Assembly (NCBI GenBank): GCA_964478595.1 | Contig: CAYZIN010000004.1 | Location: 557-64,556 of the forward strand | Direction of reading: 5' to 3' | DNA length: 64,000 nucleotides | From: an uncultured Candidatus Saccharibacteria bacterium | GTDB lineage: Bacteria > Patescibacteriota > Saccharimonadia > UBA4664 > CAZJNH01 | In this document: piece after piece, positions 1 to 64,000 of the stretch | How the letters are laid out: each line of letters starts with the position of its first letter | Position numbering within the stretch: position 1 is the first letter of the stretch | The notes under the pieces: model-generated | Seen by the model: only the letters and a program-made list of their open reading frames with translations | Databases searched by the model: none | What the model was told of the DNA's origin: nothing | Made by a program: the position numbers and the translations under genes

Positions 1-1778
1 AAGGTCAGCGAGATCTTGTTTTTGTCCTTGTTGTCTAGCTGGTTGGTTTGGGTTTTAAGCTGCGACCAGTTATCGCCATTGGAATTGTAGCGAACGATGC
101 TAACCGTTTTGTATTTGCCGACCTTTTTTGCCTCCGGATAGGCCGCAACGTTAATCGGTTTTTTGAACGAGTTAAACTGGCTGCCGTCCTGGGTTTTGCA
201 CGCAAGTTGGTATGGGCCATACATTAGAAGCAGCGGCTTTAGTCCCTTGAGACTTTGGTTATTGTCCGAGTTAATCACAATCGAACAACTGGCGGCAGCG
301 TCTAGGGAGCCAACCGGTAAAGTGGCTCGAATAATTCCGTCGGGACTGGAGATTAGCGTACCTTCGGCGGTGGCCTTAAACTCACCGGTCGTGATATTGG
401 TTTTAGCGTATCCCGAAGCGTTACCGGAGTTATCAACCGCCTTCACGCGATAGAAATAAGCGGTCTTGTAGGCCGTGGTGGCATCGGTAAATTGGGCCGT
501 GGTTAAACTCGACGACAGTGTAACCCACTTGGTTTGATCCAGCGACCGTTCGATTTGGTAGCCCTTTAGCCCACTACCGCCGGTATCGGCCGACGCCGAC
601 CAGGACAACATTACAATCGATTTGTCCGCACCAAGAACAGCTTTGAAATTACCGGGGATACTCGGCGCCGTGGTGTCGTTAACATGAGTACCACCGCCGT
701 TATTTCTACCACCGCCATTGTTACCGCCTCCAGTCGGCGGCTTCGGGCAGGTGGAATTGTCGGTACCGGCACCGCAACCGTGGGGCGGGGGTGGCGGACA
801 GGTCGAATTATCGGTGCCCGGGCCACACCCATGGGGCGGAGGCGACGCAGTAACATTCACCGTCACACTTTTAGTAGCGCTATTACCTCCTGAATTGGTA
901 CAAAACAACGTGTAGGTTTTATTACCTAAAGTGCTGCCAACATTCACAGCCGTACCAGTACTTGAAGTCGGTTTCGATCCGGTCCACGAATTGCCGGCAG
1001 TACAGCTCGTAGGGCTGTTGGTGGCCGACCATCTAAATGTCACATTGGTGCTCTGCTGGGCGGAGGCCGAGCTGGAGTTATTGACGGTAAACGTCACCAC
1101 CGGTGCAGGCGGCAAAGTAGGCGCACTAACTTTTACTGTCCGGGTGGTTTCGAAATGCCAAATGTCGTTACCGCAGTACAGGTCAAAAGTATAAGTCCCG
1201 GCTACGTTTGAAGCGTGATGGTCTTCGTCGCCATTGGCTGGTTTGTTGCCAGACCAGTTTGTCGTTGGAGTCCTAACCGTACAGCTGTCGGTCGTTGAGC
1301 TGGTGCGCCAACTAAAGTGCATGATTTGGTTGGTCGTAGCATTGGCCGGAGTGCCGCCGTAGGTACAGTTACCGGCAACGCAAAAACTGGTGATATAAAC
1401 CTTGGCGGTTTCGCGGTTAATACTGGCCCAAGTTTGCGAGCCAACCACACCGTCGGGCGACAACCCGTGACCCCGCTGATAAGCAGCTACGGCGTTTTGA
1501 GTTTGAGAACCGAAGATGCCGTCTTGGGTCAGATTATTACTCGAATACATATCCAAATCCCACTGTAGATACTGGACACAGGCTCCAGAGCTGCCATTCT
1601 GGAGAGTCGGATAGTTTGTGCAGGTATAGGGATTCCCGTTATCGGTGTTAGCGAAAATAGATTTAGCGACGTAACCAACGGTAATCGCCAACGCCGCCAC
1701 CAACAGCAGATTTACAAAAGTAAAACGGCGACGAGTGCGCACCAGCTCTTTATGATGGGGATGATACTTGGCTGGCAT
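1..1778 (-). CDS. Large surface/secreted protein, 5' part only. The ORF runs off the window start. It has an N-terminal hydrophobic signal or anchor, a PG_binding_1-like peptidoglycan-binding domain, Ig-like modules, a duplicated Cys motif (PPPHGCGxGTDNSTCP, two copies) and an FN3-like domain.
   Basis: Manual minus-strand translation from the ATG at 1778..1776 stays open to position 3, with codon low-coordinates on multiples of 3. It is absent from the ORF track, presumably because no stop falls in the window. The peptidoglycan-binding motif reads CVQYLQWDLDMYSSNNLTQDGIFGSQTQNAVAAYQRGHGLSPDGVVGSQTW. The FN3-like stretch reads APSIPGNFKAVLGADKSIVMLSWSASADTGGSGLKGYQIER...YFYRVKAVDNSGN. The plus-strand ORFs 163..1568 are the antisense frames of this gene. 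Confidence 0.6.
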   Translation of the reverse strand, partial: MPAKYHPHHKELVRTRRRFTFVNLLLVAALAITVGYVAKSIFANTDNGNPYTCTNYPTLQNGSSGACVQYLQWDLDMYSSNNLTQDGIFGSQTQNAVAAYQRGHGLSPDGVVGSQTWASINRETAKVYITSFCVAGNCTYGGTPANATTNQIMHFSWRTSSTTDSCTVRTPTTNWSGNKPANGDEDHHASNVAGTYTFDLYCGNDIWHFETTRTVKVSAPTLPPAPVVTFTVNNSSSASAQQSTNVTFRWSATNSPTSCTAGNSWTGSKPTSSTGTAVNVGSTLGNKTYTLFCTNSGGNSATKSVTVNVTASPPPHGCGPGTDNSTCPPPPPHGCGAGTDNSTCPKPPTGGGNNGGGRNNGGGTHVNDTTAPSIPGNFKAVLGADKSIVMLSWSASADTGGSGLKGYQIERSLDQTKWVTLSSSLTTAQFTDATTAYKTAYFYRVKAVDNSGNASGYAKTNITTGEFKATAEGTLISSPDGIIRATLPVGSLDAAASCSIVINSDNNQSLKGLKPLLLMYGPYQLACKTQDGSQFNSFKKPINVAAYPEAKKVGKYKTVSIVRYNSNGDNWSQLKTQTNQLDNKDKNKISLT

Positions 1779-1824
1779 ATCGGGTTAACTATACCTTAAA
1801 AACCCTTATGGTTAAACAAAAAAA

Positions 1825-2640
1825 TTACTTGGTTCGTTTAGCCGCTTTGAGCCATCGCTCTTTGCGAGCTTGTTCCGCCTCATGCGCCAAGGCCTGCCCG
1901 AGGCTGCCGCGATAACGCCTGATCAGTTCGAAATCCCAAACCAACGCAATCAAAACAATAACGTATAGCCAGACACGCGAATCCAAATACGAAGCTTTTT
2001 CGTAAGCTGCAAACCCAAGTAGCAATCCAATCCACCCTATTACTTGAGTTTTCAGTAAAACTGCGCCGCTAACCTTAGCCGCAGCGGTCGATCCGCGATA
2101 TCTTTTCGACAATACCAATCGGTAGATCCAACCGCCTACCACTACCGCCGCGAATAGCCCGGCCAAAATAAATATTTCGGTTCGGTTTGGGCTGGCGCTT
2201 AAAAAGTGAAACTGCTTTTGCAGCCTGGTGGTATTAAATAACACCGCCATCACCAGACCCAATCCTATTCCGCCCACTACCTCAGTCGGTGTGTGACCTT
2301 TAAGATACCCCTTTGGTTCGGGCGGCAAATTCAAATGTCCGGTCAATTTCCGCAGTAAAATCGCATGTTCGCCGGCCATCCGCCGAACTCCCAAGGCGTC
2401 ATACATGACGATTCCAGCCAGTACCGCCGTCACGCCAAACTCCGGGCTCGTCGGCCCGTTTAAGATCAAAGCCACGGTTGTTAGCGAAGTTACGACCGCC
2501 GAATGAGCGCTGGGCATTCCGCCCGACACATACATCATCCGCCAATCGATATCACCCCTAATTGCTCGCACCATGAACTTCAGCACCTGCGCCACCAACC
2601 ACGCCGCAAACGGTACCACTAAATACAAACTACTCTTCAT
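1825..2640 (-). CDS. Divergent PAP2 / DUF212 (YuiD-like, acid phosphatase/vanadium haloperoxidase-related) membrane protein with an extra C-terminal multi-TM extension
   Basis: N-terminus MKSSLYLVVPFAAWLVAQVLKFMVRAIRGDIDW...GGMPSAHSAVV is typical of DUF212. Several hydrophobic segments follow. Confidence 0.6.
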   Translation of the reverse strand: MKSSLYLVVPFAAWLVAQVLKFMVRAIRGDIDWRMMYVSGGMPSAHSAVVTSLTTVALILNGPTSPEFGVTAVLAGIVMYDALGVRRMAGEHAILLRKLTGHLNLPPEPKGYLKGHTPTEVVGGIGLGLVMAVLFNTTRLQKQFHFLSASPNRTEIFILAGLFAAVVVGGWIYRLVLSKRYRGSTAAAKVSGAVLLKTQVIGWIGLLLGFAAYEKASYLDSRVWLYVIVLIALVWDFELIRRYRGSLGQALAHEAEQARKERWLKAAKRTK

Positions 2641-2785
2641 TGTCGTCTTCCATTCCGCAATCGATTTCAGCGTCGCACTTTGGGCAATACCAGGTACCTT
2701 CGTCGTCTTGCACCATCAAAGTTCCGCAGTTTTCACAAACCTTTGGTTCTTCTTCCGACTTCGGAGCTGGTTTTGGCTTGGCCAT
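2630..2785 (-). CDS. Small acidic zinc-ribbon protein (51 aa) with C-x2-C-x13-C-x2-C; not in the ORF track
   Basis: Manual translation gives MAKPKPAPKSEEEPKVCENCGTLMVQDDEGTWYCPKCDAEIDCGMEDDNEE. AAGGAG lies 4 nt upstream of the ATG (2785..2783). The stop overlaps the start of the DUF212 gene by 11 nt, suggesting an operon. Confidence 0.45.
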   Translation of the reverse strand: MAKPKPAPKSEEEPKVCENCGTLMVQDDEGTWYCPKCDAEIDCGMEDDNEE

Positions 2786-2821
2786 TATGCTCCTTAGAAT
2801 AATCTACCTTGCAGTCGGTGG

Positions 2822-5065
2822 CTAGTTCTTGTGAGCTCTAACTTTGCGTTCAATCCCTAGCAGCGCACCCGAACCGAGTAGTAGTAGCGCCATAACCCCA
2901 AACAACAGGCCGAGTTTGTTGGCAGCTTTTTTATTTGCGGAGATATTCGGCACATTACTAGCTGCTGCGATCGAGATGTTGCCGGATGACTGGTTGGTGT
3001 TGTTGGTTGTGACTTGAGCGGATCCCCCGCTCGGAGCTGGGTAGTAAATAGCGCTGGTCGAGGTCGGACCATTTGTGGTTGGAATCGTTCCCCCACCCAC
3101 TGCGGCGGCGTTGCCGGCTGCGGTGTCTTGGCCCACGCTCCCGAACCAGTTACCAAAGACGTTGACTACCAATACCCCGAACCAGTGTTTCAAGTTTAGG
3201 TGGCTGCCCAGAATGTTTACCACGTTTGCCGCCACGCCAGCATTACCGGAAGTTGCCGATCCAGCGTTGGTGTTTCGCGTGACTGAGGCGTCACCGGAGA
3301 TGGCACCGGCGTTGATGTTGTTGTTGATGGTGCTAGTTGGAGAGTAGTTAACGTCGAGGTTACCGTTGGTTGAGCTTGAGGCGTTGTTGGTCGAACCTGG
3401 ACCGGTACCATTATTAGAAACCGTTGTATTACCGCCAAGCAGACCAGATTGGCTTCCGCCAGTCGAAGGCAGGTTCAAGATCGCTCCCATCCAGTGACCA
3501 AGCACATTGACCAAAACCAGTACTGCGTTGTCGCCAACCACGCTTTCGTTGTCGAGATTATAGGTGTTGGTATTGGTCGTCGCATTACCGGTTGTGGCGG
3601 CGCCTGCAATAGTATTTTGGTCGACGTTCGCGTCGCCAGACTGAGCACCGGTTCGGAGATTGTTATTGAAGGTCGATTGCGAAGTGTCGGTTATGTTGCC
3701 CGTTAGGTTTGAGCTTGAGTTGGCGGTGTTGTTTGAACCGGCGCCTGTGTTGGTGTTAGAAGCCGTGGCTGAGGATCCGCCCCCCGTGCCGCTCGCTCCG
3801 CCATTGCCGCCGATTAGGCTGTCTAAAAAGCCAGCTGGGAATAAGATGTCGCCGTTAAGGTCGCCGAAGATATTCACCATGCCGAAGAACGAACCGCCGG
3901 CGCCGATGGCTGAATTGATCATGTTAACGAGATTTAGCTCGACTGCCGCATCACCGGTTTTGGCGTTGCCGGCGTTGGTGTTGGCGTCGATGTTGGCGTT
4001 GCCGGACTGAGCCAAAAGGTCGATATTGTTGGTGATACTGCCATTGGGCTGATAGTTGACCGTCAAATCTTTATTAGCATTGGTTTGGGCCGTGTTTTGT
4101 GAGTTCGGGCCAGTATTACTATTCGAATCGAGTACGCCGCTAAAGCAGAAGTAGCAACCAATTCCGCCGCCGCCGCTGCCCGACATGGTCGGGTTCAGCG
4201 TAACGTCCCCGGTGTGATTGCCGAAGATGTTATCAACGAAGTAAGCCAGTGTGCCGCTCCCCCAGGTCCAACCCGAGTTAATCAAGTTTAGGAAGTTGGA
4301 AACTACATTTGCCATACCGGTCGAGGCGTCGCCGGCGTTGGTGTTGTTGGTAACGTTAGCATCGCCGGTTGTGGAGGTCGAAGTTTGGCCGTTAGTTATG
4401 CTTGCCAGTGCCAAGATGTTAAACAGCGCACTGGCGTTGTTATTGAGTATCGCGTTGTTAACACTGTTGGGACCGGTGTTGGAGTTGGATGGGTCGATGC
4501 CGAGCAGGGCGGCCAGTTTGGCTTTGGTTGAATCGGATGAGGCACCGACTAACATTGGGTCGTTAGCGGCAATGCCTGTGGCTTGCCCGCCGACTCCGGC
4601 ACTGCCGGAAACTTCGGGGGCGTAGTTAACGTAATACCAGCCGCTGCGCGAATCGTAGCTGTAGTAAGGACTTAGCCAGTTGCCGCTGGCGCTATCCCAG
4701 TAGAAGCTGGCCTGATTGGTGGCCACCCAAGTGCCCGTCTTGGAATCGAAGGCGTAGGTCGGGATAGGGCCAGTCGGCTTAGTGGGGCCTGTAGGCTGAG
4801 TCGGCCCAGTAGTGGTTGTTGGCCCAGTCGTTGATGCTGGTTGCGTAGTAGTTGAAGGATCGGTCGGAGTAGTCGTCGACGGATCGGTTGCGGTTGTCGT
4901 TGAAGGATCGGTCGATTGGGTAGTTGAAGGATCTGGAGTGGTCGAGGATTGGGTCGTGTCGGTAGGAGTGGTGGTATCGTCGGCCAAAACTAAGGCTGGC
5001 ATTGCCAAGACACTCAGCATGACCGCGATAATGGTGCTAGATAAAATTTGCTTTAGCTTTTTCAT
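2822..5065 (-). CDS. Large secreted, anchored repeat protein (747 aa). It has a signal peptide, a Thr/Pro-rich mucin-like linker and about four ~70-aa Asn/Gly/Ser/Thr-rich repeat modules (SGDANVxxNTNAGxAxTG ... NVVN.LG..LNL..WFG..VVNVFGNWFG), then a C-terminal TM with an RK tail.
   Basis: Canonical signal peptide MKKLKQILSSTIIAVMLSVLAMPALVLA. The repeats are visible in the translation. C-terminus is KLGLLFGVMALLLLGSGALLGIERKVRAHKN. Antisense plus-strand ORFs (e.g. 4251..4625) are artefacts. Confidence 0.75.
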   Translation of the reverse strand: MKKLKQILSSTIIAVMLSVLAMPALVLADDTTTPTDTTQSSTTPDPSTTQSTDPSTTTATDPSTTTPTDPSTTTQPASTTGPTTTTGPTQPTGPTKPTGPIPTYAFDSKTGTWVATNQASFYWDSASGNWLSPYYSYDSRSGWYYVNYAPEVSGSAGVGGQATGIAANDPMLVGASSDSTKAKLAALLGIDPSNSNTGPNSVNNAILNNNASALFNILALASITNGQTSTSTTGDANVTNNTNAGDASTGMANVVSNFLNLINSGWTWGSGTLAYFVDNIFGNHTGDVTLNPTMSGSGGGGIGCYFCFSGVLDSNSNTGPNSQNTAQTNANKDLTVNYQPNGSITNNIDLLAQSGNANIDANTNAGNAKTGDAAVELNLVNMINSAIGAGGSFFGMVNIFGDLNGDILFPAGFLDSLIGGNGGASGTGGGSSATASNTNTGAGSNNTANSSSNLTGNITDTSQSTFNNNLRTGAQSGDANVDQNTIAGAATTGNATTNTNTYNLDNESVVGDNAVLVLVNVLGHWMGAILNLPSTGGSQSGLLGGNTTVSNNGTGPGSTNNASSSTNGNLDVNYSPTSTINNNINAGAISGDASVTRNTNAGSATSGNAGVAANVVNILGSHLNLKHWFGVLVVNVFGNWFGSVGQDTAAGNAAAVGGGTIPTTNGPTSTSAIYYPAPSGGSAQVTTNNTNQSSGNISIAAASNVPNISANKKAANKLGLLFGVMALLLLGSGALLGIERKVRAHKN

Positions 5066-5157
5066 TGTTTCCTACCCCTCGTTTAGTTGCTTCTGGATTA
5101 TTTCGGGATTGGGCCCGAAGGCCCGCTCCCTTAACACCGCTCAAGAACTAGAGTCAA

Positions 5158-5736
5158 CTAGAAGCTGACGGTAGTGGTCGAGTTGCTGGTGTTGTTTGCG
5201 CTACCAGTGGAAGCGCTGCCGGCGTTGGTGTTGTTGGTGACTGAAGCGTTGCCAGAAGTTGAGTTCTGGGTGTTGCTGTTGGTCACGTTAACATTCGCGG
5301 CGTTGGTGACGGTCAGAGTCTGGTCGTTGTTGAACGTCTCGTTGTTGTTCGAGTTCGCACCAGTTGTGCTGATCGTACCGTTGTTGTTGCTGCTAAAGAA
5401 GCCAGCCCAGTTCGTAGTACCTACACCAGCTCCGGACACGTTGGTCGAAGAGCTGTTGCTGTTGGTGGCTGATCCAGTAGTAGCGCTGCCGCCGTTGGTG
5501 TTAGAGTCAACGGTTGCAGTACCGGAGGTCGAGGTCTGGTTGTTAGTGTTAGAAACAGTGGCAGTCGGAACATTAGTAATGCTCGCGTTCTGCGTGTTAT
5601 TAACGGTCACCGTGTTAGTTGAAGTAGCACCGGTGTTCGAAATGGTTGCGCTGTTAGCAGCCGCCATTCCGATTCCAAGACCGACCGTAGCTAGAGCAAT
5701 CGCACTGTAGCGAAGTAAAGATGTTTTCATCCTCAC
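5158..5736 (-). CDS. Secreted Asn/Thr/Ser-rich repeat protein (192 aa). It shares a conserved ~70-aa N-terminal module (ISNTG..NT..V.N....I.N.P....V.NTN.Q.(T/A)TSG.A.V..NTN.GSA..G.A.N) with the genes at 6325..6954 and 39056..39886.
   Basis: Signal peptide MRMKTSLLRYSAIALATVGLGIGMAAA. Motif GNASVTNNTNAGSASTGSANN. No C-terminal anchor. Confidence 0.65.
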   Translation of the reverse strand: MRMKTSLLRYSAIALATVGLGIGMAAANSATISNTGATSTNTVTVNNTQNASITNVPTATVSNTNNQTSTSGTATVDSNTNGGSATTGSATNSNSSSTNVSGAGVGTTNWAGFFSSNNNGTISTTGANSNNNETFNNDQTLTVTNAANVNVTNSNTQNSTSGNASVTNNTNAGSASTGSANNTSNSTTTVSF

Positions 5737-5856
5737 ATTCTCCTTTCTTATTTATTTAGTTAATGTTTTTCGGGCTTGGCCCGCCCCGCATCTTTCTCTG
5801 CCAAGACGCCGGGTGGACCAAGTCCTGGAACATTTCACTTAAGTTGTTAATTCGCA

Positions 5857-6318
5857 CTAGTTCGAAACCGAGATACTGCCTTCACCGCTTTGGAACGCTG
5901 AAACACTATTGTCGTTGCGAACAAAGCTGAAGGTGCCTCCTCCGGTCGAGACGAAACTGTTGCTCGAGCCGGTTGAGGAGTTGGACTGAACCGTGATCGT
6001 AACCGATCCATCTGGGTGGCCGATCGTACTGGTCCCGCCTGACGTAAAGCTACTAGTGGAATTTCCACTCACGCTTACGCTAACTGCAGGCGTTTGGACC
6101 TGCGCTGGCGCTTGGCCATTTAGATCGATTCCCACTCCGTTGACCGTTACCTCCGGTTGCTCAGTTGTTAGAACCTGGCCAACCAAAACTTGGTCGGAGT
6201 TGGCACTAATGTCATGAGCAATCCTGGCCTGGCTAGCGACCGCGGCCGCCGCAAGAGCTGCGGCGACGGTCAGAGCCAGAGTCAGTTGGATTGGTTTTAC
6301 TTTGAAAGTACTCATCAT
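5857..6318 (-). CDS. Small secreted Ser/Thr/Gly-rich protein (153 aa)
   Basis: Ala-rich signal peptide LTLALTVAAALAAAAVASQA. Low-complexity S/T/G body. Sits inside the repeat-protein cluster. Confidence 0.5.
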   Translation of the reverse strand: MMSTFKVKPIQLTLALTVAAALAAAAVASQARIAHDISANSDQVLVGQVLTTEQPEVTVNGVGIDLNGQAPAQVQTPAVSVSVSGNSTSSFTSGGTSTIGHPDGSVTITVQSNSSTGSSNSFVSTGGGTFSFVRNDNSVSAFQSGEGSISVSN

Positions 6319-6324
6319 CCCTCC

Positions 6325-6954
6325 TTAGAGGCTGCGTTCCTTACGCACCGCGTAAACCGCGCTGCCAGCTGCCCCCAGCAAGCTCATTAGAGCCGCTGCG
6401 GCTAGCAATCCGGCGCTGAGTCCGCGTGTGTGGTTAACCGCTGCCAAATCTTGACTGCCGTTACCAAGCACTCGGCGCAAAGCCGAAACGTCGATGACTC
6501 CGGATGCACCAGTGGCCGGCAACATACCGCCGCCGACGCCACCAGCGCCGCCAGTAGTAGCTAGGGCCAATGCACCGCCGCCGACGCCACCCGAAAGACT
6601 TCCACCGCCTCCCGGTAAGCTGCCGCCGCCAAGTCCACCGCCAATACCGCTGCCGTTAATACTAGTCACAAAGCTGTTGTTGTTACTGGCTGACCCAGTT
6701 GAAGCACTTCCAGCGTTGGTGTTGTTGGTGACATTGGCGTCACCGCTAGTTGCAGTCTGGTCGTTGGTGTTGTCAACGGTCGTAGTTGGAGTATTAACAA
6801 TCGTTGAGGTCTGGTCGTTGCTAATCGTAGTTGTGTTGGTCGAACCTGAACCAGTGTTTGAAATACTGGCGCTGTTGTCGGCCAAAGCACTCATCGGAAC
6901 AGCACTCATAAGACCTGCAATCGCTATACTCGCTACTAATCGTTTTGCAATCAT
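6325..6954 (-). CDS. Secreted repeat-family protein (209 aa). It has a Gly-rich segment and a C-terminal LPATG ... ALRRVL ... TM ... RKERSL region.
   Basis: Signal peptide MIAKRLVASIAIAGLMSAVPMSALA. N-terminal module homologous to 5158..5736 and 39056..39886. The LPATG motif lies about 30 aa before the TM rather than directly before it. Confidence 0.65.
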   Translation of the reverse strand: MIAKRLVASIAIAGLMSAVPMSALADNSASISNTGSGSTNTTTISNDQTSTIVNTPTTTVDNTNDQTATSGDANVTNNTNAGSASTGSASNNNSFVTSINGSGIGGGLGGGSLPGGGGSLSGGVGGGALALATTGGAGGVGGGMLPATGASGVIDVSALRRVLGNGSQDLAAVNHTRGLSAGLLAAAALMSLLGAAGSAVYAVRKERSL

Positions 6955-7839
6955 TTACATCCACCTCCCTTCTTTCCCTATTAGTTGTTTGGTATCTGAC
7001 GCCACAATAAACACAGGCGCAGCCCCTTTGGGACCGGCCTGTATTTCCACGCGTGGTGTAGCAAAAGAAAGGAGAGAAGAACCCGAAGCGTCACTGCGAG
7101 GAGCGTGCTGGAAACCGCTGCGACGTAGGTATGTCATAAAGCTTGAAGTAATTAGGAGCAGGACCGCCAGCCAAGCAATGCTGCCCTGGCTAGGCAAAAC
7201 GTTCCGTAAAGCTGCGAGGCGCAGGGCCATGCCTCGGCCGAAACCGCCGCCTGAACCACTTGCAGCTGGGGCCACCGAACCGGTTGGACCAGTCGGTGCC
7301 GGCAAGCTTTTGTTATTGTCCTGAACCGGGGCAATAGGAGTCGGTTGATTAGCTGAATGATTTAGGGCGATTGGCGTCTGGGGGTTTTGGGTGGCCGGAA
7401 TAGCCAAGTTAACCACCCTGCCGTTGCCGTCGGTGTAGTTGGTTGGCGTGTTTGCAGATGAGGTCAAAGTAGTTGGAGAGCTTACGGCAGAATCCGCCGT
7501 AGATGCCGGAGCCGTAGTGGCTGACTCGCCCGTTGGCGATACCGGAGCTGACGAAGTTTTAACGTCTGAAACTGTGTTGGTTTGATCAGTAGTGGAGGTG
7601 TCCACCGACTGAGATGATTGCTGATCGTTTTCGACCTGAATAGTCGAACCGGAGTCGTTAGTAACCTGAACTTGGGAGGTCGATTTAGTTTCAACGGTTG
7701 AGCCGGGGTCGGTGTCAGCATGAGCTAGGCCGCGAACCATTAAGGTTGCGACTAAGACTGAGAGTGCAGTAACACCAAATTTGGCGAAACCTAGTTTTCT
7801 CAACACTTCCCTCAAATTAAAAATGTCTCCCCACCACAA
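6955..7839 (-). CDS. Ser/Thr-rich secreted or anchored protein (294 aa; start uncertain). Its C-terminal LPAPTG ... ALRNVL ... TM ... RRSG region resembles that of 6325..6954.
   Basis: Hydrophobic segment KFGVTALSVLVATLMVRGLAHA followed by an S/T/Q-rich body. C-terminal TM IAWLAVLLLITSSFMTYL plus RR. Confidence 0.5.
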   Translation of the reverse strand: MWWGDIFNLREVLRKLGFAKFGVTALSVLVATLMVRGLAHADTDPGSTVETKSTSQVQVTNDSGSTIQVENDQQSSQSVDTSTTDQTNTVSDVKTSSAPVSPTGESATTAPASTADSAVSSPTTLTSSANTPTNYTDGNGRVVNLAIPATQNPQTPIALNHSANQPTPIAPVQDNNKSLPAPTGPTGSVAPAASGSGGGFGRGMALRLAALRNVLPSQGSIAWLAVLLLITSSFMTYLRRSGFQHAPRSDASGSSLLSFATPRVEIQAGPKGAAPVFIVASDTKQLIGKEGRWM

Positions 7840-8020
7840 GTTCTTTCCCGATAGGTCGACAGAACGCTCACAACAATACTCTTAAGGCTGCTATTTATTC
7901 ATTGTGAATAATGCCTAAACATTTAGCGGAAGGCTGCGCCAATTTAGTCAGAAAGCAGCATAAGTTATTTGAATTTTGCATAAGCAAAATGACCAAGCAC
8001 TTTGCACAAAGCTTACGCTT

Positions 8021-10572
8021 TTACTTTTCTTCTATTTGAGTCTGAGCCGGGTCGTCGGGTACTTCTTCAACTTTTTCTTCGATTTGCTTTTCGGCAATCA
8101 AAGCTACGGAGGCTACCTTATCACTTTCGTTAAGCTTCATAATCCTAACGCCCTGAGTAGCTCGGCTAATTAATGAGATCTTCTTCAGCGGGGTTCGAAT
8201 AACCTGCCCTTGAGTTGAAACAGCCACCAGATCGTCCTCGATGCTAGTAATCGCCCGTACATCAACGATCTTACCGGTCTTGGGTGTAACAACTCCAGCT
8301 TTAATGCCTACCCCGCCGCGATTGTGAGTCGCGAACTGGCTAATCGGCGTTCGTTTGCCATAACCGTTCTCGCTAACAACCAGGAGCTGACTTTCGGGCA
8401 TGGCCACGTCGGCCCCTACCACCGTGTCTCCGGTTCGCAAGCGAATACCACGAACTCCTCTTGTCGCCCGACCCATCGGACGGGCATCTGACTCCTTAAA
8501 GCGGATCGACTGGGCCATCATCGTTGAAATAATAATCTCGTTCTTGCCGCTGGTGAGTTTGACCCACTTCAGCTCGTCCCCTTTGTCGAGCTTAATGGCG
8601 ATCAGACCCGATGAACGAACGTTAGTATAATCCTTAAGCGGGGTTTTCTTTACGGTTCCCATCTTGGTCGTCATAAACAGGTAGCATTCTTCGGGCATGT
8701 TGTCCTTTTCGAGCGTCACGAGCGATGTGACTTTCTCGTCCGGGGCTAACTGAAGCAGGTTCACGATCGGTGAGCCTTTGGCTGTGCGTGACGCCGGCGG
8801 AATTTCGTGGACTTTGAGCCGAAAAACCCGACCCATATTAGTGAAAAACAGCACAAAGTCGTGGTTTTGAGTTAGCACCAAATGCTCAACCACATCCTCT
8901 TCCTTTGTAACCATGCCAATAATGCCTTTACCGCCGCGGCCTTGAGATTTATAGGTGTTGGACGGCACGCGCTTGATGTAGTTGCCGGTGGTGAGGGTTA
9001 CAATTACCTGTTCGTTGGGAATTAGTTCTTCTTCGCTGAATTGGTCTAACTCGGTAGCGATAATCTGCGTTCGGCGCTTGTCGGCGAACTTTTCTTTTAG
9101 CTCAATCAATTCTTCCTTAATAACCCGCAAGATTTCGTTGGGATCGGCCAGAATTTTTTCCAGTTTGGCGATCAGCTTAATTAGCTCCGCCAATTCATCT
9201 TCAACTTTTTTACGCTCTAGGCCCGCCAGACTGCGCAGTTGCATTGCCAAAATCGCTTTGGCCTGAGGCTCGGTCAGTTTGAATTTCTTGATTAAGTTCG
9301 TCTGAGCCTCTTCGGTGGTCCGGCTGGCGCGGATTGTGGCAATAACTTCGTCGATATGATCCAGCGCAATCTTTAAACCTTCCAAAATATGGGCTCGGTC
9401 TTTAGCTTTGCCTAATTCAAATTCGGTGCGGCGCCGCACTACCGTCTGACGGTGCTTGATGTACTCCCGCAGGATCATTTCTAAAGACAAGATGCGCGGC
9501 TGAATGCCATCAACCAGCGCTAACATATTAACGTGGAAGGCCGTTTGCATTGGCGTCCACTTATAAAGCTGGTTCAAAATTTTATTAGGGTATGAATCCT
9601 TTTTCAGATCGACGACGATTTTAACTCCATCACGCGAGCTTTCATCGCGCAAGTCGGAGATACCTGTCAGGCGCTTTTCCTTAACCAGATCGGCAATCTT
9701 TTCGACTAAAGCGGCTTTGTTAACCGCGTAGGGAATTTCGGTAACCACAATCTGGAAGTCGCCCTTTTTTCCTTCTACTATCTCGGCTACGGCTCGTACC
9801 ACAATACTGCCCTTGCCGGTACCGTAAGCCTGGCCAATAGCGGTTTTACCGTAAATCACTCCCCCAGTCGGAAAATCTGGGCCTTTTATAAATTTCATTA
9901 GATCGGTAGCCGTTGCCTCGGGGTTTTCGATTAAGTGCGTAATGCCGTCAACCACCTCGCCTAAATTGTGCGGCGGGATATTGGTGGCCATACCTACGGC
10001 AATACCCATTTGGCCATTTAAAAGTATGTTTGGTAATTTGGCTGGCAAAACGACCGGTTCCCGCTGGGAGCCATCATAGTTGGGCCGGAAATCCACCGTT
10101 TCTTTATCGATGTCATAAAGCAGCTGTTCGGCAATCGAGCTCATTCTGGCTTCGGTATAACGCGGAGCGCCTGGCGGGTCGCCGTCCATCGAACCGAAGT
10201 TACCTTGACCATCAACCAGCGGGTAGCGCATCGAGAAATCCTGGGCCATGCGGGCCATGGTGTCGTAAATTGCAGCGTCGCCGTGCGGGTGATATTTACC
10301 CATGACTTCCCCGACGACGGTGGCGCTCTTACGGTATTTGGCCGCGTGACGCAGCCCCATGGTGTTCATGGCATGCAAAATCCGGCGGTGGACTGGCTTT
10401 AAGCCATCCCGAACATCTGGCAACGCCCGAGCCACAATCACACTCATCGCGTAATCGAGGTAGCTGGTTTCCATTTCGGACTCAATTGTCCGAATCATCA
10501 CACCGTCAACTACCTGGTTGGGCTCCGGCGGGGTTGGCTGTTCGAAATTTAACTGTCCATTGTCTTCGTCCA

Positions 10573-10573
<1 letters not shown>
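8021..10573 (-). CDS. gyrA: DNA gyrase subunit A
   Basis: Full-length GyrA. Motifs include AAMRYTE-like GKYHPHGD and the active-site Tyr region. The ATG at 10573 overlaps the gyrB TGA by 1 nt; the tool start at 10576 is a TTG. Confidence 0.95.
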
Positions 10574-12648
<2,075 letters not shown>

Positions 12649-12786
12649 TCAAAAAAAATTGACGCCTCAACGCCCTTCATCACGATCAATTATAGCTTAT
12701 CTCGGAGAAAAAGCCAAGCATTATGGCAATATTTCCAATCTATTTACTCCTGGATTTGCTGAAGCATAAGTGGTTTAATTAGGGCA

Positions 12787-14010
12787 ATGTTTGTTAAGCT
12801 GGTCCAAAATCTGAATTTTGCCCCCGGGCTGGGTTCGCAGCTAACTTTTTATGTACGTAGACTGCGCAAAGAAGCCATAACCCGCAAGCTGTCGGTCTTT
12901 GCCGGGATTGGCCTGGTGGCGTTTCAGGTTTTGTCTATCATTGCCCCCGCTACTTCAAGTATCGCTGCCTCAACCAACGACATTATCTTTGGCGGTTTTT
13001 CGGGCAAAGCCGGGTTGCTGCAAGTTTACGACAATGGGCTGGCCGGTCATCAGTCAGCATCAGAAATCCAAGGAATCTACAATTACTTCGGCATTAGCCG
13101 CGACGACATTGCCGCCATGACGACCACCTCGGTCGACAGCTCCAACACCGGCCTTTACTCAATGGGTCGCAATCCTCACTGCGCCCAAGACCAACCGGTA
13201 TCTATTAACGGCACCAGCTATTACCTGCGGCCGCTCCATTGTTGGGACGCGTCTGGTACACATAGTGTTTATCCGGCTCTTCACGGGTTTCGCCACAGCG
13301 ACCAGCTCGATTTTTGGGTGCTGCAAGCTTGCGGCAACCTCGTCTTTGTTGGTATCCCTCCGCAGCCGCCAACCATCACCCACAAACCCCCGCCACCGCC
13401 ACCACCCCCTCCGCCTCCGCCACCAAAAATCCCCAACATCGATCTAGTTAAACAAGCTGTAAACTTGCGCACCGGCCAAGATGCCAACGGCACCACCGCC
13501 CAGCCGGGTGACACAATCGAGTACAGTCTGTTTATCCATAACTCCGGCAACGGCGCTTACAAGAACTTCAATCAAATCGTCGAAAACCTCAACGACATTC
13601 TTGAGTACGCCGACTTAATCAGCGCTGGTGGTGGCACCTTAAACACCGCCAATGGCAATTTGCGCTGGCCGGCAGAAACCATTAAGGCCCACACTACAAT
13701 TACCAAGAAATTCCAAGTCCGGATTAAAGATCCAATTCCCTCAACCCCGGTTTCTTCGTCCGATCCGTCCTCGTTCGACCTGCGATTAGACAACGTTTTT
13801 GGCAATCGGGTTTCGATAATGGTCCCGCCCCCGCCAGCTAAACAAATCGAGCTAGCTTCAACTCAGCTGCCCCAAACCGGTGCCGGACTCGACATTGCGA
13901 TCGTCCTGGCTTTTGTAGCCATCAGCGTTTACTTCTACTCCCGCAACCGCCAGCTAGTTACCGAGGTTAACATTTTGCGGGCTGAGCAAAATCATGGAGG
14001 AGGTTCCTAA
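12787..14010 (+). CDS. LPXTG-anchored cell-surface protein with a 13-residue poly-Pro run and a DUF11/CARDB-like domain
   Basis: C-terminus is LPQTGAGLDIAIVLAFVAISVYFYSRNRQ: a sortase motif, then a hydrophobic stretch, then a basic tail. Contains HKPPPPPPPPPPPPPKIP. DUF11-like stretch TGQDANGTTAQPGDTIEYSLFIHNSGNG. N-terminal TM/signal present. Confidence 0.7.
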   Translation: MFVKLVQNLNFAPGLGSQLTFYVRRLRKEAITRKLSVFAGIGLVAFQVLSIIAPATSSIAASTNDIIFGGFSGKAGLLQVYDNGLAGHQSASEIQGIYNYFGISRDDIAAMTTTSVDSSNTGLYSMGRNPHCAQDQPVSINGTSYYLRPLHCWDASGTHSVYPALHGFRHSDQLDFWVLQACGNLVFVGIPPQPPTITHKPPPPPPPPPPPPPKIPNIDLVKQAVNLRTGQDANGTTAQPGDTIEYSLFIHNSGNGAYKNFNQIVENLNDILEYADLISAGGGTLNTANGNLRWPAETIKAHTTITKKFQVRIKDPIPSTPVSSSDPSSFDLRLDNVFGNRVSIMVPPPPAKQIELASTQLPQTGAGLDIAIVLAFVAISVYFYSRNRQLVTEVNILRAEQNHGGGS

Positions 14011-14558
14011 TGGAGCAAGAGCCGCGCCAGTCCCCAGAACAGCAAAAAAGCGCTGAACAAAGCATTGAACTCGACAAAATTGCCGCCGAGGCCCTACGCC
14101 AAATTGAAAAATCGGCGGAAATTGTTACCGAAAATGCCGCCGAAAAAATCGAGCTGGCCCGGGCTAAAATTGAACAGCAACCGGAAACTCCTAAACCGGC
14201 CATCGCCGAAAAAGAACGAGCCAAAGCCCACCACCCTACCGGGCTAGACAAAAAACGGGCATATTGGCAAACCATGGACGCCATGCAACGCCGGCTCAAA
14301 CCGGCCAGCCGAACATTCTCAAAGGTCATTCATGCCCCAGTTGTTGAAAAAGCCAGCGACTTTGCCGGCGCAACTATCTTTCGTCCGTCGGTTACTTTAG
14401 GCGCAACCACAACCGCCTTGGTCGTTGGAGCCTTCTTTTATATAACCGCCCGACACTTCGGCTTCGCTCTGCGCGGATCGGAGTTCGTCTTGTTTCTGGC
14501 CGTTGGCGCCATTATTGGCCTGTTCGTGGAGCTGATCGCCAAACCCTTCCGCAAATGA
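14010..14558 (+). CDS. Hypothetical protein with a charged, Glu/Lys-rich N-terminal region and two C-terminal TM helices
   Basis: ATGG overlap with the stop of the upstream gene. C-terminal hydrophobic segments. Confidence 0.5.
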   Translation: MEQEPRQSPEQQKSAEQSIELDKIAAEALRQIEKSAEIVTENAAEKIELARAKIEQQPETPKPAIAEKERAKAHHPTGLDKKRAYWQTMDAMQRRLKPASRTFSKVIHAPVVEKASDFAGATIFRPSVTLGATTTALVVGAFFYITARHFGFALRGSEFVLFLAVGAIIGLFVELIAKPFRK

Positions 14559-14800
14559 AAATCCCGGTAGGGTTAGTACTTTCATCTCTCGCTTTCATTA
14601 CGGGCGTATTAGTGATATTCGATCTGGTCAGTGGATCAATTTTCTTGGGTATTGGGTTGGTTTTCGGGACCGTCGGACTGATTCTATCGTCAGCGACCAA
14701 GTCTAAACTGCAAATAATTCTGAGTGTTATTGCCCTACTCCCATTAGCACTGCTAATTGGAGAAGTTATCGGTTTGGGCGGTTCAAGTAGTCCTCTCTAG
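14555..14800 (+). CDS. Small polytopic membrane protein (81 aa)
   Basis: Three hydrophobic helices. ATGA overlap with the upstream gene. Similarity to VirB2/TrbC pilin is speculative. Confidence 0.4.
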   Translation: MKIPVGLVLSSLAFITGVLVIFDLVSGSIFLGIGLVFGTVGLILSSATKSKLQIILSVIALLPLALLIGEVIGLGGSSSPL

Positions 14801-17637
14801 CCCTGGATGATGTTGCCGTGCTCGTCGACGGCGATTTCGCCAGGTGCGACTTCTACGGCTTGGGACTCAGGCTGCGGCATAACAACTGCGCCTGGCGCCG
14901 GACGAGCTGAAGAAGAGACAAGGTCGTGCTCTGGCGGTGCCGGTGTCGGAACCGGCATATGCTGAACAGGAGCTGGCGGAGCAGGTTCAACTGCGGGCTC
15001 TATGACTTGCCCTGGGGCTGGCGGGGCCTGCTGAGGTTCTGAGGCTGGGGTTGGCTCAACCGTCGATTCAAGAGCCGGCTCGGGTTGAGGTGGAGGCGGA
15101 GCTGGTTGCGGAGCCGGAGCAGAGGTTTGAGCAGCAGCAACAATCTCCTCAGGCTTTTTAAATGAAGATAACGATAAACTCTCTGCTTCTTGGGTCGGCT
15201 CTGGTTGTTTGGGTTTTAGCGCCGGTAAACTGCCCATGCGAGTCATAATATCGGTGCTTACTTTGTCGCGGGGACGGCCAAACTTGGCCGCGGACAGCTG
15301 TTTAACCGCCTCAGACATTTCCTTACTAGCAGTTCCAACCGGCGGCAAAGACAGCATACTAAACGGTTGCGAAGGCAAACCGGCAATCATCAACTTCACC
15401 ACCGCATAGAAGTTCGGCAAATTCGAAAGATCTCCTCGCTCAAAAATCGGAGCAAACTGTTTCACCAAATACTCGGCATCGTCCGGGCCGGTACGAAACG
15501 CAGCCATCGTGCCAACGTTGCCAAACACCGCCTCCCTAACTTGATCGTTTAACTGCCCAATAAACTGGTTGGCAACGATTAGATTCAAGCGGTATTTCCG
15601 GGCTTCAGACAGAATCGTCGCGAACGAATCGGTCGAAAAATTCTGAAACTCGTCAACGATTAAACTAAAGTCGGTCCGCTCGGCTTCCGGAATCTCGGCC
15701 CGGCTCATGGCTGCTGCCTGGATTTTGGTAACCAGGATCATTCCCAGCAGCTGCGAGTTTAACTCACCAACTCGTCCTTTGCTCAAGTTGACGAGTAAAA
15801 TTTGCCGCTTATCCATAATTTCTCGCAAATTAAACGAGCTCTTCGTCTGCCCGATAATATTTCTCATCATTTCGTTATTCACAAACGCCCCAAATTTCGA
15901 GACGAACCAGCCTAGCACCTCACTCTTGTGGAAGTCGCTGGTTTGGGCCATCTCCTTCGTCCAAAAATCAACCACCGTCGGGTCCTTAACGTATTTAAAT
16001 TTGGCCTTCAAAAACTCGGTATCGGTAAAGACCTTTGGCACTTCTACAAAAGTAGAACCGTTGGGGTCGCTCATTAAAGTCAGGGCCGCGTTTCTAAACC
16101 AATGCTCATAGCGCGGGCCAATAATGCCGGTGTGGCCCGGGTCGTAAAGTCGATAAAGCATATTGATCGATTCTTGAATAATAAAATCGCGCTGCTCGGG
16201 GTTTTGATATTCAAACAAGTTAAGACCGAGCGGGTTAGAGGTATCGGCCGGGTCGAAGTAGATAACGTCTTCGGCGCGATCCTTGGGCACCAGACCGAGA
16301 AGTCGTTCGGAGGCGTCACCGTGCGGATCTATAAATACGAACCCACGCCCAGCCATCATGTCTTGCAGGGCAATGGTTTCTAGCATGGTCGATTTACCGG
16401 TACCGGTTTGGCCGACGATGTAGACGTGGCGTCGGCGGTCGTCTTCGGCTAGTTTGATTTCTTTTTTCTGTCCGCGGTATTCGTTGTAACCCAACAGCAC
16501 ACCCTCGGTCGCCACGTTGGACGGGGCGTCCGCATGTTTAGCGCTTTCGCGCTGGACTTCGGCGGTTGGGGTAAAGCGCGCTTCCGGCAAATGGAAAATC
16601 GTTGCCAGTTCGTTGCTGCCCAAGACTAGACTGTTGAGTTCGGGCGGGAAGAAACGAAAAATAAAAGCGGTCACCAGGCCTTGCTTGTCCCGGGCCGGCA
16701 CAAACTGAAAACCATTGCTCGAAGGGTCGTCAAACAGCGCGAATGAAGCCGTAATATTTTGCAGCAGCGCAGGCGCCGAGGCCGACACATCCGAAGAAAC
16801 TAAGATTCTAATCAGACTCTCGTAAGCAGGTTGGCGGATTTTATTTTCAATCCCTTCGGCAACGGCCAACTCCAAGCTACTGGCTTGCGGGTCGGCTGGT
16901 CCGGTCTCTCCCGAAGACTTAGGGGCTTTAACCGCCGCATGCAAAAAATCTTTGGCCGTAAATTTGAGGCTGGTTTTGCGGTTATGGCGAATGTCATCAG
17001 CCAACCGTTCGGCGCTTTTAGTCCAGGTTGGAGCCGCCGGTCGCAGTAGAATTTGAATCCCCACTCCGTCACCTGCCTTCAGGTCAGACAGAGTGTTTAA
17101 AATAGCCTCCAAAGGATCGCGCTCAATATTTTTATAGGTACGAATCGGATACGCTTTATCTCGTTTTAGCTCAAGCTCACCGCCGGCCACGCCGTCCAAT
17201 TTACCGTCCGGATTAAAGAGGTTGTGGTCCTCGGTTTGCTCGAGCCTGGCACCTGGATACGCCGAAGCAATCGCCTTTTCTACCACTGGAACTAAGGCCA
17301 CAGGGACAGCCGCATAAAATTTGATGTTGCCAGCCGAAGCGATAATTTCTAAACCTACGTGGCGCTGGCCGTAAAAGTTACTTTTAAATCCTCGCTGGGC
17401 AGTACCCGCCAAAATGTTATATAACACCTCAGCTTGGGCTATCTGCTCTTGCATAGAAGCCTTTTGGTCGCCTCCCTGTGCCGCATCGGAGCTGCGGGGC
17501 GGCAAATGGATTAAAACTGGCACCATCTTGAGACCGCGCTCAATACCTTTAGCTCGCCGCAGTATTCGCCGATAAGCATAGTAAGCCACCGCGGCCGAAA
17601 TCGCCGCCAGGCCCACAAAAACTACAATTAAGCGCAT
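14797..17637 (-). CDS. Large membrane-anchored P-loop ATPase of the type IV coupling protein (VirD4/TraG/TraD-like) or HerA/FtsK superfamily, with a ~150-aa Pro-rich C-terminal tail
   Basis: N-terminal TM. Walker A HVYIVGQTGTGKST. Walker B LIVDEFQNF. The proline-rich C-terminus reads PAPQPAPPPPQPEP.... Confidence 0.6.
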   Translation of the reverse strand: MRLIVVFVGLAAISAAVAYYAYRRILRRAKGIERGLKMVPVLIHLPPRSSDAAQGGDQKASMQEQIAQAEVLYNILAGTAQRGFKSNFYGQRHVGLEIIASAGNIKFYAAVPVALVPVVEKAIASAYPGARLEQTEDHNLFNPDGKLDGVAGGELELKRDKAYPIRTYKNIERDPLEAILNTLSDLKAGDGVGIQILLRPAAPTWTKSAERLADDIRHNRKTSLKFTAKDFLHAAVKAPKSSGETGPADPQASSLELAVAEGIENKIRQPAYESLIRILVSSDVSASAPALLQNITASFALFDDPSSNGFQFVPARDKQGLVTAFIFRFFPPELNSLVLGSNELATIFHLPEARFTPTAEVQRESAKHADAPSNVATEGVLLGYNEYRGQKKEIKLAEDDRRRHVYIVGQTGTGKSTMLETIALQDMMAGRGFVFIDPHGDASERLLGLVPKDRAEDVIYFDPADTSNPLGLNLFEYQNPEQRDFIIQESINMLYRLYDPGHTGIIGPRYEHWFRNAALTLMSDPNGSTFVEVPKVFTDTEFLKAKFKYVKDPTVVDFWTKEMAQTSDFHKSEVLGWFVSKFGAFVNNEMMRNIIGQTKSSFNLREIMDKRQILLVNLSKGRVGELNSQLLGMILVTKIQAAAMSRAEIPEAERTDFSLIVDEFQNFSTDSFATILSEARKYRLNLIVANQFIGQLNDQVREAVFGNVGTMAAFRTGPDDAEYLVKQFAPIFERGDLSNLPNFYAVVKLMIAGLPSQPFSMLSLPPVGTASKEMSEAVKQLSAAKFGRPRDKVSTDIMTRMGSLPALKPKQPEPTQEAESLSLSSFKKPEEIVAAAQTSAPAPQPAPPPPQPEPALESTVEPTPASEPQQAPPAPGQVIEPAVEPAPPAPVQHMPVPTPAPPEHDLVSSSARPAPGAVVMPQPESQAVEVAPGEIAVDEHGNIIQG

Positions 17638-17638
17638 G

Positions 17639-18028
17639 CTACTTGTCCTCTGGCTCGAGGTCGATCCCGTAGCGTTTCTTTAGATAGTCGGTTTGCAAAT
17701 CCTCTACCGCCTCTTCTTCCGCGTGCGGGTCCCCGGCGGTTTTTTTGACAACCTCCTGGGCTTTGTCGACCCACTCTTTCTCAATCACATCAACATCATC
17801 GGCAATTGAAGGTCCAGTCACCTTTGGGGCTGATTTAGCAGCAGGCGTAGAGGGCTTAGCAGGCGTCGCTGGAGTTACCGGCTGTTGATTTGCGGGTTTG
17901 GTAGGTTCGGGTACAGCGGGAGCATCGGTTTGGCTTGGCTGTAAGCTCTCGGCTGGCTTAACCGCCTCGGTGTTGGGTTGGCTCTCGGGAGTGGACTGAG
18001 GATTTTCCATTGGTTTAAATTTTACCAT
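17639..18028 (-). CDS. Hypothetical Pro/Thr-rich protein (129 aa) immediately upstream of the ATPase
   Basis: Low-complexity Pro-rich N-terminus and acidic C-terminus. No clear SD. Confidence 0.4.
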   Translation of the reverse strand: MVKFKPMENPQSTPESQPNTEAVKPAESLQPSQTDAPAVPEPTKPANQQPVTPATPAKPSTPAAKSAPKVTGPSIADDVDVIEKEWVDKAQEVVKKTAGDPHAEEEAVEDLQTDYLKKRYGIDLEPEDK

Positions 18029-18065
18029 TTCAGATTAGAAGTGTCGTGCTTAGTTGCGGGTTTGG

Positions 18066-20930
18066 TTAACGGATTTCGGCTTTGAATTTGGTCTTGAGGG
18101 CGTTCGAGATTTTACTTAAGCGATCTTCAACCTCGGCATCGGTCAAAGTTTTGGCAGAATCGGACATGACTAGCCGAAAAGCTACCGATTTTTTGCCGGC
18201 AGGAATACCTTGGCCCGAAAACTCACTTAAGTAAGTTGCTTCGGCTAGATCCTCGTCAATCGCCTCGGCCACGTCTTGCCAGCTAGTTTTTTGATTAACC
18301 ACAATCGACAAATCACGTTTAGCGGCGGGAAATTTGCTTACCGGTCGGTAATTTGGTCCCTCGGCTGCAGAGGTTATGGCCAGCAAATCGACCTCCAGAT
18401 AAGCCACCGTCCCCTTAATTTTGAATTCAGTCACCACATCGGGATGAACCTCACCAATCCAACCAATCTCCTTGCCTGAAAGTAAAAGCTTAGCCGCCCG
18501 ACCAGGATGCAGGCCAGCGGTTTTGGCTGGTTCAATCTTTACACCAACCTTAAACTCCCGGACCAGCCGATCGAGTGCCGCTTTAACGCTTGCGTAGGGA
18601 TTATCCGCTTTGGCAATGGCGGCGATTTTCGTTGGTTCAGACGGCAACTTTTTGGGCTGAGTGGGTAGGTAAACCTTCGAGACCTCAAACAAAGATAGCT
18701 CGGGGGCGTAAGTTTGATTTTTACCCAGAGCATTGAGCAAACTCGGCAGGAGCGTGGTGCGCAAATAGGCTTGCTCGATCGACATTGGATTGCGGACTTT
18801 GAGATGTTCTCCTAACTTGCAGCCCGAACGAGTAATGTCATCCGCCGACACAAAGGAATAGGTCATCACTTCAAACATTCCCAAAGCCTTCATTGCTTCC
18901 TGAGCCTTCCATAAATTTGGCCAATACTGGTCAAACTCAACTTCGCTAGGCTGCCAGGCCGGTAATTTGGCGGGGACCTTGTCATACCCCGTTAGCCGAG
19001 CAATTTCTTCAATCAAATCTTCCTCGGTCTTTAGATCGGTCCGCCACCACGGCGCCGTCACCGCCACATAATCATCCAGGTTCTCTACGTGCCGCCGCGC
19101 GCCAATGTAGCCAGGATTCTTGATATAAACCTCAACATCGACCACCTGCACCTTTCGATCACGAATCGGCAACTCTACCCACTTAGCATCCCTATACTCA
19201 TAGCGACGAGCGTCGATAACTTTGCCATTACCAATATAAATTCCGTCATGGCCAACCAGACCCTTGTAAGCAGTTTCAAGCTTTTCGTACTGTCCGGTTT
19301 GAGCATTCTTTCTATAGTAATAACCCACAGTTGAACTTGGTTGTTTCGATGACTTTTCCGATTGGATTTCGGCCAAAGTATATTCGCCTTTGCCTCCAGT
19401 TTTAATACCTTCATAAAACAAAATGTCACCGGGACTTAGCTCACCCGTGTGCACCGGCCGGCCAGTTTCTAGCTGAGCCGGGGCGGTGTGCCCAACCCAG
19501 AGGCCGATTAACGAGAAAACATAATCAATAAGGTAGCCGCAATCGAAAGCTTCGATTCCGTTCTTCTTGAAACTGGCCCCCCAAACGTATGGTTTTCCAA
19601 GGTGTTTTTTGGTTTCGGCCACGACGTCAAACGGTTCAGCTTCCAGGCCGGAGCGGTGCAGCAATTTAGTAATCTCCTCGCGGGAAATTTTGTACCCCAA
19701 AAACTGCTCTAGCCGGCTGGAGCGAATGCCGATATGTTGAATCCACGGCCAAACCAGCAACTCGTCGGCTACGGCAGAGGTAACCTTAGCTTTAGCGTAC
19801 TTGCTTAAATAATCTAGTGCCCGAGCCAATGCAATCGGCGCCAGTTGTACCGGCAAGTTTCGCTCGAACCGCCCACTGGCATCGGTCCGGTTGCCATGAC
19901 GAATGGCGGTTTTACGAATGGTGGGTGCGTCAAAGCTGGCGCTTTCTAAAATAATTTTGGTTGTCTTGTCGGTAATCTCGCTACCGGCACCACCCATCAC
20001 CCCCGCCAAGGCGATCGGCCCGGAGGAGTTGGCAATGACGACATCTTCGGTAGTTAATTTACGGGTTTGCCCGTCTAGGGTTACCAATTTCTCGCCAGAC
20101 CCAGCATGTCGCACAACAATACTTCCCCTCACTTTCGCCGCGTCGAAAGCGTGCAGCGGCTGGCCGTATTCCAACATTACATAATTGGTTATATCAACGA
20201 CGACACTAATCGGCCGCAAACCTGAAGCCAGCAATCGGCGCTGCATCCAATCGGGGGTTTTTTGGTTCGGCTCGATAGATAACTCAACAGCCATATAGCG
20301 CCGAGTCTTAGTCGATTTATCGACTTTAACCTTTGGAGCAGCCCCTTTCTCGGGTAATTGATGCTCGATCGGTTCGTGCACCTTCTCGCCCATGAACGCG
20401 GCTGCTTCCCGCGCCAACCCTATAACCGACAATAAATCCGGTCGATTGGCGGGCGTATAGACATCGATAATCGCCGACTCAGGCCAGATTTCGGCCACCG
20501 GTTGGCCGACCCTAGCACTTGGTTCTAAAACTAAAATACCCGAGTGATCATCGCCTAAACCTAATTCCTGAGCACTTGCAATCATCCCGGCCGACTCAAT
20601 CCCCCGAATCGTGGCTTTTTCGATCTTTAAACCTGTTGGCAAAGTCACTCCAGGGGCTACATAAGCCACCTTTTGACCCTCCGAAACGTTCGCGGCTCCA
20701 CAGACAACCGAAATTTTGCCTTCGCCAAGGGATAATTCGACAATTTTTAATTTATCGGCGTTTGGATGCTGAATAACTTTTTTGACATCTGCTACTACGA
20801 CATGATTGTCTAGTTTGGGTGTATAAATTATTTGTTCTATTTCAACGCCGATTTGCTCCAAAGCATCCGCAATCGTTTTTGGATCGTGCTTGCCAATATA
20901 TTCTGCCAACCATTCGGCACTAACTTTCAT
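18066..20930 (-). CDS. pheT: Phenylalanine--tRNA ligase beta subunit with a large insertion containing NlpC/P60-like and B3/B4 domains
   Basis: tRNA-binding N-terminus, B5 domain, and C-terminal FDX-ACB-like domain. Start overlaps the pheS stop. Confidence 0.9.
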   Translation of the reverse strand: MKVSAEWLAEYIGKHDPKTIADALEQIGVEIEQIIYTPKLDNHVVVADVKKVIQHPNADKLKIVELSLGEGKISVVCGAANVSEGQKVAYVAPGVTLPTGLKIEKATIRGIESAGMIASAQELGLGDDHSGILVLEPSARVGQPVAEIWPESAIIDVYTPANRPDLLSVIGLAREAAAFMGEKVHEPIEHQLPEKGAAPKVKVDKSTKTRRYMAVELSIEPNQKTPDWMQRRLLASGLRPISVVVDITNYVMLEYGQPLHAFDAAKVRGSIVVRHAGSGEKLVTLDGQTRKLTTEDVVIANSSGPIALAGVMGGAGSEITDKTTKIILESASFDAPTIRKTAIRHGNRTDASGRFERNLPVQLAPIALARALDYLSKYAKAKVTSAVADELLVWPWIQHIGIRSSRLEQFLGYKISREEITKLLHRSGLEAEPFDVVAETKKHLGKPYVWGASFKKNGIEAFDCGYLIDYVFSLIGLWVGHTAPAQLETGRPVHTGELSPGDILFYEGIKTGGKGEYTLAEIQSEKSSKQPSSTVGYYYRKNAQTGQYEKLETAYKGLVGHDGIYIGNGKVIDARRYEYRDAKWVELPIRDRKVQVVDVEVYIKNPGYIGARRHVENLDDYVAVTAPWWRTDLKTEEDLIEEIARLTGYDKVPAKLPAWQPSEVEFDQYWPNLWKAQEAMKALGMFEVMTYSFVSADDITRSGCKLGEHLKVRNPMSIEQAYLRTTLLPSLLNALGKNQTYAPELSLFEVSKVYLPTQPKKLPSEPTKIAAIAKADNPYASVKAALDRLVREFKVGVKIEPAKTAGLHPGRAAKLLLSGKEIGWIGEVHPDVVTEFKIKGTVAYLEVDLLAITSAAEGPNYRPVSKFPAAKRDLSIVVNQKTSWQDVAEAIDEDLAEATYLSEFSGQGIPAGKKSVAFRLVMSDSAKTLTDAEVEDRLSKISNALKTKFKAEIR

Positions 20931-21940
20931 TAAAACTGCTCCAGGAATTTTAGGTTAGGCCGCCATAGGTATCTTAAGTCGTCTAGTTGGTACTTAACTG
21001 CCGCCAACCGCTCAATCCCGGTGCCAAAGGCAAACCCAGAATAGACTTCAGGGTCTATTCCAACGTTACGAAGCACCTGAGGGTGGACCATTCCGGATCC
21101 TAGAAGCTCAACCCAACCGGTATTGGCACAGGTCGCACAACCCTTACTCTGGCAGATCGGACAAGAGGCGTCCATCTCGATCGAAGGCTCGGTGTAGGGA
21201 AAGTAATTCGGACGCAAACGGATTTTGGCTTCCTTGCCAAACAGCGCCTGAGCCATCGCAAGTAGAGTTCCTTTTAAGTCGCCTATCCCGATCCCTCTAT
21301 CGACCACCAGCCCCTCAATTTGGGTGAACATCCAGATATGAGACGGGTCTTCGTCTTCGTTGCGGTAGACTTTGCCGGGCGCGATGATCCTAATCGGCGG
21401 TTGGTGTTTCTCCATATACCGAATCTGCACACTTGAAGTGTGCGTCCGCGGCAAATTTCCATCCTCCAGATAAAAAGTATCTTGCATGTCCCTGGCTGGA
21501 TGATCCTTACCGATATTTAAAGCTTCGAAGTTATACCACTCTGTCTCGATTTCAGGGCCGTCAGCCACTTTAAAACCAAGCTGCCAAAAAGCCTGCACCA
21601 CTTCGCGCAGAACCTGCGACACCGGATGTAAATGGCCAATAACGGGACCTGCCGGAGCGGTAAGATCTAGTAGATTGGATTTCACCTGACCCTCGAGGGC
21701 TGCACCCTTGAGCGTAGCTTGCTTTAGCTTTAACCACTGCTCTATTTTGGCCCGTGCCTGGTTGGCTGCTTGGCCGGCCTTAGCTCGATCCTTCTCGGGC
21801 AGCGTTCCTATTTTCTTCAGCTGTGCCGTCACCACTCCACTTCTGCCAAGATATTTAACCCTAAGCTGCTCAAGTTGCTTGAGCTCGGTTACCGAGTTTA
21901 TAGCTTTCTCGATATCAGCCAAGGTTTTTGTATCAATCAT
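20930..21940 (-). CDS. pheS: Phenylalanine--tRNA ligase alpha subunit
   Basis: Class II aaRS motifs (FRPNYFPYTEPS, GSGMVHP). Likely true start is MIDTKTLADIEKA at 21940, forming an ATGA overlap with the upstream gene; the tool start at 22066 is an upstream extension. Confidence 0.9.
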   Translation of the reverse strand: MIDTKTLADIEKAINSVTELKQLEQLRVKYLGRSGVVTAQLKKIGTLPEKDRAKAGQAANQARAKIEQWLKLKQATLKGAALEGQVKSNLLDLTAPAGPVIGHLHPVSQVLREVVQAFWQLGFKVADGPEIETEWYNFEALNIGKDHPARDMQDTFYLEDGNLPRTHTSSVQIRYMEKHQPPIRIIAPGKVYRNEDEDPSHIWMFTQIEGLVVDRGIGIGDLKGTLLAMAQALFGKEAKIRLRPNYFPYTEPSIEMDASCPICQSKGCATCANTGWVELLGSGMVHPQVLRNVGIDPEVYSGFAFGTGIERLAAVKYQLDDLRYLWRPNLKFLEQF

Positions 21941-22311
21941 GCCCGTGACCTCAAGAATACTTCTACCAAAAGCATGACAGCCAGGATTAAGCCGGCATCG
22001 CGCCAGGTTAGCTGTCGCAATGAGGACAAAGCTAAAACCGCCACGATGACTCCACCAATTAACCATCCCTGTCGCCAGGAGTTTTGTAGCAATTTCTCGG
22101 CGGTGTTTTGGATGCGTGGGATTTTTAGCTTGAGCCTAAATAAACTGCAGGCCACCAGATCGGCAGCTACTAGCAGCAGGATCAAAAACCAGACCGTTAC
22201 TCCAATCGGGCCGATCGACTTAGGCGTAATCGCAAACGTAGAAGCCACTAGAGCACCCAGCCCGGCCAAGCCAAAAACCAACATTAAAGAATAATTACTT
22301 CTCGCACTCAT
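21937..22311 (-). CDS. Small 3-TM membrane protein (124 aa)
   Basis: Hydrophobic helices. Translationally coupled to pheS. Confidence 0.5.
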   Translation of the reverse strand: MSARSNYSLMLVFGLAGLGALVASTFAITPKSIGPIGVTVWFLILLLVAADLVACSLFRLKLKIPRIQNTAEKLLQNSWRQGWLIGGVIVAVLALSSLRQLTWRDAGLILAVMLLVEVFLRSRA

Positions 22312-22320
22312 CTGTCTAGA

Positions 22321-22359
22321 TTATAACGGATCGGCTACCTTGAAACTATAACCATAAGC
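22321..22359. repeat. 39-nt exact direct repeat, copy 1 (ttataacggatcggctaccttgaaactataaccataagc)
   Basis: Identical to 22426..22464. Contains the core GAAACTATAACCATAAGC. Confidence 0.85.
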
Positions 22360-22425
22360 CGAACGGCTTCAAGCTTCTTTCCAATCCGTTGAAAGCTTCC
22401 CTTTATTTAAAGACGAGGAAGAAGC

Positions 22426-22464
22426 TTATAACGGATCGGCTACCTTGAAACTATAACCATAAGC
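22426..22464. repeat. 39-nt exact direct repeat, copy 2
   Basis: Identical to 22321..22359, 105 nt downstream of it. Confidence 0.85.
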
Positions 22465-22478
22465 TCAAACGGCTGAAA

Positions 22479-24191
22479 CTACGGCTTAAAGTGTTTAAGT
22501 TTGACGATTATCGGACCGCTGAGTCCGAGCAAGGCTGCCACAATGAGGGCTATATAAAGAGTCCTTGGCTGCGCTGGGTTACCAGCAGGGGTTGGGGCCG
22601 TTGTAGGATTAGTAACATTGCTTTCGTTTTGGGACGCAGTTCCGTTTGCATTATCGATCGCCGAAATCGTATTTCCCAGATCATAAAACCCGTTTGGGGT
22701 TGCTGGGGGCGAGGTTGGGGTTGCCGTTTGCGGAACTGGCTTTGTGATAGCCATCGAATAACTCCGCGAGTCGCTATAGGTCCCCCCGTCGCCATTAGTA
22801 TCCGTGACGGTAACGGTAAAACTGTAGCTGCCGACGGCAGTCGGTGTCCCATTGATTACTCCGGTAGACGAATTTAAGCTTAAGCCGGGCGGCAAAGCAC
22901 CAGAGCTCAGACTGAAATTGGGCGCACCCTGGCTACCCGATACTGGAATAGTCGAGGCGTAACTTGCACCCAATGTCCCGTCTGGCACCGTCGTTCCGGT
23001 AAGATGGACGAAATTGAAGACAAATACCTTCCCCCACTCATCTGACACAAACAACCGCCGCTCTTTCGAATCGTAGGCATCATCTATACCAGCAGGGTTG
23101 CAAAAAAGTGTCCCGTCGGCACTGCAATCGGTATTAGTGGTCGTGAAGTCTGCCTGATCCAAAACAGCGAAGGCGTCCTCACCATCACTAACAGATGACA
23201 TGTCAAAGCCGATTACTCGCCCATCGTCGGAATCATTTACAAACAACAGATGTTGACTCGGGTCATAAATTAAACCCCATACAAAACCAAAGCTGTGACG
23301 GGTAGCGCCGTCACTATTAAGGGTATTTAGGTCCGGCTGCCCGACCACATGAGTTGCTGGCATACCGTCGATGATTCCCAAAGAGAGGTCAAATACCATT
23401 ACTCTGTCCTGGGGGCCGTCACCGACCATCAGCATTTTTAGGGATGGGTCGTAGGCCAAACCGGTTGGCCCGTCGAAACCAAAGGCGTCACTATAGAAAT
23501 TTTCAGTCGAGAAGTCGGGCTGACCCAGGACGTTGCTAGCATCCATCCCATCGGTTATACCGCCGGAAAGATCAAACACCAACACTCGGTTGTTGCCCCA
23601 ATCGGCAACGAACAATCGGCTTTGATCAGCATCGTAGACTAATCCCATAACATTCGAGTTGATAGAGCTTTGATCCAGAGAGCCGCTGGGAGCTGTGTCG
23701 AAGTCCGGCTCGCCAAGCTCGTGACTGGCGTCCATGCCATCGATAACCCCACCCGACAAATCGAACACCAAGACTCGACCGTTACCCTGGTCAGCTACGA
23801 AGAGTCGGTTGTCGATCGCGTCGTATGCCACGCCCGCTGTGTGGTTGAACCCGGCGTGTCCCGCTCCCGGATTTGTACCGTTTAAATCGGTTTGCCCAAG
23901 CACATTGTCGGCTACATGGTCGAGGAGTTGGTTTTGGGAATCGAGATCATAAATTAGCACGCGGTTAGCGGTTGTATCACTCACAAACAAGCGATGATGA
24001 ACTGAATCGAGCGCGGTCGAGAAGGGCACGTTAAGAAAGGTGTCGTTTGTACCGGGCCCCATCTGATCGCTGGGGCCGTAAGGTGTAGCGGCTAGCGCTT
24101 TAGCAGAAAAAAGTGGAGACAGCACCAGCCAAGACAAAAATAATGCCAATCCGGCAAGCTTAACTTTGAAGAATTTTGATTTGGCGGACAT
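22479..24191 (-). CDS. NHL-repeat beta-propeller protein with C-terminal Ig-like region and a TM anchor
   Basis: Repeated blades of the form LFVSDTTANRVLIYDL, LFVADQGNGRVLVFDL and LFVADWGNNRVLVFDL. N-terminal signal peptide. Likely ATG start at 24191, preceded by GAGG; the tool start at 24209 is a TTG. Confidence 0.75.
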   Translation of the reverse strand: MSAKSKFFKVKLAGLALFLSWLVLSPLFSAKALAATPYGPSDQMGPGTNDTFLNVPFSTALDSVHHRLFVSDTTANRVLIYDLDSQNQLLDHVADNVLGQTDLNGTNPGAGHAGFNHTAGVAYDAIDNRLFVADQGNGRVLVFDLSGGVIDGMDASHELGEPDFDTAPSGSLDQSSINSNVMGLVYDADQSRLFVADWGNNRVLVFDLSGGITDGMDASNVLGQPDFSTENFYSDAFGFDGPTGLAYDPSLKMLMVGDGPQDRVMVFDLSLGIIDGMPATHVVGQPDLNTLNSDGATRHSFGFVWGLIYDPSQHLLFVNDSDDGRVIGFDMSSVSDGEDAFAVLDQADFTTTNTDCSADGTLFCNPAGIDDAYDSKERRLFVSDEWGKVFVFNFVHLTGTTVPDGTLGASYASTIPVSGSQGAPNFSLSSGALPPGLSLNSSTGVINGTPTAVGSYSFTVTVTDTNGDGGTYSDSRSYSMAITKPVPQTATPTSPPATPNGFYDLGNTISAIDNANGTASQNESNVTNPTTAPTPAGNPAQPRTLYIALIVAALLGLSGPIIVKLKHFKP

Positions 24192-24204
24192 TTTGGTTTT
24201 GTGC

Positions 24205-24240
24205 CTCAAAAAGCTTATGGTTAGATTCTACCTCGTTAAA
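24205..24240 (-). promoter_or_regulatory. Copy of the GTAGAA-CTA-ACCATAAGC intergenic motif, in minus orientation, just upstream of the NHL gene. It contains a TAGAAT -10-like hexamer.
   Basis: Minus-strand read is ggtttaacgaggTAGAATctaaccataagctttttgagg. It is related to the repeats at 22321/22426 and 25085..25140. Confidence 0.35.
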
Positions 24241-24303
24241 CCAGATTGGGCAACCAAATGGAAAGAGCTCATTGCTGAGCCCTTTCCAGACTTGCAACGA
24301 GCT

Positions 24304-24627
24304 CTACTTCTGAGCGTAAATCAGGCTGTGCCCAGCCTTGAACTCTGGTGCCGCCGGGTCCCCTCTTTGGAGCCCCAAGCCTGGCAGCTTGGCCGAGTGA
24401 TCGGTCAACCCTTTCGGGATATGCTGCTCGACCTCGGGCACATTGGCGCTCGACGTAAGCGCCGCCAGTTTGGTCGCACCGGTGGAAACCGGTCTTACTG
24501 CTGCGGGAGCGGCTTGGCTGGTCATCTCATGACCTGGTCCGCAATTTGCCGCAACCTTGCCACCTGTTGCCAGGACGGCCATGGCCGCGCCGGCTACTGC
24601 CACCCTGGCTACCAGTTTGGCTTGCAC
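24304..24627 (-). CDS. Possible small Ala-rich secreted protein (about 107 aa) with a GTG start
   Basis: AAGGGAGG lies 5 nt upstream of the GTG at 24627. Signal-peptide-like start MQAKLVARVAVAGAAMAVLATGG. The longer tool ORF (start 24687) would begin inside the terminator region. Confidence 0.3.
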   Translation of the reverse strand: MQAKLVARVAVAGAAMAVLATGGKVAANCGPGHEMTSQAAPAAVRPVSTGATKLAALTSSANVPEVEQHIPKGLTDHSAKLPGLGLQRGDPAAPEFKAGHSLIYAQK

Positions 24628-24710
24628 TACCACCTCCCTTGAGGTTGGAAATACCGAAACTACAGGAAGCATATCGTACGCCCACACCTGTAACCCGTCA
24701 AGGATTCAAC

Positions 24711-24736
24711 AAAAAAATCCCGAACAAAATCGGGAT
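24711..24736 (-). terminator. Strong rho-independent terminator on the minus strand
   Basis: Stem ATCCCGA / TCGGGAT, loop of 6 nt, followed on the minus strand by a 7-U tract (plus-strand aaaaaaa at 24711-24717). Confidence 0.75.
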
Positions 24737-25080
24737 ACGTTAACGGGGCGACTAGATCCGCCCATTATTTTGAAAATATGGCGCCTGTCGCCCCGTAGAC
24801 GGTTCCTACACCGAGTGGGCGTAGAAGCCGTAGAAAGAGCTCCAGCTTAAGGTGATGCTCGCATAACGACCCTCCGTTTACCTTAAAAGGCTGGCAATGC
24901 AGCCCCCACCACTGTGTGGCCGACCGGAGACCCGGACGCCGACTACCCCAGTGGGGTGAGTCCGAATTAGATATAAGGGGGATACATCTAATCCGGGCTG
25001 ACCCCACCGCCTGTGGAAGCTGATGTTTTATCGAGGAGAGACCCCGATGTTTTGGTTTTTAAAGAACCGAACATAACCAC
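24737..25080 (-). ncRNA. Candidate structured non-coding RNA (about 340 nt, GC-rich, nested hairpins). Identity unresolved; tmRNA or RNase P RNA are the candidates to test.
   Basis: There is no credible ORF. The only ORFs (24765..25007 and the plus ones) are low-complexity. Numerous GC-rich hairpins, e.g. GGGGCGAC...GTCGCCCC, CCGAATTAGAT...ATCTAATCCGG and CAGCCCGGA...UCCGGGUC. The region is bounded by the trpS stop and the strong terminator. Confidence 0.3.
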
Positions 25081-25084
25081 TTTA

Positions 25085-25140
25085 GCATAAGCTTTATGGT
25101 TGTGTCAAGACTCCTATGGTTGTAGTTTCTACATCGTTAC
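25085..25140 (-). repeat. Two adjacent copies of the ACCATA(A)AGC motif in minus orientation (GTAGAAACTACAACCATAGG and ACACAACCATAAAGCTTATGC), between the trpS stop and the candidate ncRNA
   Basis: 18/22 identity to the core of the 22321/22426 repeat. Contains a TCTTGACA -35-like octamer. Confidence 0.4.
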
Positions 25141-25150
25141 TTCGAGAGGG

Positions 25151-26137
25151 TTACAAAATTCCGACAGCTTTTTTTACCTCTTCCAGTTTTGGTTCAGCAA
25201 TCGCGTTGGCTTTTTCCCTACCCTGATCCAATACTTTCGCTAAGTGATCGGGGTCTTTGGTTATCTGATTAAAACTTTCTTGCAGCTTTAAGACATCAGC
25301 CGAGATTAAATCAGCTAAATCATGTTTGAAATTGCTATAACCCTGGCCTTCATACTCTTTTTCCAAAGTTTTAATAGTTTTCCCAGAAGCCGACGAGTAA
25401 ATAGTGAGTAAGTTTGAAATTGCGGGTTTGTCCGGCGAAAACTCTACATTATTGCCCGAATCTGTTACCGCCCCTTTAACTTTGTCTTCAATCACTTGTG
25501 GCGTATCGGACAATAGGATATTGCCCGAGTCGTCATCGTCGGATTTGCTCATCTTCTCATTTGGATTCTGCAGATTCATGATTCGGGTACCAGTTTCAGC
25601 CAAGGTTGCCACCGGCAATTTAAAGATGTTGCCGTAAAGCTTATTGAACCGGTCGGCGATATCCCTGGTCAGCTCTACATGTTGGCGCTGATCGTCTCCT
25701 ACCGGCACTTCATCGGGGCTGTAAAGCAAAATGTCAGCTGCCATCAACACTGGGTAATCGAATAATCCGACTAACTGGCCCTCTGATCCTATCTTGCGGG
25801 ATTTGTCCTTAAACTGCGTCATTCGAGATAACTCGCCCATGGTAACGTAATTATTCAGAATCCAGGCTAACTCCGAGTGAGCCGGAACGTGGGATTGCAT
25901 GAAAATAACAGCCTTATCCGGATCGATCCCGGCCGCCAGCAGCCAAGCAACGGCGTTTAGGCTGGCCTGTTGCAAAAATACCGGTTCAGGACGAACCGTT
26001 AAAGCATGAAGGTTAGGCACAAAATAGAAATTCTCCGTTTTGTCTTGGTCGGTCGCCCAATGCTTCATCGCACCAAGATAATTACCTAGAGTTGGTGTCT
26101 GGCTGGTCGGCTTTAATCCGGAGAGCAACCGCTTCAC
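25151..26137 (-). CDS. trpS: Tryptophan--tRNA ligase
   Basis: Class I aaRS. HIGH-like region and KMSKS (EKMSKSDDD) present. Confidence 0.95.
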   Translation of the reverse strand: MKRLLSGLKPTSQTPTLGNYLGAMKHWATDQDKTENFYFVPNLHALTVRPEPVFLQQASLNAVAWLLAAGIDPDKAVIFMQSHVPAHSELAWILNNYVTMGELSRMTQFKDKSRKIGSEGQLVGLFDYPVLMAADILLYSPDEVPVGDDQRQHVELTRDIADRFNKLYGNIFKLPVATLAETGTRIMNLQNPNEKMSKSDDDDSGNILLSDTPQVIEDKVKGAVTDSGNNVEFSPDKPAISNLLTIYSSASGKTIKTLEKEYEGQGYSNFKHDLADLISADVLKLQESFNQITKDPDHLAKVLDQGREKANAIAEPKLEEVKKAVGIL

Positions 26138-27087
26138 TCCTCTTCCTCCGCGCCCACTGCGGCGGGCTGTTTAAGGCTCTTTGGTTCGTTTCCGCCAGTT
26201 AGATGGTTGGCTGACTCGATCTTGGCGCCAAGGCGGTTAAAACTCGACGAGGCGTTATCCATTTGGGCCTTAGCGTTAGATAAATGCTTTTGGACTAAAT
26301 TAAATTCGTCGGCAAAACGCCGTGTGTCACCCTGAATATCCTTCAAGAAATTCATCACTTCCTTGGCCCGTTCCTCAATCATATCGCCTTCAAGCGACAA
26401 CAAGATGATACCGAGGTAGTAGGTAAAGGTATGCGGCGAGACCAGAAAGACTCGAAGCGAATTTGCATAAGAGTCTAGGTCGGTGTTGGTCATGATTTCG
26501 TAGTAGACCGCTTCTCCCGGAACATACATGAGGGCAAAATCGACCGTACCTTCTCCGGGTAAAATATATTTTTTAGCAATGTCGGTGATGTGTTTTTTTA
26601 CATCCGAAATGAATAGTTTGTGAGCGCTCGCCTTCTCGGCCTCGTCTTTGGCTTGAACGTATTTTAGATAATTTTCAACCGGAAACTTAGAGTCGATAGG
26701 AATTAGACCGTTCTTGGTCTTGATGACGGCGTCGACTTTGGCGTGGGTTTTAAACTCGTACTGCAAACGATAATTCCCCTTGGGAATATTTTGCTTAATC
26801 AGATCACCCATCAGCCGTTCGCCAACATTGCCGCGCAGTTTAGGAGACTTCAAGACGTCTTGAATATCCTTCAGGCCTCGGCCAAGCTCCTGCATTTTGC
26901 CGAGCTCGTTTTGGAGGCTACCAAACACTTCAGCTGCTCGATCAAGCCGCTGGTTCATGTTGGTTAAGTCCTGCTTGAGTAGACCCATCCCAGAGTCATT
27001 TTTGAGCTCCGAGATTTTGGTAAACAGCAGCAAGAAACCGCCAACGACGGCCGCTAAAACTACGACTCCTACCAGTAACGCTTCCAT
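26134..27087 (-). CDS. rmuC: DNA recombination protein RmuC
   Basis: N-terminal TM, coiled-coil, and conserved RmuC C-terminal domain. ATGA overlap with trpS. Confidence 0.8.
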   Translation of the reverse strand: MEALLVGVVVLAAVVGGFLLLFTKISELKNDSGMGLLKQDLTNMNQRLDRAAEVFGSLQNELGKMQELGRGLKDIQDVLKSPKLRGNVGERLMGDLIKQNIPKGNYRLQYEFKTHAKVDAVIKTKNGLIPIDSKFPVENYLKYVQAKDEAEKASAHKLFISDVKKHITDIAKKYILPGEGTVDFALMYVPGEAVYYEIMTNTDLDSYANSLRVFLVSPHTFTYYLGIILLSLEGDMIEERAKEVMNFLKDIQGDTRRFADEFNLVQKHLSNAKAQMDNASSSFNRLGAKIESANHLTGGNEPKSLKQPAAVGAEEEE

Positions 27088-27105
27088 AACGCTTATTCTA
27101 ACAGA

Positions 27106-27714
27106 TTAGGCGCGAACGCCGAGAGATTGCAGCTGAGTGACCAGCGGTTCGTAGCCGTTGAATTTGATAGCGACAATTCCCAGAGCCTCAGCCCCCGCTA
27201 CGTTTTCCGACAAATCATCGATAAAAATCATTTCCTGAGGGGCAACTCCCAAACCATCGGCCAGTTTTTGAAAGGCCTCTTTGTCCGGTTTACGACAGCC
27301 GATTTCGTTACTCATTAAAGCTACGTCGAACCGATCAAAAATATGACGAGTTCTATTAACCGCAACATGTGGAGCCGTCGTGTTTGATAGTAAACCGAGC
27401 TTGTAGCCGTTTGACCGTAGCCTATCGACCAGATCCAGCATGTGGGGAATTTCTGGAGTTTGTTGCTTTAGGTCACCAACCCAAAGGTCCAACATGCTTG
27501 GATCATATGATTCACCTAACCTACGCGCCACCTCCTGCCAAAACTGCTGCGGCGACATTTCACCCCTTTCGAACGGTTTCTCAACCTCTTCAAAAATCGG
27601 CTGAAGTTGGGTTATGGTAACTCCCAACTTTGCCATGGTCCGCTCATAAAAAACGTGGATGCTGTTTTGAATCAACACCCCGCCTAAATCAAAACCAATC
27701 GCTTTTATCGTCAT
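27106..27714 (-). CDS. HAD-superfamily hydrolase (phosphatase)
   Basis: Motif I FDLGGVL. C-terminal IFIDD motif. Confidence 0.8.
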   Translation of the reverse strand: MTIKAIGFDLGGVLIQNSIHVFYERTMAKLGVTITQLQPIFEEVEKPFERGEMSPQQFWQEVARRLGESYDPSMLDLWVGDLKQQTPEIPHMLDLVDRLRSNGYKLGLLSNTTAPHVAVNRTRHIFDRFDVALMSNEIGCRKPDKEAFQKLADGLGVAPQEMIFIDDLSENVAGAEALGIVAIKFNGYEPLVTQLQSLGVRA

Positions 27715-27770
27715 CTTACTTATCTTAAAACAAAAAAGGCCTCAGACGAGACCTCTTTTGCATTTAACGG

Positions 27771-28175
27771 CTATTTCCAGACCGCTAAAATCGCACCCAT
27801 CGAAACTAATGCCACTAGGTAATACCCAACGTTAATAATATAAAGCTCCCAGCTGCGATCCTCGAAAACCTTTAGACCGAGGAAAGTTGTCGCCACAAAC
27901 CCGAGCCAGGCCCATAGACCGGTAATAGCGCCGTCCATAGCCGTAGTTGAGTTGGTGTAAGCAACGAAATGAGCCAAGATGTAGGCCATTACCAACGCCC
28001 CTGCAAACATATATACGTACATTGTTGGTTTTGCTTTGATCTCGGCCTGGGTTTTACCTAGGGCCTTCATCCAGGGCTTAGCAAACAACGCCTTGGAATA
28101 CCAGATTGCGCCAATAATCATGTCTGCCACCCCGGCAACCAGCACAGCCACCATATTCACTGAAACAGTTGTCAT
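27771..28175 (-). CDS. 4-TM membrane protein (DUF-type)
   Basis: Hydrophobic helices throughout. Confidence 0.5.
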   Translation of the reverse strand: MTTVSVNMVAVLVAGVADMIIGAIWYSKALFAKPWMKALGKTQAEIKAKPTMYVYMFAGALVMAYILAHFVAYTNSTTAMDGAITGLWAWLGFVATTFLGLKVFEDRSWELYIINVGYYLVALVSMGAILAVWK

Positions 28176-28218
28176 AAAATATCACCGCCTTTCTGCCGAC
28201 AATTATCCGCCTATCAGG

Positions 28219-28986
28219 TTAGGGACGCAACTCAGCTTTACGGGAGGCATCAATGTATTGGCAATATTCGCAGTCCGGGCTCGAGGCTGGAAATTCGTTG
28301 GCGTTTAACGCGCGGTGAATCTCGGTAACTTTCGGTTCCACCCAAGAGTCGTCGCCCTTATAGGGTAGTAGCGTTAAGTGAAACTCCAGCTTGGCATCAA
28401 ACTTAGGTTTATCGTTTTGCCCGTTGGCGTAAACGAAGTAACCAGTCTGGCTGACGTTGAAACCATTTTGGCGCAGCAGCCATTGGTAGATCTCCATTTG
28501 TCGTTTATAAGACTGCTTCCACCTATCCTCTAGAGTAATTTCAGCGTTCTTACTGGTAGCTTTATAGTCAACTACGATTAACTCTTCGGCTGAATTGATC
28601 CAAATGTCATCAACCGCACCAAAAACCACGAAATTAGTGGGGACGTGGTGGTAACGCACCCCATGAAAGTTTTCCCGCCACTTCCCTAGGTTTGTGTGGC
28701 CGAACGGCACCGCGTCGACTGCGTAATGTTCCATGATTGGGTGGCGAGTGCCGGCTATCCGGTGGGCGTCAAACTCTTTTTTGAGTAGGGTGTCGACCGC
28801 AGAGTTGAGCAAAAATGGCGGAGTTGACGGCTTTGAAACGGCCAGCCGCCGGTCAAAGTAAAAGCAGCGCGGACAGCGAACGTAGTCCTCGATCTTCGAT
28901 CGACTGATTTCGTACGGTTTGGACGCACCCGGAGTATAGATGTTTCGCACCCTGTGATAAGCCACTAGCCTTACGGCAACCCCCAC
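28219..28986 (-). CDS. PD-(D/E)XK nuclease (Cas4/RecB-like) with a four-Cys cluster
   Basis: N-terminal CPRCFYFD motif. Core IVVDYKAT (D-x-K). C-terminal CEYCQY. No CRISPR or cas genes nearby. Confidence 0.6.
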   Translation of the reverse strand: MGVAVRLVAYHRVRNIYTPGASKPYEISRSKIEDYVRCPRCFYFDRRLAVSKPSTPPFLLNSAVDTLLKKEFDAHRIAGTRHPIMEHYAVDAVPFGHTNLGKWRENFHGVRYHHVPTNFVVFGAVDDIWINSAEELIVVDYKATSKNAEITLEDRWKQSYKRQMEIYQWLLRQNGFNVSQTGYFVYANGQNDKPKFDAKLEFHLTLLPYKGDDSWVEPKVTEIHRALNANEFPASSPDCEYCQYIDASRKAELRP

Positions 28987-29124
28987 TTTGCCTCTAATTT
29001 ACCATACTTATTATGACGAACAAAAAACGAACAGTCAAGCTTCTCTCTTGACTCATAGGAGTAAAATATTAAATAAGCAAAAGCGTAAAGCTTTGGGTCT
29101 CGTTCATTGAGGAAGGAGGCAGAG

Positions 29125-29637
29125 ATGGATTCCGATAAGCCGGTGTTGATGCCTTGCTGCAAAGCCGAGCTGTCGGTCGGGGAGTTGGTCATGCGATCGT
29201 TGATCCTGTATTGCGACAAGTACCCGGGTCTCTATGTGGTCCGGACGGCCTGTCCCAACAACCGCTGCCCCGTCGAGTTCACCTACCGGTTCAACCGGGT
29301 CGACAAGGTCGATGGCAAGGAATGCTATATCGACATCGTTAGCCCTTACCGCAAGCTCGGCAGTTTGGAGGTCCGAGACAACGATGCGACCCAGGAAATC
29401 TGCGATCGCTACCGCGAGCAGTTCGGTAACGAGCCCCTGTCCGGGCACCTGATCGGCTCCAACGCCGAGAAAGCCCTCAGGGACTTCCACCGGGAAATGA
29501 ACAACTTCGGGTTTGCCTGGCAGATCGAGACAGTCTGGGACAACGAGCCGCTCGATCTGGTCAGGGAAGTAACCAGCATGCAGCAGGAAGCCCGGCGTCG
29601 CTTCGGCTCACTCCACGATCTCCCCCGAAGCGCCTAG
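29125..29637 (+). CDS. Hypothetical Cys-rich protein (170 aa), GC-rich, next to tRNA-Pro
   Basis: GGAGG lies 6 nt upstream of the ATG at 29125. N-terminus MDSDKPVLMPCCKAEL...C...C..C. About 60% GC versus about 50% in flanking DNA. A hairpin terminator follows at 29650..29675. Confidence 0.5.
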   Translation: MDSDKPVLMPCCKAELSVGELVMRSLILYCDKYPGLYVVRTACPNNRCPVEFTYRFNRVDKVDGKECYIDIVSPYRKLGSLEVRDNDATQEICDRYREQFGNEPLSGHLIGSNAEKALRDFHREMNNFGFAWQIETVWDNEPLDLVREVTSMQQEARRRFGSLHDLPRSA

Positions 29638-29649
29638 CTCTAATTCGAA

Positions 29650-29690
29650 CGCCCCCGGTCACTCGACCGGGGGCGTGCACGTTTATAAAT
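29650..29690 (+). terminator. GC-rich hairpin (CGCCCCCGGTC / GACCGGGGGCG) after the 29125..29637 gene
   Basis: 11-bp stem with a 4-nt loop, followed by the T/A-rich gtttataaat. Confidence 0.45.
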
Positions 29691-29692
29691 CC

Positions 29693-29768
29693 TGGTCGGG
29701 GTGGCGGGACTCGAACCCACGGCCTCACGCACCCGAAGCGTGCGCGCTACCAACTGCGCCACACCCCG
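29693..29768 (-). tRNA. tRNA-Pro (anticodon CGG), CCA encoded
   Basis: Manual cloverleaf: acceptor CGGGGTG/CACCCCG, D-arm GCGC-AGTTGGTA-GCGC, anticodon stem CACGC/GCGTG with loop TTCGGGT (anticodon CGG, G37), T-arm GTGGG-TTCGAGT-CCCGC, discriminator A then CCA. The plus-strand ORF 29675..30004 overlaps it and is spurious. Confidence 0.85.
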
Positions 29769-29798
29769 AACCGGTAAATTATACCTTTGTTATCAGAG

Positions 29799-30263
29799 TT
29801 AAATCCAGCGTGAACGGCGAACGATTCTACGTCGGCCGTAAACCGCCAAAGCGCCAAAGTTTTTTTCAATTACTTGACGCCAATTATCTTTCAGCCATTT
29901 CTTCTGCTTTTTGTATAAGTCTTCCAGCCCCCTCTCGGCAAACTCGGCCCTCATTACCCCGCCAGCATGCGGCTGTTGGTACTTTTGTTCTAGAGGCGAG
30001 TTAAAGCCATGGGCGTAGTGGCTCATCTCGTGCACCAAAGTAGCCGTTACCACATACTCCGGAATCTCCGGATCACGAAAAAGACCGTTCATAGTAATTA
30101 CGCTGGTGGAGCGATCTCTTGGATCGAGCTTGAGCGAGCCGAGACGAGTCTTGGCCCTTCTACCGTATTCGATCCGTACAATATTCTCCTGGGGTACATC
30201 GGCAAAATACTTATCCCATATCTCATCAAGCAGACCGTGCAACCAGGCTTCGTCACGTTTCAT
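29799..30263 (-). CDS. SprT-like / WLM-type zinc metallopeptidase domain protein
   Basis: HExxH motif in TLVHEMSHYAHGF. The start ATG (30263..30261) overlaps the uvrD-like TGA in an ATGA arrangement. Confidence 0.6.
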   Translation of the reverse strand: MKRDEAWLHGLLDEIWDKYFADVPQENIVRIEYGRRAKTRLGSLKLDPRDRSTSVITMNGLFRDPEIPEYVVTATLVHEMSHYAHGFNSPLEQKYQQPHAGGVMRAEFAERGLEDLYKKQKKWLKDNWRQVIEKNFGALAVYGRRRIVRRSRWI

Positions 30264-33118
30264 TGAATGTCCTCTTCTCCTGAACCCCAATAACGATAGG
30301 CAATGCACTTATGATACATGCTTTTGTTGGGCTCAAACTTGCGGTCACGAATGTCTGCAGCCGTTTTAATCAGCTTCTCGCGGTGGTTGTGCAGTATCTG
30401 CGGCGAAAGCTTGGCCCGTCCCTCTACGCCCGTTACAACGTAATCTAAAACCACCTCGGCCGGGGCTTGGCCGGTCATTGCCTCAACCGCCAAAGCATAG
30501 GTTCGTAACTGAAAATTATTTTTGGCCTTTTGATTTAACTTCTCGGCGTCACGGAGCCGACCGGTTTTAAAGTCGCGGATTTGAAGACCAGACTCGGTTT
30601 CAAAGGTGGCATCGATGCGGCCTTTGAGCCTAAGCTTGGCTTCGTTTAGCGAAAATCTGATCGACTCCTCCGACGATACTAGCTTGTCTTTGCGAGATTC
30701 CTCGCGCACAAAAAACGACCGCAACGTATCGGCGGCTTTTTGCTTGGCTTGGTCGGCTTCAACACCGGTGCGGTAACCCTGATTGCTCCACCCCTCCTCA
30801 AGCCGAGATTCTAACTGATCCAGACCGATCTTATCCCCGACTTTCCTACTCTGGTAATAATCCTCAAACAGCTTGTGCAGCAGACTGCCGAAATTGACGT
30901 TGGGCCCCATTGGAGAGCTGATCTTTAGAACCTTTTCCAGGTAAAACTCGTAAGGACAGTCTAAATACTTTTGAAGATCGGTAATGTTTAGCTCCAACCA
31001 GCCATCGGCAGACTCGAACGGCAAGCTACCGCTGTGCCACTGCATGGTTGGCGGAGCAAAACGTTCTAGTTGGGCCGCTGCCTCTTCCAGCTTGTTGGTT
31101 AGTTGCAACGGGGCCACTGGCCGTTTGAGTTCCTTAGGACCAAAAATTTCAGGTAAAAATGGGCTTAACTTACGTTCACGGCCCCCACGATCAAGTTGCG
31201 GAACCGACAAAACCAAATTGGTCTTGGCGCGAGTAATGGCGACGTAGAGCAATCGCCGTCTTTCGTGCTCGGGCGGCAATTGTAGATCATTAGACAAAAT
31301 CTCCTCGGGCAGCTCAACCCGATTTGGTACCGCTAAACTTGTCCAGGCTTCCCGAGTGTTGTTCATAAGAAAAACGGTTTCAAACTCCAACCCCTTAGCC
31401 GCGTGGACCGTCAAAAGCGCTACCCCCCTGTCGTCGCCAGCCAGCTCGTGAGCCTCAATCTGCGGGGGTTGCGGAAAGAAGTTTAGATAAGCCGAGAGTG
31501 TCGGCTCGGTCGCAACGGCTTCGTATTCTTGCATTTGGTTTAGAAGCAGTTGTAGGTCCTCAAAGACTCTTAACATCCTAGGCGTGTTGCCGGCTGAGCT
31601 AATCCATTTTTCACTCAGTCCGGTCGTTGTCACCAACCGATACGCTAGTTCGCTAACCCCAACTTCGCCGGCCCAACGCCGCCACTCATCCAGTTGTGCA
31701 CTGACCGACTTTGATCTCTCGGTTTGAATTAAGTTTAAGGCTTCCTCCGTCCCCACTAACTCTTTTCGCATCAATTCGGTGAGTTGCCTAACCTCTTCCG
31801 ACGGCCAGTCAAAAAATGGACCGAGCAGCAGTTGGATTACAGCCTCGTCGTCAACCTGAAAAGCCAGCCATCGCAACAAATGCCACAAATGTAGCATCTC
31901 GCGCGTCTCAAAGATGTTGACGCTACTAACTAGACGATAAGGAATGTTGCGGCGGCGTAAGAAGCGCGATATGGACTGCAGGGGCAAATGGGTAGTCGAC
32001 AATACCCCAATATTCTCGGCTACCTCCCCGTCTTTTAACCGCTCGGAAATAGAATCGGCGATGCCGCTGAATTCTTCCTGGCTCGATGGGTAAGCCTTAA
32101 ATTCCGGGGCATACCCCAATAGCTCGCCCTTAAGCCTTTTATTAACTCCCAGCTTCACCTCTAGCCGCTCTGGGTTATTGTGCTGGATTAACTGGTACGC
32201 TACATCCAGAATTTTCTGGCTCGAGCGATAATTTTGGGTTAAGACCACCGGGCTTTTAAGCTCAAAGTGCTCGGCAAACTGCAGGATATTTTCAATTCGA
32301 GCCCCCCTAAAGCCATATATCGCCTGATCGTCGTCACCAACCGCAAAAATATTGCCGTTTTTAGGCACAAGACAACGTAGCAACAAATCCTGGGCCAAAT
32401 TGGTGTCTTGATATTCATCGACCAGTACGTGCCGGTATTGCTCCCGTAGCTTTTCGGCAACGTTTGGCCTTGCCTGCAAGAGCCTTAGAGGAAGTGTGAT
32501 TTGGTCGTAATGGTCAATTAGACCGTAGCGCTTTTTCAGAGTTTCGTAGAGACGGTAGATTTTGAGCCGGTCACTGGCTTCATCGAGATCAAGGGGATGG
32601 ACTGCAGACGTTTTGAGTTGTTTAACGTAGTTTTCAAACTCTTCGACCGAGGTGTCGTTATTTTGCAAAGCTTCGATGTAGTCAACGCTGCCAGAAATAA
32701 AGTCCAACAGATTTGAATGGGTTGAATAGTAACTCAGTTCAGTCTCCGAGAAATGTTGTCGTAGCAACAACATTTTTGTGTTTTTACTCAGCAATTCAGC
32801 TCGATTTGGCAATCCGGCGTGATGTCCGAACCGAATTAAAACCTGTGAACCAAAAGCATGAAAAGTCATGACGTTTATCTGGTGCGCAGACCAACCCAAC
32901 AGGCTATCAAGCCGGTCTATCATCTCTCCCGCTGCTTTTTCGGTAAAAGTTAAAGCCAGGATTTCGTCGGGCTTAGCCAGTTTATTCTCAATTAGGTACG
33001 CAATCCGCTGACCGATCACTTCGGTTTTACCGGTGCCGGCTCCAGCCACTACAAGCAGCGGCCCTTGGCCGTGTTCCACCGCCCGTTTTTGCGCTGGATT
33101 GAGATTGCTTACCCCCAT
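30260..33118 (-). CDS. UvrD/PcrA-family ATP-dependent DNA helicase with a C-terminal PD-(D/E)XK (RecB/Cas4-like) nuclease domain
   Basis: Walker A VVAGAGTGKTE. UvrD motifs across the helicase core. The C-terminal ~250 aa contain YLDCPYEFY and a Cys-rich tail. Confidence 0.9.
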   Translation of the reverse strand: MGVSNLNPAQKRAVEHGQGPLLVVAGAGTGKTEVIGQRIAYLIENKLAKPDEILALTFTEKAAGEMIDRLDSLLGWSAHQINVMTFHAFGSQVLIRFGHHAGLPNRAELLSKNTKMLLLRQHFSETELSYYSTHSNLLDFISGSVDYIEALQNNDTSVEEFENYVKQLKTSAVHPLDLDEASDRLKIYRLYETLKKRYGLIDHYDQITLPLRLLQARPNVAEKLREQYRHVLVDEYQDTNLAQDLLLRCLVPKNGNIFAVGDDDQAIYGFRGARIENILQFAEHFELKSPVVLTQNYRSSQKILDVAYQLIQHNNPERLEVKLGVNKRLKGELLGYAPEFKAYPSSQEEFSGIADSISERLKDGEVAENIGVLSTTHLPLQSISRFLRRRNIPYRLVSSVNIFETREMLHLWHLLRWLAFQVDDEAVIQLLLGPFFDWPSEEVRQLTELMRKELVGTEEALNLIQTERSKSVSAQLDEWRRWAGEVGVSELAYRLVTTTGLSEKWISSAGNTPRMLRVFEDLQLLLNQMQEYEAVATEPTLSAYLNFFPQPPQIEAHELAGDDRGVALLTVHAAKGLEFETVFLMNNTREAWTSLAVPNRVELPEEILSNDLQLPPEHERRRLLYVAITRAKTNLVLSVPQLDRGGRERKLSPFLPEIFGPKELKRPVAPLQLTNKLEEAAAQLERFAPPTMQWHSGSLPFESADGWLELNITDLQKYLDCPYEFYLEKVLKISSPMGPNVNFGSLLHKLFEDYYQSRKVGDKIGLDQLESRLEEGWSNQGYRTGVEADQAKQKAADTLRSFFVREESRKDKLVSSEESIRFSLNEAKLRLKGRIDATFETESGLQIRDFKTGRLRDAEKLNQKAKNNFQLRTYALAVEAMTGQAPAEVVLDYVVTGVEGRAKLSPQILHNHREKLIKTAADIRDRKFEPNKSMYHKCIAYRYWGSGEEDIQ

Positions 33119-33145
33119 CTAGCCTTAGTATAACAAGTTTGCCAG

Positions 33146-35248
33146 ATGGTTTTGCCCGTTAAAAAATGTTATGCTCCCCTCAAGGTGGGTGAGTTAATTA
33201 TCAGAAGTTCAAAACTCTTCCCCGCTAGCCGTCAAGCAAATTCGGCCAGCGTCGCTACTGCATTTATTTTTGAGCCTAACGACAAACAGCAACAGATCGG
33301 CGAACTGTTTGTTGTAATCGAGATTTTAAGCGCTGCCAACAAACCCGAAAAAGTAGCTGATTTGATTATCGAAGCTTTCGGAAAGGCCTTTTACGCTCCA
33401 AAAGATGATGATGAAGAAGATGGCGAAGGTGAAACCGCCGCCCGGTTTGATGTTGCGATAAAAGCCGTTAACCAAGACTTGGCCCACTACACCGGACACG
33501 AAGACGCCACCTGGATCGGTAAAACTAGCGCTATTTTGGCGGTTGCCAAAGAAAACGAGCTCCACATTACCAGCACTGGTTCAGCAGAAGCCTACTTGGC
33601 ACGCAAAGGTCATCTCGCCAAGATTGACGCTACCGACCACGAGCATCGACACCAAACACATAAACCATTCACAAATATTGCTAGCGGTCACCTGGAAAGC
33701 GGCGACCGGCTGCTATTTTCAACGCCTGCATTGCTACGAATTCTGTCTCGTAAAGAAATTACCGATATCCTGTCTGACTCAAATGCAAACGCGGCAGCCG
33801 CCGAAATTGCCGAAAGAATTGAACCCGAAACCGGCTCAGAAAGAGTTGCCGCCATCATCGCGGAGGCTACGACCAGTGAAGCTATTAGCGGCGAACCGTT
33901 ACCCACCGAGTCACCTTCAATTGCTCTGGGTCCGAAAGGGCGGCGGTTTGACTCGATCAAAGCCAAGGCCACTCCGCTGTTGCAAAACGCCAGTACTCAC
34001 GCAAGACCGCTAGCCGGCAAAAGCGCAGAGCTGGCTCAACGGAGTTGGCACTACACTAAATCAAACCTTGGACCCAAAGCTCGTCAGCATGGTCTAAGCT
34101 TTGTCGGTTGGCTACGGAGAAAGCTGCGAAACCCTAAGCAACGAAAGTTCGTTTTCGTTGGAGTGATAGTTGTAGCCTTAGCCCTCTTTTTCATTATTTT
34201 CTCGATGCTAGGATCAGGATCGAAGTCGGCGGAATTTAAAATATATGACCAGGCACTCAGCGAAGCTCAATCCGGACAGCAACTTTGGCTCTCCGGAAAC
34301 AAGACGTCTGCCCAAAGTAAGCTCCAGGCCGCGAGCAGCGATCTGTCTAAACTAGCCAGATACAAACCGGCCAAAAGCTTTGATAAAGCCCTCTCAAAGC
34401 GTAAACACAGTGGCTTTGATCCAGCCTCGGTCGGAGGCTTGAAAAATTTAATCCAAAACCTCCTTGACCAAATTACCGGACTTACTAGGACCAGCGGCAA
34501 ACCAATAGCTACTCTTTCAGGGGTTTCAGATCCAACTTTTCTTGAGGTAATCGCCAAGAATCTAGTGGTTGTCAGCAGCGACAGCTCGCCCTCTATCACT
34601 ACCGTTACAACCGACACCCACAAAGTTTCAACCAAAAGCGTTAAGCAGGTCGGCAAAGTAGTGGCTACGGCCGTCGGAGACGACAGCGTCTACTTACTGA
34701 CCGACAAGCCCGACGTCTGGGCATTTAAGCCTTCTGACGGCTCTCTAACTGAGCTAAGCGCCAGCTGGGTCAACGGCAAAGCCATCGCGACCTACAACGG
34801 CAATATCTACATCTTGCGCGATGATAATTCGCAGGTTATGAAATTCGCCAAAACCGGATCGGACTTTAGCGACCCAACCACCTACCTGGCTTCCGGACAA
34901 GAATCAAACCTTACGGGAATGAACGCTCTGTTCGTTGACGGCTCGGTCATTACCGCCGGCAACGGCATTGACCGCTTTTTCACCGGATCTCTCGCCCAGC
35001 AGGCCAAGAATCTGCCCTCCGACTTTAAGAACATATCCGAGGTCAAAACGTTTTCCAACGGAAATTTGATACTTGCCCTCGATCAAGCCGGCCATTTGGG
35101 AACACTAAACTTTGATGGCGGCAGCATTACTTTCTCGAAACAATTCTTAGTTTCAGGCGAAACGCTGGGGGCTTTCTCCTCCGGCGATGCTACCACAATC
35201 TACGGACTCTCAGGCAATAAAGTCTTTAGCTTTAGCCTGTCACCTTAA
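33146..35248 (+). CDS. Large single-pass membrane protein (700 aa). The cytoplasmic N-terminal alpha/beta domain (about 330 aa) is possibly PP2C/SpoIIE-like. The C-terminal domain is extracellular and beta-rich.
   Basis: Central TM KFVFVGVIVVALALFFIIFSMLGS. No confident family motif recognised. Confidence 0.45.
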   Translation: MVLPVKKCYAPLKVGELIIRSSKLFPASRQANSASVATAFIFEPNDKQQQIGELFVVIEILSAANKPEKVADLIIEAFGKAFYAPKDDDEEDGEGETAARFDVAIKAVNQDLAHYTGHEDATWIGKTSAILAVAKENELHITSTGSAEAYLARKGHLAKIDATDHEHRHQTHKPFTNIASGHLESGDRLLFSTPALLRILSRKEITDILSDSNANAAAAEIAERIEPETGSERVAAIIAEATTSEAISGEPLPTESPSIALGPKGRRFDSIKAKATPLLQNASTHARPLAGKSAELAQRSWHYTKSNLGPKARQHGLSFVGWLRRKLRNPKQRKFVFVGVIVVALALFFIIFSMLGSGSKSAEFKIYDQALSEAQSGQQLWLSGNKTSAQSKLQAASSDLSKLARYKPAKSFDKALSKRKHSGFDPASVGGLKNLIQNLLDQITGLTRTSGKPIATLSGVSDPTFLEVIAKNLVVVSSDSSPSITTVTTDTHKVSTKSVKQVGKVVATAVGDDSVYLLTDKPDVWAFKPSDGSLTELSASWVNGKAIATYNGNIYILRDDNSQVMKFAKTGSDFSDPTTYLASGQESNLTGMNALFVDGSVITAGNGIDRFFTGSLAQQAKNLPSDFKNISEVKTFSNGNLILALDQAGHLGTLNFDGGSITFSKQFLVSGETLGAFSSGDATTIYGLSGNKVFSFSLSP

Positions 35249-35697
35249 TGGCGGGGCACCCAATCCCAGTAGTAACCTGTACCGTTTACTTCGAGGATAA
35301 ATTCCTAGTTATTCGTCGCCACGATGCTGCCAAGAAGTTCGGTGGAACTTGGGGTTTCCCGGGAGGCAAAGTTGAAGTGGATGAAACCATCGCCGGCGCT
35401 ATCAAACGCGAGGTTAAGGAAGAGACCGATCTCGAGCTGGAAGACAAATTCTTTTTGCTTGATTCGTACTTCTACCCGGGGTCACTTGGCATCCACTTCG
35501 CAGTCTTTGCCACCTCAGACAAAGTCACGACCGAACCGGGTGTTGAGTATCAGTGGCTGAGTGATCTACCGGACCTCCAAAAGCTGCCACGCATACCCGG
35601 AATCGACTACCATATCAATCGATTTGAACAGTTAAAAAGCCAACCCCCAATTTCCCTCAGGGAAATCGACTACACACCAGACAAATACATCAACTAA
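35248..35697 (+). CDS. NUDIX hydrolase
   Basis: Nudix box GGKVEVDETIAGAIKREVKEETDL. Confidence 0.85.
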   Translation: MAGHPIPVVTCTVYFEDKFLVIRRHDAAKKFGGTWGFPGGKVEVDETIAGAIKREVKEETDLELEDKFFLLDSYFYPGSLGIHFAVFATSDKVTTEPGVEYQWLSDLPDLQKLPRIPGIDYHINRFEQLKSQPPISLREIDYTPDKYIN

Positions 35698-37329
35698 CTA
35701 CATCTTTTTGAGCGGTTTGATACCTAGAATCGCGAAATAACTTTCGAAAAAAGAACTAATTTGTTGTACAAAATACAACTTTTCGCCCGCCTTTTTATCT
35801 TGTAGGTCTAATATGCGCTCATTTTCGTAGTAGTCGTGAAATAGCTTAGCCAGATCTGAACCGAAGAAAGCTAACGCATGTACTCCGAAATCCTCACAGA
35901 TTGACTCGAGAAGTGCAGGAAACTTAGAGGCCAATCGTACAATTCCCTGCTCTCTCCCGGAGAGGTCTTGAACCCTCGATCCTACCGACAGTTTTTTAGA
36001 TTTAGCTTTCTCAAGAATTGAGTTTGCTCGAACATAGGCGTACATAACGTACCAATACGGGTTTTTCTGGGACTGTTCCTTGGCGAGGTTAAGGTCAAAG
36101 TCCATATGACTGTCGGCTGAGCGCATCAAGAAAAAGAACCGCGCCACATCTGAACCAACCTCCTTAATCAACTCGTTGGTAGTAACGTAAGTCCCCAAAC
36201 GTTTGCCCATCTTCACCTCTTTGCCATCTCGCATCAGCCTGACGAACTGGTAAACCAGAAAGTCTAACCGTCCCTTTAACTTTAACCCCTGCTCTACCAT
36301 CACCTTTAAAGATAGCGTTTGCCCCGAGTGATCGGCTCCAAAGACCTTAACGGCACCATTAAACCCACGTTTTTTGAAAATGTTTTCGTGATAAGCAAGA
36401 TCGGAACCCAAATAACTGATGTCCCCATTGCTCTTTCTTAGGACACGATCTCGGTCATCACCAAATTTAGTGGACAGGGCCCAAACCGCCCTATCCTTTT
36501 TCTCGGCAAACCCAGACTCAAGTAACTCATTCTCAAGTCGATCGTAGTCGCCCTTCTCGATAAGATCTCGCTCGTTAAACCAGTGGTCCATCTTGATATT
36601 CATGTTGCGAATCGCCGGCTCGATGTAGCGCTGCCTGATCGCTAAGGTTAAAGCCTTAGCCGCTTCCATGTCGGATTTTTCTAACTCAACCCTAAATTCT
36701 TTAGCCAACTCATCTAAATAAGCGCCCTTATACTCCTGTTCACCTTCTTTGAGTCCGGCCGAAATTCTGGCGGAATCCACCAACTTCATAATCTGAGTGC
36801 CGGCGTCGTTGAAGTAGTATTCTCGAGTAACTTCGTTACCTTGCGACGCCAGTACGTTCGAAAGAGTATCGCCAATAAATCCCCCTCTAGCGTTGCCGAT
36901 GGTGAGCGGTCCAGTCGGGTTAGCCGAAATAAACTCTACCTGCACTTTTTGGCCTTTTCCCAGGTTAGAGCTGCCGTAAGTCTGATCGATTTTGGCCAGT
37001 TCTTTTATCCAGACATCGCTCTTGAGCACAAAATTTAAATAGGGCCCTTCGGCTTTAACTTCCTCGATTTGCGGACCGGCTAACTTAACGGCCAAAGCTG
37101 ATGCAATCTCAATCGGTTTTTTACCAGTCTGTTTAGCTAATTCGAAAGCCACATTACAGCTAAAATCACCCTTGCCTTCGGGCGCATACTCGATAACCGC
37201 TTCAACGTCGTGGTTAAACTGCCTTTTGGCCTCAGTCCTAACTAAATTTTGCAGTTCGGTTTTCACTCTCCTGATTATACGAGGTAAAATTAGCTGGATG
37301 AAAGTTTTAGCCAAAAACCGCCGTGCCAA
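35698..37329 (-). CDS. argS: Arginine--tRNA ligase
   Basis: Class I aaRS with HIGH-like and KMSK-like (KMGKR) motifs. The annotated ATG start overlaps smpB divergently; an internal GTG start about 22 codons downstream is possible. Confidence 0.9.
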   Translation of the reverse strand: MARRFLAKTFIQLILPRIIRRVKTELQNLVRTEAKRQFNHDVEAVIEYAPEGKGDFSCNVAFELAKQTGKKPIEIASALAVKLAGPQIEEVKAEGPYLNFVLKSDVWIKELAKIDQTYGSSNLGKGQKVQVEFISANPTGPLTIGNARGGFIGDTLSNVLASQGNEVTREYYFNDAGTQIMKLVDSARISAGLKEGEQEYKGAYLDELAKEFRVELEKSDMEAAKALTLAIRQRYIEPAIRNMNIKMDHWFNERDLIEKGDYDRLENELLESGFAEKKDRAVWALSTKFGDDRDRVLRKSNGDISYLGSDLAYHENIFKKRGFNGAVKVFGADHSGQTLSLKVMVEQGLKLKGRLDFLVYQFVRLMRDGKEVKMGKRLGTYVTTNELIKEVGSDVARFFFLMRSADSHMDFDLNLAKEQSQKNPYWYVMYAYVRANSILEKAKSKKLSVGSRVQDLSGREQGIVRLASKFPALLESICEDFGVHALAFFGSDLAKLFHDYYENERILDLQDKKAGEKLYFVQQISSFFESYFAILGIKPLKKM

Positions 37330-37729
37330 TTTTGATTACACCATCACTGAAAAGCTGGTGGCGGGCCTTTCCTTATCCGGTGCCGAAGTCAAAAGCATTA
37401 AAGCGGGACATATTAGCCTAAAGGGCGCCTACGTTAACGTTTTAGGCAGCGAGGCTTTTTTAATTGGCTCCCACGTTTCTCCTTACCAAAATGCAGTCAA
37501 CTTCGAGCCGGAACGCTCGCGCAAACTCTTGTTGCACCGCAAACAAATCGACCACCTATTAGACCAACGCAACGCCGGCCTGACGGCTGCACCACTGGCG
37601 GTGATTGAGCAAAAGGGCTTAATTAAACTCGAAGTTGGTATTGGGAGACCCAAAAAACAATTGGACAAGCGAGACAGCCTTAAAACGCGGCAACTCGAAA
37701 GAGAATTGGCTAAAAAATTAAAGCGCTAG
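37298..37729 (+). CDS. smpB: SsrA-binding protein SmpB
   Basis: MKVLAKNRRANFDYTI...GAEVKSIKAGHISLKGAYV is canonical SmpB. The tool ORF is extended upstream. Confidence 0.9.
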   Translation: MKVLAKNRRANFDYTITEKLVAGLSLSGAEVKSIKAGHISLKGAYVNVLGSEAFLIGSHVSPYQNAVNFEPERSRKLLLHRKQIDHLLDQRNAGLTAAPLAVIEQKGLIKLEVGIGRPKKQLDKRDSLKTRQLERELAKKLKR

Positions 37730-37995
37730 CCGCGGCGATGAAAACCAATAGATAAGTCGTGCCTAAAGGCTGCCGCGATGCGAACGATCGTCGCCAAAGT
37801 CGGGTTGGCGTCACCAGATTCAATCCTGGCAATCTGGGCCTGGGTCGTACCAATTCGCTCAGCCAATTCGCGTTGAGAAATACCGCTAGCAATACGGTGT
37901 CTTTGAATATCGCCACCTAAAATAACCGCTGCCGCCCGTCCCACCTGCTTATGGGTTTGGGGCTTGGGGCGCCGATAACGCCTCACATTATCCAT
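37726..37995 (-). CDS. XRE-family helix-turn-helix transcriptional regulator
   Basis: HTH_3 core ISQRELAERIGTTQAQIARIE. Confidence 0.75.
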   Translation of the reverse strand: MDNVRRYRRPKPQTHKQVGRAAAVILGGDIQRHRIASGISQRELAERIGTTQAQIARIESGDANPTLATIVRIAAAFRHDLSIGFHRRG

Positions 37996-38054
37996 ATATT
38001 AAATTGTATCATAACCCTAAAGCTTAACCTGGAGATATCATAAATGATGTCAGT

Positions 38055-38684
38055 CTAGAGTTCGACGCTGTCGCCGTTTTTGAGGTCGATTACCCGATCC
38101 TTACCGGCTTTTTCGATAAACTCGTCCAGGCTGGGCTTAAAATGGCCTTCGTAATGGATCGGAATGATCTTTTCGGCCTGAATACCATCTGCGAGGTCAA
38201 TCGCGGCTTGTAGCGGGTCTGGAAGGCTGCTACCGATCGGTGCGGCCAAGTTGTCCGCCTTTAGCCCGCTAAGCTTAAGGCCGTCTCCGGGGTGAAACAG
38301 CAGACCATCAATTAAATACCCAGTGTTTTGCGGTAGCTCCACAGGCAGTCCAGTTCCAACCAGCGGAAAGTGTGGTAAATCAAGTGCTTTAACCTTGAAA
38401 CCAGCTACTAAAAACTCCTCGCCATCCTTAACCGTAGTGACCGGAATTTTAATCTTAGATGCCACATCGGCATTGGCATAAATTTCTACGTCGGCTGCTT
38501 TGAGTTGATCGATGATCGACTCATCGAAGTGGTCGGGGTGTGAATGCGTATACAAAACCGCCTCGACTAGACCAAGGTCCTGAAGTTTATACTTTTCGGC
38601 CACTAGGTTACCTGGGTCGATCAGAATGCATTGCCCATTTTTGCAAAGCACCAGGCAGGACTGAGGATATTTTGTTACTTTCAT
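38055..38684 (-). CDS. Metallo-beta-lactamase-fold hydrolase
   Basis: HxHxDH motif (YTHSHPDH). Confidence 0.8.
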   Translation of the reverse strand: MKVTKYPQSCLVLCKNGQCILIDPGNLVAEKYKLQDLGLVEAVLYTHSHPDHFDESIIDQLKAADVEIYANADVASKIKIPVTTVKDGEEFLVAGFKVKALDLPHFPLVGTGLPVELPQNTGYLIDGLLFHPGDGLKLSGLKADNLAAPIGSSLPDPLQAAIDLADGIQAEKIIPIHYEGHFKPSLDEFIEKAGKDRVIDLKNGDSVEL

Positions 38685-38798
38685 AGACTGGAAAGGATTT
38701 TACATTAGTCGGAGGTTAGGAAATTTGTGTGATCATAAAAAGTTTAGTCAAAAAATTAACGAATTTTTGGAATTTACAAAAAAACAGAAAAAAAAGTG

Positions 38799-38827
38799 TT
38801 GACAGTGGTTATGCTAATGCCTTAAAT
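38799..38827 (+). promoter_or_regulatory. sigma70-like promoter: TTGACA, 17-nt spacer, TTAAAT
   Basis: Exact -35 consensus. Spacer gtggttatgctaatgcc (17 nt). -10 is TTAAAT. Sits in the AT-rich intergenic region upstream of the repeat-protein gene at 39056. Confidence 0.45.
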
Positions 38828-38884
38828 TCGTCTTAGGTACCTGTACAAAAAAAGTATTCAAAACAAAAACTCAACAACTTCCAC

Positions 38885-38916
38885 AGAAAAAACGGCTTTC
38901 CCAAGCCGTTTTTTCT
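38885..38916 (+). terminator. Intrinsic terminator-like hairpin (AAAAAACGGCTT-TCCC-AAGCCGTTTTTT), usable in both directions
   Basis: 12-bp stem followed by TTTTTTCTTT on plus. Its symmetry gives a U-tract on minus too. Confidence 0.5.
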
Positions 38917-39055
38917 TTACCTGTTTTTCCGTCTAAAAAAGCTTCGGAAAATTCCAAAATTTTTCTGCAACCAAATGCCTTTTTTGAAAGTTCTTCTAAT
39001 TCTAGTTAAACCGCTTCGATTTATACTTAAATTCAATTAAACATGTGGAGGGTAA

Positions 39056-39886
39056 ATGAGGCGACTTTTACTTCGCTACGCCATTCCGGCAGTAGCAGCC
39101 TTAGGATTAAGCGGCACGATGCTGGCCGCGAGTACAATAACAATAACGAACACTGGATCGGGGTCTAACAACAGCGCCAGTGTCAGCAATAACAGCACAC
39201 TGACCCTAGTTAATACGCCCAACGGGGTTGTGATTAACACGAATAACCAAGGCGCTACCTCGGGCACAGCCAACGTCAGCGGTAACACCAACGGCGGGAG
39301 TGCAGTTTCGGGAGGTGCGAACAATAACAATAATGGCTCAACGGTCGTAACCTTTGGTAGTGGCTTTACGATTGCCGGCGGTGGCGGCGGATCAAACAGT
39401 GCCACTATCTCAACCACCGGGCCGGGTTCGAATAACCAAATTACTATCAGCGGTAACAGCACGGCCACGATCATTAATGCGCCAAATGTTAACGTCACCA
39501 ACTCCAATAGCCAAAACGCTTCTTCTGGTTCGGCTAACGTTAGTAACAACACCAACGGTGGAAGCGCAGTTAGTGGATCGGCCGGGAATACTAACTCAAG
39601 TAGCACTACTGTTAGTGCCAGTGCGCCAACGATCACTTTGCCTGGCGGTGGCGGATCAAATAGCGCGACTATCGCAACCACCGGGCCGGGTTCGAATAAC
39701 CAGGTTTCGATTAGCGCTAACCAGAACCTGACCGTGACTAACGTCCCGACAGCAAACGTTACCAATACCAACACTCAAACCGCCAATTCCGGCACAGCCA
39801 ATGTTTCCGGTAATACCAACGCTGGCAGCGCCGTCTCTGGAAGCGCCAATAACTCAAACAGCACAAGCACCAGTATCTCAATCTAA
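39056..39886 (+). CDS. Secreted Asn/Thr/Ser/Gly-rich repeat-family protein (276 aa). Paralog of the 2.8-7.8 kb cluster, with internal ~270-nt-spaced intragenic repeats.
   Basis: Signal peptide MRRLLLRYAIPAVAALGLSGTMLAA. GGAGGG RBS. Repeated module GGGGSNSATI(S/A)TTGPGSNNQ... and SG.ANVS.NTNGGSAVSGSA. The antisense ORF 39076..39774 is rejected. Confidence 0.7.
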   Translation: MRRLLLRYAIPAVAALGLSGTMLAASTITITNTGSGSNNSASVSNNSTLTLVNTPNGVVINTNNQGATSGTANVSGNTNGGSAVSGGANNNNNGSTVVTFGSGFTIAGGGGGSNSATISTTGPGSNNQITISGNSTATIINAPNVNVTNSNSQNASSGSANVSNNTNGGSAVSGSAGNTNSSSTTVSASAPTITLPGGGGSNSATIATTGPGSNNQVSISANQNLTVTNVPTANVTNTNTQTANSGTANVSGNTNAGSAVSGSANNSNSTSTSISI

Positions 39887-39905
39887 AAAGCCAGCCTAAA
39901 AACTT

Positions 39906-39938
39906 TTAGGGCCGCCCCGCTTGGGGCGACCCTGGTTG
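39906..39938. repeat. Partial copy (hairpin only) of the cassette junction module: agggccgccccgcttggggcgaccct
   Basis: The same GC hairpin as 40669..40694 and 41269..41294. Lies between the convergent ends of 39056..39886 and 39945..40649. Confidence 0.7.
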
Positions 39939-39944
39939 GTTCGT

Positions 39945-40649
39945 CTATCGAACGCAGTTGGGCTCAAGTTCGTCGATCACTTTGCGAGCTTCGTTGATCT
40001 TGGTTAAATCTTCCCCGGCCGCTACGAGAAAATCATAGTGATCCTTGAGACATTCCTGAACGACCCAAATGACCGGCGGAGCCAGGGGCATTAACTCCTC
40101 TGCCAGCTCGTCGCAATCCTCATGCTCACGAGCCGTCTCGACTAGCTCATCGATCTCCTTGCCGAAGTCCTTCAACTCGAGCCCAAGCTTTGGGTCGATC
40201 CCGTTGAGTGCTTTGGCGAAATCGTTGATGTCGCTGAGCGTCTCGAGTTCGTCGAGGAAATCCGACCGATCAAGCAGCCTCTGACCATACTCTCCGAGAT
40301 CCGCTTCGTTGTCGTGCTGAGATATCTCGAAAAAAGCTTCCACGACAGGACTTAGGGCATCGCTAATCTCGATGATCCCAGTTAACTCGCGACCGAGCTC
40401 GGCGATTTGCTGATCGCTATGGATCGACATCCGCTTGGCCAACTCGGAGAGTCGAGCCTTGAGTTTCTCGGCCGGGCTGGCTTCGGGCTCGTCGTTGAAG
40501 ACGAACATTGAGCCGATAACAATCAGGCCCATGAGGTCCTGAGCGACCTTTTGCATAGTCGAATCCTTCGACTGCTGCAAAGCAGTCTGCAGTTTCACTA
40601 GACTTTGCAATTCCACAGGGAACTCCCATCTCTCGATTGGCGTGTTCAT
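39945..40649 (-). CDS. Hypothetical highly acidic, helical protein A (234 aa), first cassette of the array
   Basis: Its start ATG and first 7 codons (MNTPIER) lie inside the repeated junction module. Distant similarity to 41311..41958 (shared DFAK(A/V)L and acidic helices). Confidence 0.6.
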   Translation of the reverse strand: MNTPIERWEFPVELQSLVKLQTALQQSKDSTMQKVAQDLMGLIVIGSMFVFNDEPEASPAEKLKARLSELAKRMSIHSDQQIAELGRELTGIIEISDALSPVVEAFFEISQHDNEADLGEYGQRLLDRSDFLDELETLSDINDFAKALNGIDPKLGLELKDFGKEIDELVETAREHEDCDELAEELMPLAPPVIWVVQECLKDHYDFLVAAGEDLTKINEARKVIDELEPNCVR

Positions 40650-40704
40650 TATAGCTCATAAATACTTAAGGGCCGCCCCGCTTGGGGCGACCCTACTTGG
40701 CGTA
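40622..40704 (-). repeat. Cassette junction module copy 1 (~83 nt): GC hairpin, then TTAAGTATTTATGAGCTATA, then ATGAACACGCCAATCGAGAGATGG
   Basis: Near-identical to 41222..41304 (one mismatch; 600-nt period). Includes the start codon of the downstream cassette. Confidence 0.85.
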
Positions 40705-40992
40705 TTTACGACTTTGTGAGTGCTTCCACCTGAGATATTGCCCGAAAGCCGAGTCGACCGGCTCAGGCGGCGGAGGAGGGTTCTCGATCTCGGTCAGAGT
40801 GCTAGCCAGCAGCAACCCGCCCTTACAGGGGCTACCGCCGTGATCAATCACTGTTTTCAGCAACTGCGATACCTCTTGGTCGCTCGCGGTAGCCAGGCCG
40901 TCTTCTACCTGCCAGGGATCGAAGAAGTCGCAACCGCTGGAGATGTGTTCACGAATCGCTTCGGCGATCCGATAGCGTTTCTCCAGATCCAC
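40693..40992 (-). CDS. Hypothetical small acidic protein (99 aa)
   Basis: ORF with plausible composition. Its C-terminal codons overlap the junction hairpin. Confidence 0.45.
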   Translation of the reverse strand: MDLEKRYRIAEAIREHISSGCDFFDPWQVEDGLATASDQEVSQLLKTVIDHGGSPCKGGLLLASTLTEIENPPPPPEPVDSAFGQYLRWKHSQSRKYAK

Positions 40993-41021
40993 GATGCCTC
41001 CTATATGATCCGAGATGAGCG

Positions 41022-41216
41022 CTATTGCTTGATCAATTCGGTCACCCGCCGCAAGACTTCACTGACGGTGATGCCGTGCTTTGCGGCTACTTGCCTCAAA
41101 GCAATCGCGACGTCGTGATCGACCTCAACGGCAGAAAAACCGGGAGTCACGATCACCACACTGCAGTCAGGGCCTGGCCCCAGGGACACGTTGCGATATC
41201 CAATTACGGTATTCAC
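41022..41216 (-). CDS. Hypothetical small protein (64 aa, GTG start) with an RHH/antitoxin-like C-terminus (ITVSEVLRRVTELIKQ)
   Basis: Begins 8 nt after the stop of the 7-codon uORF MNTPIER* created inside junction copy 2. Confidence 0.4.
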   Translation of the reverse strand: MNTVIGYRNVSLGPGPDCSVVIVTPGFSAVEVDHDVAIALRQVAAKHGITVSEVLRRVTELIKQ

Positions 41217-41221
41217 GATGA

Positions 41222-41304
41222 GCTCCTATCTCTCGATTGGCGTGTTCATTATAGCTCATAAATACTTAAGGGCCGCCCCGCTTGGGGCGACCCTACTTGG
41301 CGTA
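41222..41304 (-). repeat. Cassette junction module copy 2. Its embedded ORF start reads ATGAACACGCCAATCGAGAGATAG: a TGG to TAG change leaves a 7-codon uORF.
   Basis: 83 nt, one mismatch versus copy 1. Confidence 0.85.
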
Positions 41305-41310
41305 GAAGAA

Positions 41311-41958
41311 CTAAAGAGGCTCTTCTTCTTGGAAGTCAGGGGGCTGGCTGTCTATGAGCTCTTGCAGAGACTGGTGGTTGGGATCTTCCCGGTAATCCGG
41401 TTCTTGTGGGGGCTCGCCTGGGGGTGGAATGAGATCGGCAAGATCTGCGCCTTCGAACACGCCCATGTTGGCTCCTCGGAGCACGGCGGCCGGCTTGTCA
41501 TTGCCGGCAGCAACTTCCCTGAGTTTCGCGGTCAGGTCAATCTCCTCGAAGGTTGATTGTGCGAGACGGCCTGTTTCCAGTAGCGACGCTTCAGACATTG
41601 CGAGAATGAACTCAGCCGCGTCGTTAACTAGCATTGACGCTCGAGCTGATTCCGAAACTGCAGCTAAAGCCCGAGCCGCATTGACGCAGAATTCCAAACC
41701 CTCCCGGGCCAGCAGAAACTCGTCGTCCCACTCCGGGAACTGGATTCTTTCCCAGAGTTTATTCCCGAGCTCTTGGAACTCGGGATCGACCGTGTCGTTG
41801 ATAAGTACCTTGGCGAAATCTTCGACCGTGTCGGCATCGTCAAGTGCCGCGAGCAGTCCCTTGAGATCAAGCAGACGAGTTATCTCTGCGCCGATCTCGG
41901 CAAGATCGTTGTCGGTCGACTTGCAAAGAGTTTCAGCCAATACTTCAACATTAGCCAC
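41311..41958 (-). CDS. Hypothetical highly acidic, helical protein B (215 aa, GTG start)
   Basis: Its 5' UTR (ccgCCAATCGAGAGAacGGAGTTCCtT-GTG) is homologous to codons 3-10 of gene A. Acidic C-terminus. Confidence 0.55.
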   Translation of the reverse strand: MANVEVLAETLCKSTDNDLAEIGAEITRLLDLKGLLAALDDADTVEDFAKVLINDTVDPEFQELGNKLWERIQFPEWDDEFLLAREGLEFCVNAARALAAVSESARASMLVNDAAEFILAMSEASLLETGRLAQSTFEEIDLTAKLREVAAGNDKPAAVLRGANMGVFEGADLADLIPPPGEPPQEPDYREDPNHQSLQELIDSQPPDFQEEEPL

Positions 41959-42000
41959 AAGGAACTCCGTTCTCTCGATTGGCGGAGTTATTGTACCAGA

Positions 42001-43785
42001 TTAGGCGGCGAGTTCGTATTGTTTGAGCAAGGCCTTGCGTTGGCGCAGCGGTGCGGTTTGAAGCGCCAGCAATTCGGCGTAGATGCCACCTTCGAGGTCC
42101 GCCAGCTCCTCCGGCGAACCCAACTCGGCTACTCGGCCGCCCCGCAGCCCAACGATCATGTCGACGTTTTGAATGGTGGAGAGTCGGTGGGCAATGATCA
42201 TGGTCGTACGGCCCTTCATCAGCCTCTCTAACGCGTCTTGGACCTCGCGCTCGGCCTTGGAGTCAAGCGAGCTGGTTGCTTCGTCCAGGATGAGGATAGG
42301 CGGGTTTTTGAGTATGGCTCGGGCAATCGCAATGCGCTGTTTTTGCCCGCCGGAAAGTTTGACTCCCCGCTCACCAATTTCGGTGTCATAACCTTGGGGC
42401 AGTTTCTTAATAAAGTCATGCGCGTTAGCGGCTTTAGCAGCTTTAACCAAATCCGATTGCTTAACCGTTTTCTGGCCGTAGCCAATATTTTCTCGGACAC
42501 TGCCGGAGAATAATGCCGGATCCTGAAACACGACTCCCACCGATGACCGCAGCGAACTCTGAGTAACCTTGGCAATGTCTTGCCCATCAATCAGAATCTG
42601 TCCGGAGCTGGGTTCATAGAATCGCAGCAGTAAATTCGAAACCGTCGTTTTACCTTCGCCGCTTTCACCGACCAGCGCTACTTTCATCCCCGGCTGAACC
42701 TTAAACGACACATCTTTGAGCACTTTTTTACCACCCCCATAAGCAAAGTCGATGTCCTTATAAATAACACCGGCGTCTTTGACTTTAAGCGCCCGGGCAC
42801 CCGGTTGATCCTTAATGGCAGCTTCTTGCTCCATAACTTTAAAGTAATCTCGGCTGCCGGCTTTGGCTCGCTGGACTTGATCGATAATAAAACTCGAGGC
42901 AAACAGCGGGAACTGGGCTTGAGCTACCAGCTGCAACATTAAGGTCATCGTACCCAGGCTGATTTGCTGTTTGTAGGCCTGGTAAACAATAAAGCCGTAA
43001 ATTCCGAAAAAGACCACGCTTAGCCCAACCCGGCGAATCACATCGTAGCGGTGCCACTCGGCCGACTGAATTTTAGTTTGCCTCTCGATCGATTTTCGCT
43101 TACCGGCAAAAATTCTCGACTCCACCAGTTCCTGAACAAAGGATTTGACTACCCGAACTTGGCCGACCGCTTCAACGAAACGGCCTTGGGCAAAGTCGGT
43201 GTCCCGGTTAATGCCCTCTTGTTTTTTCTGCCAGGCTCGAGAGGAGAGAGTTGTCAGCCACATATACAGCGGAAACAGCGCGGCTAGCAGAATCGCCACA
43301 GGCGGAGAGTAGTAGGCCAAAATCCCGATTGTAATCCCAGCGGAAAGGAAAAAAGTCAGAAAGTTGTTGGTAAAAGCCTGGATCAGTTCACTAACGGTCA
43401 CGATGCTGCGATCGAGCCGAGAAGTAATCCGGCCGGTAATTTCATTGTCGAAGTACTCCATCGGCAAAGACAGAATGTGGTCGTAGTAGCGCTGAGACAG
43501 CAGAGTTTTGAGTTTGGCACCTAGCTGATCGCCTAAGTAGCCGGCGAAGTTATCGAAGAAAGTTTCAATCAGTGCCACCACCAAAATCATCACAACCCAG
43601 AAAATGAAGAAGCTGGCCGCAACCGGGTGACCTTTATTGATTTTGACCAAACCGTCGACGATGAACTTGAGGAAAAACGGCGTGGCTTGGCGGAGTAAGG
43701 AAATTAAAATTACAAAAAAGCCGGCCGCTAGGTAGTAACGCTTTAGCGACCAAGAATATTTAACGATTTTTAGCAGATCTCTCAC
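42001..43785 (-). CDS. ABC transporter, fused permease/ATPase (MsbA/exporter type)
   Basis: Six-TM N-terminal domain. Walker A GESGEGKTT. ABC signature LSGGQKQR. Walker B ILILDEATS. Confidence 0.9.
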   Translation of the reverse strand: MRDLLKIVKYSWSLKRYYLAAGFFVILISLLRQATPFFLKFIVDGLVKINKGHPVAASFFIFWVVMILVVALIETFFDNFAGYLGDQLGAKLKTLLSQRYYDHILSLPMEYFDNEITGRITSRLDRSIVTVSELIQAFTNNFLTFFLSAGITIGILAYYSPPVAILLAALFPLYMWLTTLSSRAWQKKQEGINRDTDFAQGRFVEAVGQVRVVKSFVQELVESRIFAGKRKSIERQTKIQSAEWHRYDVIRRVGLSVVFFGIYGFIVYQAYKQQISLGTMTLMLQLVAQAQFPLFASSFIIDQVQRAKAGSRDYFKVMEQEAAIKDQPGARALKVKDAGVIYKDIDFAYGGGKKVLKDVSFKVQPGMKVALVGESGEGKTTVSNLLLRFYEPSSGQILIDGQDIAKVTQSSLRSSVGVVFQDPALFSGSVRENIGYGQKTVKQSDLVKAAKAANAHDFIKKLPQGYDTEIGERGVKLSGGQKQRIAIARAILKNPPILILDEATSSLDSKAEREVQDALERLMKGRTTMIIAHRLSTIQNVDMIVGLRGGRVAELGSPEELADLEGGIYAELLALQTAPLRQRKALLKQYELAA

Positions 43786-43879
43786 TCGCTCTATTCTACC
43801 CTCGCGGGCGTAAGACTCAAAGCTTAAGACGCGAGAAGGCCCCCAACTTAGCGCTGGGAGCCTCTCGAGTTACCGGGGG

Positions 43880-44293
43880 TTAGGCAGGGATCTTGACGTG
43901 TTCGTGGACCTCTTGGCGGATCTTCTTGATCCGCTCGGCGGCGCTCCTGGTCAATGCGTCGAACCCATCGAGTTCGAGGTAGACCGGGGCCGAAACATCG
44001 CCGGTGATGCCCATCAGGGCGTTGTACAGCTGCGCTGGAACCTCGACCATGATCTCGCCGTTGACCTCGACCGGTGCCAAGTGCGAAGCACCTGCCCAGT
44101 CGCCTACTCGGTCGCGAGCCGCCATGAACACCTCGCATTGAGGCAACGAGCAACTCGCTTCGTCGTCCCTCCAATGCTGTCCAAAGCCGAAGTGATCGGG
44201 ACCGTGACCAGCCATGCGCTGGCAGTACGGTGATGAGTACAACTGCGGAAACCGAACACGGTCGCAGCTATCAACTGCACCTTCATTACCCAT
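43880..44293 (-). CDS. Hypothetical protein (137 aa), GC-rich (about 60%)
   Basis: AGGAGG lies 5 nt upstream of the ATG at 44293. Unrecognised family. Confidence 0.5.
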   Translation of the reverse strand: MGNEGAVDSCDRVRFPQLYSSPYCQRMAGHGPDHFGFGQHWRDDEASCSLPQCEVFMAARDRVGDWAGASHLAPVEVNGEIMVEVPAQLYNALMGITGDVSAPVYLELDGFDALTRSAAERIKKIRQEVHEHVKIPA

Positions 44294-44361
44294 CTCCACC
44301 TCCTAAGGTCCGAGCTGCTATCGACAGCGTTAGCGTTATTGTCTACCTTTAGCAAAATATT

Positions 44362-45432
44362 TCAAGGCAGCTCGGCGGCCGAACGAACCCTAGGCATTGT
44401 AAAAACTCCCGCTAGAGTTTGAGTCATGCCCTTCGCGGTTGTCACTGCGCTGGTAAAACCCGCCTGCTGCACCAAGCTAATCGTCAGTGCGTTAAAACTG
44501 CCGTAAGGGTAGGCGAAGCTAGAAACACTATGGCCAAGTTGGTATTCAATCGTAGCTTTCGAGTCGAAGATTTCGCTACGTTGAACTTCTGCCGGCTGCG
44601 CCGATAAAGCCAAGTGGTTTACAGTATGGGCCCCAATTTCAATCAAGCCGCTGCGATCAAGTGTCTTAATTTGATCCCAGTTCAAATACGAATCACCGCA
44701 AGCTTGCGCCTGGTTGTAGCGACGACCGGCCCCAATGCACCAGTTACTAGCTGCGCCGCCGGTGATGATGTAGTAGGTTGCTTTCATCTGGTATTTTTGC
44801 AACAACGAAAAAGCTTTGAGCTGGGAAGAAAACCCATCGTCGAACGTAATAATCACCGACTTGCCGGGCAGAACGCTGCGGCCAGACAAAGCATCAACCA
44901 GCTGGTCGGGCGTGATTGTGGTGTAGCCTTTGGCTCTAATTGCTAGCAGCTGCTGCTCAAAATCCGGGGGCGTGTAATGGTAAATCAGAATAGGGACGTT
45001 CACACCGGCGGCCACCGCCTGGGCTCTCGCCGCTTGTTCTGCCTTGGCAGCCGCGGCTTCGGCTTCGGCCCGAGCCTTATTTTTTTTGATCAACGAATTA
45101 TTCCAACCGATCAGATTTCCGGTCAGGCTGCTAATCTGGATTTTGGCAATAGCGTATTGCCCGGAATTGAAAATGTTCGCCCGAATCTCGTCCAGCTGGG
45201 AATTAATTACGCTCGCTTTAACAACCTCAATCCCGCTTTGTTTTTCTGTGGCTTCCAACCTTTCGATCCTCAGCTCAAGATCACTCAAGCCCTGCTCGGC
45301 ACTATCTTTGGCCTGACCGCTAAATTGGCTAACCGCCGCCCTAGCCGGCAACATAACCCCGGCGATGATAAAAAACGCCAAGGCCAGGCCCTTCCACCAA
45401 CTGCCGTAATCAATCCGCTTGCGCTTTGCCAT
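44362..45432 (-). CDS. Polysaccharide deacetylase (NodB-homology) with N-terminal TM and coiled-coil
   Basis: NodB motif IITFDDGFSSQ. N-terminal anchor and Ala/Gln-rich coiled coil. Confidence 0.8.
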   Translation of the reverse strand: MAKRKRIDYGSWWKGLALAFFIIAGVMLPARAAVSQFSGQAKDSAEQGLSDLELRIERLEATEKQSGIEVVKASVINSQLDEIRANIFNSGQYAIAKIQISSLTGNLIGWNNSLIKKNKARAEAEAAAAKAEQAARAQAVAAGVNVPILIYHYTPPDFEQQLLAIRAKGYTTITPDQLVDALSGRSVLPGKSVIITFDDGFSSQLKAFSLLQKYQMKATYYIITGGAASNWCIGAGRRYNQAQACGDSYLNWDQIKTLDRSGLIEIGAHTVNHLALSAQPAEVQRSEIFDSKATIEYQLGHSVSSFAYPYGSFNALTISLVQQAGFTSAVTTAKGMTQTLAGVFTMPRVRSAAELP

Positions 45433-45498
45433 TGCCTTGATTGAATCACATCCACCTAGAAGACGAAAGCCCCGAAGGACTTATCGTCTCGGGGCTCA

Positions 45499-45882
45499 TT
45501 AATGAACTAACTCGGCGAAACGCCGAAGCAAATTCTCGATCCGTTTCACCTGCTCGTCAAGGCGAACCTGCTCATGACCAACGCCGCCGCCATTTCTTAG
45601 GGTTGTGGCCGTCAGGGTCATCCTCGAGAGATCACTGCTCAGCTGAGACTCGGCTTCACCCTTGCTCTTCACTTCGACATCGATGAAGTGCTGCAACTCA
45701 AGCGCTCGCTCGAGCAGGTCGACGCTACCGTGCACGGCTGTGTAGTACTTACTTCCACTTTCCAATCGGCCGATCACACGCTTAAAGCAATCTCGATCAG
45801 CTTCAAGGTGCTTGCGTACGTTCTCGTCGAGCTGTTTCGGCATGGGGCCTTCGGCCGGCATCCATTCGGGTCGATCGCTCAC
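45499..45882 (-). CDS. Hypothetical protein (127 aa), second gene of a two-gene GC-rich operon
   Basis: AAAGGAGA RBS. A hairpin lies downstream at about 45455..45485. Confidence 0.5.
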   Translation of the reverse strand: MSDRPEWMPAEGPMPKQLDENVRKHLEADRDCFKRVIGRLESGSKYYTAVHGSVDLLERALELQHFIDVEVKSKGEAESQLSSDLSRMTLTATTLRNGGGVGHEQVRLDEQVKRIENLLRRFAELVH

Positions 45883-45891
45883 AATTCTCCT

Positions 45892-46086
45892 TTAGTCGAA
45901 GTTGCAGCAGTTGATCTTGCCCTTCACCACTCGGACGTGATCGAGCTTACCCTCGATCGTCATGGGGTAATCACCGTCCGGCACAATCCCCGGCCGGGGT
46001 AGTTCAGGGTGTCCCGCACGCGGCGGGAAGTCGTAGACGTCGACGAACTGCCGGTTAATCTCAGCGATGTAATCTGTCCACCACAT
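45892..46086 (-). CDS. Hypothetical small protein (64 aa)
   Basis: GAGAGGAG RBS immediately upstream of the ATG at 46086. Confidence 0.5.
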   Translation of the reverse strand: MWWTDYIAEINRQFVDVYDFPPRAGHPELPRPGIVPDGDYPMTIEGKLDHVRVVKGKINCCNFD

Positions 46087-46139
46087 CTTCGGCTCCTCTC
46101 AAGTTGCGCCGTCCAGTATGAAGATTTTACACCTAAATC

Positions 46140-46171
46140 AAAAGCACCCGAACCGTAGTTCTGGTGCTTTT
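46140..46171. terminator. Bidirectional hairpin AAAAGCACC...GGTGCTTTT
   Basis: 9-bp stem flanked by A-runs and T-runs on both sides. Confidence 0.45.
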
Positions 46172-46725
46172 GGTGGAGCTGCGGGGAATTGCACCCCGGT
46201 CCGCGAGATAACGCTTCAGGCTACTACAGGCTTAGTCCGTTTGATTTGTTTCTTTTCCAAACCGCCACACAAGCGAACAAAGATAGCGATTCGGAGCAGC
46301 CCAAATCTTAGCGACGAGTTAGGGCAAGCTCATCGAGCAACCAACTAAATGGCGCCGGATTAACCTAGTTGGCGTCGGTTAAAAGGCGGCTTTCGAACTT
46401 AAGCGAAAGCGGGTACTAAATCGTTGCGAGTTAGTAAGGTTGCCTATAACGCTGGCAAGCGGCCTGCAACACTGAAGTGTCAAAGTCCCACGTCGAAGCT
46501 GATCAGCCCCTCATCGTCGCAGCTACCTCCAGCTTACGCAAGATTTGCTTGCTGCAGCTTACCGGTGCTGCTCCTCTCGGCTCGTCAAACAGTCGTTTCA
46601 CTCCTTCGGATTGACTCGCCGGGAATCACATTGAGCTCGAGTATTCTAGCAAAATATTGTGGATTTTTCAACGCCGCCGGTGTAGAATACCGGCGCGTTA
46701 TTCGAACGAGTACCAAGGAGAGAAA

Positions 46726-47205
46726 ATGATTCCGACAACCGCCAGTGAGATCATCAACCGTGCCCATCTGATCATCAGCGCCGAGCCGCCGATCTATTCG
46801 AACTGGATACTGGAAGGGCCCAAGAACAATCCAGCTACACCGCTTGCCGTGGCCGCTGCCGACATCGACGATATCGGTTGCGCCGTGTACCAGTTGGCAG
46901 TTGTGAGTGACAAGATCGATGCTCTTGCGGTCCGCCGCAAGATACTTGGCTATGAAGTCCCGGTCGCGGCCACTCAAGCGCAAGTCGGGCTCGACAGACT
47001 CTGGGACCACAACCCCGAGTTCTATCCGGCCTTCGTCGCCGCCAGGGCCGCCAGGGCTAACATGCCGCTGATGCTGATCGCCTTCACGCTTGATGCAAAC
47101 GACGAGCTCATTGCGATCCTCTATCACCCCATCGACGTACCCACTTCTTTCGCGATCGATACGTTCAAGGACTTGATAGCCGGTACCATCGCTCTCCACA
47201 ACTAG
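46726..47205 (+). CDS. Hypothetical protein (159 aa)
   Basis: AAGGAGAG RBS 3 nt upstream of the ATG at 46726; the tool start at 46657 is an extension. The antisense ORF 46585..47199 is rejected as Arg/Asp-rich. Confidence 0.5.
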   Translation: MIPTTASEIINRAHLIISAEPPIYSNWILEGPKNNPATPLAVAAADIDDIGCAVYQLAVVSDKIDALAVRRKILGYEVPVAATQAQVGLDRLWDHNPEFYPAFVAARAARANMPLMLIAFTLDANDELIAILYHPIDVPTSFAIDTFKDLIAGTIALHN

Positions 47206-47252
47206 CCCTTCGATTTAGGCGAAATGCCTTCCAAATCGGAGGGCTTTTGCTT

Positions 47253-47777
47253 TTAGAGACTTAGAGTGCCGCCGATTTCGCCGAGCCTGTTGAGGCTAAT
47301 CCCGACTGAGCCGCTGGGCTGCAGTTTCGCTCCGTCAACGTAGGCGGTAGCAGTAATTCGATAGTCGTATTCGGTATGGCTAAGCAAACTGGCGGCTTTT
47401 TCGACACCTTGAAGCATACCGGCGATTTGGGCTGTCGCTTCTCCGCCAGGCATCATATCTTGCAGCGCTGCTCCAGCACTTTGATCGATATTTAACTGAA
47501 CCGTTTTCGTTTCGCCGGGCTGAATCTGAAATGACGTGTTGTCTTCACTTTTATAAATAGCTTGAGGCACGGTGTTTGTGGTGGCATCGGCTGAAGCGTT
47601 TCGCTGAATCCTAAGCAGTTCTACCTTGAGACCTTTGACGGTCTGGGGGCTTTTAGTAGTAACGGTCACCGTCACCGGAATGGCTTCGCCACCAATCTTA
47701 GCCGAGCTTGGCGCCGAAACAGCCACATGCACCCCACCAATATTTAAAGCCTTTTTGAAACCGCTAAATAAACCCAT
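47253..47777 (-). CDS. Spo0M-like (sporulation-control protein / arrestin-like) protein
   Basis: N-terminus MGLFSGFKKALNIGGVHVAV resembles the Spo0M family start. The tool ORF is extended upstream to 47918. Confidence 0.5.
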   Translation of the reverse strand: MGLFSGFKKALNIGGVHVAVSAPSSAKIGGEAIPVTVTVTTKSPQTVKGLKVELLRIQRNASADATTNTVPQAIYKSEDNTSFQIQPGETKTVQLNIDQSAGAALQDMMPGGEATAQIAGMLQGVEKAASLLSHTEYDYRITATAYVDGAKLQPSGSVGISLNRLGEIGGTLSL

Positions 47778-48193
47778 GCTGGCAATATAACATGCCAAGT
47801 TTCGCTCATGCTTGCATTGTTGTCTCGCCGCGGAGTACGGTGAAAATCTAAAGGAGCGCGCGTCCATAAGCCGCCGGTTTTGGCGGCTTTTTTGGTACAA
47901 AAAAATGCCTTTCGGCAAAAAACAAGAACCCTGGCAAACGTTTTTTGTTCGTCAATTTTTGGTTTTTGTATGTCCAGACCGACTACTCTAGCACCTAGAA
48001 AGTGATCTGGTTTTTGCCTTAGAGCGGTGCGGCGCGAGCCATTGCCGTGTTCCTTTTATTCGCTTCCCTCCAGGCTGGCTGCCCAGCAAAAAGCTTACGC
48101 TTATTCTACACGCACGTTCCCGTGTCGACAACGCGGTGTATAATTTCAGTGAGCGGCAAGGGCCGCTTGTTCTATCTCCAACCGGAGGTCCAA

Positions 48194-48673
48194 ATGCCAG
48201 AGCTTGGGACGGAAATCCTCGACCTTATTCGCTTGCGCGAAGAGGCGCATAGAGAGATCACACGGAAAGTTGCCGAACTCCAGCTGGTGTGCGAACACCC
48301 GAGTCTCATCCAATTCGACGACGACGAAAACGCGAGCACCGTAAACATGCACAACGGATGGAGGCTGTGTTTGACTTGCGGTGTCGAGGAAGAACCTCGG
48401 CCAGACCGACATGGGTACGGGCGATACTTCTACGTACTTAAGTCGGAAGACGTTACCCACGTCGACATGCTCAACTACGCTCTGCGGCAGCCTTTCCGCG
48501 GCTATAAGGTTCAGTGGAGATGGTGTGTGGGCATACTCGGCGAGCAAGGTCACCCACTACCGGCAACTGAAGCGGTTTACGGCATGACGGAATGGCTTTG
48601 CAGGGAGCACAAGCGGCAAAACGACGAGTATTACCGGCACCAGCCGCAGGTTGTCAGGATGACGGCCCCGTAG
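48194..48673 (+). CDS. Hypothetical protein (159 aa) with a CxxC pair
   Basis: GGAGG lies 6 nt upstream of the ATG at 48194. Confidence 0.5.
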   Translation: MPELGTEILDLIRLREEAHREITRKVAELQLVCEHPSLIQFDDDENASTVNMHNGWRLCLTCGVEEEPRPDRHGYGRYFYVLKSEDVTHVDMLNYALRQPFRGYKVQWRWCVGILGEQGHPLPATEAVYGMTEWLCREHKRQNDEYYRHQPQVVRMTAP

Positions 48674-48717
48674 CAATGAGTCCCGAAGGAACAGCGATTC
48701 CTCCGGGACTCGCTGTT

Positions 48718-49008
48718 TTAAAACTCGATCCAGAAGTATTGGCAGCCTGAGGGACCAAAGTACGCCGCGTGGGATTCATTTGAGCCGATGGTAATCTTAT
48801 CGCCCGGCTTCATTACGTGCTCGCCATCATCAAGCTTCAATTTCATTTCACCATCAACGACCACCAGAATGTGATGCTCCGGATGCTTGTGCGCGTCGAG
48901 GTGATCGTTCGGATCTTCAACAATCAGCTGCGGTTCAAATCCTTGCGACTCCAAGTCCTGCCGGATCTGATTATTCTCCCAGTTTTCATATTTCCCCGCC
49001 TCAATCAC
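48718..49008 (-). CDS. Cupin-domain protein
   Basis: Cupin motifs (HKHPEHHILVVVDGEM...GD.I.I). ATGA-type overlap with the upstream aminopeptidase. Confidence 0.7.
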   Translation of the reverse strand: MIEAGKYENWENNQIRQDLESQGFEPQLIVEDPNDHLDAHKHPEHHILVVVDGEMKLKLDDGEHVMKPGDKITIGSNESHAAYFGPSGCQYFWIEF

Positions 49009-50207
49009 AGCTTGAATTGGCCGTCTTGGTAGATAACTTTTTTGGAGCCGTCGGGCAAGGTGGCGGTGACTTTGCGGCGTTCGGTCGAGATAATGTCGGT
49101 GTGGACAGCGCTTTCATTAAAGCCCATTTTCTCCCACTGCTTTTTGGAAACTTTCGATGGATCACCGCGATAACTTTCTTGATAAGCGTTGCCCAGGGCC
49201 ATGTGGGTGTTACCTTGCTTCCCGCCAAAGTTTTCATCAAACAGTGTCTCGCCCATTAGTTTAGTAATCCGACTCATCCGGCCATCAGTCAAGGAGTATT
49301 CACCAATCTTATCGGCATTTTCAACCGCAATCATGTCGGTCAAAATCTTCTGGTTTTTCTTAGCCGTCGCTTTCACCACTCGCCCTTTTTCGAACTTCAG
49401 CTTGATGCCCTCAACTACATTGCCGTAACGATAAAGCGGCTGGTTGAAAGCGATTGTGCCTTCGGTTCCACGCCAATCCGGTGAGATGAATAACTCAAAC
49501 GAAGGGATGTTGGCGCCGCGCCCACCCAACCAGCCGCGATCGACCCCGAGTTTAACTTTGAGATCAACGTTGTCCCCCTCAACGTGCAGCCATTCGATTT
49601 TGAGGGCGTTAAGTACCCTAATCAGTCTTTTCTGCTCGGCAACAATCGACCGCCACTTAGCGATCGGATCTTTTTCGTCGAGATAACAGCCCAAAATAAT
49701 TTGCTCCCAGTATTTTTCTAAACTCATCCCAACGTCTTTGGCCATCGCCGGGGTGGCAAATGCCGCTAGCGTCCAACTGAATTTACCCTTATTCTCCTTC
49801 TCGTTGCGCCACTGCATGTAGGGTTTAAAGGTTTGGCTTTTACGCATAATCTTGGCGCTATCGACGCCGCTGAGTTCGTACTTGTCGTGCTCAGCGATGA
49901 TAAAAATCGAGTGATCGATTTGGTCGATTAAGCCTTTGTAAAACTTAGCCGGGAAGTGATCGAGCTGATGCTCGGCCGCCAGCTCGTAGTACTCGTGATG
50001 AGCCACGTCGTCGGCGCCGTACATCAGCAGCATATGGGCGCCGCTAGCTAAAATCGATCGACGCAAGTGCGGGATAAAAATCTTGGCGGCTTCTGGAATA
50101 GAAACCATCACCGTCTCGCCTTTTTTAACCCCTTTGCCGCCGCTAAGAGCGAATTTGACGAGCAGGTCGGCGTATTTTTGGAGAGTTTTCTCGTCGGGCT
50201 GATACAT
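49005..50207 (-). CDS. Aminopeptidase, M29 (AmpS/PepS/aminopeptidase T) family
   Basis: Full-length similarity pattern to the thermophilic aminopeptidase T/S family (start MYQPDEKTLQKYADLLVK). Confidence 0.8.
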   Translation of the reverse strand: MYQPDEKTLQKYADLLVKFALSGGKGVKKGETVMVSIPEAAKIFIPHLRRSILASGAHMLLMYGADDVAHHEYYELAAEHQLDHFPAKFYKGLIDQIDHSIFIIAEHDKYELSGVDSAKIMRKSQTFKPYMQWRNEKENKGKFSWTLAAFATPAMAKDVGMSLEKYWEQIILGCYLDEKDPIAKWRSIVAEQKRLIRVLNALKIEWLHVEGDNVDLKVKLGVDRGWLGGRGANIPSFELFISPDWRGTEGTIAFNQPLYRYGNVVEGIKLKFEKGRVVKATAKKNQKILTDMIAVENADKIGEYSLTDGRMSRITKLMGETLFDENFGGKQGNTHMALGNAYQESYRGDPSKVSKKQWEKMGFNESAVHTDIISTERRKVTATLPDGSKKVIYQDGQFKL

Positions 50208-50314
50208 GCTGATTAGTTTATGGTTTCAGTCAAGCAATTTACAGCTTAAGCATTAACTATTCCGCTTATGGCTATTTTGTTGTAATCTAATTGGGTAACG
50301 TTAGGAGCATTTAA

Positions 50315-50479
50315 ATGGCCAAGGTTCAAAGAGGTTTCGAAGCTGGCGGTGTTGCCCTCGTTGGCAGCACTATCCTAGGTTTCGCGGTCGGTCTGTGGAA
50401 CAGCAGCGTGTTGATCTACACCGTCGGCGGGCTTGGTGTCGGCTTTTTGCTAATGGCCGTTTTCCGAATGTCAGACTAG
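50315..50479 (+). CDS. Possible small hydrophobic membrane protein (54 aa); not in the ORF track
   Basis: AGGAGC lies 6 nt upstream of the ATG. Translation MAKVQRGFEAGGVALVGSTILGFAVGLWNSSVLIYTVGGLGVGFLLMAVFRMSD. Confidence 0.35.
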   Translation: MAKVQRGFEAGGVALVGSTILGFAVGLWNSSVLIYTVGGLGVGFLLMAVFRMSD

Positions 50480-50481
50480 TT

Positions 50482-51495
50482 CTACTTCGGGCGGTTAAAC
50501 ACGGCTTTGGCGGCGTTCCACACGGAATCGTCGCCAAAGTGCGTTTTACGGTAGTACCACCACTCTTCACCCCAAAAATCAATCCGTTTGATGCCAGTAG
50601 CGCGCGCAAATTGATCGGTTTCATAAATGCGGTTAACGTCAAAGGCCTTATCCTGATCGGCTCGGCTCAAATGCTCGGTGCCAACCTTACCCCAGGGCTC
50701 GGCTTGCAGTTCGTGAATGAAAACTTGGCTATTTAGGTAGCGCTCGATCAACGCCGCCCGCAGCCGAAACCACAGCGCTGGAAACGGATAGTTTACGAAA
50801 TGATGTGTGATGGTTTGATCGTAGACTCGGCGATACACCGAAAAGCCCGTCTCCTGCCCCCTTGGCGCGTCTAGCGGCAGGCCGTATTCATTGCTCACGT
50901 TCATGTCGATCGGGCGAGAACGGTCGAGGTTTTTAACCAGTTCGTACTCATGTTGGAGCTGACCGTGGGTAAAATCTGGACACCGGCCAAAAGCCGTCAA
51001 AAGTGCTTCATTCTCCAACTGGTAATCCTTCAGCTGCGGGTTGTTGCGATAGTGCATAACGACAGCGGCCAGAAATTGATCAATATCTTCAAATTGCTTG
51101 TCGCGCGATACCCAGCTTGGAAAATGACACTCTGGATAGCGGGGTTGGCGCAGCCCAATCGCCAGACTGACCTTGGCGTTGTATTGCTTGGCCAAATTAA
51201 ACTGCCAATCCAGCTGCGAAAAATCAAATTGGCCGGGCTGCGGTTCCAGCTGGTCCCAATAGCTCATCAATCTGACTTGCTGAGGGTGAAGATCTTTGAG
51301 CCCAGCCTCCAGCGTCTGCGCCGGATCAACTCCAAGTTCACTGGCATACTTGGTCGAAAAACTAAAACCGTAACTGTATGACTGGTTTTGATGGATCTGG
51401 TTGAAATGATCGAGCGCCTCGGTAGAAAGCGCCACAAACCCCAAATAGGCAATCGCCACCGCCCAACCAACCCGCTTTAGCCAGCGCTTTCTCAC
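50482..51495 (-). CDS. Putative TIM-barrel glycoside hydrolase (GH5/GH113-like clan GH-A), membrane-anchored
   Basis: N-terminal TM. Aromatic-rich body with a QLENEAL-like catalytic NE motif. Confidence 0.45.
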   Translation of the reverse strand: MRKRWLKRVGWAVAIAYLGFVALSTEALDHFNQIHQNQSYSYGFSFSTKYASELGVDPAQTLEAGLKDLHPQQVRLMSYWDQLEPQPGQFDFSQLDWQFNLAKQYNAKVSLAIGLRQPRYPECHFPSWVSRDKQFEDIDQFLAAVVMHYRNNPQLKDYQLENEALLTAFGRCPDFTHGQLQHEYELVKNLDRSRPIDMNVSNEYGLPLDAPRGQETGFSVYRRVYDQTITHHFVNYPFPALWFRLRAALIERYLNSQVFIHELQAEPWGKVGTEHLSRADQDKAFDVNRIYETDQFARATGIKRIDFWGEEWWYYRKTHFGDDSVWNAAKAVFNRPK

Positions 51496-52628
51496 TCCAA
51501 CATCCCAGCAATAAACTCGGCGATCTTCGGAGCTGCGTTGGCATCAAACTTAAGCTTTTCGATATTGCTTTCGACCGCTTTTAAGTTTGCCGGATTTTCG
51601 ATGAGATCGACTATTTTAGCTGCCGCCTCATCCGGGTTTGTCAGTACCCAACCAACTCCTTGCCGCTCAACCAACTGCGCATTCGGCTCCTCTTGCCCGG
51701 GAACCATATCAATCACTACCACCGGCCGCTTGGCCGCAAAGGCTTCGCACAGCGAAATCCAGCCGGCCTTACCCACCACCAAATCGGCAGCCGCTAGCAG
51801 CTCGGGCATATTTCCAACAAACCCCAAAACAGCGGTCGAGTCGATAAACTTGAGACGCTCGAGCCTGGTTTGGGTGGCTTTATCCTGCCCGGTCACATAA
51901 ACAAACTGGGCACCGGTTTTAGTTTTAGCCAACAGCCGGGCCACCGACAGTAATTTGCGATTGAGCCCCAGCCCCCCGCCGGTTAGCAAGACCGTAAATT
52001 TACGCGGATCTAGTCCCAACTTGCGGCGAACCTCTAGCCGGTGAGGCAAGTTAGCAAAGCGCGCATCGAGAGGGAACCCGAGGTAATGCATAATCTCTTT
52101 AGGTGCGCCCAACGCAGCGGCAAACTCAATGGTTTCGGGGGTCGAAACTAGCACGGCATCTTCGTTACTCATCAGCCACATTTTGTGTACGTCACCTGAA
52201 TCGGTAATCAAACTGACGACTTTAACTTTTTTGGGCCACGGCTGCCCCTTCACCGCCAAAGCTACCGCGTAGCCGATAAACCAAAAGGTTGAAATCACAA
52301 GGTCCGGATCCTCCCGCCGCAAAATTGCTTCGGCGTCGGTCTTAAACACGGTTGCCAGGAGCTTGCGCATAATTTCGTGCGAGGAATCGGTGGCGGCGTA
52401 AAAGGCTTTGTAGGGGTAACCCTTCAGATTACGCACCGATTGGGTGTAAAACGGCACGAAGATTTTGTCGAGCGAAACGACCAGCTTGGCTTCCTTGAGT
52501 GCATCGAGGACTTTAACCTCAAACCGACCCGGAAATACCTGCTCGATAGCAGCCGCGATTGCTTTAGCCGCAGCCGTATGACCTCCACCCAAAGAGGTCG
52601 TCAAAATTAAGATTTTCGGCCTTTGCAT
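51492..52628 (-). CDS. GT28-family glycosyltransferase (MGDG synthase / UgtP-like diacylglycerol glycosyltransferase)
   Basis: MGDG_synth N-domain (ILILTTSLGGGHTAAAKAI) plus GT28 C-domain. Confidence 0.8.
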   Translation of the reverse strand: MQRPKILILTTSLGGGHTAAAKAIAAAIEQVFPGRFEVKVLDALKEAKLVVSLDKIFVPFYTQSVRNLKGYPYKAFYAATDSSHEIMRKLLATVFKTDAEAILRREDPDLVISTFWFIGYAVALAVKGQPWPKKVKVVSLITDSGDVHKMWLMSNEDAVLVSTPETIEFAAALGAPKEIMHYLGFPLDARFANLPHRLEVRRKLGLDPRKFTVLLTGGGLGLNRKLLSVARLLAKTKTGAQFVYVTGQDKATQTRLERLKFIDSTAVLGFVGNMPELLAAADLVVGKAGWISLCEAFAAKRPVVVIDMVPGQEEPNAQLVERQGVGWVLTNPDEAAAKIVDLIENPANLKAVESNIEKLKFDANAAPKIAEFIAGMLE

Positions 52629-52683
52629 GACGCACCTAGTATACCGTATACCCCGAGACTCAAACCTGTTATGCTAGGCGCAA

Positions 52684-53640
52684 ATGAAAGCGGGCGGACC
52701 GAAGTTTGATACCAAGTCGCGCGTTAAGGGTGGTGAAATTCGCAAACACTACTTCCTTGACCGCTACATTGTGGTGGCGCCGCTTAGAGGTAAACGGCCC
52801 GACGCTTTTGCCGAGCCGCAATCCCACAAGACCGAAAGCTACCTCTCACCAGCCATCGAAAAAGAAAAGTCGATTTTAGAAATTAAAGACTCTAAAGGCT
52901 GGACGGTTAAGGTAATAGAAAATAAATTTCCGGCGTTGTCGCTCGACAATCCAGCTGCCTTTGGCAAGCAAGAAATGGTAATCGAAACTCCGTTTCACAA
53001 CCAAGAATTTTCGGAGCTGTCGCTCGCCCACATCGAAAAAATATTTGATGCCTACAAGTTGCGCGTTAAGGCGCTGCAGCAAGTTGAAGGCGTGGCTTAT
53101 GTAGCCGTTTTTAAAAACGATGGTCCAAAAGCCGGGGCAACTTTAGCTCACGCGCATTCTCAAATTGTTGCTCTGCCGCTAATACCGCCGGTCGTCGAAA
53201 CCGAAGCCGTGGCTTTTGACCAATACCGCATGCACCACGGCACCTGTCCCATCTGCGACATCATCGCTTGGGAAAAACAAGAAAAAGAGCGCATTGTTTT
53301 TGAAAACGATCACCTAATTGCTATCTGCCCATATGCTGGCAGCGCTCCTTACGGAGTCTGGGTCATCCCCAAGCACCACAAGGGCACTTTCGGTGAACTC
53401 TCCGAAAGCGAACTCCACTCCACCGCCGAGGTTCTCAAACTTATTTCCGGCCAGCTGGACAAGTACGGCATCAGCTTTAACTTCTTCCTGCAAGATTCGC
53501 TGCCCGAGCAGAATCATCACTTCGTACTCAAGGTTGAACCGCGTCCAAATGTGTGGGGCGGGCTGGAGATTTCAACCGGCGTTATTATCAATCCCGTTCC
53601 ACCAGAGTTCGCCACAAACTGGTATAAATCGAATAGATAA
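52684..53640 (+). CDS. Galactose-1-phosphate uridylyltransferase-like (GalT / HIT superfamily)
   Basis: HxHxQ active site (LAHAHSQIVALP). Zn-binding C..C...H pattern. Confidence 0.75.
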   Translation: MKAGGPKFDTKSRVKGGEIRKHYFLDRYIVVAPLRGKRPDAFAEPQSHKTESYLSPAIEKEKSILEIKDSKGWTVKVIENKFPALSLDNPAAFGKQEMVIETPFHNQEFSELSLAHIEKIFDAYKLRVKALQQVEGVAYVAVFKNDGPKAGATLAHAHSQIVALPLIPPVVETEAVAFDQYRMHHGTCPICDIIAWEKQEKERIVFENDHLIAICPYAGSAPYGVWVIPKHHKGTFGELSESELHSTAEVLKLISGQLDKYGISFNFFLQDSLPEQNHHFVLKVEPRPNVWGGLEISTGVIINPVPPEFATNWYKSNR

Positions 53641-53644
53641 CAGA

Positions 53645-53685
53645 AGACCGGGCTCTTACTGACACCCGGTCTTATCTGTTTATTT
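53645..53685 (+). terminator. Intrinsic terminator after the galT-like gene
   Basis: Stem AGACCGGG / CCCGGTCT, then tatctgtttatttt. Confidence 0.7.
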
Positions 53686-53689
53686 TGGA

Positions 53690-54110
53690 GGGATTTCTCC
53701 CAGGAAGACTTGCGCGGAGCGACCGCTCTTCCTTTGGCTATTCAGCCCTTCCCTTCCTGGCTGAGTGGCTACCTCCTAGCGGCTTCTGCTCATCGCGTAT
53801 TGGGGTCCTGCCCATACGGACGAGGCGAGGAGCACGCACTTTCTTTCAGGACCCCGCTTGGCTTGTCTCAGACGAACCGAGACTCACCAAGCAAGGTCAC
53901 TGAGCCGCTAAGCGTCATCAAATCGACACTCCTAGCTCCTTTTCCTTACCTGGCTTTCGCCATGGACCGCGACAGTCAGTCGCGATGTTCCAGCGGGGTC
54001 CTTGTCGGTCTCGACGAGGTTTCCACTGGAATCCAAATGCCATTTCTGGCGACGCCAATCTTAACACTCAGCCTCGAGGTAGTCAATATTATAAAAGCTA
54101 AACAAAAATC
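53690..54110. ncRNA. ORF-free, GC-rich, hairpin-dense ~420-nt region. Candidate structured ncRNA or decayed gene. Strand and identity unresolved.
   Basis: The only ORFs (53685..53903 and 53710..54147, plus strand) have implausible composition. No minus-strand ORF of 60 aa or more. Read on the minus strand there are weak resemblances to RNase P J11/12 (UGAAAG..GUGCG) and GCCAAA motifs, but no P4 partner was found. Confidence 0.25.
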
Positions 54111-54114
54111 CAAA

Positions 54115-55002
54115 TTAGTTGTAAGTTTTAGCAGCTTCCCAGGCTAATTCGAATACAGCCCGCAATCCTTTTGCCAACTCCGCACTGTCTATCGTTACCC
54201 CAATTGGCCGAGGGCCCGAGAGTGAGAGCAAAATAATGTGGTTACCAACCACGTTGAAGTCACCGTTGAAGGGAAATTTATCGAGCGGAACAAATTTAGA
54301 CTCTCGATTTCTGGCTTTATCGCTGCCAGCCAAAACGGCGCCTCGTTTTGATGTGTAAATGATTCTGCTTCGTATTCCCAGCTTGGTCCTCTCGGGGTTA
54401 GAGGAAGCTTGGCCAAATTCTGGAAAGAATTCAAATAGCTGGTCGAGGTTACTGACCCCAAAAATTGGGCCTTCCTTACGATGTTGGGCCAAGAAAGAAG
54501 CCATTATAGATTTGATCCCCTCTGGGTTGTCGTAATACTTCACACTTGGAGCGTCTTGGGGGAGACTTTTGAGTGTTTTTAGTTGGGGCAATAAGTCCTC
54601 AAACGCTTGCTTTTGGTCTTTCACCTCTTGCTCTTTTTTAGCAACCAGCCGACGAAGGGCTACCGGGTCTTCGGCGTTGAAAAAAGTTTTCTTGCCCTGG
54701 GAAGTCTGACTAACAAGTCCAAGGTTGGCGAGTGACTCTAAAATTACGTAAGTCGTCACGCGTTTAATGCCCGAGTGGTCGGCTATTTGCTGAACAGTGG
54801 CCGAACCCAAAGCTAAATTAGATAAATAAACGCGGGCCTCTTTCTGAGAGAGCCCAAGGTCCTCAACTGATTGAATAAGCTGTTCATCCATGGTCTTATT
54901 ATAATGTAAATAGTCTCTGACAACAAGCTTAGAAAGAAAAGTCTTGACTGTTCGTTTTTTGTTCGATATTCTTCTGGCAACGGGCGGATTAAGGAGATTC
55001 AT
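54115..55002 (-). CDS. TrmB-family transcriptional regulator
   Basis: N-terminal winged-HTH (LGLSQKEARVYLSNLALGSATVQQIADHSGIKRVTTYVILESL) plus TrmB C-terminal domain. Confidence 0.75.
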   Translation of the reverse strand: MNLLNPPVARRISNKKRTVKTFLSKLVVRDYLHYNKTMDEQLIQSVEDLGLSQKEARVYLSNLALGSATVQQIADHSGIKRVTTYVILESLANLGLVSQTSQGKKTFFNAEDPVALRRLVAKKEQEVKDQKQAFEDLLPQLKTLKSLPQDAPSVKYYDNPEGIKSIMASFLAQHRKEGPIFGVSNLDQLFEFFPEFGQASSNPERTKLGIRSRIIYTSKRGAVLAGSDKARNRESKFVPLDKFPFNGDFNVVGNHIILLSLSGPRPIGVTIDSAELAKGLRAVFELAWEAAKTYN

Positions 55003-56503
55003 GATTGCTAAAGTTCACGCCCCCGCCAACATCGGGCTCGAAGGCCAGCTGGTAGAAGTCGAATGCGACATTAACCACGGGCTCCCCTCCGTAACCGTGG
55101 TTGGTCTCGGAGATAAAGCCATTGTCGAAGCCCGCGATAGGTTACGCAGCGCTCTCAAAAATACTCGCCTCAATTTGCCACCCAAGAAGCTAACGCTAAA
55201 TCTGGCACCGGCCGACTTGCCAAAAGACGGTACTAGTTACGATCTTGCGATGGCAGCCGCAGTTTTATGCGCCAGTGGCCAGGTTCCTGCGGAGAGTTTG
55301 AGCGATAGTTTGCTGCTCGGGGAGTTATCGCTCGACGGCAGAGTACGGCCCGTAAAGGGCTCATTGCTGGCGGCGCGGTTGGCAAAACAGAGAAAATTGA
55401 ACAAACTTTTTTTACCGAAAGCCAATGCCGGTGAGGCCTCGGCCGTGAAAGGCGTTGAGATTTTTCCGATTGAGAATTTGGGCGAACTTTACTCCCACTT
55501 GATAAAACAAACCCCTCTTTCACCTTACGTTTCCAGGAACAAACCTGTTGAAACTGATGTCGATTGCACAACAAATCTGTCAGAAATTTACGGGCAAGAG
55601 CAAGCTAAAAGGGCCTTGGAAATCGCCGCTGCAGGCGCCCACAATATCTTGCTATCAGGCCCGCCCGGCAGCGGCAAAACCATGCTAGCTAACGCTTTGC
55701 CGGGACTACTGCCGCCTTTGAGCGAAGACGAAATGATTGAAATCACCCAAATTCATTCACTGGCCAGTAGCCAAGGTAGCGGACTAATTACCCATCGACC
55801 TTTCCGATCACCTCACCACACCTCAAGCAGTGTGTCGTTAATTGGCGGCGGCACTTATCCTCGTCCTGGCGAAATCAGCCTTGCCCACCTTGGCGTATTG
55901 TTTCTCGATGAATTCCCCGAGTTTGCGCGTGGCGTGCTAGAGGCATTGAGGCAACCCCTCGAAGACGGCGAGGTCACGATAGCTCGCGCTAACGGTACAC
56001 TTAAATTACCTGCAAAATTCATGCTAATTGCCACCCAAAACCCATGCCCTTGCGGATACCATAATGACCCTGTCAAAGACTGTAGCTGCAGCTTGGCCCA
56101 AATCCATGGCTACAACCGACGGGTATCGGGGCCGATTCTAGACCGTATCGATCTGGTGGTGAACGTGGCTAGGGTTGAAAAAGAGCACCTGCTAGAAGCT
56201 AAGCGCGGCGAAGCCAGTCGGTCGGTAGCGACCAGAACGCTCAAAGCCAGACAAACTCAGACTCAGCGCTTTAGCCAGCCAAAAACTAACTCGGAAATGA
56301 CAAACTCCCAGATAAAGCAATTCTGCCAGCTAGACGCCGAAGCACTGAGCTTAGCAAATCTTGCGGTCGATAAATTCGGTTTATCTGCTCGCAGTTATAT
56401 GCGCCTACTTAAAGTGGCCAGAACGATAGCCGATCTAGATAGTGCAACCGAAATTACTAGTGCTCATCTGGCAGAAGCGCTGCAGTATCGTTCAAATACT
56501 TAG
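55001..56503 (+). CDS. comM: Mg-chelatase-like AAA+ ATPase ComM/YifB
   Basis: Lon-like N-domain, AAA+ core (LSGPPGSGKTM, FLDEFPEF), C-terminal domain. AAGGAG RBS ahead of the ATG at 55001. Confidence 0.9.
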   Translation: MIAKVHAPANIGLEGQLVEVECDINHGLPSVTVVGLGDKAIVEARDRLRSALKNTRLNLPPKKLTLNLAPADLPKDGTSYDLAMAAAVLCASGQVPAESLSDSLLLGELSLDGRVRPVKGSLLAARLAKQRKLNKLFLPKANAGEASAVKGVEIFPIENLGELYSHLIKQTPLSPYVSRNKPVETDVDCTTNLSEIYGQEQAKRALEIAAAGAHNILLSGPPGSGKTMLANALPGLLPPLSEDEMIEITQIHSLASSQGSGLITHRPFRSPHHTSSSVSLIGGGTYPRPGEISLAHLGVLFLDEFPEFARGVLEALRQPLEDGEVTIARANGTLKLPAKFMLIATQNPCPCGYHNDPVKDCSCSLAQIHGYNRRVSGPILDRIDLVVNVARVEKEHLLEAKRGEASRSVATRTLKARQTQTQRFSQPKTNSEMTNSQIKQFCQLDAEALSLANLAVDKFGLSARSYMRLLKVARTIADLDSATEITSAHLAEALQYRSNT

Positions 56504-56746
56504 AAACTTGGAGAGTGTAGTTTCGATCGCAGTGTGGGTAAACAACACCCAGAGACCGAATTCGATTGCCACAAATACAGTGCAGATAACTAGAATGTGC
56601 CTGGCTTCACTTTTGGCGTAGCCGAACTCTTCGACTTCGGCCTCGACTACTGGTTTAGCAGACGCAACTTCGCCTACCGTCGATGTCTCCTCCGAACGGG
56701 TTTTGGCAATTTTTTGGCTGCGGGTTTTGCGTTTCTTCTTGGCCAT
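56492..56746 (-). CDS. Possible small protein (about 84 aa): Lys-rich N-terminus, acidic middle, C-terminal TM. Low confidence.
   Basis: ORF convergent with comM. No SD. Confidence 0.25.
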   Translation of the reverse strand: MAKKKRKTRSQKIAKTRSEETSTVGEVASAKPVVEAEVEEFGYAKSEARHILVICTVFVAIEFGLWVLFTHTAIETTLSKFLSI

Positions 56747-56799
56747 ATCGCAACCAGTATAACTCAAGTGCTAAAATAACAGCACTAAACCTAGGCGGC

Positions 56800-58431
56800 A
56801 TGAACCCAACGAGCTCTCACTGGAATCTGCGAACTAAAACCCTACTGGCGATCGGCGGTGTCTTACTGGCTATGGTTTTGGTGCTCTATTTTGCAACAAA
56901 TCAAATTTTAATTAGCAGCTTCTCAACCGTTGAAACCAGCGTGACCAACCGAGACGTAAGTCGAGTAACCGATGCACTAGGCGACGAAATAGATTCGATC
57001 GTAAACTTTACCGGTGACTACTCCGATTGGGACGAAACTGTAAAGTTTATTAAAACCGGATCCCAGGCCTACATCGACTCCAATCTTCTACCCGCAACCT
57101 ACGAAAACCTCAAGATCAACCACTTTGCCTTCTTAAATACCACGCCGAAGCTAATTGTCGGTAAGGATTATGATCTTGGAAACGGCAAACTGCTGCCCAT
57201 ATCGCAGGATTTAGTTAAACACTTCAAGGCTGGTGATTCTCTACTCATCCACAAAGATCATGATGATATCAAAAAGGGGTTTTTAATCCTTGAGGGCGGG
57301 CCCGCAATGATAGCCTCACGGCCAATCATGGACAGTAATGGCGAGGGACCCATAGAGGGGTCGGTTGTGACCGGCCGCGATTTTAACCAAGACGAGATAC
57401 AGGCGGTAGCTGCCAAGACGCATCTGTCGTTTAAGGTTTTTGAACTTAACGGCCAAAACTTACCTGCCGACGTTGTCGCGGCCAAAAAAGAGCTCCAGAC
57501 AAAGTCGATCTACGACGCACCAAAGGACCATAAGACCATATACGGATACACCATTCTAAATGACCTTTATGGTAAGCCGCTTTTGATTACTCGGGTTGAA
57601 GTGCCGCGCGAGGTCTATTTGCAAGGACTCAAGGCTCGCAATTATGTGGTAATCTCCCTGCTCTCGATCGGTATTGCCTTTTTGCTAATGGCGCTAGTTT
57701 TAATTACCCGCATTTATCATCACGACCAAGAGGTCCAAGCCTTGAAAGACCGTTTTATTGCGATTGCCTCGCATGAACTGCGCACTCCGCTAACCTCACT
57801 AAAAGGAGGCGTCGACCTCCTGAAAATCGCGAAGCTGCCGCCCGAAGTCCAAAGTCCGCTGCGCATTATCGAGGAAGGGGTGGGCCGGCTCAAGGAGCTA
57901 ACCGATGAGCTAATCAATGTCGTAACAATCGAAAAAGGCCAAATCAAACCACAGTCCGAGTTGGTCAATATCGGCAATCTAGTCACCGAGGTATGCCAAA
58001 GCGATGAAGCCATCGCCAAAGCTAGAAACATTTCCCTCAGTTGTGACGTTGCGCCCAACCTACCTGGTCTAACGGTCGATCCGCGCCTAATCCGTAACGC
58101 CGTCCACAACCTGGTTAACAACGCCATTAAATTCACCGACAAAGGCTCGGTCGCAATCAAGGTTTACCAGACCAACGATAATCTGGTTATTGACGTTGCC
58201 GACACAGGACCGGGCATTAAGGGGGAAGACGTACACTTTTTGTTTAAGAAATTCGGCCGGATTGGTTCACTCAGCGAAGGTTTTAAGGAAGGCAAAGGCT
58301 TGGGTTTGTATCTGACGAAACTAAACGTTGAGGCCCACCACGGCAAAATTGAGCTCAAAACTTCTCCGAACGGTTCAACTTTTAGCATTTTGCTGCCTCT
58401 GCCGCACGTTGCCAATCAACACACCGCCTGA
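56800..58431 (+). CDS. Sensor histidine kinase: two TMs with a periplasmic domain, then HisKA, then HATPase_c
   Basis: H-box IAIASHELRTPLTSL. N, G1 and G2 boxes (NLVNNAIKFT, DTGPGI, GLGLYL). Likely start MNPTSSH at 56800. Confidence 0.85.
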   Translation: MNPTSSHWNLRTKTLLAIGGVLLAMVLVLYFATNQILISSFSTVETSVTNRDVSRVTDALGDEIDSIVNFTGDYSDWDETVKFIKTGSQAYIDSNLLPATYENLKINHFAFLNTTPKLIVGKDYDLGNGKLLPISQDLVKHFKAGDSLLIHKDHDDIKKGFLILEGGPAMIASRPIMDSNGEGPIEGSVVTGRDFNQDEIQAVAAKTHLSFKVFELNGQNLPADVVAAKKELQTKSIYDAPKDHKTIYGYTILNDLYGKPLLITRVEVPREVYLQGLKARNYVVISLLSIGIAFLLMALVLITRIYHHDQEVQALKDRFIAIASHELRTPLTSLKGGVDLLKIAKLPPEVQSPLRIIEEGVGRLKELTDELINVVTIEKGQIKPQSELVNIGNLVTEVCQSDEAIAKARNISLSCDVAPNLPGLTVDPRLIRNAVHNLVNNAIKFTDKGSVAIKVYQTNDNLVIDVADTGPGIKGEDVHFLFKKFGRIGSLSEGFKEGKGLGLYLTKLNVEAHHGKIELKTSPNGSTFSILLPLPHVANQHTA

Positions 58432-58443
58432 TATACAAGATCT

Positions 58444-58929
58444 ATGATGGTGGAAGTAGCTTTAGGGGTTCTGGGAGTGGCGGTCCTGTATTTGGTTTAT
58501 CTGAATTGGCGTCTCCAAGTTCGTTTTAAAAGAGCGTTGGGCGGCTCGGGCACCGGTAATTTAGAGAAGAAATTGACCGACTATTTCGGGCGTATTGGTG
58601 ACATCGAAAAGCGCCAAGACATTGCCAGCCAAACTCTAAGTGAGCTCTCTTTGCAGACCGATCTAGCTTCACAAAAAATTTCAATCGTCAGATTTAATCC
58701 ATTCGGTGACAGCGGTGGTGACCAAAGTTTTTCACTGGCAGTATTGGACGCCAAAGATTCCGGGTATGTTCTGACCAGTATCCACGGGCGGGAAAACTCC
58801 CACATTTACATCAAGCCAATCGATCTGGGAGTCAGTAAATACACCTTATCCAAAGAAGAAAAACAGGCAACTCTTCAAGCCGCCAAGCGCGTAGTGCCAA
58901 AAGCTAAAGCAAAGGAGAGGCATGGCTAG
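58444..58929 (+). CDS. DUF4446-family protein
   Basis: N-terminal TM, then RFNPFGDSGGDQSFSLAVLDAKDSGYVLTSIHGRENSHIYIK, typical of DUF4446. Confidence 0.65.
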   Translation: MMVEVALGVLGVAVLYLVYLNWRLQVRFKRALGGSGTGNLEKKLTDYFGRIGDIEKRQDIASQTLSELSLQTDLASQKISIVRFNPFGDSGGDQSFSLAVLDAKDSGYVLTSIHGRENSHIYIKPIDLGVSKYTLSKEEKQATLQAAKRVVPKAKAKERHG

Positions 58930-59305
58930 AAAAGATCTTCCCCTGACCGAAACAGAAACCGTTATTGGTTCCGGGGTCAAACTAAAAGGTACCCTGCAAA
59001 GTGACGGTGACATTTCAATCGATGGGGAGCTAAAGGGGGCAATCCGCACCAACGGCAATTTAACGATTGGTCCCAACGCCCAAATCGAGGCCAACGTCTC
59101 GGCTCAAAATGTTCGGGTTGCCGGCCAGCTTGAGGGCAATATAAAAAGTGAAAACGAAACGACTATTGAAGGCAGCGGCAAGGTCAAGGGCGACATCCAC
59201 ACCTCATTGTTATCGATTCAACACGGCGCTATTTTCTCGGGCCAAACCAACATGCGGGAGTTGCCAATATCTAAAGCTGGGGTTGAGGCCGACACGAAAC
59301 CGTAA
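58922..59305 (+). CDS. Bactofilin (polymer-forming cytoskeletal protein)
   Basis: Beta-helical bactofilin repeats (G.L.G....G...I.G...G). Start overlaps the upstream gene. Confidence 0.8.
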   Translation: MARKDLPLTETETVIGSGVKLKGTLQSDGDISIDGELKGAIRTNGNLTIGPNAQIEANVSAQNVRVAGQLEGNIKSENETTIEGSGKVKGDIHTSLLSIQHGAIFSGQTNMRELPISKAGVEADTKP

Positions 59306-60198
59306 TGTATTACTACATTCTCAATCCAGCTGCCGGGCGGGGCAAAGTCGGACAAATCGAACAGCGTTTGCGTGACCGGCTAAAAGAGTTGGGCATATCC
59401 GGTGAATTCGCTAAAACTACCGGTCCCACCGATGCCACCAAGATGGCCTACGCAGCGGTTGCCAAGGGCGCCAATACTATCGTGGCGGTGGGCGGTGACG
59501 GTACCGTCAACGAAGTCATAAACGGTATCAAGAGAGATAACGTTGCCGTCGGGATTGTACCGGTTGGCAAACAAAACTCGCTGGCCAAAAAGCTTGGTGT
59601 TTATAATTGGCAGCAGGCTACTGAGCTACTGGCGAGTCGACGACTATCAGCATTTAATTTAATGGCGGCTGGATCACATTATTTTTTATCGAATTTAGAC
59701 ATCGGTTTCGATGCAGACTTCGACAAGCAGGTTGAAAACGATCAAACGGGGTTTAAGAATCGGTTTAGGGAAATCCGCCAAACCCTAACCCACACCAAGC
59801 ACTTCGAAACATTCAAGTGCAAGCTGACTATCGATGACGATTTAAAACTTGAAGCAGAAGTTTTTAGTCTAGCCATTACTAACCAGAAAGTTCAGGACCC
59901 CTCCGCTCCCAACAAATTAGTTATAACTTTCTCCGAACGGCCAACCAACCGCCAATTAGGCAGCCAGGTCCTTAAACTACTCTCAGCCAAAGCCAAGCTT
60001 GACGAAAACTTTACCTCGCGGCTACTCAGCCAGCGGGTGCTGATTGAGACCAACCCAGAGCAAAGCATCATGATCGACTCGAAGCTGTCGGGTCGAACTC
60101 CGGTAGCGGTCCGTCTAACTGAAAAAAAGATCCGGTTCGTTTGCGGCAAGGACTTGCCTACAGCCACCAAAAAGCCGCCAGCTGTAGTTGACGCCTAA
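59305..60198 (+). CDS. Diacylglycerol/lipid kinase catalytic-domain protein (YegS/BmrU-like)
   Basis: DAGK_cat motif AVGGDGTVNEV. ATGA-type overlap with the bactofilin gene. Confidence 0.8.
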   Translation: MYYYILNPAAGRGKVGQIEQRLRDRLKELGISGEFAKTTGPTDATKMAYAAVAKGANTIVAVGGDGTVNEVINGIKRDNVAVGIVPVGKQNSLAKKLGVYNWQQATELLASRRLSAFNLMAAGSHYFLSNLDIGFDADFDKQVENDQTGFKNRFREIRQTLTHTKHFETFKCKLTIDDDLKLEAEVFSLAITNQKVQDPSAPNKLVITFSERPTNRQLGSQVLKLLSAKAKLDENFTSRLLSQRVLIETNPEQSIMIDSKLSGRTPVAVRLTEKKIRFVCGKDLPTATKKPPAVVDA

Positions 60199-60236
60199 GT
60201 CGCTTCTCTGGTAAGATTACTCGCGCTTGAAAGAGA

Positions 60237-60800
60237 TTGGCCATCAATAAAATTCGCTTGAACCGAGAAATCACCGCCCGTGAGGTTCGCCTCATTGGGG
60301 CCGACGGTGAGCAGTTTGGAGTCGTGCCCGTTTCCGAGGCACTCGCCCAAGCCGAACAAAGCGGATACGACCTGGCCGAGATAGCACCCAAAGCCACTCC
60401 GCCGGTGGCTAAGTTGCTTGATTGGGGCAAGTATCGCTACGAGCAAGATAAGCTTGAGCAAAAAAGCCGCAAAAAGCAAAAGCAGATTGAAGTTAAAGGA
60501 ATTCGGATGGGGCTTAAAATCTCCGAGCACGACCTTGAGGTTAAACGAGGGCACGCTCGCCGGTTCCTAGAAGAGGGACACAAGGTCCGCATTGCTCTCC
60601 GCTTCAAAGGCCGGGAAATTACCCGTCCAGAATTAGGCAGGGCGGTTTTAACCAGGTTTGCCGAGTCGCTCGACGACATAGAAATCGAGCAAACGCCGGA
60701 GCTAGCCGGTCGCGAACTAAGTATGCTTTTAGGAAAAGCCAAACATGCCAAAGCTGAAAACTCACAAATCGACACAGAAGAGAATCAAAGTATCGGGTAG
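60237..60800 (+). CDS. infC: Translation initiation factor IF-3
   Basis: Canonical IF3 N and C domains (INKIRLNREITAREVRLIG...). Non-ATG (TTG/ATT-type) start, as is usual for infC. Confidence 0.9.
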   Translation: MAINKIRLNREITAREVRLIGADGEQFGVVPVSEALAQAEQSGYDLAEIAPKATPPVAKLLDWGKYRYEQDKLEQKSRKKQKQIEVKGIRMGLKISEHDLEVKRGHARRFLEEGHKVRIALRFKGREITRPELGRAVLTRFAESLDDIEIEQTPELAGRELSMLLGKAKHAKAENSQIDTEENQSIG

Positions 60801-60945
60801 CGGAAAACTGCTACGCCGCAAAGCTTCTAGTTCCCACAACTTCTTCCCTAAACAAACCAAAACCAAGCGCGGGTTCAGTAAAGATATGCAATTATCACAT
60901 AGCGATTTAGCCAGAGTTAAGAAACTGGTAAGGAACCAGCAATGA
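60745..60945 (+). CDS. rpmI: 50S ribosomal protein L35
   Basis: [27 protein letters not shown] is canonical L35. Its 5' end overlaps the infC 3' end by about 55 nt. Confidence 0.9.
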
Positions 60946-61292
60946 GAGTAAAGCGCGGGGTTACCGCCCACAAAAGACACAAGAAAATAGTTAAGCAAGC
61001 GAAGGGAATGATCCATTCGCGCCGCTCTTCAAGCCGTAAGGCTAACGAAGCGGTTATAAAGGCGCTGTCTTACGGCTACCGCGACCGGCGCAACCGCAAA
61101 CGCGACCTGCGCTCACTGTGGATTACCCGTATTAACGCGGGGCTTGGCGATGATATGTCCTATTCGGTTTTTATTAACGGCCTCAAAAAAAGCGGCATCT
61201 CTCTAGACCGCAAGGTCTTAGCTGAGCTGGCCGCTACCGAACCAAAGGCCTTTAAAGCCGTAACCGAGGCCGCCGGAAAAGCCCTTAAATAA
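60942..61292 (+). CDS. rplT: 50S ribosomal protein L20
   Basis: [22 protein letters not shown] is canonical L20. Confidence 0.92.
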
Positions 61293-62412
61293 GCCGCTTC
61301 CCGTCTCTGTATTTGTCCGCCACTAGCTGGCGGATTTTAGTTTGGAAGATTTTTTTATCGAACTGCTTTGAATGTTCTCGCAAAACTTCAGGGCGAAATT
61401 TGAGCTTGGTAAAGCTTTTGATGGCTAGTATTAGCGCGCCACTGGTTTGGGGCATAAAGAGCACACCGGTCTTGCGATCGATCACCGTCTCCGCAGCTCC
61501 ACCTTTGCCGTAGGCGATTACCGGGGTACCGGCGGCCTGAGCCTCAACTGGCACCATGCCATAATCCTCCTCTTGGGGATAAAGCACAGCGCGGGCGTTG
61601 GCGTAAAGCTGAGGAAGCTCTTTTTCCGATACAAAACCCTTAAATTCAATATTAGCCTTGGCGCGCGAACGCTGCTCTGCGATTGCCTCACCCGTGCCGG
61701 CAATAACTAGCGGCAAGCCAAGCCGATTGAATGCGTTTATGGCTAAATCTAGACGCTTGTAAGCCACTTGGCGACCAACAATCAGAAAGTAATCGCCATG
61801 ACGCTTCGTGAGCTTTAGGAACCTCTCTGTTTCAGTTGGCGGGTTGATCACTTCTGCATCGCGGTCGTAATATTTTTTAATTCTACCCTTAATATAGTTG
61901 GACTGAGTCACAAAGTAGTCGACCTTTTGAGCTTTGTGGTAGTCATACCACCTGAGCGGTCCGATAATCAGCGGTAAAACCAGCCTTGCTAGTGGGTTCA
62001 GCCAACCAAACGGCGGATGCTTGAGGTACCAATCGTAATCGCTCCAGTAGTAACGAATTGGGGTATAGCAGTAACAAATATGGATGGTGTTTGGCCCGGT
62101 TTTGACGTACTTGGATTCAGCGCTCGACGAGGATATAACGACGTCATAATCAGAAAGGTCGAGTCCGCGGAAAGCCATCGCTCGTGCGATCGAAAACAGT
62201 TGGTGCTTGCGTTTGGCTAAACCGATTTTGTTGAGCCAAGTGGTCCGAATGTCGGCGTTTTTAAATTGCGGAAATTTTGACGGATCGTAAGCTGCTGTAT
62301 AGATCGGGGCGTCGGGCCAGATTTCATGCAATGCCAACACAACCCTCTCGGCTCCGCCGTAGGACACCATCCAGTCATGGACAATCGCAACCTTCAAGCT
62401 AGTAAGCTCCAT
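61285..62412 (-). CDS. GT4-family glycosyltransferase
   Basis: GT-B fold with the EX7E-like C-terminal motif region. Confidence 0.8.
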
Positions 62413-63838
62413 TTTTCTTAAACAGGGTGAAGATGGTTTTAAGTAAAATCTTAATGTCTAGCCACAAACTCCAGTTTTCAACGTAATAAATGTCGAGCTT
62501 AACCCGACCCTCAAAACCGACATCACTACGGCCAGAGACTTGCCACAAGCCAGTCACACCGCACCGCAACGCCAAGATTTTCGGCAGCTCTTCACCGAAC
62601 CTATCGATCTCGTTTTCAAACATTGGCCTCGGGCCAACCAAACTCAAATCACCTCTCAAAACGTTAATTAACTGGGGCAACTCATCCAGCGAAGTCCGGC
62701 GCAAGAATCGCCCAAACCAACTTACTCTTGGGTCATTGGTTAATTTATTTTCTTTACGAAACTCGGCGATCAACTCCGGTCGCCCCATTTTTTCAAAAGC
62801 TTCTTCTTCGCTTTTTACACCATCGCCGACGCTAAATTTGCGCAGCATCGTACGAAATTTTAGAATCGAAATCTTGTGATTTTCCCTGGTCAAACGCTTC
62901 TGTCTATAAAGGGCTGGACCAGGATCAGTTAGCTTAGCTATTAGCGCGATTATTAACATCAAAGGAGAGAAAATAATTAAGGCCAGTGTTGCACCAACTA
63001 CATCAAAAGCCCGCTTAACAATCCTTCCCCAACCATCCAGCGGTGTGTGTCTGATTTCAATCGTCGGCTGTCCGTTAATGATTGCCAGCGTTGAATTAGA
63101 CGCAAACACTCCAAATTGGTTCGGCACAAACCGGTAAGCTAAATGATGATTGGTCGCGTACTCGACAAGCTTGATAACTTCTTCAGGTTCTAAATCCGAG
63201 TCAGCTTGAATAATCTCATCCAGCCTTGGTGATAGTGCTTCATCTAGTGTTTTATAAATTCTTAAATCTTCAAAAGCCTGACCTTTGGGTTTGGCTGTGT
63301 CAAACAAGCCAACGAACCGATACCCCGTTAGGTCTGTGTCGTTGAGACCTGAAAAAATCTGCTCGGCGATTGGCCCCGATCCTACCAATAAGGTTCTGCG
63401 AATGCCGATGTTGTAACTGAAAAGATAACGCTGAATCGCCCGCATTATCTGGCGGCCCAGGCTAACGAAGATAAAACTTAAGACGAAGGCGTAAATCGGA
63501 ATCGAACGTGACGGAAAAAGCGGTTTGTGCGTCAAAAAATCAAATAGAATCATTACCATAGTGCCACTCATTACGGCTACTAAAACCTTACCTAGTTCGG
63601 CAAATCGGCCACGCTGACTTGAGAGGTTATAAAGCCCACTCACAACGAAAATAATCAGCCAAATAGGAGCTGCCAACAAAATAATTTTGAGAAATAATAT
63701 AGCGCCGATCGGGTTCGCTACAGGCCGAGCATCAATTTTGACCCGAATAATATAAGCCAACACAAAAGCGGCCGTAATCGCCAAAAAGTCGATCGGCACC
63801 TGCAGTAAACTAAAAATTAATTCGCTCTTTTTCCTCAT
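62399..63838 (-). CDS. Polyprenyl-phosphate sugar phosphotransferase (WbaP/exopolysaccharide biosynthesis initiating transferase)
   Basis: N-terminal TMs plus C-terminal bacterial sugar transferase domain (GPRPMFENEIDRFGE...LRCGVTGLWQVSGRSD). Confidence 0.85.
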   Translation of the reverse strand: MRKKSELIFSLLQVPIDFLAITAAFVLAYIIRVKIDARPVANPIGAILFLKIILLAAPIWLIIFVVSGLYNLSSQRGRFAELGKVLVAVMSGTMVMILFDFLTHKPLFPSRSIPIYAFVLSFIFVSLGRQIMRAIQRYLFSYNIGIRRTLLVGSGPIAEQIFSGLNDTDLTGYRFVGLFDTAKPKGQAFEDLRIYKTLDEALSPRLDEIIQADSDLEPEEVIKLVEYATNHHLAYRFVPNQFGVFASNSTLAIINGQPTIEIRHTPLDGWGRIVKRAFDVVGATLALIIFSPLMLIIALIAKLTDPGPALYRQKRLTRENHKISILKFRTMLRKFSVGDGVKSEEEAFEKMGRPELIAEFRKENKLTNDPRVSWFGRFLRRTSLDELPQLINVLRGDLSLVGPRPMFENEIDRFGEELPKILALRCGVTGLWQVSGRSDVGFEGRVKLDIYYVENWSLWLDIKILLKTIFTLFKKNGAY

Positions 63839-64000
63839 CGTTGTAACGCTTATTGTACATCTTTAGAAAAACCCCGCCCTAAAGCGAGGTTCTTCTTATG
63901 CCAGGCTGCCTGTAAGCCGGATTCTGTCTAGAATGGCTATCTATCTAGGCCAGCTGTTACCAACTGGCTCAAGCGGCTATCGTTGACCGTAGCGAGCAGC

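Follow-up and report, generated by a model that had tools for sequence, protein, structure and literature searches.

Curli (CsgB and CsgA) and the long and short chaplins each pair anchored with free paralogues. The Streptomyces chaplins (ChpA-H) are small secreted paralogues with one or two copies of a short, hydrophobic, amyloid-forming module of about 40 aa. A sortase signal fixes some of them to the wall, and the free ones probably assemble at the cell surface upon their anchored paralogues. Curli combine a tethered paralogue with a secreted major subunit, built from imperfect Asn/Gln/Gly/Ser/Ala-rich repeats of about 19-23 aa that form a parallel beta-solenoid, and need the CsgG/E/F outer-membrane secretion genes of diderms. 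The staphylococcal LPXTG proteins SasG and Aap form wall-anchored, self-associating G5-E rods of elongated modules, with long three-stranded sheets, conserved Gly-containing turns and little hydrophobic core. Sortase pili of the SpaA type are encoded by clustered genes for related secreted subunits, and a single Bacillus operon encodes both the secreted fibre subunit TasA and TapA, a wall-associated partner that anchors or nucleates it.

Here we describe a module family from Saccharibacteria (Saccharimonadia), ultra-small bacteria living on other bacteria, that shares some traits with these known systems and differs from each of them. Its anchored and free paralogues recall the chaplins, but its module is ~75 aa long, has a defined antiparallel fold and bears a face that is polar or mixed; moreover, it is the protein with a single module that is anchored, and a further protein, with four modules, is anchored in the membrane. 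Strand pairing separates the module from the curlin repeats, which resemble it in composition, and the organism has a Gram-positive-type envelope with sortase. The resemblance to SasG/Aap rods comes without a G5 match or a Foldseek match to any PDB chain, and whereas all SasG repeats are part of one long anchored chain, free two- and three-module proteins are also found here. As in SpaA-type loci, genes for related secreted subunits are clustered and, in clade 2, a sortase gene adjoins that of the LPXTG member. However, the presumed major subunit (p192) lacks LPXTG and p276 lacks any Lys, so covalent sortase polymerisation via a pilin-motif lysine is impossible; Pfam gave no pilin or CnaB/Ig family match. 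The layout of a secreted subunit with a wall-associated partner is also that of TasA/TapA, but there is no TasA sequence or fold match, the cluster has no SipW-type signal peptidase gene, and the proteins here are repeat-based.

Secreted proteins sharing one module

The window, as we call the whole 64-kb stretch of DNA analysed, contains the six ORFs listed in Table 1. A preliminary description had placed all of them correctly, in coordinates and strand, and had rightly assigned signal peptides to the five clustered genes: by eye and hydropathy, all six proteins begin with basic residues, then a hydrophobic stretch and a site resembling AxA. The paralogy it proposed holds for p192, p209, p276 and p747, with 50-59% blastp identity among the small proteins and a profile-profile match between the p192 and p747 families (probability 99.3%, E 8e-21). 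It does not extend to p294, which had been counted as a fourth cluster member; only three of the five clustered genes (p192, p209 and p747) share the module. The module HMM found ten copies, four in p747, three in p276, two in p192 and one in p209, at domain E-values of 1e-17 to 1e-31, and no further copy in a six-frame translation of the whole window.

Table 1. Positions of the genes, domains and stem-loops in the window
Feature	Position	Strand	Evidence or remark
Membrane protein with peptidoglycan-binding domain, flanking	1..1778	-	PG_binding_1, E 8.5e-14
DUF212 (divergent PAP2) membrane protein, flanking	1825..2640	-	Pfam PF02681, E 8.6e-36
p747	2822..5065	-	ORF; 343 homologues of about 700-770 aa
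p747 C-terminal membrane helix	2858..2926	-	low-complexity spacer before, basic tail after
p747 module 4, residues 549-644	3134..3421	-	module HMM, domain E 2.8e-30
p747 module 3, residues 434-530	3476..3766	-	module HMM, domain E 3.9e-25
p747 module 2, residues 314-408	3842..4126	-	module HMM, domain E 1.3e-31
p747 module 1, residues 192-288, core and hydrophobic hairpin	4202..4492	-	E 1.5e-24
p747 small aromatic beta domain	4628..4768	-	
p747 Thr/Pro-rich stretch, after signal peptide	4769..4981	-	
GC-rich stem-loop GGGAGCGGGCCTTCGGGCCCAATCCC, p192-p747 spacer	5105..5130	-	-19.2 kcal/mol
p192, signal peptide and two uncapped modules	5158..5736	-	ORF, module HMM
p192 modules	5434..5649 and 5170..5379	-	protein ends where module ends
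Stem-loops 5' of p192, CCCGGCGTCTTGG...GCGGGG and CGGGCCAAGCCCG	5771..5813	-	-16.7 kcal/mol
p153, signal peptide or signal anchor and Ser/Thr-rich beta protein	5857..6318	-	
p209, signal peptide and one uncapped module	6325..6954	-	ORF, module HMM
p209 membrane helix	6346..6423	-	RKERSL tail after helix
p209 LPATG, residues 145-149	6508..6522	-	then about 28-aa spacer
p209 module	6649..6870	-	Gly-rich spacer follows
p294, signal peptide, Ser/Thr/Pro-rich low-complexity region and membrane helix	6955..7839	-	
p276, signal peptide and three uncapped modules, unlinked copy	39056..39886	+	ORF, module HMM
p276 modules	39140..39349, 39401..39619, 39665..39877	+	module HMM

The LPATG sorting signal of p209, previously overlooked, marks this protein as a predicted sortase substrate. 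LPxTG is present in 33 of 50 family members and LPxVG in most of the rest; since the Thr is thus not conserved in 17 of 50 relatives, most of which have Val, sortase processing may not be universal. No sortase gene lies within the window. p276 has no anchor, and its mature part has no charged residue at all. Translation of p192 more likely starts from the ATG at 5730, which follows AAGGAG by 10 nt.

The two remaining proteins lack the module (module HMM E 0.65 for p153 and 2.5 for p294) and belong to separate small families. Judging by its 11 homologues in syntenic loci, which conserve a V.VNG..V motif, p153 is a small accessory family confined to the clade of the window; it has no Pfam or NCBIfam match above curated cut-offs. 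In p294, hydropathy places the membrane helix at about residues 214-232, and six aligned syntenic homologues conserve a cytoplasmic tail, RRSGFxHAPRSD...FATP.

The p747 family is conserved over its full length across the class, at 35-65% identity. An alignment of 55 sequences has invariant Gly, Asn and Trp columns, and bears out the Thr/Pro-rich linker and hydrophobic ...VNVFGNWFG stretches of the preliminary description. The ~70-aa repeat proposed there needs revision: the modelled unit spans about 97 residues, a ~75-aa core plus a hydrophobic hairpin, at a spacing of about 115-120. One JGI homologue of p747 is labelled 'trimeric autotransporter adhesin'.

An antiparallel module with two unlike faces

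Coevolution and AlphaFold models indicate that the module, which is all-beta and ~75 residues long, folds as a three-stranded antiparallel sheet. In mean-field DCA, the pairs that coevolve most strongly line up as a single long antiparallel ladder (i+j = 103) between 48-57 and 27-76, with z up to 9.7, both in all modules together and in the small-protein modules alone. Two conserved loops, NTGPxSxN and GNTxGG, close the sheet. One face carries Val/Ile plus Asn/Gln/Thr/Ala, is conserved (entropy ~1.2-1.8 bits) and has ~0% charged residues, whereas the opposite face is hypervariable (3.0-3.7 bits, 13-42% charged). The AlphaFold monomer of p747 has module cores at pLDDT 85-96, two-residue turns between strands and a helix at 707-746. 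The beta-solenoid suggested earlier is rejected on this strand pairing within the module, seen in both DCA and the p747 model.

The large and small proteins differ in how the conserved face is treated. In p747 modules, its polar positions 37, 64, 68 and 76 become Ile/Val/Leu, and in DCA positions 35, 66 and 72 of this face coevolve with the hairpin (positions 87-95). We infer that each hairpin covers the conserved face of its own module in cis, which would make the p747 modules capped; those of p192, p209 and p276 have no covering element and are here called uncapped.

Could the conserved flat Asn/Gln/Thr/Val face instead bind a glycan, either the cell's own wall polymer, which would attach p192 and p276 non-covalently, or the wall of the host bacterium during epibiont attachment? 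A conserved face opposite a hypervariable one is what a binding site would look like, and relatives carry envelope genes beside the cluster (PG_binding_1 protein, GT2 glycosyltransferase and sortase). Saccharibacteria attached to Actinobacteria also have essential adhesins that bind glycans (PMC10633639). We nevertheless regard this reading as unlikely. If the hairpin covers the same face in p747, binding cannot be its function there, and the small modules lack the aromatic platform typical of glycan-binding sheets. The face is also too conserved across very different habitats for host specificity, and the module proteins show no similarity to any carbohydrate-binding family in Pfam.

A further reading takes p192 to form cross-beta fibres of the curli, chaplin or TasA type, nucleated by p209, with p747 as a second nucleator. 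The anchored and free paralogues would mirror CsgB/CsgA and the long and short chaplins, and the top Foldseek match is the amyloid FapC, although it is non-significant (E 1.6). In this genome, p192 and p276 consist of 55-64% Asn+Thr+Ser, with about 13-16% large hydrophobic residues and 1.8% and 0% charged residues, respectively, and the AlphaFold monomer of p192 (192 aa) is of low confidence (mean pLDDT 41.6, pTM 0.31). This uncharged composition, emphasised in the preliminary description, is real but peculiar to this genome: among 130 two-module homologues, charged residues make up a median of 11% and as much as 31%. The small modules share the strong intramodule antiparallel coevolution of the p747 modules and thus have a defined native fold, and nothing within the module points to a parallel in-register solenoid. 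With this fold retained and the prion-like composition not conserved, a functional amyloid is disfavoured and quite unlikely. Membership of the curlin type, to which the repeats had earlier been likened, fails on repeat length (75 aa versus about 22), and neither Curlin_rpt nor Chaplin or TasA-family matches were listed by Pfam at max_evalue = 1, a setting at which HMMER filters drop most matches above about 0.1.

Distribution and gene order in relatives

The module family is widely conserved, and was previously unnamed and unannotated. The p192 profile retrieves 2156 cluster representatives at E <= 1e-3, and p747 relatives occur in 235 species genomes; among the 80 of these that were listed, nearly all are labelled Saccharibacteria or Patescibacteria. 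As the preliminary description had surmised, no named family applies: there is no significant Pfam or NCBIfam match, no PDB sequence match to the family profiles, and no Foldseek match in PDB or among the viral folds of BFVD. Its mix of anchored and unanchored members also recurs across hundreds of homologues. About 520 distinct proteins include ~180 with four capped modules, almost all of which have a membrane helix at the C-terminus, ~190 with two uncapped modules, ~55 with three modules, and ~54 with one module and LPXTG.

Homologous clusters, which the preliminary description had proposed to look for, are found in relatives: in 73 of 82 loci, the p747 homologue has a two-module gene immediately upstream. 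The spacer between the two contains a stem-loop without a U-tract, a candidate terminator, processing site or stabiliser. Of 69 homologous spacers, 91% hold a comparable hairpin (-12 kcal/mol or stronger); in shuffles the figure is 12%, and in the next spacer 27%. Hairpins of this strength also lie ahead of p192-like genes, in 10 of the 11 homologous spacers there. With stem-loops setting it apart and its regular place before p747, p192 probably supplies the abundant component. Co-regulation alone may account for the conserved gene order.

These pairings also bear on whether the proteins act independently, the module being a rigid spacer or stalk domain like the Ig-like, G5-E or CnaB repeats of Gram-positive adhesins, with no co-assembly. 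p747 would then be a membrane-anchored adhesin whose working part is the distal aromatic mini-domain and Thr/Pro brush, and the small proteins would function alone. The p747 modules do fold on their own with high confidence in AlphaFold, its N-terminal aromatic domain has an invariant Trp at pLDDT about 90, and the adhesin label of the JGI homologue points the same way. Yet stand-alone secreted proteins of exactly two or three modules are not normal for stalk domains, and about 245 occur here, many ending exactly at a module end. Two-module and four-module genes are, moreover, almost invariably paired, and the uncharged conserved face of the small modules, lacking a cover, needs a partner. We therefore consider independent stalks doubtful.

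Adjacency at this locus calls for caution. In Southlakia epibionticum ML1, gyrB, gyrA and the divergent PAP2 gene lie side by side (Table S1 of PMC10633639), so the DUF212 gene probably stands beside our cluster through synteny inherited with gyrA and not through a functional link. Of the other flanking gene, which runs past the window edge, the first 592 aa are present; a homologue of ~680 aa takes the same position in locus L001 and many others.

Many archaeal S-layer proteins are anchored by a C-terminal membrane helix, and S-layers have been seen on other ultra-small CPR cells. A true S-layer, with a two-dimensional paracrystalline lattice made of p747 by itself or together with p192, would suit these precedents, the full-length conservation of p747, and its membrane helix preceded by a low-complexity spacer. 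We consider it improbable: Pfam and NCBIfam gave no SLH, CWB2 or other S-layer family match, our literature search found no description of an S-layer on Saccharibacteria, and the gyrA-PAP2 site of oral S. epibionticum lacks the module gene block (PMC10633639, Table S1).

Proposed assembly in the envelope

The layout of the family would allow free subunits to attach to anchored ones. Our preferred reading, to which we assign a probability of roughly 45%, is that these proteins are a Saccharimonadia-specific cell-envelope set in which uncapped modules pair, coupling free to anchored subunits in an envelope coat or fibre. An uncapped module would have to bury its conserved face against another uncapped module. 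Linked to the wall through LPATG and sortase, the one-module p209 would serve as an anchored cap, the released two-module p192 as a chain extender and the released three-module p276 as a brancher. The AlphaFold models cover monomers of p747 and p192, and an intramolecular two-module sandwich in p192, if real, would leave no free face for polymerising. In the proposed assembly, proteins of one, two and three modules would together make up a coat of protein, or short fibres, on the cell wall, standing next to the p747 rod with their hypervariable faces pointing outward. In line with such exposure, the acidic content of p192 varies between species from 0 to 24%, against 3-11% in p747 modules; that the charge contents of p192 and p747 do not covary speaks against the proposal. 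The module proteins probably form part of the outer coat of the cell.

Gene cluster and its place beside gyrA

The six open reading frames of the preliminary description were all found in the window (Table), and its view that their products are secreted agrees with the N-termini, each of which is basic and runs through a hydrophobic stretch to an AxA-like site. We name these proteins by their length in residues (p747, p192, p153, p209, p294, and p276). The p294, p209, and p153 genes are arranged head to tail, separated by only 0 and 6 nt, and p192 is flanked by spacers of 120 and 92 nt, each containing a GC-rich stem-loop. The p192 frame opens at a GTG (5730..5736, minus strand); an ATG two codons on, 10 nt after an AAGGAG, agrees with the N-termini of the homologues (MK...), and judging from this context the protein probably starts there and has 190 aa. 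The exact sequences of p192 (from the ATG), p209, p153, and p276 are absent from a collection of 15 billion proteins, in which that of p747 is present. Antisense frames over the module genes at 5174..5710 (+), 6494..7324 (+), and 39076..39774 (-), of 178, 276, and 232 aa, are Leu/Val/Pro-rich opposite Asn/Thr/Ser coding sequence and were rejected as genes, being taken for shadows of its periodicity. Rfam matches in the window are confined to a tmRNA (46171..46510, minus strand; 104.9 bits) and one tRNA (29696..29768, minus strand).

Table. Coordinates of the surface protein genes, their flanks, and the features discussed in the text
Feature	Position	Strand	Remarks
Membrane protein with PG_binding_1 domain	1..1778	-	first 592 residues; downstream of DUF212 gene
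DUF212/divergent-PAP2 gene	1825..2640	-	Pfam E 8.6e-36; other flank of cluster
p747	2822..5065	-
p747 aromatic beta domain	4628..4768	-	residues 100-146; AlphaFold pLDDT ~90
p747 modules (four)			residues 192-288, 314-408, 434-530, 549-644; module HMM
Stem-loop 3' of p192	5105..5130	-	equivalents in spacers of loci L001-L082
p192	5158..5736	-
p153	5857..6318	-
p209	6325..6954	-
p209 stretch between LPATG and helix	6424..6507	-	residues 150-177
p294	6955..7839	-
p294 C-terminal tail	6955..7140	-	predicted cytoplasmic; remainder of p294 low-complexity
gyrA	8021..10576	-	upstream flank of five-gene cluster
gyrA + gyrB block	8021..12633	-	beside cluster
p276	39056..39886	+

The cluster recurs in related genomes, where the preliminary description had suggested looking for it, and we found 82 homologous loci. 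In 73 of these 82, the gene immediately upstream of the p747 homologue is a two-module gene (~193 aa), and most of the nine exceptions are loci that lack upstream sequence. Clade 1, the 36 loci arranged like the window and including it, has the order gyrB-gyrA-[p294]-p209-[p153]-p192-p747-DUF212-[PG-binding protein]; in clade 2, the p192-p747 pair is followed by GT2-sortase-p209 in the opposite orientation. The cultured oral Southlakia epibionticum ML1 has gyrB, gyrA, and the divergent PAP2 gene side by side (PMC10633639, Table S1). Thus, the five-gene cluster lies inside an otherwise conserved gyrA-PAP2 junction, and in a comparison confined to that site it is absent from the oral lineage. 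The same contiguity marks the adjacency of the DUF212 gene as old synteny with gyrA and not as a functional sign; a functional link to DUF212 was accordingly rejected, as gyrA and the PAP2 gene are neighbours even without the cluster. The PAP2 protein of the window carries an extra C-terminal membrane region of ~140 aa (271 aa versus 142 aa).

Between the two-module and four-module genes, where the spacer has a median length of 112 nt, a hairpin of <= -12 kcal/mol is present in 91% of 69 loci, as compared to 12% of shuffles and 27% of p747-DUF212 spacers. Directly after the hairpin, clade 1 loci feature the motif GCA[A/C]T[T/C]ATC in place of a U-tract; its copy in the window is degenerate (GAAATAATCC), and GCAMTYATC shows no enrichment in the rest of the window. 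When the p192-p747 spacers were aligned with MAFFT, RNAalifold yielded no consensus structure because the stems vary in length and sequence. The stem-loop may act as an unusual terminator, as a processing site, or to stabilise the transcript, and we infer that the two-module gene is differentially expressed or its transcript stabilised as a result.

Module family: members, fold, and faces

A profile HMM seeded with the four p747 repeats and iterated over all fetched relatives collected 1476 instances of the module, an all-beta unit of ~75 aa (97 aa including a hydrophobic hairpin). It is present four times in p747, three times in p276, twice in p192, and once in p209 (domain E 1e-17 to 1e-31), and this HMM detected no module in p153 or p294 (E > 0.6) and no additional copy in a six-frame translation of the window. 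The proposed paralogy therefore stands for p747, p192, p209, and p276, although the count of four module proteins within the cluster was one too many. In blastp among the six proteins, p192, p209, and p276 (called here, together with their relatives, the small proteins) are 50-59% identical to one another and ~30-38% identical to several p747 sites. Profile-profile comparison of the p192 and p747 families (probability 99.3%, E 8e-21) shows that their likeness reflects homology and not mere shared composition. Both p294 and p153 belong to separate small families found in the window's clade only; the tail after the p294 membrane helix is conserved in six homologues (RLRRSGF.HAPRSD....FATP).

The family is large. 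Close homologues of p747 number 343, nearly all of 650-800 aa, and the p192 profile retrieves 2156 cluster representatives (50% identity) at E <= 1e-3 and 1256 at E <= 1e-10. A scan of one genome per species placed p747 relatives in at least 235 species genomes; nearly all of the 80 that we inspected are Saccharibacteria, Saccharimonadia, or Patescibacteria MAGs. The ~520 distinct module proteins show few, discrete architectures: ~180 have four hairpin-bearing modules and, with few exceptions, a C-terminal membrane helix; ~190 have two plain modules and mostly terminate exactly with the module; ~55 have three plain modules; and ~54 have one module followed by LPXTG and a helix. Proteins with five, six, or ten modules are rare, and a Pfam search for fused domains in ten atypical multi-module relatives found none. 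A distant branch (P0232, P0265, P0305, P0308) carries 6-10 very acidic ~88-aa repeats with the motif NTG.N.AS.NTGDG.V.SGDA and no Pfam match; given these sequences, the superfamily may reach past the architectures of this window. Three-module relatives of p276 (P0123, P0135, P0166) contain a Trp-rich insertion of ~60-90 residues (..SWDP..W..QW..) in the GNT tip loop of one module, and this loop must therefore lie exposed and accept insertions.

The AlphaFold model of p747 (55-sequence alignment) has a mean pLDDT of 66, with the four module cores at 85-96 and a disordered Thr/Pro region and pre-anchor spacer. Between the Thr/Pro brush and the modules lies an aromatic domain with TGxW / YxYD repeats and an invariant Trp113, for which Pfam returned only sub-threshold OCRE (E 0.007) and DUF6330 matches; it could be a ligand-binding tip. 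The module itself comprises, in order, a short strand, an NTGPxSxN loop, two long strands with a tight turn, SGxA, a short strand, a GNTxGG loop, a long strand, and the hydrophobic hairpin. Mean-field direct coupling analysis (DCA) of 908 distinct core modules (Meff 830) revealed an antiparallel ladder at i+j = 103 (z up to 9.7; pairs 48-57, 44-60, 41-62, 39-64, 37-66, 35-70, 33-72, 31-72, and 27-76), with the NTGP loop touching the GNT loop. The same ladder emerged from 309 small-protein modules alone; thus, the small modules share the fold of the confidently modelled p747 modules. AlphaFold on the 192-aa protein, as proposed in the preliminary description, reproduced the strands at a mean pLDDT of 41.6 (23 sequences), and this model was left out of the fold search for that reason. 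The suggested beta-solenoid is contradicted by the ladder and by the two-residue turns that link the p747 strands, which identify the module as an antiparallel meander; stacking between subunits is invisible to these methods.

Per-position statistics of the small modules show a strict alternation of conserved and variable positions, which gives the sheet two distinct faces. The conserved face, formed by I15, V23, V25, N27, N29, V31, V33, N35, N37, Q39, and A41 on two strands and A62, N64, N66, T68, T70, V72, V74, and N76 on a third, is uncharged and has an entropy of ~1.2-1.8 bits. Entropy on the opposite, hypervariable face is 3.0-3.7 bits, and charged residues account for 13-42% there. Where the small modules have polar residues on the conserved face, those of p747 are hydrophobic (Ile at 37, Val at 64, Leu at 68 and 71, Ile at 76), and coevolution links positions 35, 66, and 72 of this face to the hairpin (positions 87-95). 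The simplest reading is that the p747 hairpin covers the conserved face in cis and that the small proteins leave it open. A different use of this uncharged, conserved face, the binding of a ligand or glycan, appears quite unlikely to us.

Acidic content varies between species from 0 to 24% in p192 but stays at 3-11% in p747 modules, and the prion-like, uncharged look of p192 and p276 in the window is therefore not a family trait. Charge complementarity between p192 and p747 was rejected, with no correlation across 73 genomes; the acidic range of p192 in the absence of such a correlation fits an exposed, freely varying outer face. Functional amyloids are cross-beta fibres that bind ThT or Congo red and give a 4.7 Å reflection. 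The proposal that the module proteins form such fibres has the uncharged look of the window's members on its side, and we give it little credence; low-complexity composition is not conserved across the family, and the coevolution implies a native fold of the modules.

Anchors and comparison with known surface proteins

Anchored and free members exist side by side, as had been supposed. The C-terminus of p747 is a hydrophobic helix (residues 714-740) with a basic tail, and p209, which by its sequence qualifies as an LPXTG protein, has LPATG at 145-149, an unusual ~28-residue spacer, a hydrophobic segment (178-203), and the tail RKERSL; p192 and p276 end at the module. Among 50 p209 relatives, the sorting motif is LPxTG in 33 and LPxVG in most of the other 17, and we know of no sortase motif with Val at the Thr position of LPXTG. 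In relatives from the window's clade (L003-L042), P.DVSALR is conserved past LPx[TV]G, and ~25-30 residues separate the sorting motif from the membrane helix; residues past a sortase cleavage site are normally not conserved. Clade 2 relatives have a textbook LPXTG-helix-RR signal, and there the genes next to p209, which lies opposite the p192-p747 pair, encode a GT2 glycosyltransferase and a sortase (Pfam Sortase E 7.8e-18). No sortase gene was found within the 64-kb window. That the module proteins are independent stalk-type surface proteins, each acting on its own, we consider unlikely.

The earlier impression that no named family applies was borne out by sequence, profile, fold, and literature searches. 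Pfam and NCBIfam returned only sub-threshold noise for the six proteins, PDB sequences gave no match to the p192 and p747 family profiles at E <= 1, and Foldseek found nothing significant for the p747 model in PDB and BFVD (best PDB match E 1.6, with meaningless TM-scores). Homologues are named 'hypothetical protein' at source, except for one JGI label, 'trimeric autotransporter adhesin', and no description of the family turned up in the literature searched, Wang et al (2023) included.

Several known systems resemble this one in logic or shape, although tests of membership failed. Curlin repeats are ~19-23 aa long, have the form S-x5-Q-x-G-x-G-N-x-A-x3-Q, and stack as a parallel beta-solenoid. 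A curlin repeat protein (CsgA/CsgB) was rejected on the length of the unit, on its antiparallel ladder, and on the lack of a Curlin_rpt match in the six proteins (Pfam, E <= 1, where HMMER filters drop most matches above ~0.1); the likeness to curli lies in the logic of a tethered nucleator and a secreted subunit. Chaplins likewise combine anchored and free paralogues, but their domain is hydrophobic, ~40 aa long, and has two Cys; there was no Pfam Chaplin match, and the small proteins lack Cys. Module proteins share the shape of G5-E rods, yet matched neither the G5 profile (SasG/Aap) nor a solved G5-E structure. Sortase-polymerised pilins need a pilin-motif lysine as well as LPXTG on each subunit of the polymer, and were rejected since p192 and p276 stop at the module without a sorting signal and mature p276, which contains no Lys, Arg, Asp, or Glu, lacks the lysine. 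Cross-links of the Thr-Gln ester or Lys-Asn isopeptide type were dismissed because Lys, Asp, Glu, and His-type catalytic residues are missing from p276 and the Gln is not retained in p747. An ice-binding role was rejected, as the strands show no conserved TxT/TxN arrays on their faces and family members come from many habitats.

S-layer proteins form a two-dimensional paracrystalline lattice and are among the most abundant proteins of a cell. An envelope coat of module proteins could in principle be such a lattice, which we regard as very improbable; Pfam and NCBIfam revealed no SLH, CWB2, or other S-layer or wall-binding domain. The existence, envelope location, and architecture of the module family are, in our assessment, highly probable. 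The family is new to Pfam and NCBIfam, and the kind of system is familiar: surface proteins of the Gram-positive type that are fixed by a sortase or membrane anchor, next to paralogues that are free.

Proposed assembly and significance

We tentatively propose that modules pair into a coat or fibres, a mechanism to which we assign a probability of roughly 45%. The open conserved face of the small proteins would need burial and would pack against another open module. With its single module and wall anchor, p209 would be a fixed cap or starting point, p192 with two modules an extender and presumably abundant component, and p276 with three a brancher. Together they would form a coat or short fibres on the wall, beside a membrane-anchored p747 rod whose distal end would bear the aromatic domain and the Thr/Pro brush. 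It is a serious possibility that the two p192 modules instead form an intramolecular sandwich, which would weaken the polymer idea. The full form of the proposal, a new self-assembly system in which the face is covered in cis in the anchored protein and open in free subunits, with a fold unrelated to solved structures, a network geometry set by valence (one, two, or three modules), and a role as the outermost coat or fibrils of environmental Saccharibacteria, seems to us rather unlikely to hold in every part.

A large part of uncultured bacterial diversity belongs to the Saccharibacteria and other Patescibacteria, which live attached to host bacteria; to our knowledge, almost nothing is known of their surface proteins beyond type IV pili. 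The module family offers a concrete candidate for the envelope coat or fibres of Saccharibacteria, with a topology derivable from coevolution and a genetic set of membrane-anchored, sortase-anchored, and free proteins. The module is also a useful new domain definition for genome annotation, invisible to the Pfam and NCBIfam libraries searched. If the idea of capped modules (with the hairpin), uncapped ones, and module pairing is true, it would represent a simple new design principle for surface polymers, and if the coat or fibrils exist as proposed, they would be the surface that the host bacterium, phages, and predators meet.

What the first reader, a model, noticed from the sequence alone, without database searches (positions are those of the whole stretch)
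24737..25080. ~340-nt structured, ORF-free region ending in a strong minus-strand intrinsic terminator: candidate housekeeping ncRNA (test tmRNA / RNase P RNA / 6S)
Between the trpS stop (25151) and a textbook minus-strand terminator (24711-24736: 7-bp GC stem, then 7 U) lies a GC-rich region with multiple nested hairpins and no credible ORF. SmpB is encoded in this window, so a tmRNA must exist somewhere in the genome, and RNase P RNA is also ~350-400 nt. I found CCCGG-containing helices (CAGCCCGGAUUAG and GUCCGGGUCUCC) reminiscent of RNase P CR-I/CR-V, but in the wrong order. I found no tRNA-like T-arm for tmRNA. The identity is therefore unresolved. A copy of the ACCATAAGC motif with a TTGACA-like element sits just upstream (25085-25140).
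Basis: seen in the sequence. Interest (0 to 1): 0.6.

Follow-up and report, generated by a model that had tools for sequence, protein, structure and literature searches.

The report
New structured RNA gene in Saccharimonadia
The region is a real, separately transcribed, about 360-base folded RNA gene conserved in a group of ultra-small (CPR/Saccharimonadia) bacteria; it is not tmRNA, RNase P, 6S or SRP RNA and matches no catalogued RNA family, so its job is still unknown.

Summary
Window 24710-25073 (minus strand) is a GC-rich, ORF-free, strongly folded stretch (z = -6.7) with a near-consensus promoter (TTGACA, then an extended -10) and an intrinsic terminator. The proposed identities do not hold: tmRNA lies at 46171-46510 and the genome's RNase P RNA at 63897-64000, and no Rfam family, including 6S, SRP and T-box, matches the candidate even at E <= 10. 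Related copies occur just after trpS in at least nine further contig lineages of Saccharimonadia-like bacteria, whose TrpS is down to 61% identical. They share a long-range helix P1, a 25-27 bp hairpin P2 with an invariant loop UAUCCCCCUUA, variable hairpins P3-P5, a conserved 3' hairpin P6 and usually a terminator. P1, P2 and P6 each show compensatory changes (0 of 500 shuffles reach the observed covariation score). No reading frame is conserved. A separate promoter-like site follows the terminator in all four loci checked, so it looks like a standalone gene, not a leader. Function is unknown. My best guess is a trans-acting RNA that recognises a G-rich partner through the C-rich loop, as 6C or RsaE/RoxS do. 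I found no prior description. Moderately interesting.

The parts
25121..25133 (-). Inverted repeat TGTAGAAACTACA, immediately after the trpS stop and 12 nt upstream of the -35 box. Possibly an operator or the 3' hairpin of trpS.
   Evidence: Sequence. Equivalent TGTA..TACA or TTATTGT..ACAATAA repeats sit at the same place in L081, L084, L085, L086 and L096. Its role is inferred, not tested.
25079..25108 (-). Promoter: -35 TTGACA (25108-25103), 18-nt spacer, extended -10 TGcTAAAGT (25087-25079). Predicted transcription start about 25073.
   Evidence: 10 of 12 matches, TG present. TTGACA and GCTTATGCTAAACT are near-invariant in the homologs. The start site is inferred from the spacing.
25023..25073 (-). 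5' leader with two small, poorly conserved hairpins (GGUUCUUUAAAAACC and CGGGGUCUCUCCUCG).
   Evidence: The second hairpin is missing in L081, and both differ in L086, L088, L093 and L099.
25013..25022 (-). P1, 5' strand (CAGCUUCCAC).
   Evidence: Pairs with 24909-24900 in the MFE. Covariation count.
24949..25009 (-). P2: conserved 25-bp hairpin interrupted by two 1x1 mismatches. Its apical loop is UCCCCCU (24982-24976), set in the invariant sequence UAUCCCCCUUA.
   Evidence: 92.6% of cells paired, 8 pairs with changes on both sides, 0 of 500 shuffles reach the score. The loop is invariant in 9 lineages.
24913..24948 (-). P3: variable hairpin region (one hairpin here, one or two longer ones in relatives).
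   Evidence: The sequence is not alignable between lineages, but a hairpin is always present.
24900..24909 (-). P1, 3' strand (GUGGGGGCUG), inside the conserved G-rich tract AUGGUGGGGGUUG.
   Evidence: In L093 and L099 the tract changes together with its 5' partner.
24842..24894 (-). P4: hairpin CCAGC..UAAGGU..ACCUUA..GCUGG, conserved only among the closest relatives.
24799..24831 (-). P5: hairpin ACGG-CUUCUACGCC..GGUGUAGGAA-CCGU, with compensatory changes among close relatives.
   Evidence: pairs 302-325, 306-321, 309-318 and 310-317 changed on both sides.
24743..24796 (-). P6: conserved 3' hairpin ACGGGGCGAC-AGG-CGCC..GGCG-ga-UCU-a-GUCGCCCCGU, with an AU-rich loop.
   Evidence: 95.1% of cells paired, 6 pairs with changes on both sides, 0 of 500 shuffles.
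24710..24736 (-). Intrinsic terminator (AUCCCGA-uuuugu-UCGGGAU followed by seven U).
   Evidence: Terminators of unrelated sequence follow P6 in L085 and L093 (found by the scans) and in L081, L086, L088, L094 and L099 (read from the sequences and folds). L089 has none.
24673..24701 (-). Boundary marker, not part of the RNA: the next promoter-like site TTGACG-17-TACGAT, serving the downstream 127-aa ORF.
   Evidence: Analogous sites with an extended -10 follow the terminator in L085, L093 and L094.

Best explanation
Window 24710-25073 (minus strand) is a standalone gene for a structured non-coding RNA of about 360 nt. It belongs to a family I did not find described and that I detected only in the Saccharimonadia-like (Patescibacteria/CPR) loci I could sample. 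SHOWN: it has its own conserved sigma-70-type promoter and, in most copies, its own intrinsic terminator. It keeps a common secondary structure: a long-range helix P1 closing a junction that holds the conserved hairpin P2 and the variable P3, then variable hairpins P4 and P5, then the conserved 3' hairpin P6. P1, P2 and P6 are maintained by compensatory substitutions. The P2 apical loop UAUCCCCCUUA is invariant while its stem changes. No protein frame is conserved. The next gene downstream has its own promoter-like site. INFERRED: the RNA acts in trans. Its invariant C-rich loop, held at the tip of a long rigid arm, is the recognition site and most likely pairs with a G-rich sequence. The likeliest partners are Shine-Dalgarno-type regions of mRNAs, where pairing would block ribosome access, as with the C-rich loops of actinobacterial 6C RNA and firmicute RsaE/RoxS. 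The loop also resembles the 16S rRNA 3' tail CCUCCUUA (from my own knowledge of that sequence). The remaining conserved parts (P1 and P6) would give a stable scaffold or a protein-binding platform. The confidence given below refers to the whole statement including this inferred mechanism. For the shown part alone (a real, new, standalone structured RNA gene) I would say about 0.85.
For: Structure: z = -6.66 for the window copy, -10.66 for L099 and -9.72 for L093. Conservation: nhmmer E = 4e-58 (L081) and 2e-54 (L085), both; CM R1 scores 322 bits on the window and 50-340 bits on seven other loci. There was no hit next to trpS in 80 loci from other phyla, apart from one weak, probably false hit in L068. 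Covariation: P2 92.6% paired against 27-46% in slid controls, 8 compensatory pairs; P6 95.1% against 40-50%, 6 compensatory pairs; P1 74.6% against 34-54%, 10 of 14 pairs compensatory. In all three, 0 of 500 shuffles reach the covariation score. Strand: promoter and terminator are on the minus strand, and the sense fold is 17 kcal/mol more stable than the antisense fold. Standalone unit: promoter-like sites follow the terminator in the window, L085, L093 and L094, and unrelated genes have been inserted between the RNA and the pheST operon in the window, L081 and L086. Not coding. Loop as recognition site: invariant in 9 lineages. Its predicted pairing with translation-initiation regions in the window averages -6.2 kcal/mol against -2.3 for intragenic sites, with one strong site at the gyrB SD (-16.5 kcal/mol). 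Precedent for pairing through C-rich loops: PMC6486639.
Against: No expression data exist. No target is shown. The initiation-region enrichment is partly circular, because starts were chosen by SD strength, and any C-rich oligomer would show it. A single strong site among 47 genes is compatible with chance. At 360-480 nt with several conserved domains, the RNA is much larger than known C-loop riboregulators, which hints at a different or additional role such as an RNP scaffold or a ribozyme. The L096/L097 variant lacks the CCCCC loop yet keeps P1 and P6. The element is missing at the syntenic site in L098 and looks different in L092, so it is not universally required. The P1 count used hand-chosen strands. 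Only about 10 distinct sequences were available.
Confidence: 0.4

Rival explanations
1. It is the RNA scaffold or catalytic core of an unrecognised ribonucleoprotein, in the manner of the orphan large ncRNAs OLE, raiA and ROOL, rather than a base-pairing regulator. On this reading the invariant loop and the P6 bulges are protein or tertiary contacts.
For: It is large (360-480 nt), with a multi-domain architecture in which conserved cores (P1, P2, P6) are separated by freely variable peripheral hairpins. It has very low folding z-scores. Bulges on the 3' side of P6 are conserved. It sits in very small genomes with little non-coding DNA (TM7x is 94% coding according to 10.1101/2022.03.25.485537).
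Against: There is no associated protein gene that travels with it: the neighbours are RmuC, TrpS and PheS/T, or inserted unrelated genes. The junction sequences are not conserved. It is absent or altered in some close relatives (L098, L092, L096). No pseudoknot or tertiary covariation was detected, and the one pseudoknot I considered (loop with the G-tract) is contradicted by L093 and L099.
Confidence: 0.25
2. It is a cis-acting leader (a riboswitch-like or T-box-like attenuator) that controls read-through from its terminator into the downstream membrane-protein-pheS-pheT operon.
For: In L085, L093, L094, L096 and L099 it lies directly upstream of the 124-aa ORF-pheS-pheT operon and ends in an intrinsic terminator 40-60 nt before that ORF. 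aaRS operons are classic targets of T-box and attenuation control (established knowledge).
Against: No T-box or riboswitch match at E <= 10. No conserved alternative antiterminator pairing could be found: P6 is stably paired in 95% of cells and the terminator sequences are unrelated between copies. A promoter-like site with an extended -10 follows the terminator in 4 of 4 loci checked. In the window, L081 and L086, unrelated genes lie between the RNA and pheST, yet the RNA is fully conserved. L089 has no terminator at all.
Confidence: 0.12
3. It is a highly diverged copy of a housekeeping RNA (RNase P, tmRNA, 6S or SRP RNA).
For: The size is right for RNase P or tmRNA. CPR RNase P RNAs are known to fall below Rfam thresholds (PMC8172020). 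No SRP or 6S RNA was detected anywhere in the 64-kb window.
Against: The genome's own tmRNA and RNase P RNA are both located elsewhere in this window. There is no match to any of these families at E <= 10 in either the window copy or L099. The topology is wrong for all four. The 5' and 3' ends do not pair, which RNase P (P1), 6S (closing stem) and tmRNA (acceptor stem) require. The 'CCCGG' strands pair locally within P2 rather than forming a long-range P4. There is no GNRA-capped helix 8 and no 3' CCA or T-arm.
Confidence: 0.03
4. It is a small-protein gene or a non-functional conserved spacer or pseudogene.
For: Stop-free frames of 45-117 codons exist on the sense strand.
Against: The frames differ in phase and position between close relatives. 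Translated similarity is limited to 16-30 residues over P2 and P6 and appears in several frames and on both strands. Substitutions are paired across helices. No Pfam hit for the 80-aa ORF. The promoter is conserved.
Confidence: 0.02

Closest known systems
6C RNA of Actinobacteria (Rfam RF01066; M. tuberculosis B11)
   Same: It is an independently transcribed, terminator-ended sRNA whose conserved feature is a run of cytosines in a hairpin loop. In 6C those loops pair with G-rich mRNA sites without a chaperone (PMC6486639).
   Different: 6C is about 60-100 nt with two C-rich loops. This RNA is 360-480 nt with one C-rich loop on a 25-27 bp arm, plus P1 and P3-P6. There is no Rfam match at E <= 10 and the host phylum is different. 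The resemblance concerns the proposed mechanism only.
RsaE/RoxS and the UCCC-motif sRNAs of Firmicutes
   Same: They have unpaired C-rich motifs that mimic the anti-Shine-Dalgarno sequence and occlude ribosome-binding sites (established knowledge).
   Different: They are about 100 nt and their C-rich regions are repeated. No sequence or structure match was found here, and the targets of this RNA are unknown.
Orphan large structured bacterial ncRNAs (OLE, raiA, ROOL, GOLLD)
   Same: They show the same kind of evidence: long, multi-helix, covariation-supported, with conserved cores and variable peripheral helices, clade-restricted, and of unknown or only partly known function.
   Different: No homology to any of them (no Rfam hits). 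This RNA is smaller than OLE, ROOL and GOLLD and occurs in a different clade (CPR).
Bacterial RNase P RNA class A (RF00010)
   Same: Similar length and GC-rich helices containing CCGG. CPR versions can be very diverged (PMC8172020).
   Different: The real rnpB is at 63897-64000(-). The candidate has no P1 joining its two ends, no P4 pseudoknot and no CR-I or CR-V sequences.
T-box leader (RF00230)
   Same: It sits next to aaRS genes and ends in an intrinsic terminator.
   Different: It has no specifier loop, T-box sequence or antiterminator, and no Rfam hit. The downstream genes have their own promoter-like sites, and unrelated genes are inserted downstream in three lineages.

Membership tests
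tmRNA (RF00023) | A tRNA-like domain (acceptor stem pairing the 5' and 3' ends, T-arm, 3' CCA), a tag reading frame and pseudoknots, detectable with the Rfam CM or ARAGORN. | tested here: not met
   No tmRNA match at the candidate even at E <= 10. ARAGORN finds nothing there, although it also misses the true tmRNA. The true tmRNA is at 46171-46510(-), 104.9 bits. The candidate's ends do not pair.
RNase P RNA class A (RF00010) | P1 pairing the 5' and 3' ends, and the long-range P4 helix formed by the conserved CR-I (GGAAAGUCC...) and CR-V (ACAGAA..GGCUUA) sequences. | tested here: not met
   No match at E <= 10 in the window copy or in L099. The CCCGG strands pair locally in P2, with covariation. 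The second 'CCGGG' lies in the non-conserved P3. The genome's rnpB is at 63897-64000(-), E = 6e-16.
6S RNA (RF00013) | A rod-like fold of about 180 nt: closing stem of the 5' and 3' ends, large central bubble, terminal arm. | tested here: not met
   No match at E <= 10. The consensus fold is branched with five or six separate helices, and the ends are not paired. Binding to RNA polymerase cannot be tested here.
SRP RNA (RF00169 / RF01854) | Helix 8 with a GNRA tetraloop and the conserved symmetric and asymmetric internal loops that bind Ffh. | tested here: not met
   No match at E <= 10. The P2 apical loop is the 7-nt UCCCCCU, not GNRA, and the internal 1x1 mismatches of P2 are not conserved (they are paired in L099).
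T-box leader (RF00230) | Stem I with a specifier loop, the conserved T-box sequence forming an antiterminator that competes with a terminator, and cis control of the downstream aaRS gene. | tested here: not met
   No match at E <= 10. No conserved alternative pairing with the terminator. The downstream genes have their own promoter-like sites.
6C RNA (RF01066) | An sRNA of about 60-100 nt with two hairpins, each carrying a conserved C-rich loop. Found in Actinobacteria. | tested here: not met
   No match at E <= 10. There is only one C-rich loop, and the RNA is 4-6 times longer. Functional analogy (loop-mediated pairing) is not testable with these tools.
New family proposed here (Saccharimonadia trpS-downstream RNA) | A conserved promoter, P1 enclosing P2 (loop UAUCCCCCUUA) and P3, the 3' hairpin P6 (ACGGGGYGRC..GYCRCCCCGU), and a position immediately after trpS. 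| tested here: met
   The window copy scores 321.9 bits against CM R1, though it is one of the four sequences R1 was built from. The independent hits are L088 (115 bits), L086 (94), L094 (61), L093 (50) and the P2-only matches in the L099 group (40.7). Helices are supported. Synteny is shown.

The most novel reading that the evidence does not exclude
This is the founding member of a new class of large structured RNA specific to Saccharimonadia/CPR bacteria, and its function is not simple antisense regulation. For example, it could be an anti-Shine-Dalgarno or 16S 3'-tail mimic that globally tunes translation (or titrates a factor that binds the 16S 3' end) in these ribosome-reduced episymbionts. 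Alternatively it could be the RNA core of an unknown RNP or ribozyme.
Probability: 0.25. Interest if true: 0.8.

Novelty: new variant of a known kind. Interest (0 to 1): 0.6.

Why it matters
CPR/Patescibacteria make up a large share of bacterial diversity, have tiny genomes of about 1 Mb with very little non-coding DNA, and have essentially no characterised regulatory RNAs (the TM7x transcriptome preprint says there are 'no currently validated small RNAs'). An RNA of 360-480 nt with a strong promoter, a covariation-supported fold and an invariant loop, kept across lineages whose TrpS has diverged to about 60% identity, is therefore likely to do something important for these organisms. It is a concrete, testable entry point into RNA-based regulation in Saccharibacteria, some of which are now cultivable and genetically tractable. 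It also shows that long intergenic gaps in CPR genomes, here the trpS-pheS gap of 540-950 nt, can hide RNA genes that no current annotation pipeline reports.

Tried and rejected
1. tmRNA, RNase P, 6S, SRP, T-box and 6C. Rfam at gathering thresholds and at E <= 10 found nothing at the candidate, either on the region, on the whole window or on homolog L099. tmRNA and RNase P RNA were located elsewhere in the window.

2. A pseudoknot between the CCCCC loop and the conserved GGGGG tract. I rejected this because the tract is the 3' strand of P1. In L093 and L099 it changes together with the P1 5' strand while the loop stays the same.

3. Coding. Rejected.

4. Leader or attenuator. Disfavoured, and no conserved antiterminator was found.

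5. Mobile-element, phage or plasmid origin. No blastn match in the phage or plasmid collections, none in viral contigs, and no repeats or transposase nearby.

6. The 'ACCATAAGC' motif as part of the element. The other copies belong to an unrelated duplicated promoter-like repeat upstream of pheS.

7. Target search for the loop within the window. It is uninformative at this scale.

8. Things that did not work. The exact-protein look-up of the window's TrpS found nothing. The species-genome scan returned only relatives at 50% identity or less, from other phyla. One metagenome hit (L087) was a chance match. MAFFT and the first CM mis-registered P1, so P1 had to be registered by hand. Cluster look-up gave no organism names. 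Literature searches found no description of this RNA.

Full report
**1. The observation**

The trpS ORF ends at 25151 on the minus strand. Downstream on that strand lies a stretch with GC 0.53-0.57, against 0.39-0.43 in the 3' part of trpS next to it (25100-25499). It contains no credible ORF. It ends in an intrinsic terminator: stem 24736-24717, 7 bp of which 4 are G-C, followed by seven T at 24716-24710. A near-consensus promoter lies between the trpS stop and the structured region. Its -35 box TTGACA is at 25108-25103, the spacer is 18 nt, and the extended -10 box TGcTAAAGT is at 25087-25079. This predicts a start near 25073 and an RNA of about 364 nt. That transcript folds at -156.0 kcal/mol against -116.4 +/- 6.0 for dinucleotide shuffles, z = -6.66. 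The antisense strand folds 17 kcal/mol less stably.

**2.

Rfam at gathering thresholds finds a tmRNA at 46171-46510(-) with 104.9 bits, a tRNA at 29696-29768(-), and nothing at the candidate. A permissive scan of 24600-25250 at E <= 10 returns only noise, with every hit at E > 2.

PMC8172020 reports that 10 of 35 closed CPR genomes have RNase P RNAs too diverged for the Rfam thresholds. For that reason I also scanned the whole window permissively. That scan shows the 3' third of a class A RNase P RNA at 63897-64000(-), covering model positions 250-367, with 60.5 bits and E = 6e-16, cut off by the window end.

So the genome's tmRNA and RNase P RNA are both accounted for elsewhere. No 6S, SRP, T-box or 6C match appears at the candidate or in its divergent homolog L099. 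The topology is also wrong for these families.

**3. Host and relatives**

TrpS has its closest named relatives in 'Candidatus Saccharimonadia' MAGs. The species-genome collection holds nothing closer than 50% identity.

I fetched the contigs of TrpS relatives at 61-78% identity. These show the conserved gene order RmuC-trpS-[gap of 540-950 nt]-124-aa membrane protein-pheS-pheT. The candidate sequence is conserved in that gap:

- L081 and L085 match with nhmmer E = 4e-58 and 2e-54.
- L086, L088, L089, L093 and L094 also carry it, and L084, L090 and L091 carry partial copies.
- The 'mainstream' group L099-L106, with TrpS at 61% identity, carries it too, and L096/L097 carry a degenerate variant.
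- One metagenome hit, L087, was a chance match.
- The element is absent at this position in L098 and looks different in L092.

A covariance model built from the four closest copies finds full-length matches only in these Saccharimonadia-like loci. The 80 trpS loci from other phyla gave none next to trpS, only one weak hit in L068 (E = 0.005) that is probably false. There is no match in the phage, plasmid or viral collections.

**4. Anatomy**

All copies share the following parts:

- A promoter, TTGACA followed by GCTTATGCTAAACT.
- A variable 5' leader.
- A long-range helix P1.
- A hairpin P2 of 25-27 bp, whose apical loop and closing pairs, UAUCCCCCUUA, are invariant in nine lineages.
- One or two variable hairpins (P3) before the P1 3' strand.
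- One or two variable hairpins (P4, P5).
- A conserved 3' hairpin P6, ACGGGGCGAC-ARG-CGCC...GGCG-ga-UYU-a-GUCGCCCCGU.
- Usually an intrinsic terminator of unrelated sequence.

These features are documented. The divergent homologs are even more strongly folded, with z = -10.7 for L099 and -9.7 for L093.

Covariation counts:

| Helix | Sequences | Cells paired | Slid controls | Pairs changed on both sides | Shuffles reaching the score |
|---|---|---|---|---|---|
| P2 | 9 | 92.6% | 27-46% | 8 | 0 of 500 |
| P6 | 10 | 95.1% | 40-50% | 6 | 0 of 500 |
| P1 | 9 | 74.6% | 34-54% | 10 of 14 | 0 of 500 |

For P1 the strands were registered by hand, so that count leans towards the structure.

The G-rich tract AUGGUGGGGGUUG first looked like a pseudoknot partner for the CCCCC loop. 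In L093, however, it becomes GGUAGUGAU and pairs with AUCACUACU. In L099 it becomes GGUAAGCGGAG and pairs with CUCGCUUGCC. The loop is unchanged in both. The tract is therefore the 3' strand of P1. The two 1x1 mismatches in P2 are not conserved, since they are paired in L099.

**5. Gene, leader or protein?**

Translated similarity between the homologs is confined to short patches over P2 and P6. It appears in several frames and on both strands, and the frames shift between close relatives. It is therefore not coding.

A promoter-like site with an extended -10 lies after the terminator and before the next gene in all four loci checked: the window (24701-24673), L085, L093 and L094. In the window, L081 and L086, unrelated genes have been inserted between the RNA and pheST without affecting the RNA. 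L089, which is nearly identical to the window copy over the core, has no terminator at all. I could find no conserved antiterminator alternative. Together these points favour a standalone, trans-acting RNA over a leader.

**6. Mechanism (inferred)**

The feature under the strictest sequence constraint is the C-rich heptaloop at the tip of the long P2 arm. The best precedents are the C-rich loops of actinobacterial 6C RNA (PMC6486639) and of RsaE/RoxS, which pair with G-rich, Shine-Dalgarno-like mRNA sites. From my own knowledge, the loop with its flank, CCCCCUUA, also resembles the 16S 3' tail CCUCCUUA.

Within the window, the loop is predicted to pair with translation-initiation regions almost as well as a generic anti-SD does. 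The mean is -6.2 kcal/mol against -7.5, and 21% of sites reach -9 or lower against 2.3% of intragenic sites. The strongest site is the gyrB SD region UUUGAGGGGGAAAC at -16.5 kcal/mol. This test is weak and partly circular, and a plain motif scan is at chance level.

The size and the multi-domain conservation leave an RNP-scaffold or ribozyme role as a serious rival.

**7. Novelty**

There is no Rfam family for it. I found no mention in the Saccharibacteria, CPR or ncRNA-discovery literature I could search. The TM7x transcriptome preprint states that no small RNAs are validated in that organism.

I classify it as a new RNA family. If the C-loop mechanism holds, it would be a much larger, multi-domain variant of the C-rich-loop riboregulators. 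The more radical possibility, a new functional class, cannot be excluded.

**8. Limits**

Only about ten distinct sequences were available. There are no expression data. The collection scans were exhausted, so the true phylogenetic spread is unknown, including whether cultivated Saccharibacteria carry the element.

Noticed in passing
window 63897-64000 (-): The 3' third of a class A RNase P RNA (model positions 250-367, 60.5 bits, E = 6e-16), cut off by the right end of the window. It falls below the Rfam gathering score only because it is truncated.
   Followed up: partly
window 46171-46510 (-): A one-piece tmRNA found by Infernal (104.9 bits) but missed by ARAGORN, which reports only tRNA-Pro(CGG) at 29693-29768.
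   Followed up: partly
window 18066-20930 (-); also L081 and L086: The PheRS beta subunit (954 aa) carries an inserted NlpC/P60 peptidase-like domain (residues about 445-510). The insertion is shared by the relatives in L081 and L086 but is absent from the 776-aa PheT of L099.
   Followed up: no
window about 22320-22470 (-): A tandem duplication of a roughly 40-nt promoter-like unit (GCTTATGGTTATAGTTTCAAGGTAGCCGATCCGTTATAA) upstream of the 124-aa ORF-pheS operon.
   Followed up: partly
window 25121-25133 (-); same position in L081, L084, L085, L086, L096: A conserved inverted repeat (TGTAGAAACTACA, TTATTGT..ACAATAA in L096) right after the trpS stop and about 12 nt upstream of the RNA's -35 box. 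It could be a regulator binding site or the 3' hairpin of trpS.
   Followed up: no
window 12636-12660 (-), upstream of gyrB (10573-12633): The gyrB Shine-Dalgarno region UUUGAGGGGGAAAC is complementary over 9 nt to the RNA's invariant loop (predicted duplex -16.5 kcal/mol, the best of 47 genes). Its conservation in relatives could not be tested.
   Followed up: partly
L092 1842-2031; L098 1400-1800; L096 3900-4230: The element varies between relatives. L092 (TrpS 74% identical) has the -10-like box but a different sequence, ending in UGUGGGGCGA at the contig end. L098 has no gap at all between trpS and the 125-aa ORF. L096/L097 keep P1 and P6, but their P2 lacks the CCCCC loop.
   Followed up: partly
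L089 about 520-575 (-): The copy closest to the window's lacks the intrinsic terminator after P6, so transcription there may run into the downstream small ORF.
   Followed up: no
Several ORFs next to the tmRNA (45499-45882 and 46585-47199) have no Pfam match.
   Followed up: partly

Follow-up and report, generated by a model that had tools for sequence, protein, structure and literature searches.

A probable plasticity zone around the ABC exporter and tmRNA genes of a Candidatus Saccharibacteria chromosome

Analysis of a 64,000-nt window (the whole stretch of DNA studied) from an uncultured Candidatus Saccharibacteria bacterium (GCA_964478595.1, contig CAYZIN010000004.1, positions 557-64,556) led us to read its region 39900-48700 as a plasticity zone of a Saccharibacteria (CPR/Patescibacteria) chromosome, composed of a conserved backbone and three variable slots; we put the probability of this reading at roughly 0.6. 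Zones of this kind are already known and this one is ordinary, its oddity being one conserved leader motif. The backbone runs argS, smpB, XRE, MBL, repeat protein, ABC exporter, tmRNA, (M29 aminopeptidase) and GH, an order retained on related Saccharibacteria contigs while the intervening genes vary. Three self-contained expression cassettes, arranged in tandem downstream of the ABC exporter, make up slot 1 (39.9-42.0 kb). Slot 2 (43.8-46.1 kb), from the exporter to the 3' end of ssrA, contains g139, a deacetylase and the g64b-g127 pair, and slot 3 (46.5-49.0 kb) contains g159, which is transcribed away from ssrA, a gene for an arrestin-like protein, g159b preceded by a conserved promoter, and a cupin gene.

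Cassettes and the leader motif of slot 1

All elements of slot 1 lie on the minus strand, and each cassette consists of a -10 element, a conserved leader of ~20 nt, a GTG start and a GC-hairpin terminator; the leader ends in a strong Shine-Dalgarno site (CGCCAATCGAGAGAnnGGAG), with the GTG 6 nt further on. The cargo comprises the paralogous acidic helical proteins g215 and g234 together with the g64a-g99 pair. Nearest the exporter, a partial module (41955..41995, repeat family D2) spans the interval from the ABC stop codon to g215 with the -10 element TGGTACAAT, the leader CGCCAATCGAGAGAACGGAG and GTG. Cassette 1 encodes g215 (41311..41958, 215 aa, pI 4.05, self match P0002), whose kinship with g234 emerged from the family alignment; helical in its N-terminal part and disordered in its Pro/Glu tail (AF2 pLDDT 59.7), it is 49-50% identical to P0008, placed immediately after the ABC exporter in the related contig L132. 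A full intergenic module follows (41213..41304, repeat family D1, alignment), exactly 600 nt from the other full copy.

Cassette 2 opens with the putative gene g64a (41022..41216, 64 aa), called as an ORF with AGGAG and GTG behind the leader; it has no Pfam match, and its PDB sequence matches are designed helical repeats only. Its second gene is the 99-aa orphan g99 (40693..40992, self match P0007), whose homologue P0079 (39-46% identity) directly follows the ABC exporter of L135. The other full module (40613..40704; repeat families D1/D2/D4, alignment and motif search) carries, in order, a hairpin terminator, a TATAAT -10 element, the leader CGCCAATCGAGAGATGGGAG and GTG, and leads into cassette 3. 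There, g234 (39945..40616), an acidic helical protein with pI 4.3 and GC3 0.66, probably starts at the GTG at 40616, giving 223 aa (the self match P0001 is also 223 aa); the L001 protein at the same position is 37% identical to it. A GC hairpin, GGGTCGCCCC-AAGC-GGGGCGGCCC plus a T run, terminates g234 (39905..39939, repeat family D4, terminator scan) and folds at -25.1 kcal/mol (z -4.2). It is one of three copies; altogether the window holds three leaders and three hairpins of the module, with the two full copies 98% identical over 85 nt.

The leader motif CGAGAG[AT]NNGGAG was present at 8/8 cassettes in five species and absent elsewhere in the seven sequences scanned (the window and six related loci), with a chance expectation of 0.1 per 64 kb. 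The leader may be nothing beyond an unusually long Shine-Dalgarno site, AGAUAGGAG presumably resembling the complement of a typical 16S 3' tail; the 16S gene lies outside the window.

The tmRNA gene and slots 2 and 3

The ABC exporter (42001..43785, minus strand; Pfam ABC_membrane and ABC_tran, a transmembrane domain plus ATPase) is a backbone gene outside any island, 89% identical in L001, 83% in L132, 80% in L135 and 66% in L081, and the Pfam scan revealed no peptidase or accessory domain in it. Slot 2 lies entirely on the same strand. The 137-aa orphan g139 (43880..44293, GC 60%, self match P0005) has its own TTGAAA-16-GACAAT promoter and AGGAGG, and is 42-43% identical to P0009, which L133 carries upstream of its ABC exporter. 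The polysaccharide deacetylase (44362..45432; Pfam Polysacc_deac_1, E 3e-25) carries an N-terminal membrane anchor and gave no tblastn match at the corresponding locus of relatives. A two-gene operon had been proposed at 45499..46086, and the two-gene unit is borne out, with a 9-nt gap. Its second gene, g127 (45499..45882, 127 aa), found only its self match P0006 in an exhaustive HMMER search of 1.84 billion representatives, whereas g64b (45892..46086, 64 aa), the first gene past the ssrA terminator, belongs to a widespread small-protein family (~80 clusters at 40-68% identity). Members of that family occur on the phage contig L137, which carries a primase (6.6e-44) and a terminase-like protein, and on nine IMG/VR contigs, and a mobile (phage) gene pool is directly evidenced by g64b alone. 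Its predicted structure (AF2 pLDDT 87) gave no match in a fold search.

Positions 46087-46725 had been described from sequence as a 640-nt ORF-free stretch. The stretch indeed contains no protein gene, but it is far from empty, holding ssrA, its terminator and divergent promoters; that reading overlooked the tmRNA gene. The full-length tmRNA gene (46171..46510, minus strand, CCA encoded) matches Rfam RF00023 over model positions 1-374 (104.9 bits, gathering score 47, E 6e-40), its tag frame reads by eye ..NDLVPAFA*, and smpB lies 8.4 kb away. The reported "bidirectional hairpin" exists and is the intrinsic ssrA terminator (46141..46170, minus strand, inverted repeat I4), directly 3' of the encoded CCA. 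The hairpin said to overlap a TAGAAT just upstream of 46726 is likewise present (46675..46695, plus strand; CGCCGGTGTAGAATACCGGCG, with arms CGCCGGT-GTAGAAT-ACCGGCG), and includes the extended -10 TGTAGAAT for the gene at 46726. A second TAGAAT, on the minus strand, belongs to a candidate ssrA promoter (46643..46671, TTGAAA-17 nt-TAGAAT with TG; promoter scan 10/12, a consensus match only).

In slot 3, g159 (46726..47205, plus strand, 159 aa, self match P0004) is divergent from ssrA and 26% identical to a protein at 13350-13841 of L001, likewise on the tmRNA 5' side; further homologues are P0059 and P0087 (31-32% identity), the latter not adjoining a tmRNA gene. The gene previously called Spo0M-like (47253..47777, minus strand, 174 aa) may encode an arrestin/Spo0M-like beta-sandwich protein, its Arrestin_C match (25 bits) falling below the 27.7 cut-off and its arrestin matches in the PDB being weak; it is absent at related loci. 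A conserved promoter/5' region (48006..48168, plus strand) with a GCTGG..CCAGC inverted repeat, TGTATAAT and a GCGGC/GCCGC hairpin is 77% identical to its counterpart in L001, which precedes a different gene (277 aa, nucleotidyltransferase-like by eye only); no Rfam family matched it. Behind it lies g159b (48194..48673, plus strand, 159 aa, GGAGG Shine-Dalgarno), for which the same exhaustive search returned the self match P0003 alone, and which is the one clear case (CLTC) among the "CxxC proteins" announced earlier. The small cupin (48718..49008, minus strand, 96 aa; Pfam Cupin_2/AraC_binding) overlaps the aminopeptidase stop by 4 nt and is absent from L001 by tblastn.

Conservation, divergence and base composition

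Five related contigs, mostly short, cover parts of the locus. The closest relative, the Saccharibacteria MAG contig L001, shares a core that is 62-89% identical, with other genes in the slots and the tmRNA inverted; in its syntenic locus g99, g64a, g215, g139, the deacetylase, g127, g64b, the Spo0M-like gene, g159b and the cupin were all unmatched by tblastn, and these ten genes uphold the suggestion that the small genes are accessory, and show them to be variable. L081 has the same frame with 7 kb of differing genes past the tmRNA, and in L132, L133 and L135 g215-like, g139-like and g99-like genes (39-50% identity) border the ABC exporter. On the related contigs synteny is kept for the backbone frame but not for the genes between its members.

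Apart from g64b, each orphan has 0-2 non-self clusters in the exhaustive search, and protein-level orthologues turn up where blastn yields nothing. The orthologues of g234, g215, g99, g139 and g159 are 26-50% identical and, g99 excepted, lie at the corresponding position, whereas neighbouring core genes are 59-89% identical. These orphans are therefore clade-restricted and fast-evolving rather than recent imports, and of the alternatives offered by the sequence-only reading "rapidly evolving" fits best. With no homologues, g127, g159b and g64a may be of very recent origin, evolve very fast or have been mis-called.

The composition shift that had been noted by eye is real but was overstated. 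GC is 53.4% in 39900-48700 against 50.7% in the window, the highest of all 8.8-kb windows yet just +2.7 points. Only one of the four segments reaches the claimed 57-60% (43.85-44.3 kb, 60.5%), the others measuring 54.8% (39.9-42.0 kb), 56.1% (45.5-46.1 kb) and 53.5% (46.7-48.7 kb); the flanks, at 50.5% and 49.4%, agree with the 48-52% given for them. GC is not raised in the ABC exporter (51.0%), the deacetylase (52.2%) or the "ORF-free" stretch (51.0%). The nine small orphan genes average 56.4% GC and GC3 0.67, compared with 51.0% and 0.555 for the 48 other window genes (Mann-Whitney p = 1.7e-5 and 1.2e-5, respectively), and slot genes of L001 and L081 show the same GC3 bias. Tetranucleotide usage is mostly native, with 39-43 kb alone mildly atypical (z ~ +1.8). 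The window's strongest tetranucleotide outlier lies elsewhere, at 2-8 kb.

Alternative readings and known systems

That the small ORFs are chance frames in GC-rich non-coding or decaying DNA is hardly credible: stop codons are scarcer in such DNA, several antisense ORFs are of comparable length and three ORFs lack any homologue, but all nine orphans have correctly spaced Shine-Dalgarno sites (as had been reported), high GC1, low GC2 and high GC3 with positive codon scores, and dedicated flanking promoters and terminators, and 6/9 have protein-level homologues of matching length. An anti-phage defence or toxin-immunity island, suggested earlier, appears very improbable. Small, variable and mostly acidic genes (pI 4.05-5.97, much as first described) near a tRNA-like gene do look like defence or immunity islets, and an XRE regulator is nearby; PADLOC, however, gave two matches only (E 0.003-0.01, ~14 bits), neither significant, there were no PHROG or NCBIfam matches, Pfam/NCBIfam scans detected no toxin, nuclease, ATPase or methylase domains, and no toxin gene adjoins within the window flanks examined. 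We also find improbable, and for the whole region largely refuted, a single island or prophage remnant inserted by a tyrosine integrase into the ssrA 3' end, all the GC-rich genes being its foreign cargo. Islands often integrate at tmRNA genes (PMC11915505; Dehalococcoides, PMC3146451, PMC2764846), genes abutting the ssrA 3' end are unlike in each genome compared, g64b is of a phage-borne family and the orphans exceed core genes in GC. Nevertheless, no ORF of the region has an integrase or recombinase domain, the ssrA 3' end is not repeated anywhere in the window, PHROG matches are nil, the exporter is conserved in situ (66-89%) inside the segment and, with the tmRNA, belongs to the conserved backbone, GC-rich genes occur on the ssrA 5' side too, and relatives have orthologues of g139, g215, g99 and g234. 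A single contiguous island of lateral origin is not supported.

More possible, though still unlikely, is that the cassettes encode partners of the ABC exporter (exported effectors, surface or host-interaction factors, or their chaperones or immunity proteins) diversifying in an arms race with the epibiont's host bacterium. In five species the gene(s) immediately downstream of the exporter share the slot-specific leader, an invariant linkage; the adjoining repeat protein (Asn/Ser/Thr/Gly) looks secreted, divergence is very rapid, and the proteins are acidic and partly disordered. Against this, no signal peptide, double-glycine leader or known secretion/export motif was seen in the orphan proteins, the exporter has the plain domain make-up described above, the cargo behind the leader is unrelated across species (g215-like, g99-like, h78, a Zn-ribbon-like 141-aa protein), and linkage is what ties it to the exporter.

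The plasticity-zone reading agrees in part with three described systems. Like ssrA-associated islands (Dehalococcoides, PMC3146451, PMC2764846; general, PMC11915505), the region belongs to a streamlined genome in which variable strain-specific genes accumulate beside single-copy ssrA, with a phage-family gene directly 3' of its terminator; unlike them it has no integrase and no direct repeat of the 3' end of ssrA, its variable genes flank ssrA on either side and are interspersed with conserved backbone genes, and in one relative the orientation of the ssrA block is reversed. Regions of genome plasticity or flexible genomic islets (panRGP, 10.1101/2020.03.26.007484; Patescibacteria islands, PMC12455944) share the conserved core flanks, per-genome cargo, enrichment in hypothetical genes and mild compositional shift, but here much of the cargo is not imported, consisting of clade-restricted orthologues that diverge several-fold faster than their neighbours, and one slot consists of tandem cassettes with shared promoter, leader and terminator. 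Integron cassette arrays and CALINs likewise have co-oriented tandem short orphan-gene cassettes separated by a repeated hairpin-bearing element; in our case there is no IntI, there are only three cassettes, each supplied with a promoter and ribosome-binding site of its own, the repeats match almost exactly in sequence (98%) and not just in structure, and the hairpin, instead of an attC, is a simple terminator stem of 10-11 bp.

How slot content turns over we infer rather than observe, because only the five contigs span parts of the locus: the conserved modules and flanks would serve as sites of homologous recombination and duplication, sequences would diverge rapidly, and a phage-derived gene would occasionally land beside ssrA. 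The raised GC3 may stem from a mobile gene pool richer in GC, or from a recombination hotspot where gene conversion is GC-biased. Because the linkage is invariant and the leader slot-specific, we propose that the most likely role of the orphans would be something tied to the ABC exporter, for example as exported or surface/host-interaction factors.

The tmRNA gene and the small orphan genes beside it

The 640-nt stretch at 46087-46725 had been described from the sequence alone as ORF-free; it contains no protein gene, but it is not empty, being occupied by a tmRNA gene. On the minus strand at 46171-46510, Infernal with Rfam identified a tmRNA (RF00023) of full length that scores 104.9 bits (gathering score 47); the match covers model positions 1-374, takes in the tRNA-like acceptor stem, the T-arm and the CCA, and has a 3′ end reading ..CUCCACCA. 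ARAGORN made no tmRNA call at 46171-46510, and used alone on CPR genomes it can leave false "ORF-free" gaps where the tmRNA sits. A putative tag frame, ..AAC GAU UUA GUA CCC GCU UUC GCU UAA (NDLVPAFA*), was picked out by eye in the mRNA-like part of the alignment, and the gene of the partner protein SmpB is present at 37298-37729 (Pfam E 1.6e-42), 8.4 kb from the tmRNA. The "bidirectional hairpin" reported for this stretch does exist but turns out to be the candidate intrinsic terminator of ssrA (46141-46170), located directly beyond the tmRNA. A promoter-like TTGAAA-17-TAGAAT (46671-46643, minus strand) is directed at ssrA, and the hairpin said to overlap a -10 element upstream of 46726 was indeed found at 46675-46695 (plus strand), where the embedded TGTAGAAT could plausibly serve the divergent gene at 46726 as an extended -10; the terminator and both promoter elements are consensus matches. 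Before a hairpin-rich "ORF-free" gap beside orphan genes is interpreted as regulatory or exotic, tmRNA and other RNA genes should be looked for in it.

The nine small orphan genes (g234, g215, g99, g64a, g139, g127, g64b, g159 and g159b, mostly named by protein length) were searched exhaustively with HMMER against 1.84 billion representatives. The search recovered the proteins of the window itself, by which the gene calls and two corrected starts were confirmed, and g64b apart it returned very few non-self relatives: P0008 for g215 (49% identity), P0009 for g139 (43%), P0079 for g99 (44%), P0013, a protein of the related contig L001, for g234 (37%), P0059 and P0087 for g159 (31-32%), and none for g127 and g159b. 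Several of these relatives are encoded near a counterpart of the window's ABC exporter. On contig L132 the P0008 gene directly follows the exporter (83% identical) and precedes MBL, XRE, smpB and argS; P0079 directly follows an exporter 80% identical to that of the window (L135), and P0009 lies upstream of one 77% identical (L133). In addition, g159 is 26% identical to the protein encoded at 13350-13841 of L001, on the 5′ side of the tmRNA in both. Orthologues were thereby found for five of the nine orphans, four at the matching position, and since they share 26-50% identity versus 59-89% for the neighboring core genes, the orphans with orthologues are indicated to be restricted to the clade and to evolve rapidly, rather than to have been imported recently. 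When all ORFs in the related loci were scanned with phmmer in a sensitive search, no additional orphan orthologue pair emerged, g139 showed no similarity to the 129-aa protein of L001 (h129), and the linkage of g159 to the tmRNA was not seen in a third genome.

Comparison of ten small proteins of the region with Pfam, PHROGs, PADLOC and NCBIfam yielded nothing usable for family assignment. The impression from sequence that g64a is a ribbon-helix-helix protein was unsupported by Pfam and PDB. The product of the gene called Spo0M-like had no Pfam match to Spo0M (PF07070) and scored 25.0 bits with Arrestin_C, below the cut-off of 27.7; arrestin matches in the PDB were weak (E 0.06-0.2), and a fold-level resemblance to arrestins, short of membership of the clan, is plausible. 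GGAG, AGGAG or GGAGG precedes each of the nine small orphans. In front of many core genes (for example the starts at 43785, 37995, 50207, 52628, 27087 and 33118; starts uncurated) a TAnAAT-like hexamer lies 7-9 nt from the start codon and a Shine-Dalgarno site is missing, so that these genes look leaderless.

A conserved backbone with three variable slots

One close genome locus was retrieved with the M29 aminopeptidase (86% identity), that of L001, an uncultured Candidatus Saccharibacteria MAG. Nucleotide and protein comparison revealed that L001 keeps the frame of argS, smpB, XRE, MBL, repeat protein, ABC exporter (89%), tmRNA, aminopeptidase, GH and GT, and that the genes between the frame members are not the same. 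In these gaps L001 encodes a 78-aa protein (h78), g234-like and NUDIX proteins, proteins of 163 and 129 aa and one of 277 aa that is nucleotidyltransferase-like by eye only. Its tmRNA (12422-12764) and the divergent g159-like gene are inverted with respect to the ABC exporter, and in a second relative, L081 (exporter 66%), the tmRNA has the orientation of that in the window (46171-46510). The order in L081 is GH, tmRNA, 7 kb of other genes, exporter, repeat protein, MBL, smpB and argS, the 7 kb after the tmRNA encoding peptidase A4, NUDIX-LMWPc, DUF5666, alpha/beta-hydrolase and LytR proteins. At the L001 and L081 loci, tblastn detected none of the window's small genes, nor its deacetylase, arrestin-like protein or cupin.

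These comparisons, made on five related contigs, mostly short, are best accounted for by a three-slot plasticity zone (39.9-42.0, 43.8-46.1 and 46.5-49.0 kb) on a conserved backbone that includes ssrA, and not by a single acquired island. The sequence-only reading had proposed laterally acquired or rapidly evolving cargo and named synteny as a check. The small genes do differ between relatives and rapid evolution is borne out by orthologues at 26-50% identity, but the ABC exporter and the tmRNA are kept in place, contrary to one acquired island. Slot turnover would rely on homologous recombination and on duplication, both at the conserved modules and flanks, probably accompanied by accelerated divergence of the slot genes, and these genes would have a functional tie to the exporter. 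A flexible region around the tmRNA gene of a CPR genome is of an already known kind; the conserved leader and cassette organization specific to one slot is modestly interesting.

A further conserved element (48006-48168) precedes g159b in the window and a different gene in L001. As an ncRNA this 160-nt element found no support, with no Rfam family and no significant fold, and it is better read as a promoter or 5′UTR. It lies in a 416-nt gene-free stretch (47778-48193), after a strong terminator-like hairpin with a T run (47868-47889, plus strand) that has no obvious upstream gene to terminate. The M29 aminopeptidase gene itself (49005-50207, minus strand) is patchily distributed: apart from the one Saccharibacteria MAG at 86%, the next-best genome matches are DPANN archaea (Nanoarchaeota/Woesearchaeota, 53-57%) and other CPR, and the gene is missing from L081 at this locus. 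Such a spread suggests transfer among episymbiont lineages.

Cassettes downstream of the ABC exporter

Repeat analysis uncovered an 85-92-nt intergenic module on the minus strand, consisting of a hairpin (GGGTCGCCCC-AAGC-GGGGCGGCCC) followed by TTAAGTATTTATGAGCTATAATGAACACGCCAATCGAGAGAnnGGAG, 6 nt and GTG. Two full copies (40613-40704 and 41213-41304), set exactly 600 nt from each other, share 98% identity over 85 nt, a third copy contains the leader only (41955-41995) and a fourth the hairpin only (39905-39939), all on the minus strand. From these positions the order of the array is therefore exporter, leader-g215-hairpin, promoter-leader-g64a-g99-hairpin and promoter-leader-g234-hairpin, every cassette having its own TATAAT or TACAAT element and Shine-Dalgarno site (consensus matches, not mapped starts). 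Together with their orthologues, the proteins g215 and g234 make up a single weak family, acidic and helical; the AF2 model of g215 is poor (pLDDT 59.7) except for the helical N-terminal ~75 residues.

The same arrangement follows the exporter in L001 (twice), L132, L135 and L081: a -10 element, ..TCGAGAG[AT]NNGGAG, a start codon, an ORF and a GC hairpin, which differs in sequence from those of the window. The ORF behind the leader is sometimes unrelated, being h78, a g99-like protein or a 141-aa Zn-ribbon-like protein. Across seven sequences (the window and six related loci), CGAGAG[AT]NNGG[AG]N4-9[AG]TG occurs at only 8 sites, all of them cassettes, against a chance expectation of ~0.1 per 64 kb. 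The leader is not a structured RNA by RNAalifold (-0.46 kcal/mol, zero covariation), and it could serve as an extended Shine-Dalgarno site, through AGAUAGGAG, or as a site for a protein or sRNA. It is tempting, though we judge it improbable, to see in the exporter slot a dedicated, integrase-free cassette-exchange site. The promoter-leader (CGAGAG[AT]NNGGAG) and the terminator hairpin would there provide homology anchors as well as a shared expression or regulation signal, and Saccharibacteria could swap, duplicate and rapidly diversify small acidic proteins that cooperate with the ABC transporter, or leave the cell through it, in epibiotic host interaction.

Origin and composition of the slot genes

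An ssrA island made by an integrase would account for variable genes around a tmRNA gene, and the position of g64b (45892-46086), the first gene beyond the ssrA terminator, fits tmRNA genes being known integration sites (PMC11915505, PMC3146451). We rejected it, as a Pfam scan of every ORF at 39.9-49.0 kb gave no recombinase domain, no second copy of the ssrA 3′ end was found in the window (≤3 mismatches; short-word blastn), leaving no att repeat, and relatives retain the ABC exporter and tmRNA with only the genes between them differing, so that there is no block-wise presence or absence. The repeated modules recall integrons and CALINs, whose attC sites are 57-141-nt imperfect palindromes with conserved structure but not sequence. 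Compared with this attC description, the repeats here are 85-92 nt long and 98% identical in sequence with a perfect stem of 10-11 bp; integrons have IntI with attI and Pc, whereas the region lacks an integrase domain, and their cassettes are promoterless, whereas each one here has its own candidate promoter and Shine-Dalgarno site.

A prophage remnant was likewise rejected: none of the 10 proteins matched a PHROG, a tblastn search of the concatenated orphans against 50,697 phage records was empty, and only g64b has homologues on metagenomic viral contigs. The proposal of immunity or defence cargo is also unsupported, PADLOC-DB giving nothing significant and only two matches, both to g234 (E 0.003 and 0.0096, ~14 bits).

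Direct evidence of a mobile gene pool comes here from the phage affinity of g64b alone. Its family comprises ~80 clusters with the motif MWMTDYIxEIQRQ...VPDGEYPMTIEGKLDxV...CCNF, and in some members the domain is fused to larger proteins. One member, 53% identical, is encoded on a phage contig (L137) with primase (phrog_2597, 6.6e-44), terminase-like and PAPS-reductase-like proteins, and others are found on nine IMG/VR viral contigs (45-63% identity). The viral contigs with g64b homologues carry neither a tmRNA-like attP nor a nearby tRNA, and g127, its partner in the window, is not shared. The AlphaFold model of g64b is confident (pLDDT 87; a helix and four strands), and nothing in the PDB or BFVD matches it. 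At 4581-13919 of L136 (GCA_030150485.1, JASLFZ010000007.1), a contig of 56% GC, ~17 small genes in one orientation, nearly all lacking a Pfam match, form a larger orphan-gene array around a 69%-identical g64b homologue.

Computed as regional GC, per-gene GC3 and tetranucleotide usage, the composition shift is real and gene-specific, and had been overstated. GC at 39900-48700 is 53.4%, 2.7 points above the window (50.7%) and the highest among all 8.8-kb windows, but the four segments put at 57-60% by eye have 54.8, 60.5, 56.1 and 53.5%, so only one gets there, and neither the ABC exporter (51.0%) nor the deacetylase (52.2%) nor the "ORF-free" stretch (51.0%) rises above background. The nine small orphans average 56.4% GC and GC3 0.67, versus 51.0% and 0.555 for the window's 48 other genes (Mann-Whitney p ~1e-5). 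Tetranucleotide usage, named as another check on the island, is mildly atypical at 39-43 kb (z ~+1.8) but native in the remaining region. High GC3 of slot genes recurs in relatives (59-62% versus 52-53% in L001, and also in L081), and phage contigs with g64b homologues mostly have 53-63% GC; a GC-richer mobile pool or GC-biased gene conversion at a recombination hotspot could each explain it.

The real tetranucleotide outlier of the window is 2-8 kb. Five consecutive genes there (2822-7839, minus strand; 747, 192, 153, 209 and 294 aa), none with a Pfam match and at ~55% GC, reach z up to 3.8 and are compositionally more island-like than 39900-48700. Elsewhere, a 176-aa ORF at 29107-29637 (plus strand; GC 59%, GC3 0.81, no Pfam match) ends ~56 nt from tRNA-Pro(cgg) (29693-29768, minus strand) and may be either spurious or a further small acquired gene.

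In this ultra-small, streamlined CPR genome, gene novelty is concentrated in a few slots amid conserved genes, and it appears to consist mostly of clade-restricted genes evolving several-fold faster than their neighbors, not of recent imports. To our knowledge, very few host-interaction factors of Saccharibacteria are known; if the conserved leader is functional, and likewise the link to the ABC exporter, the cassettes would be candidates for such factors.
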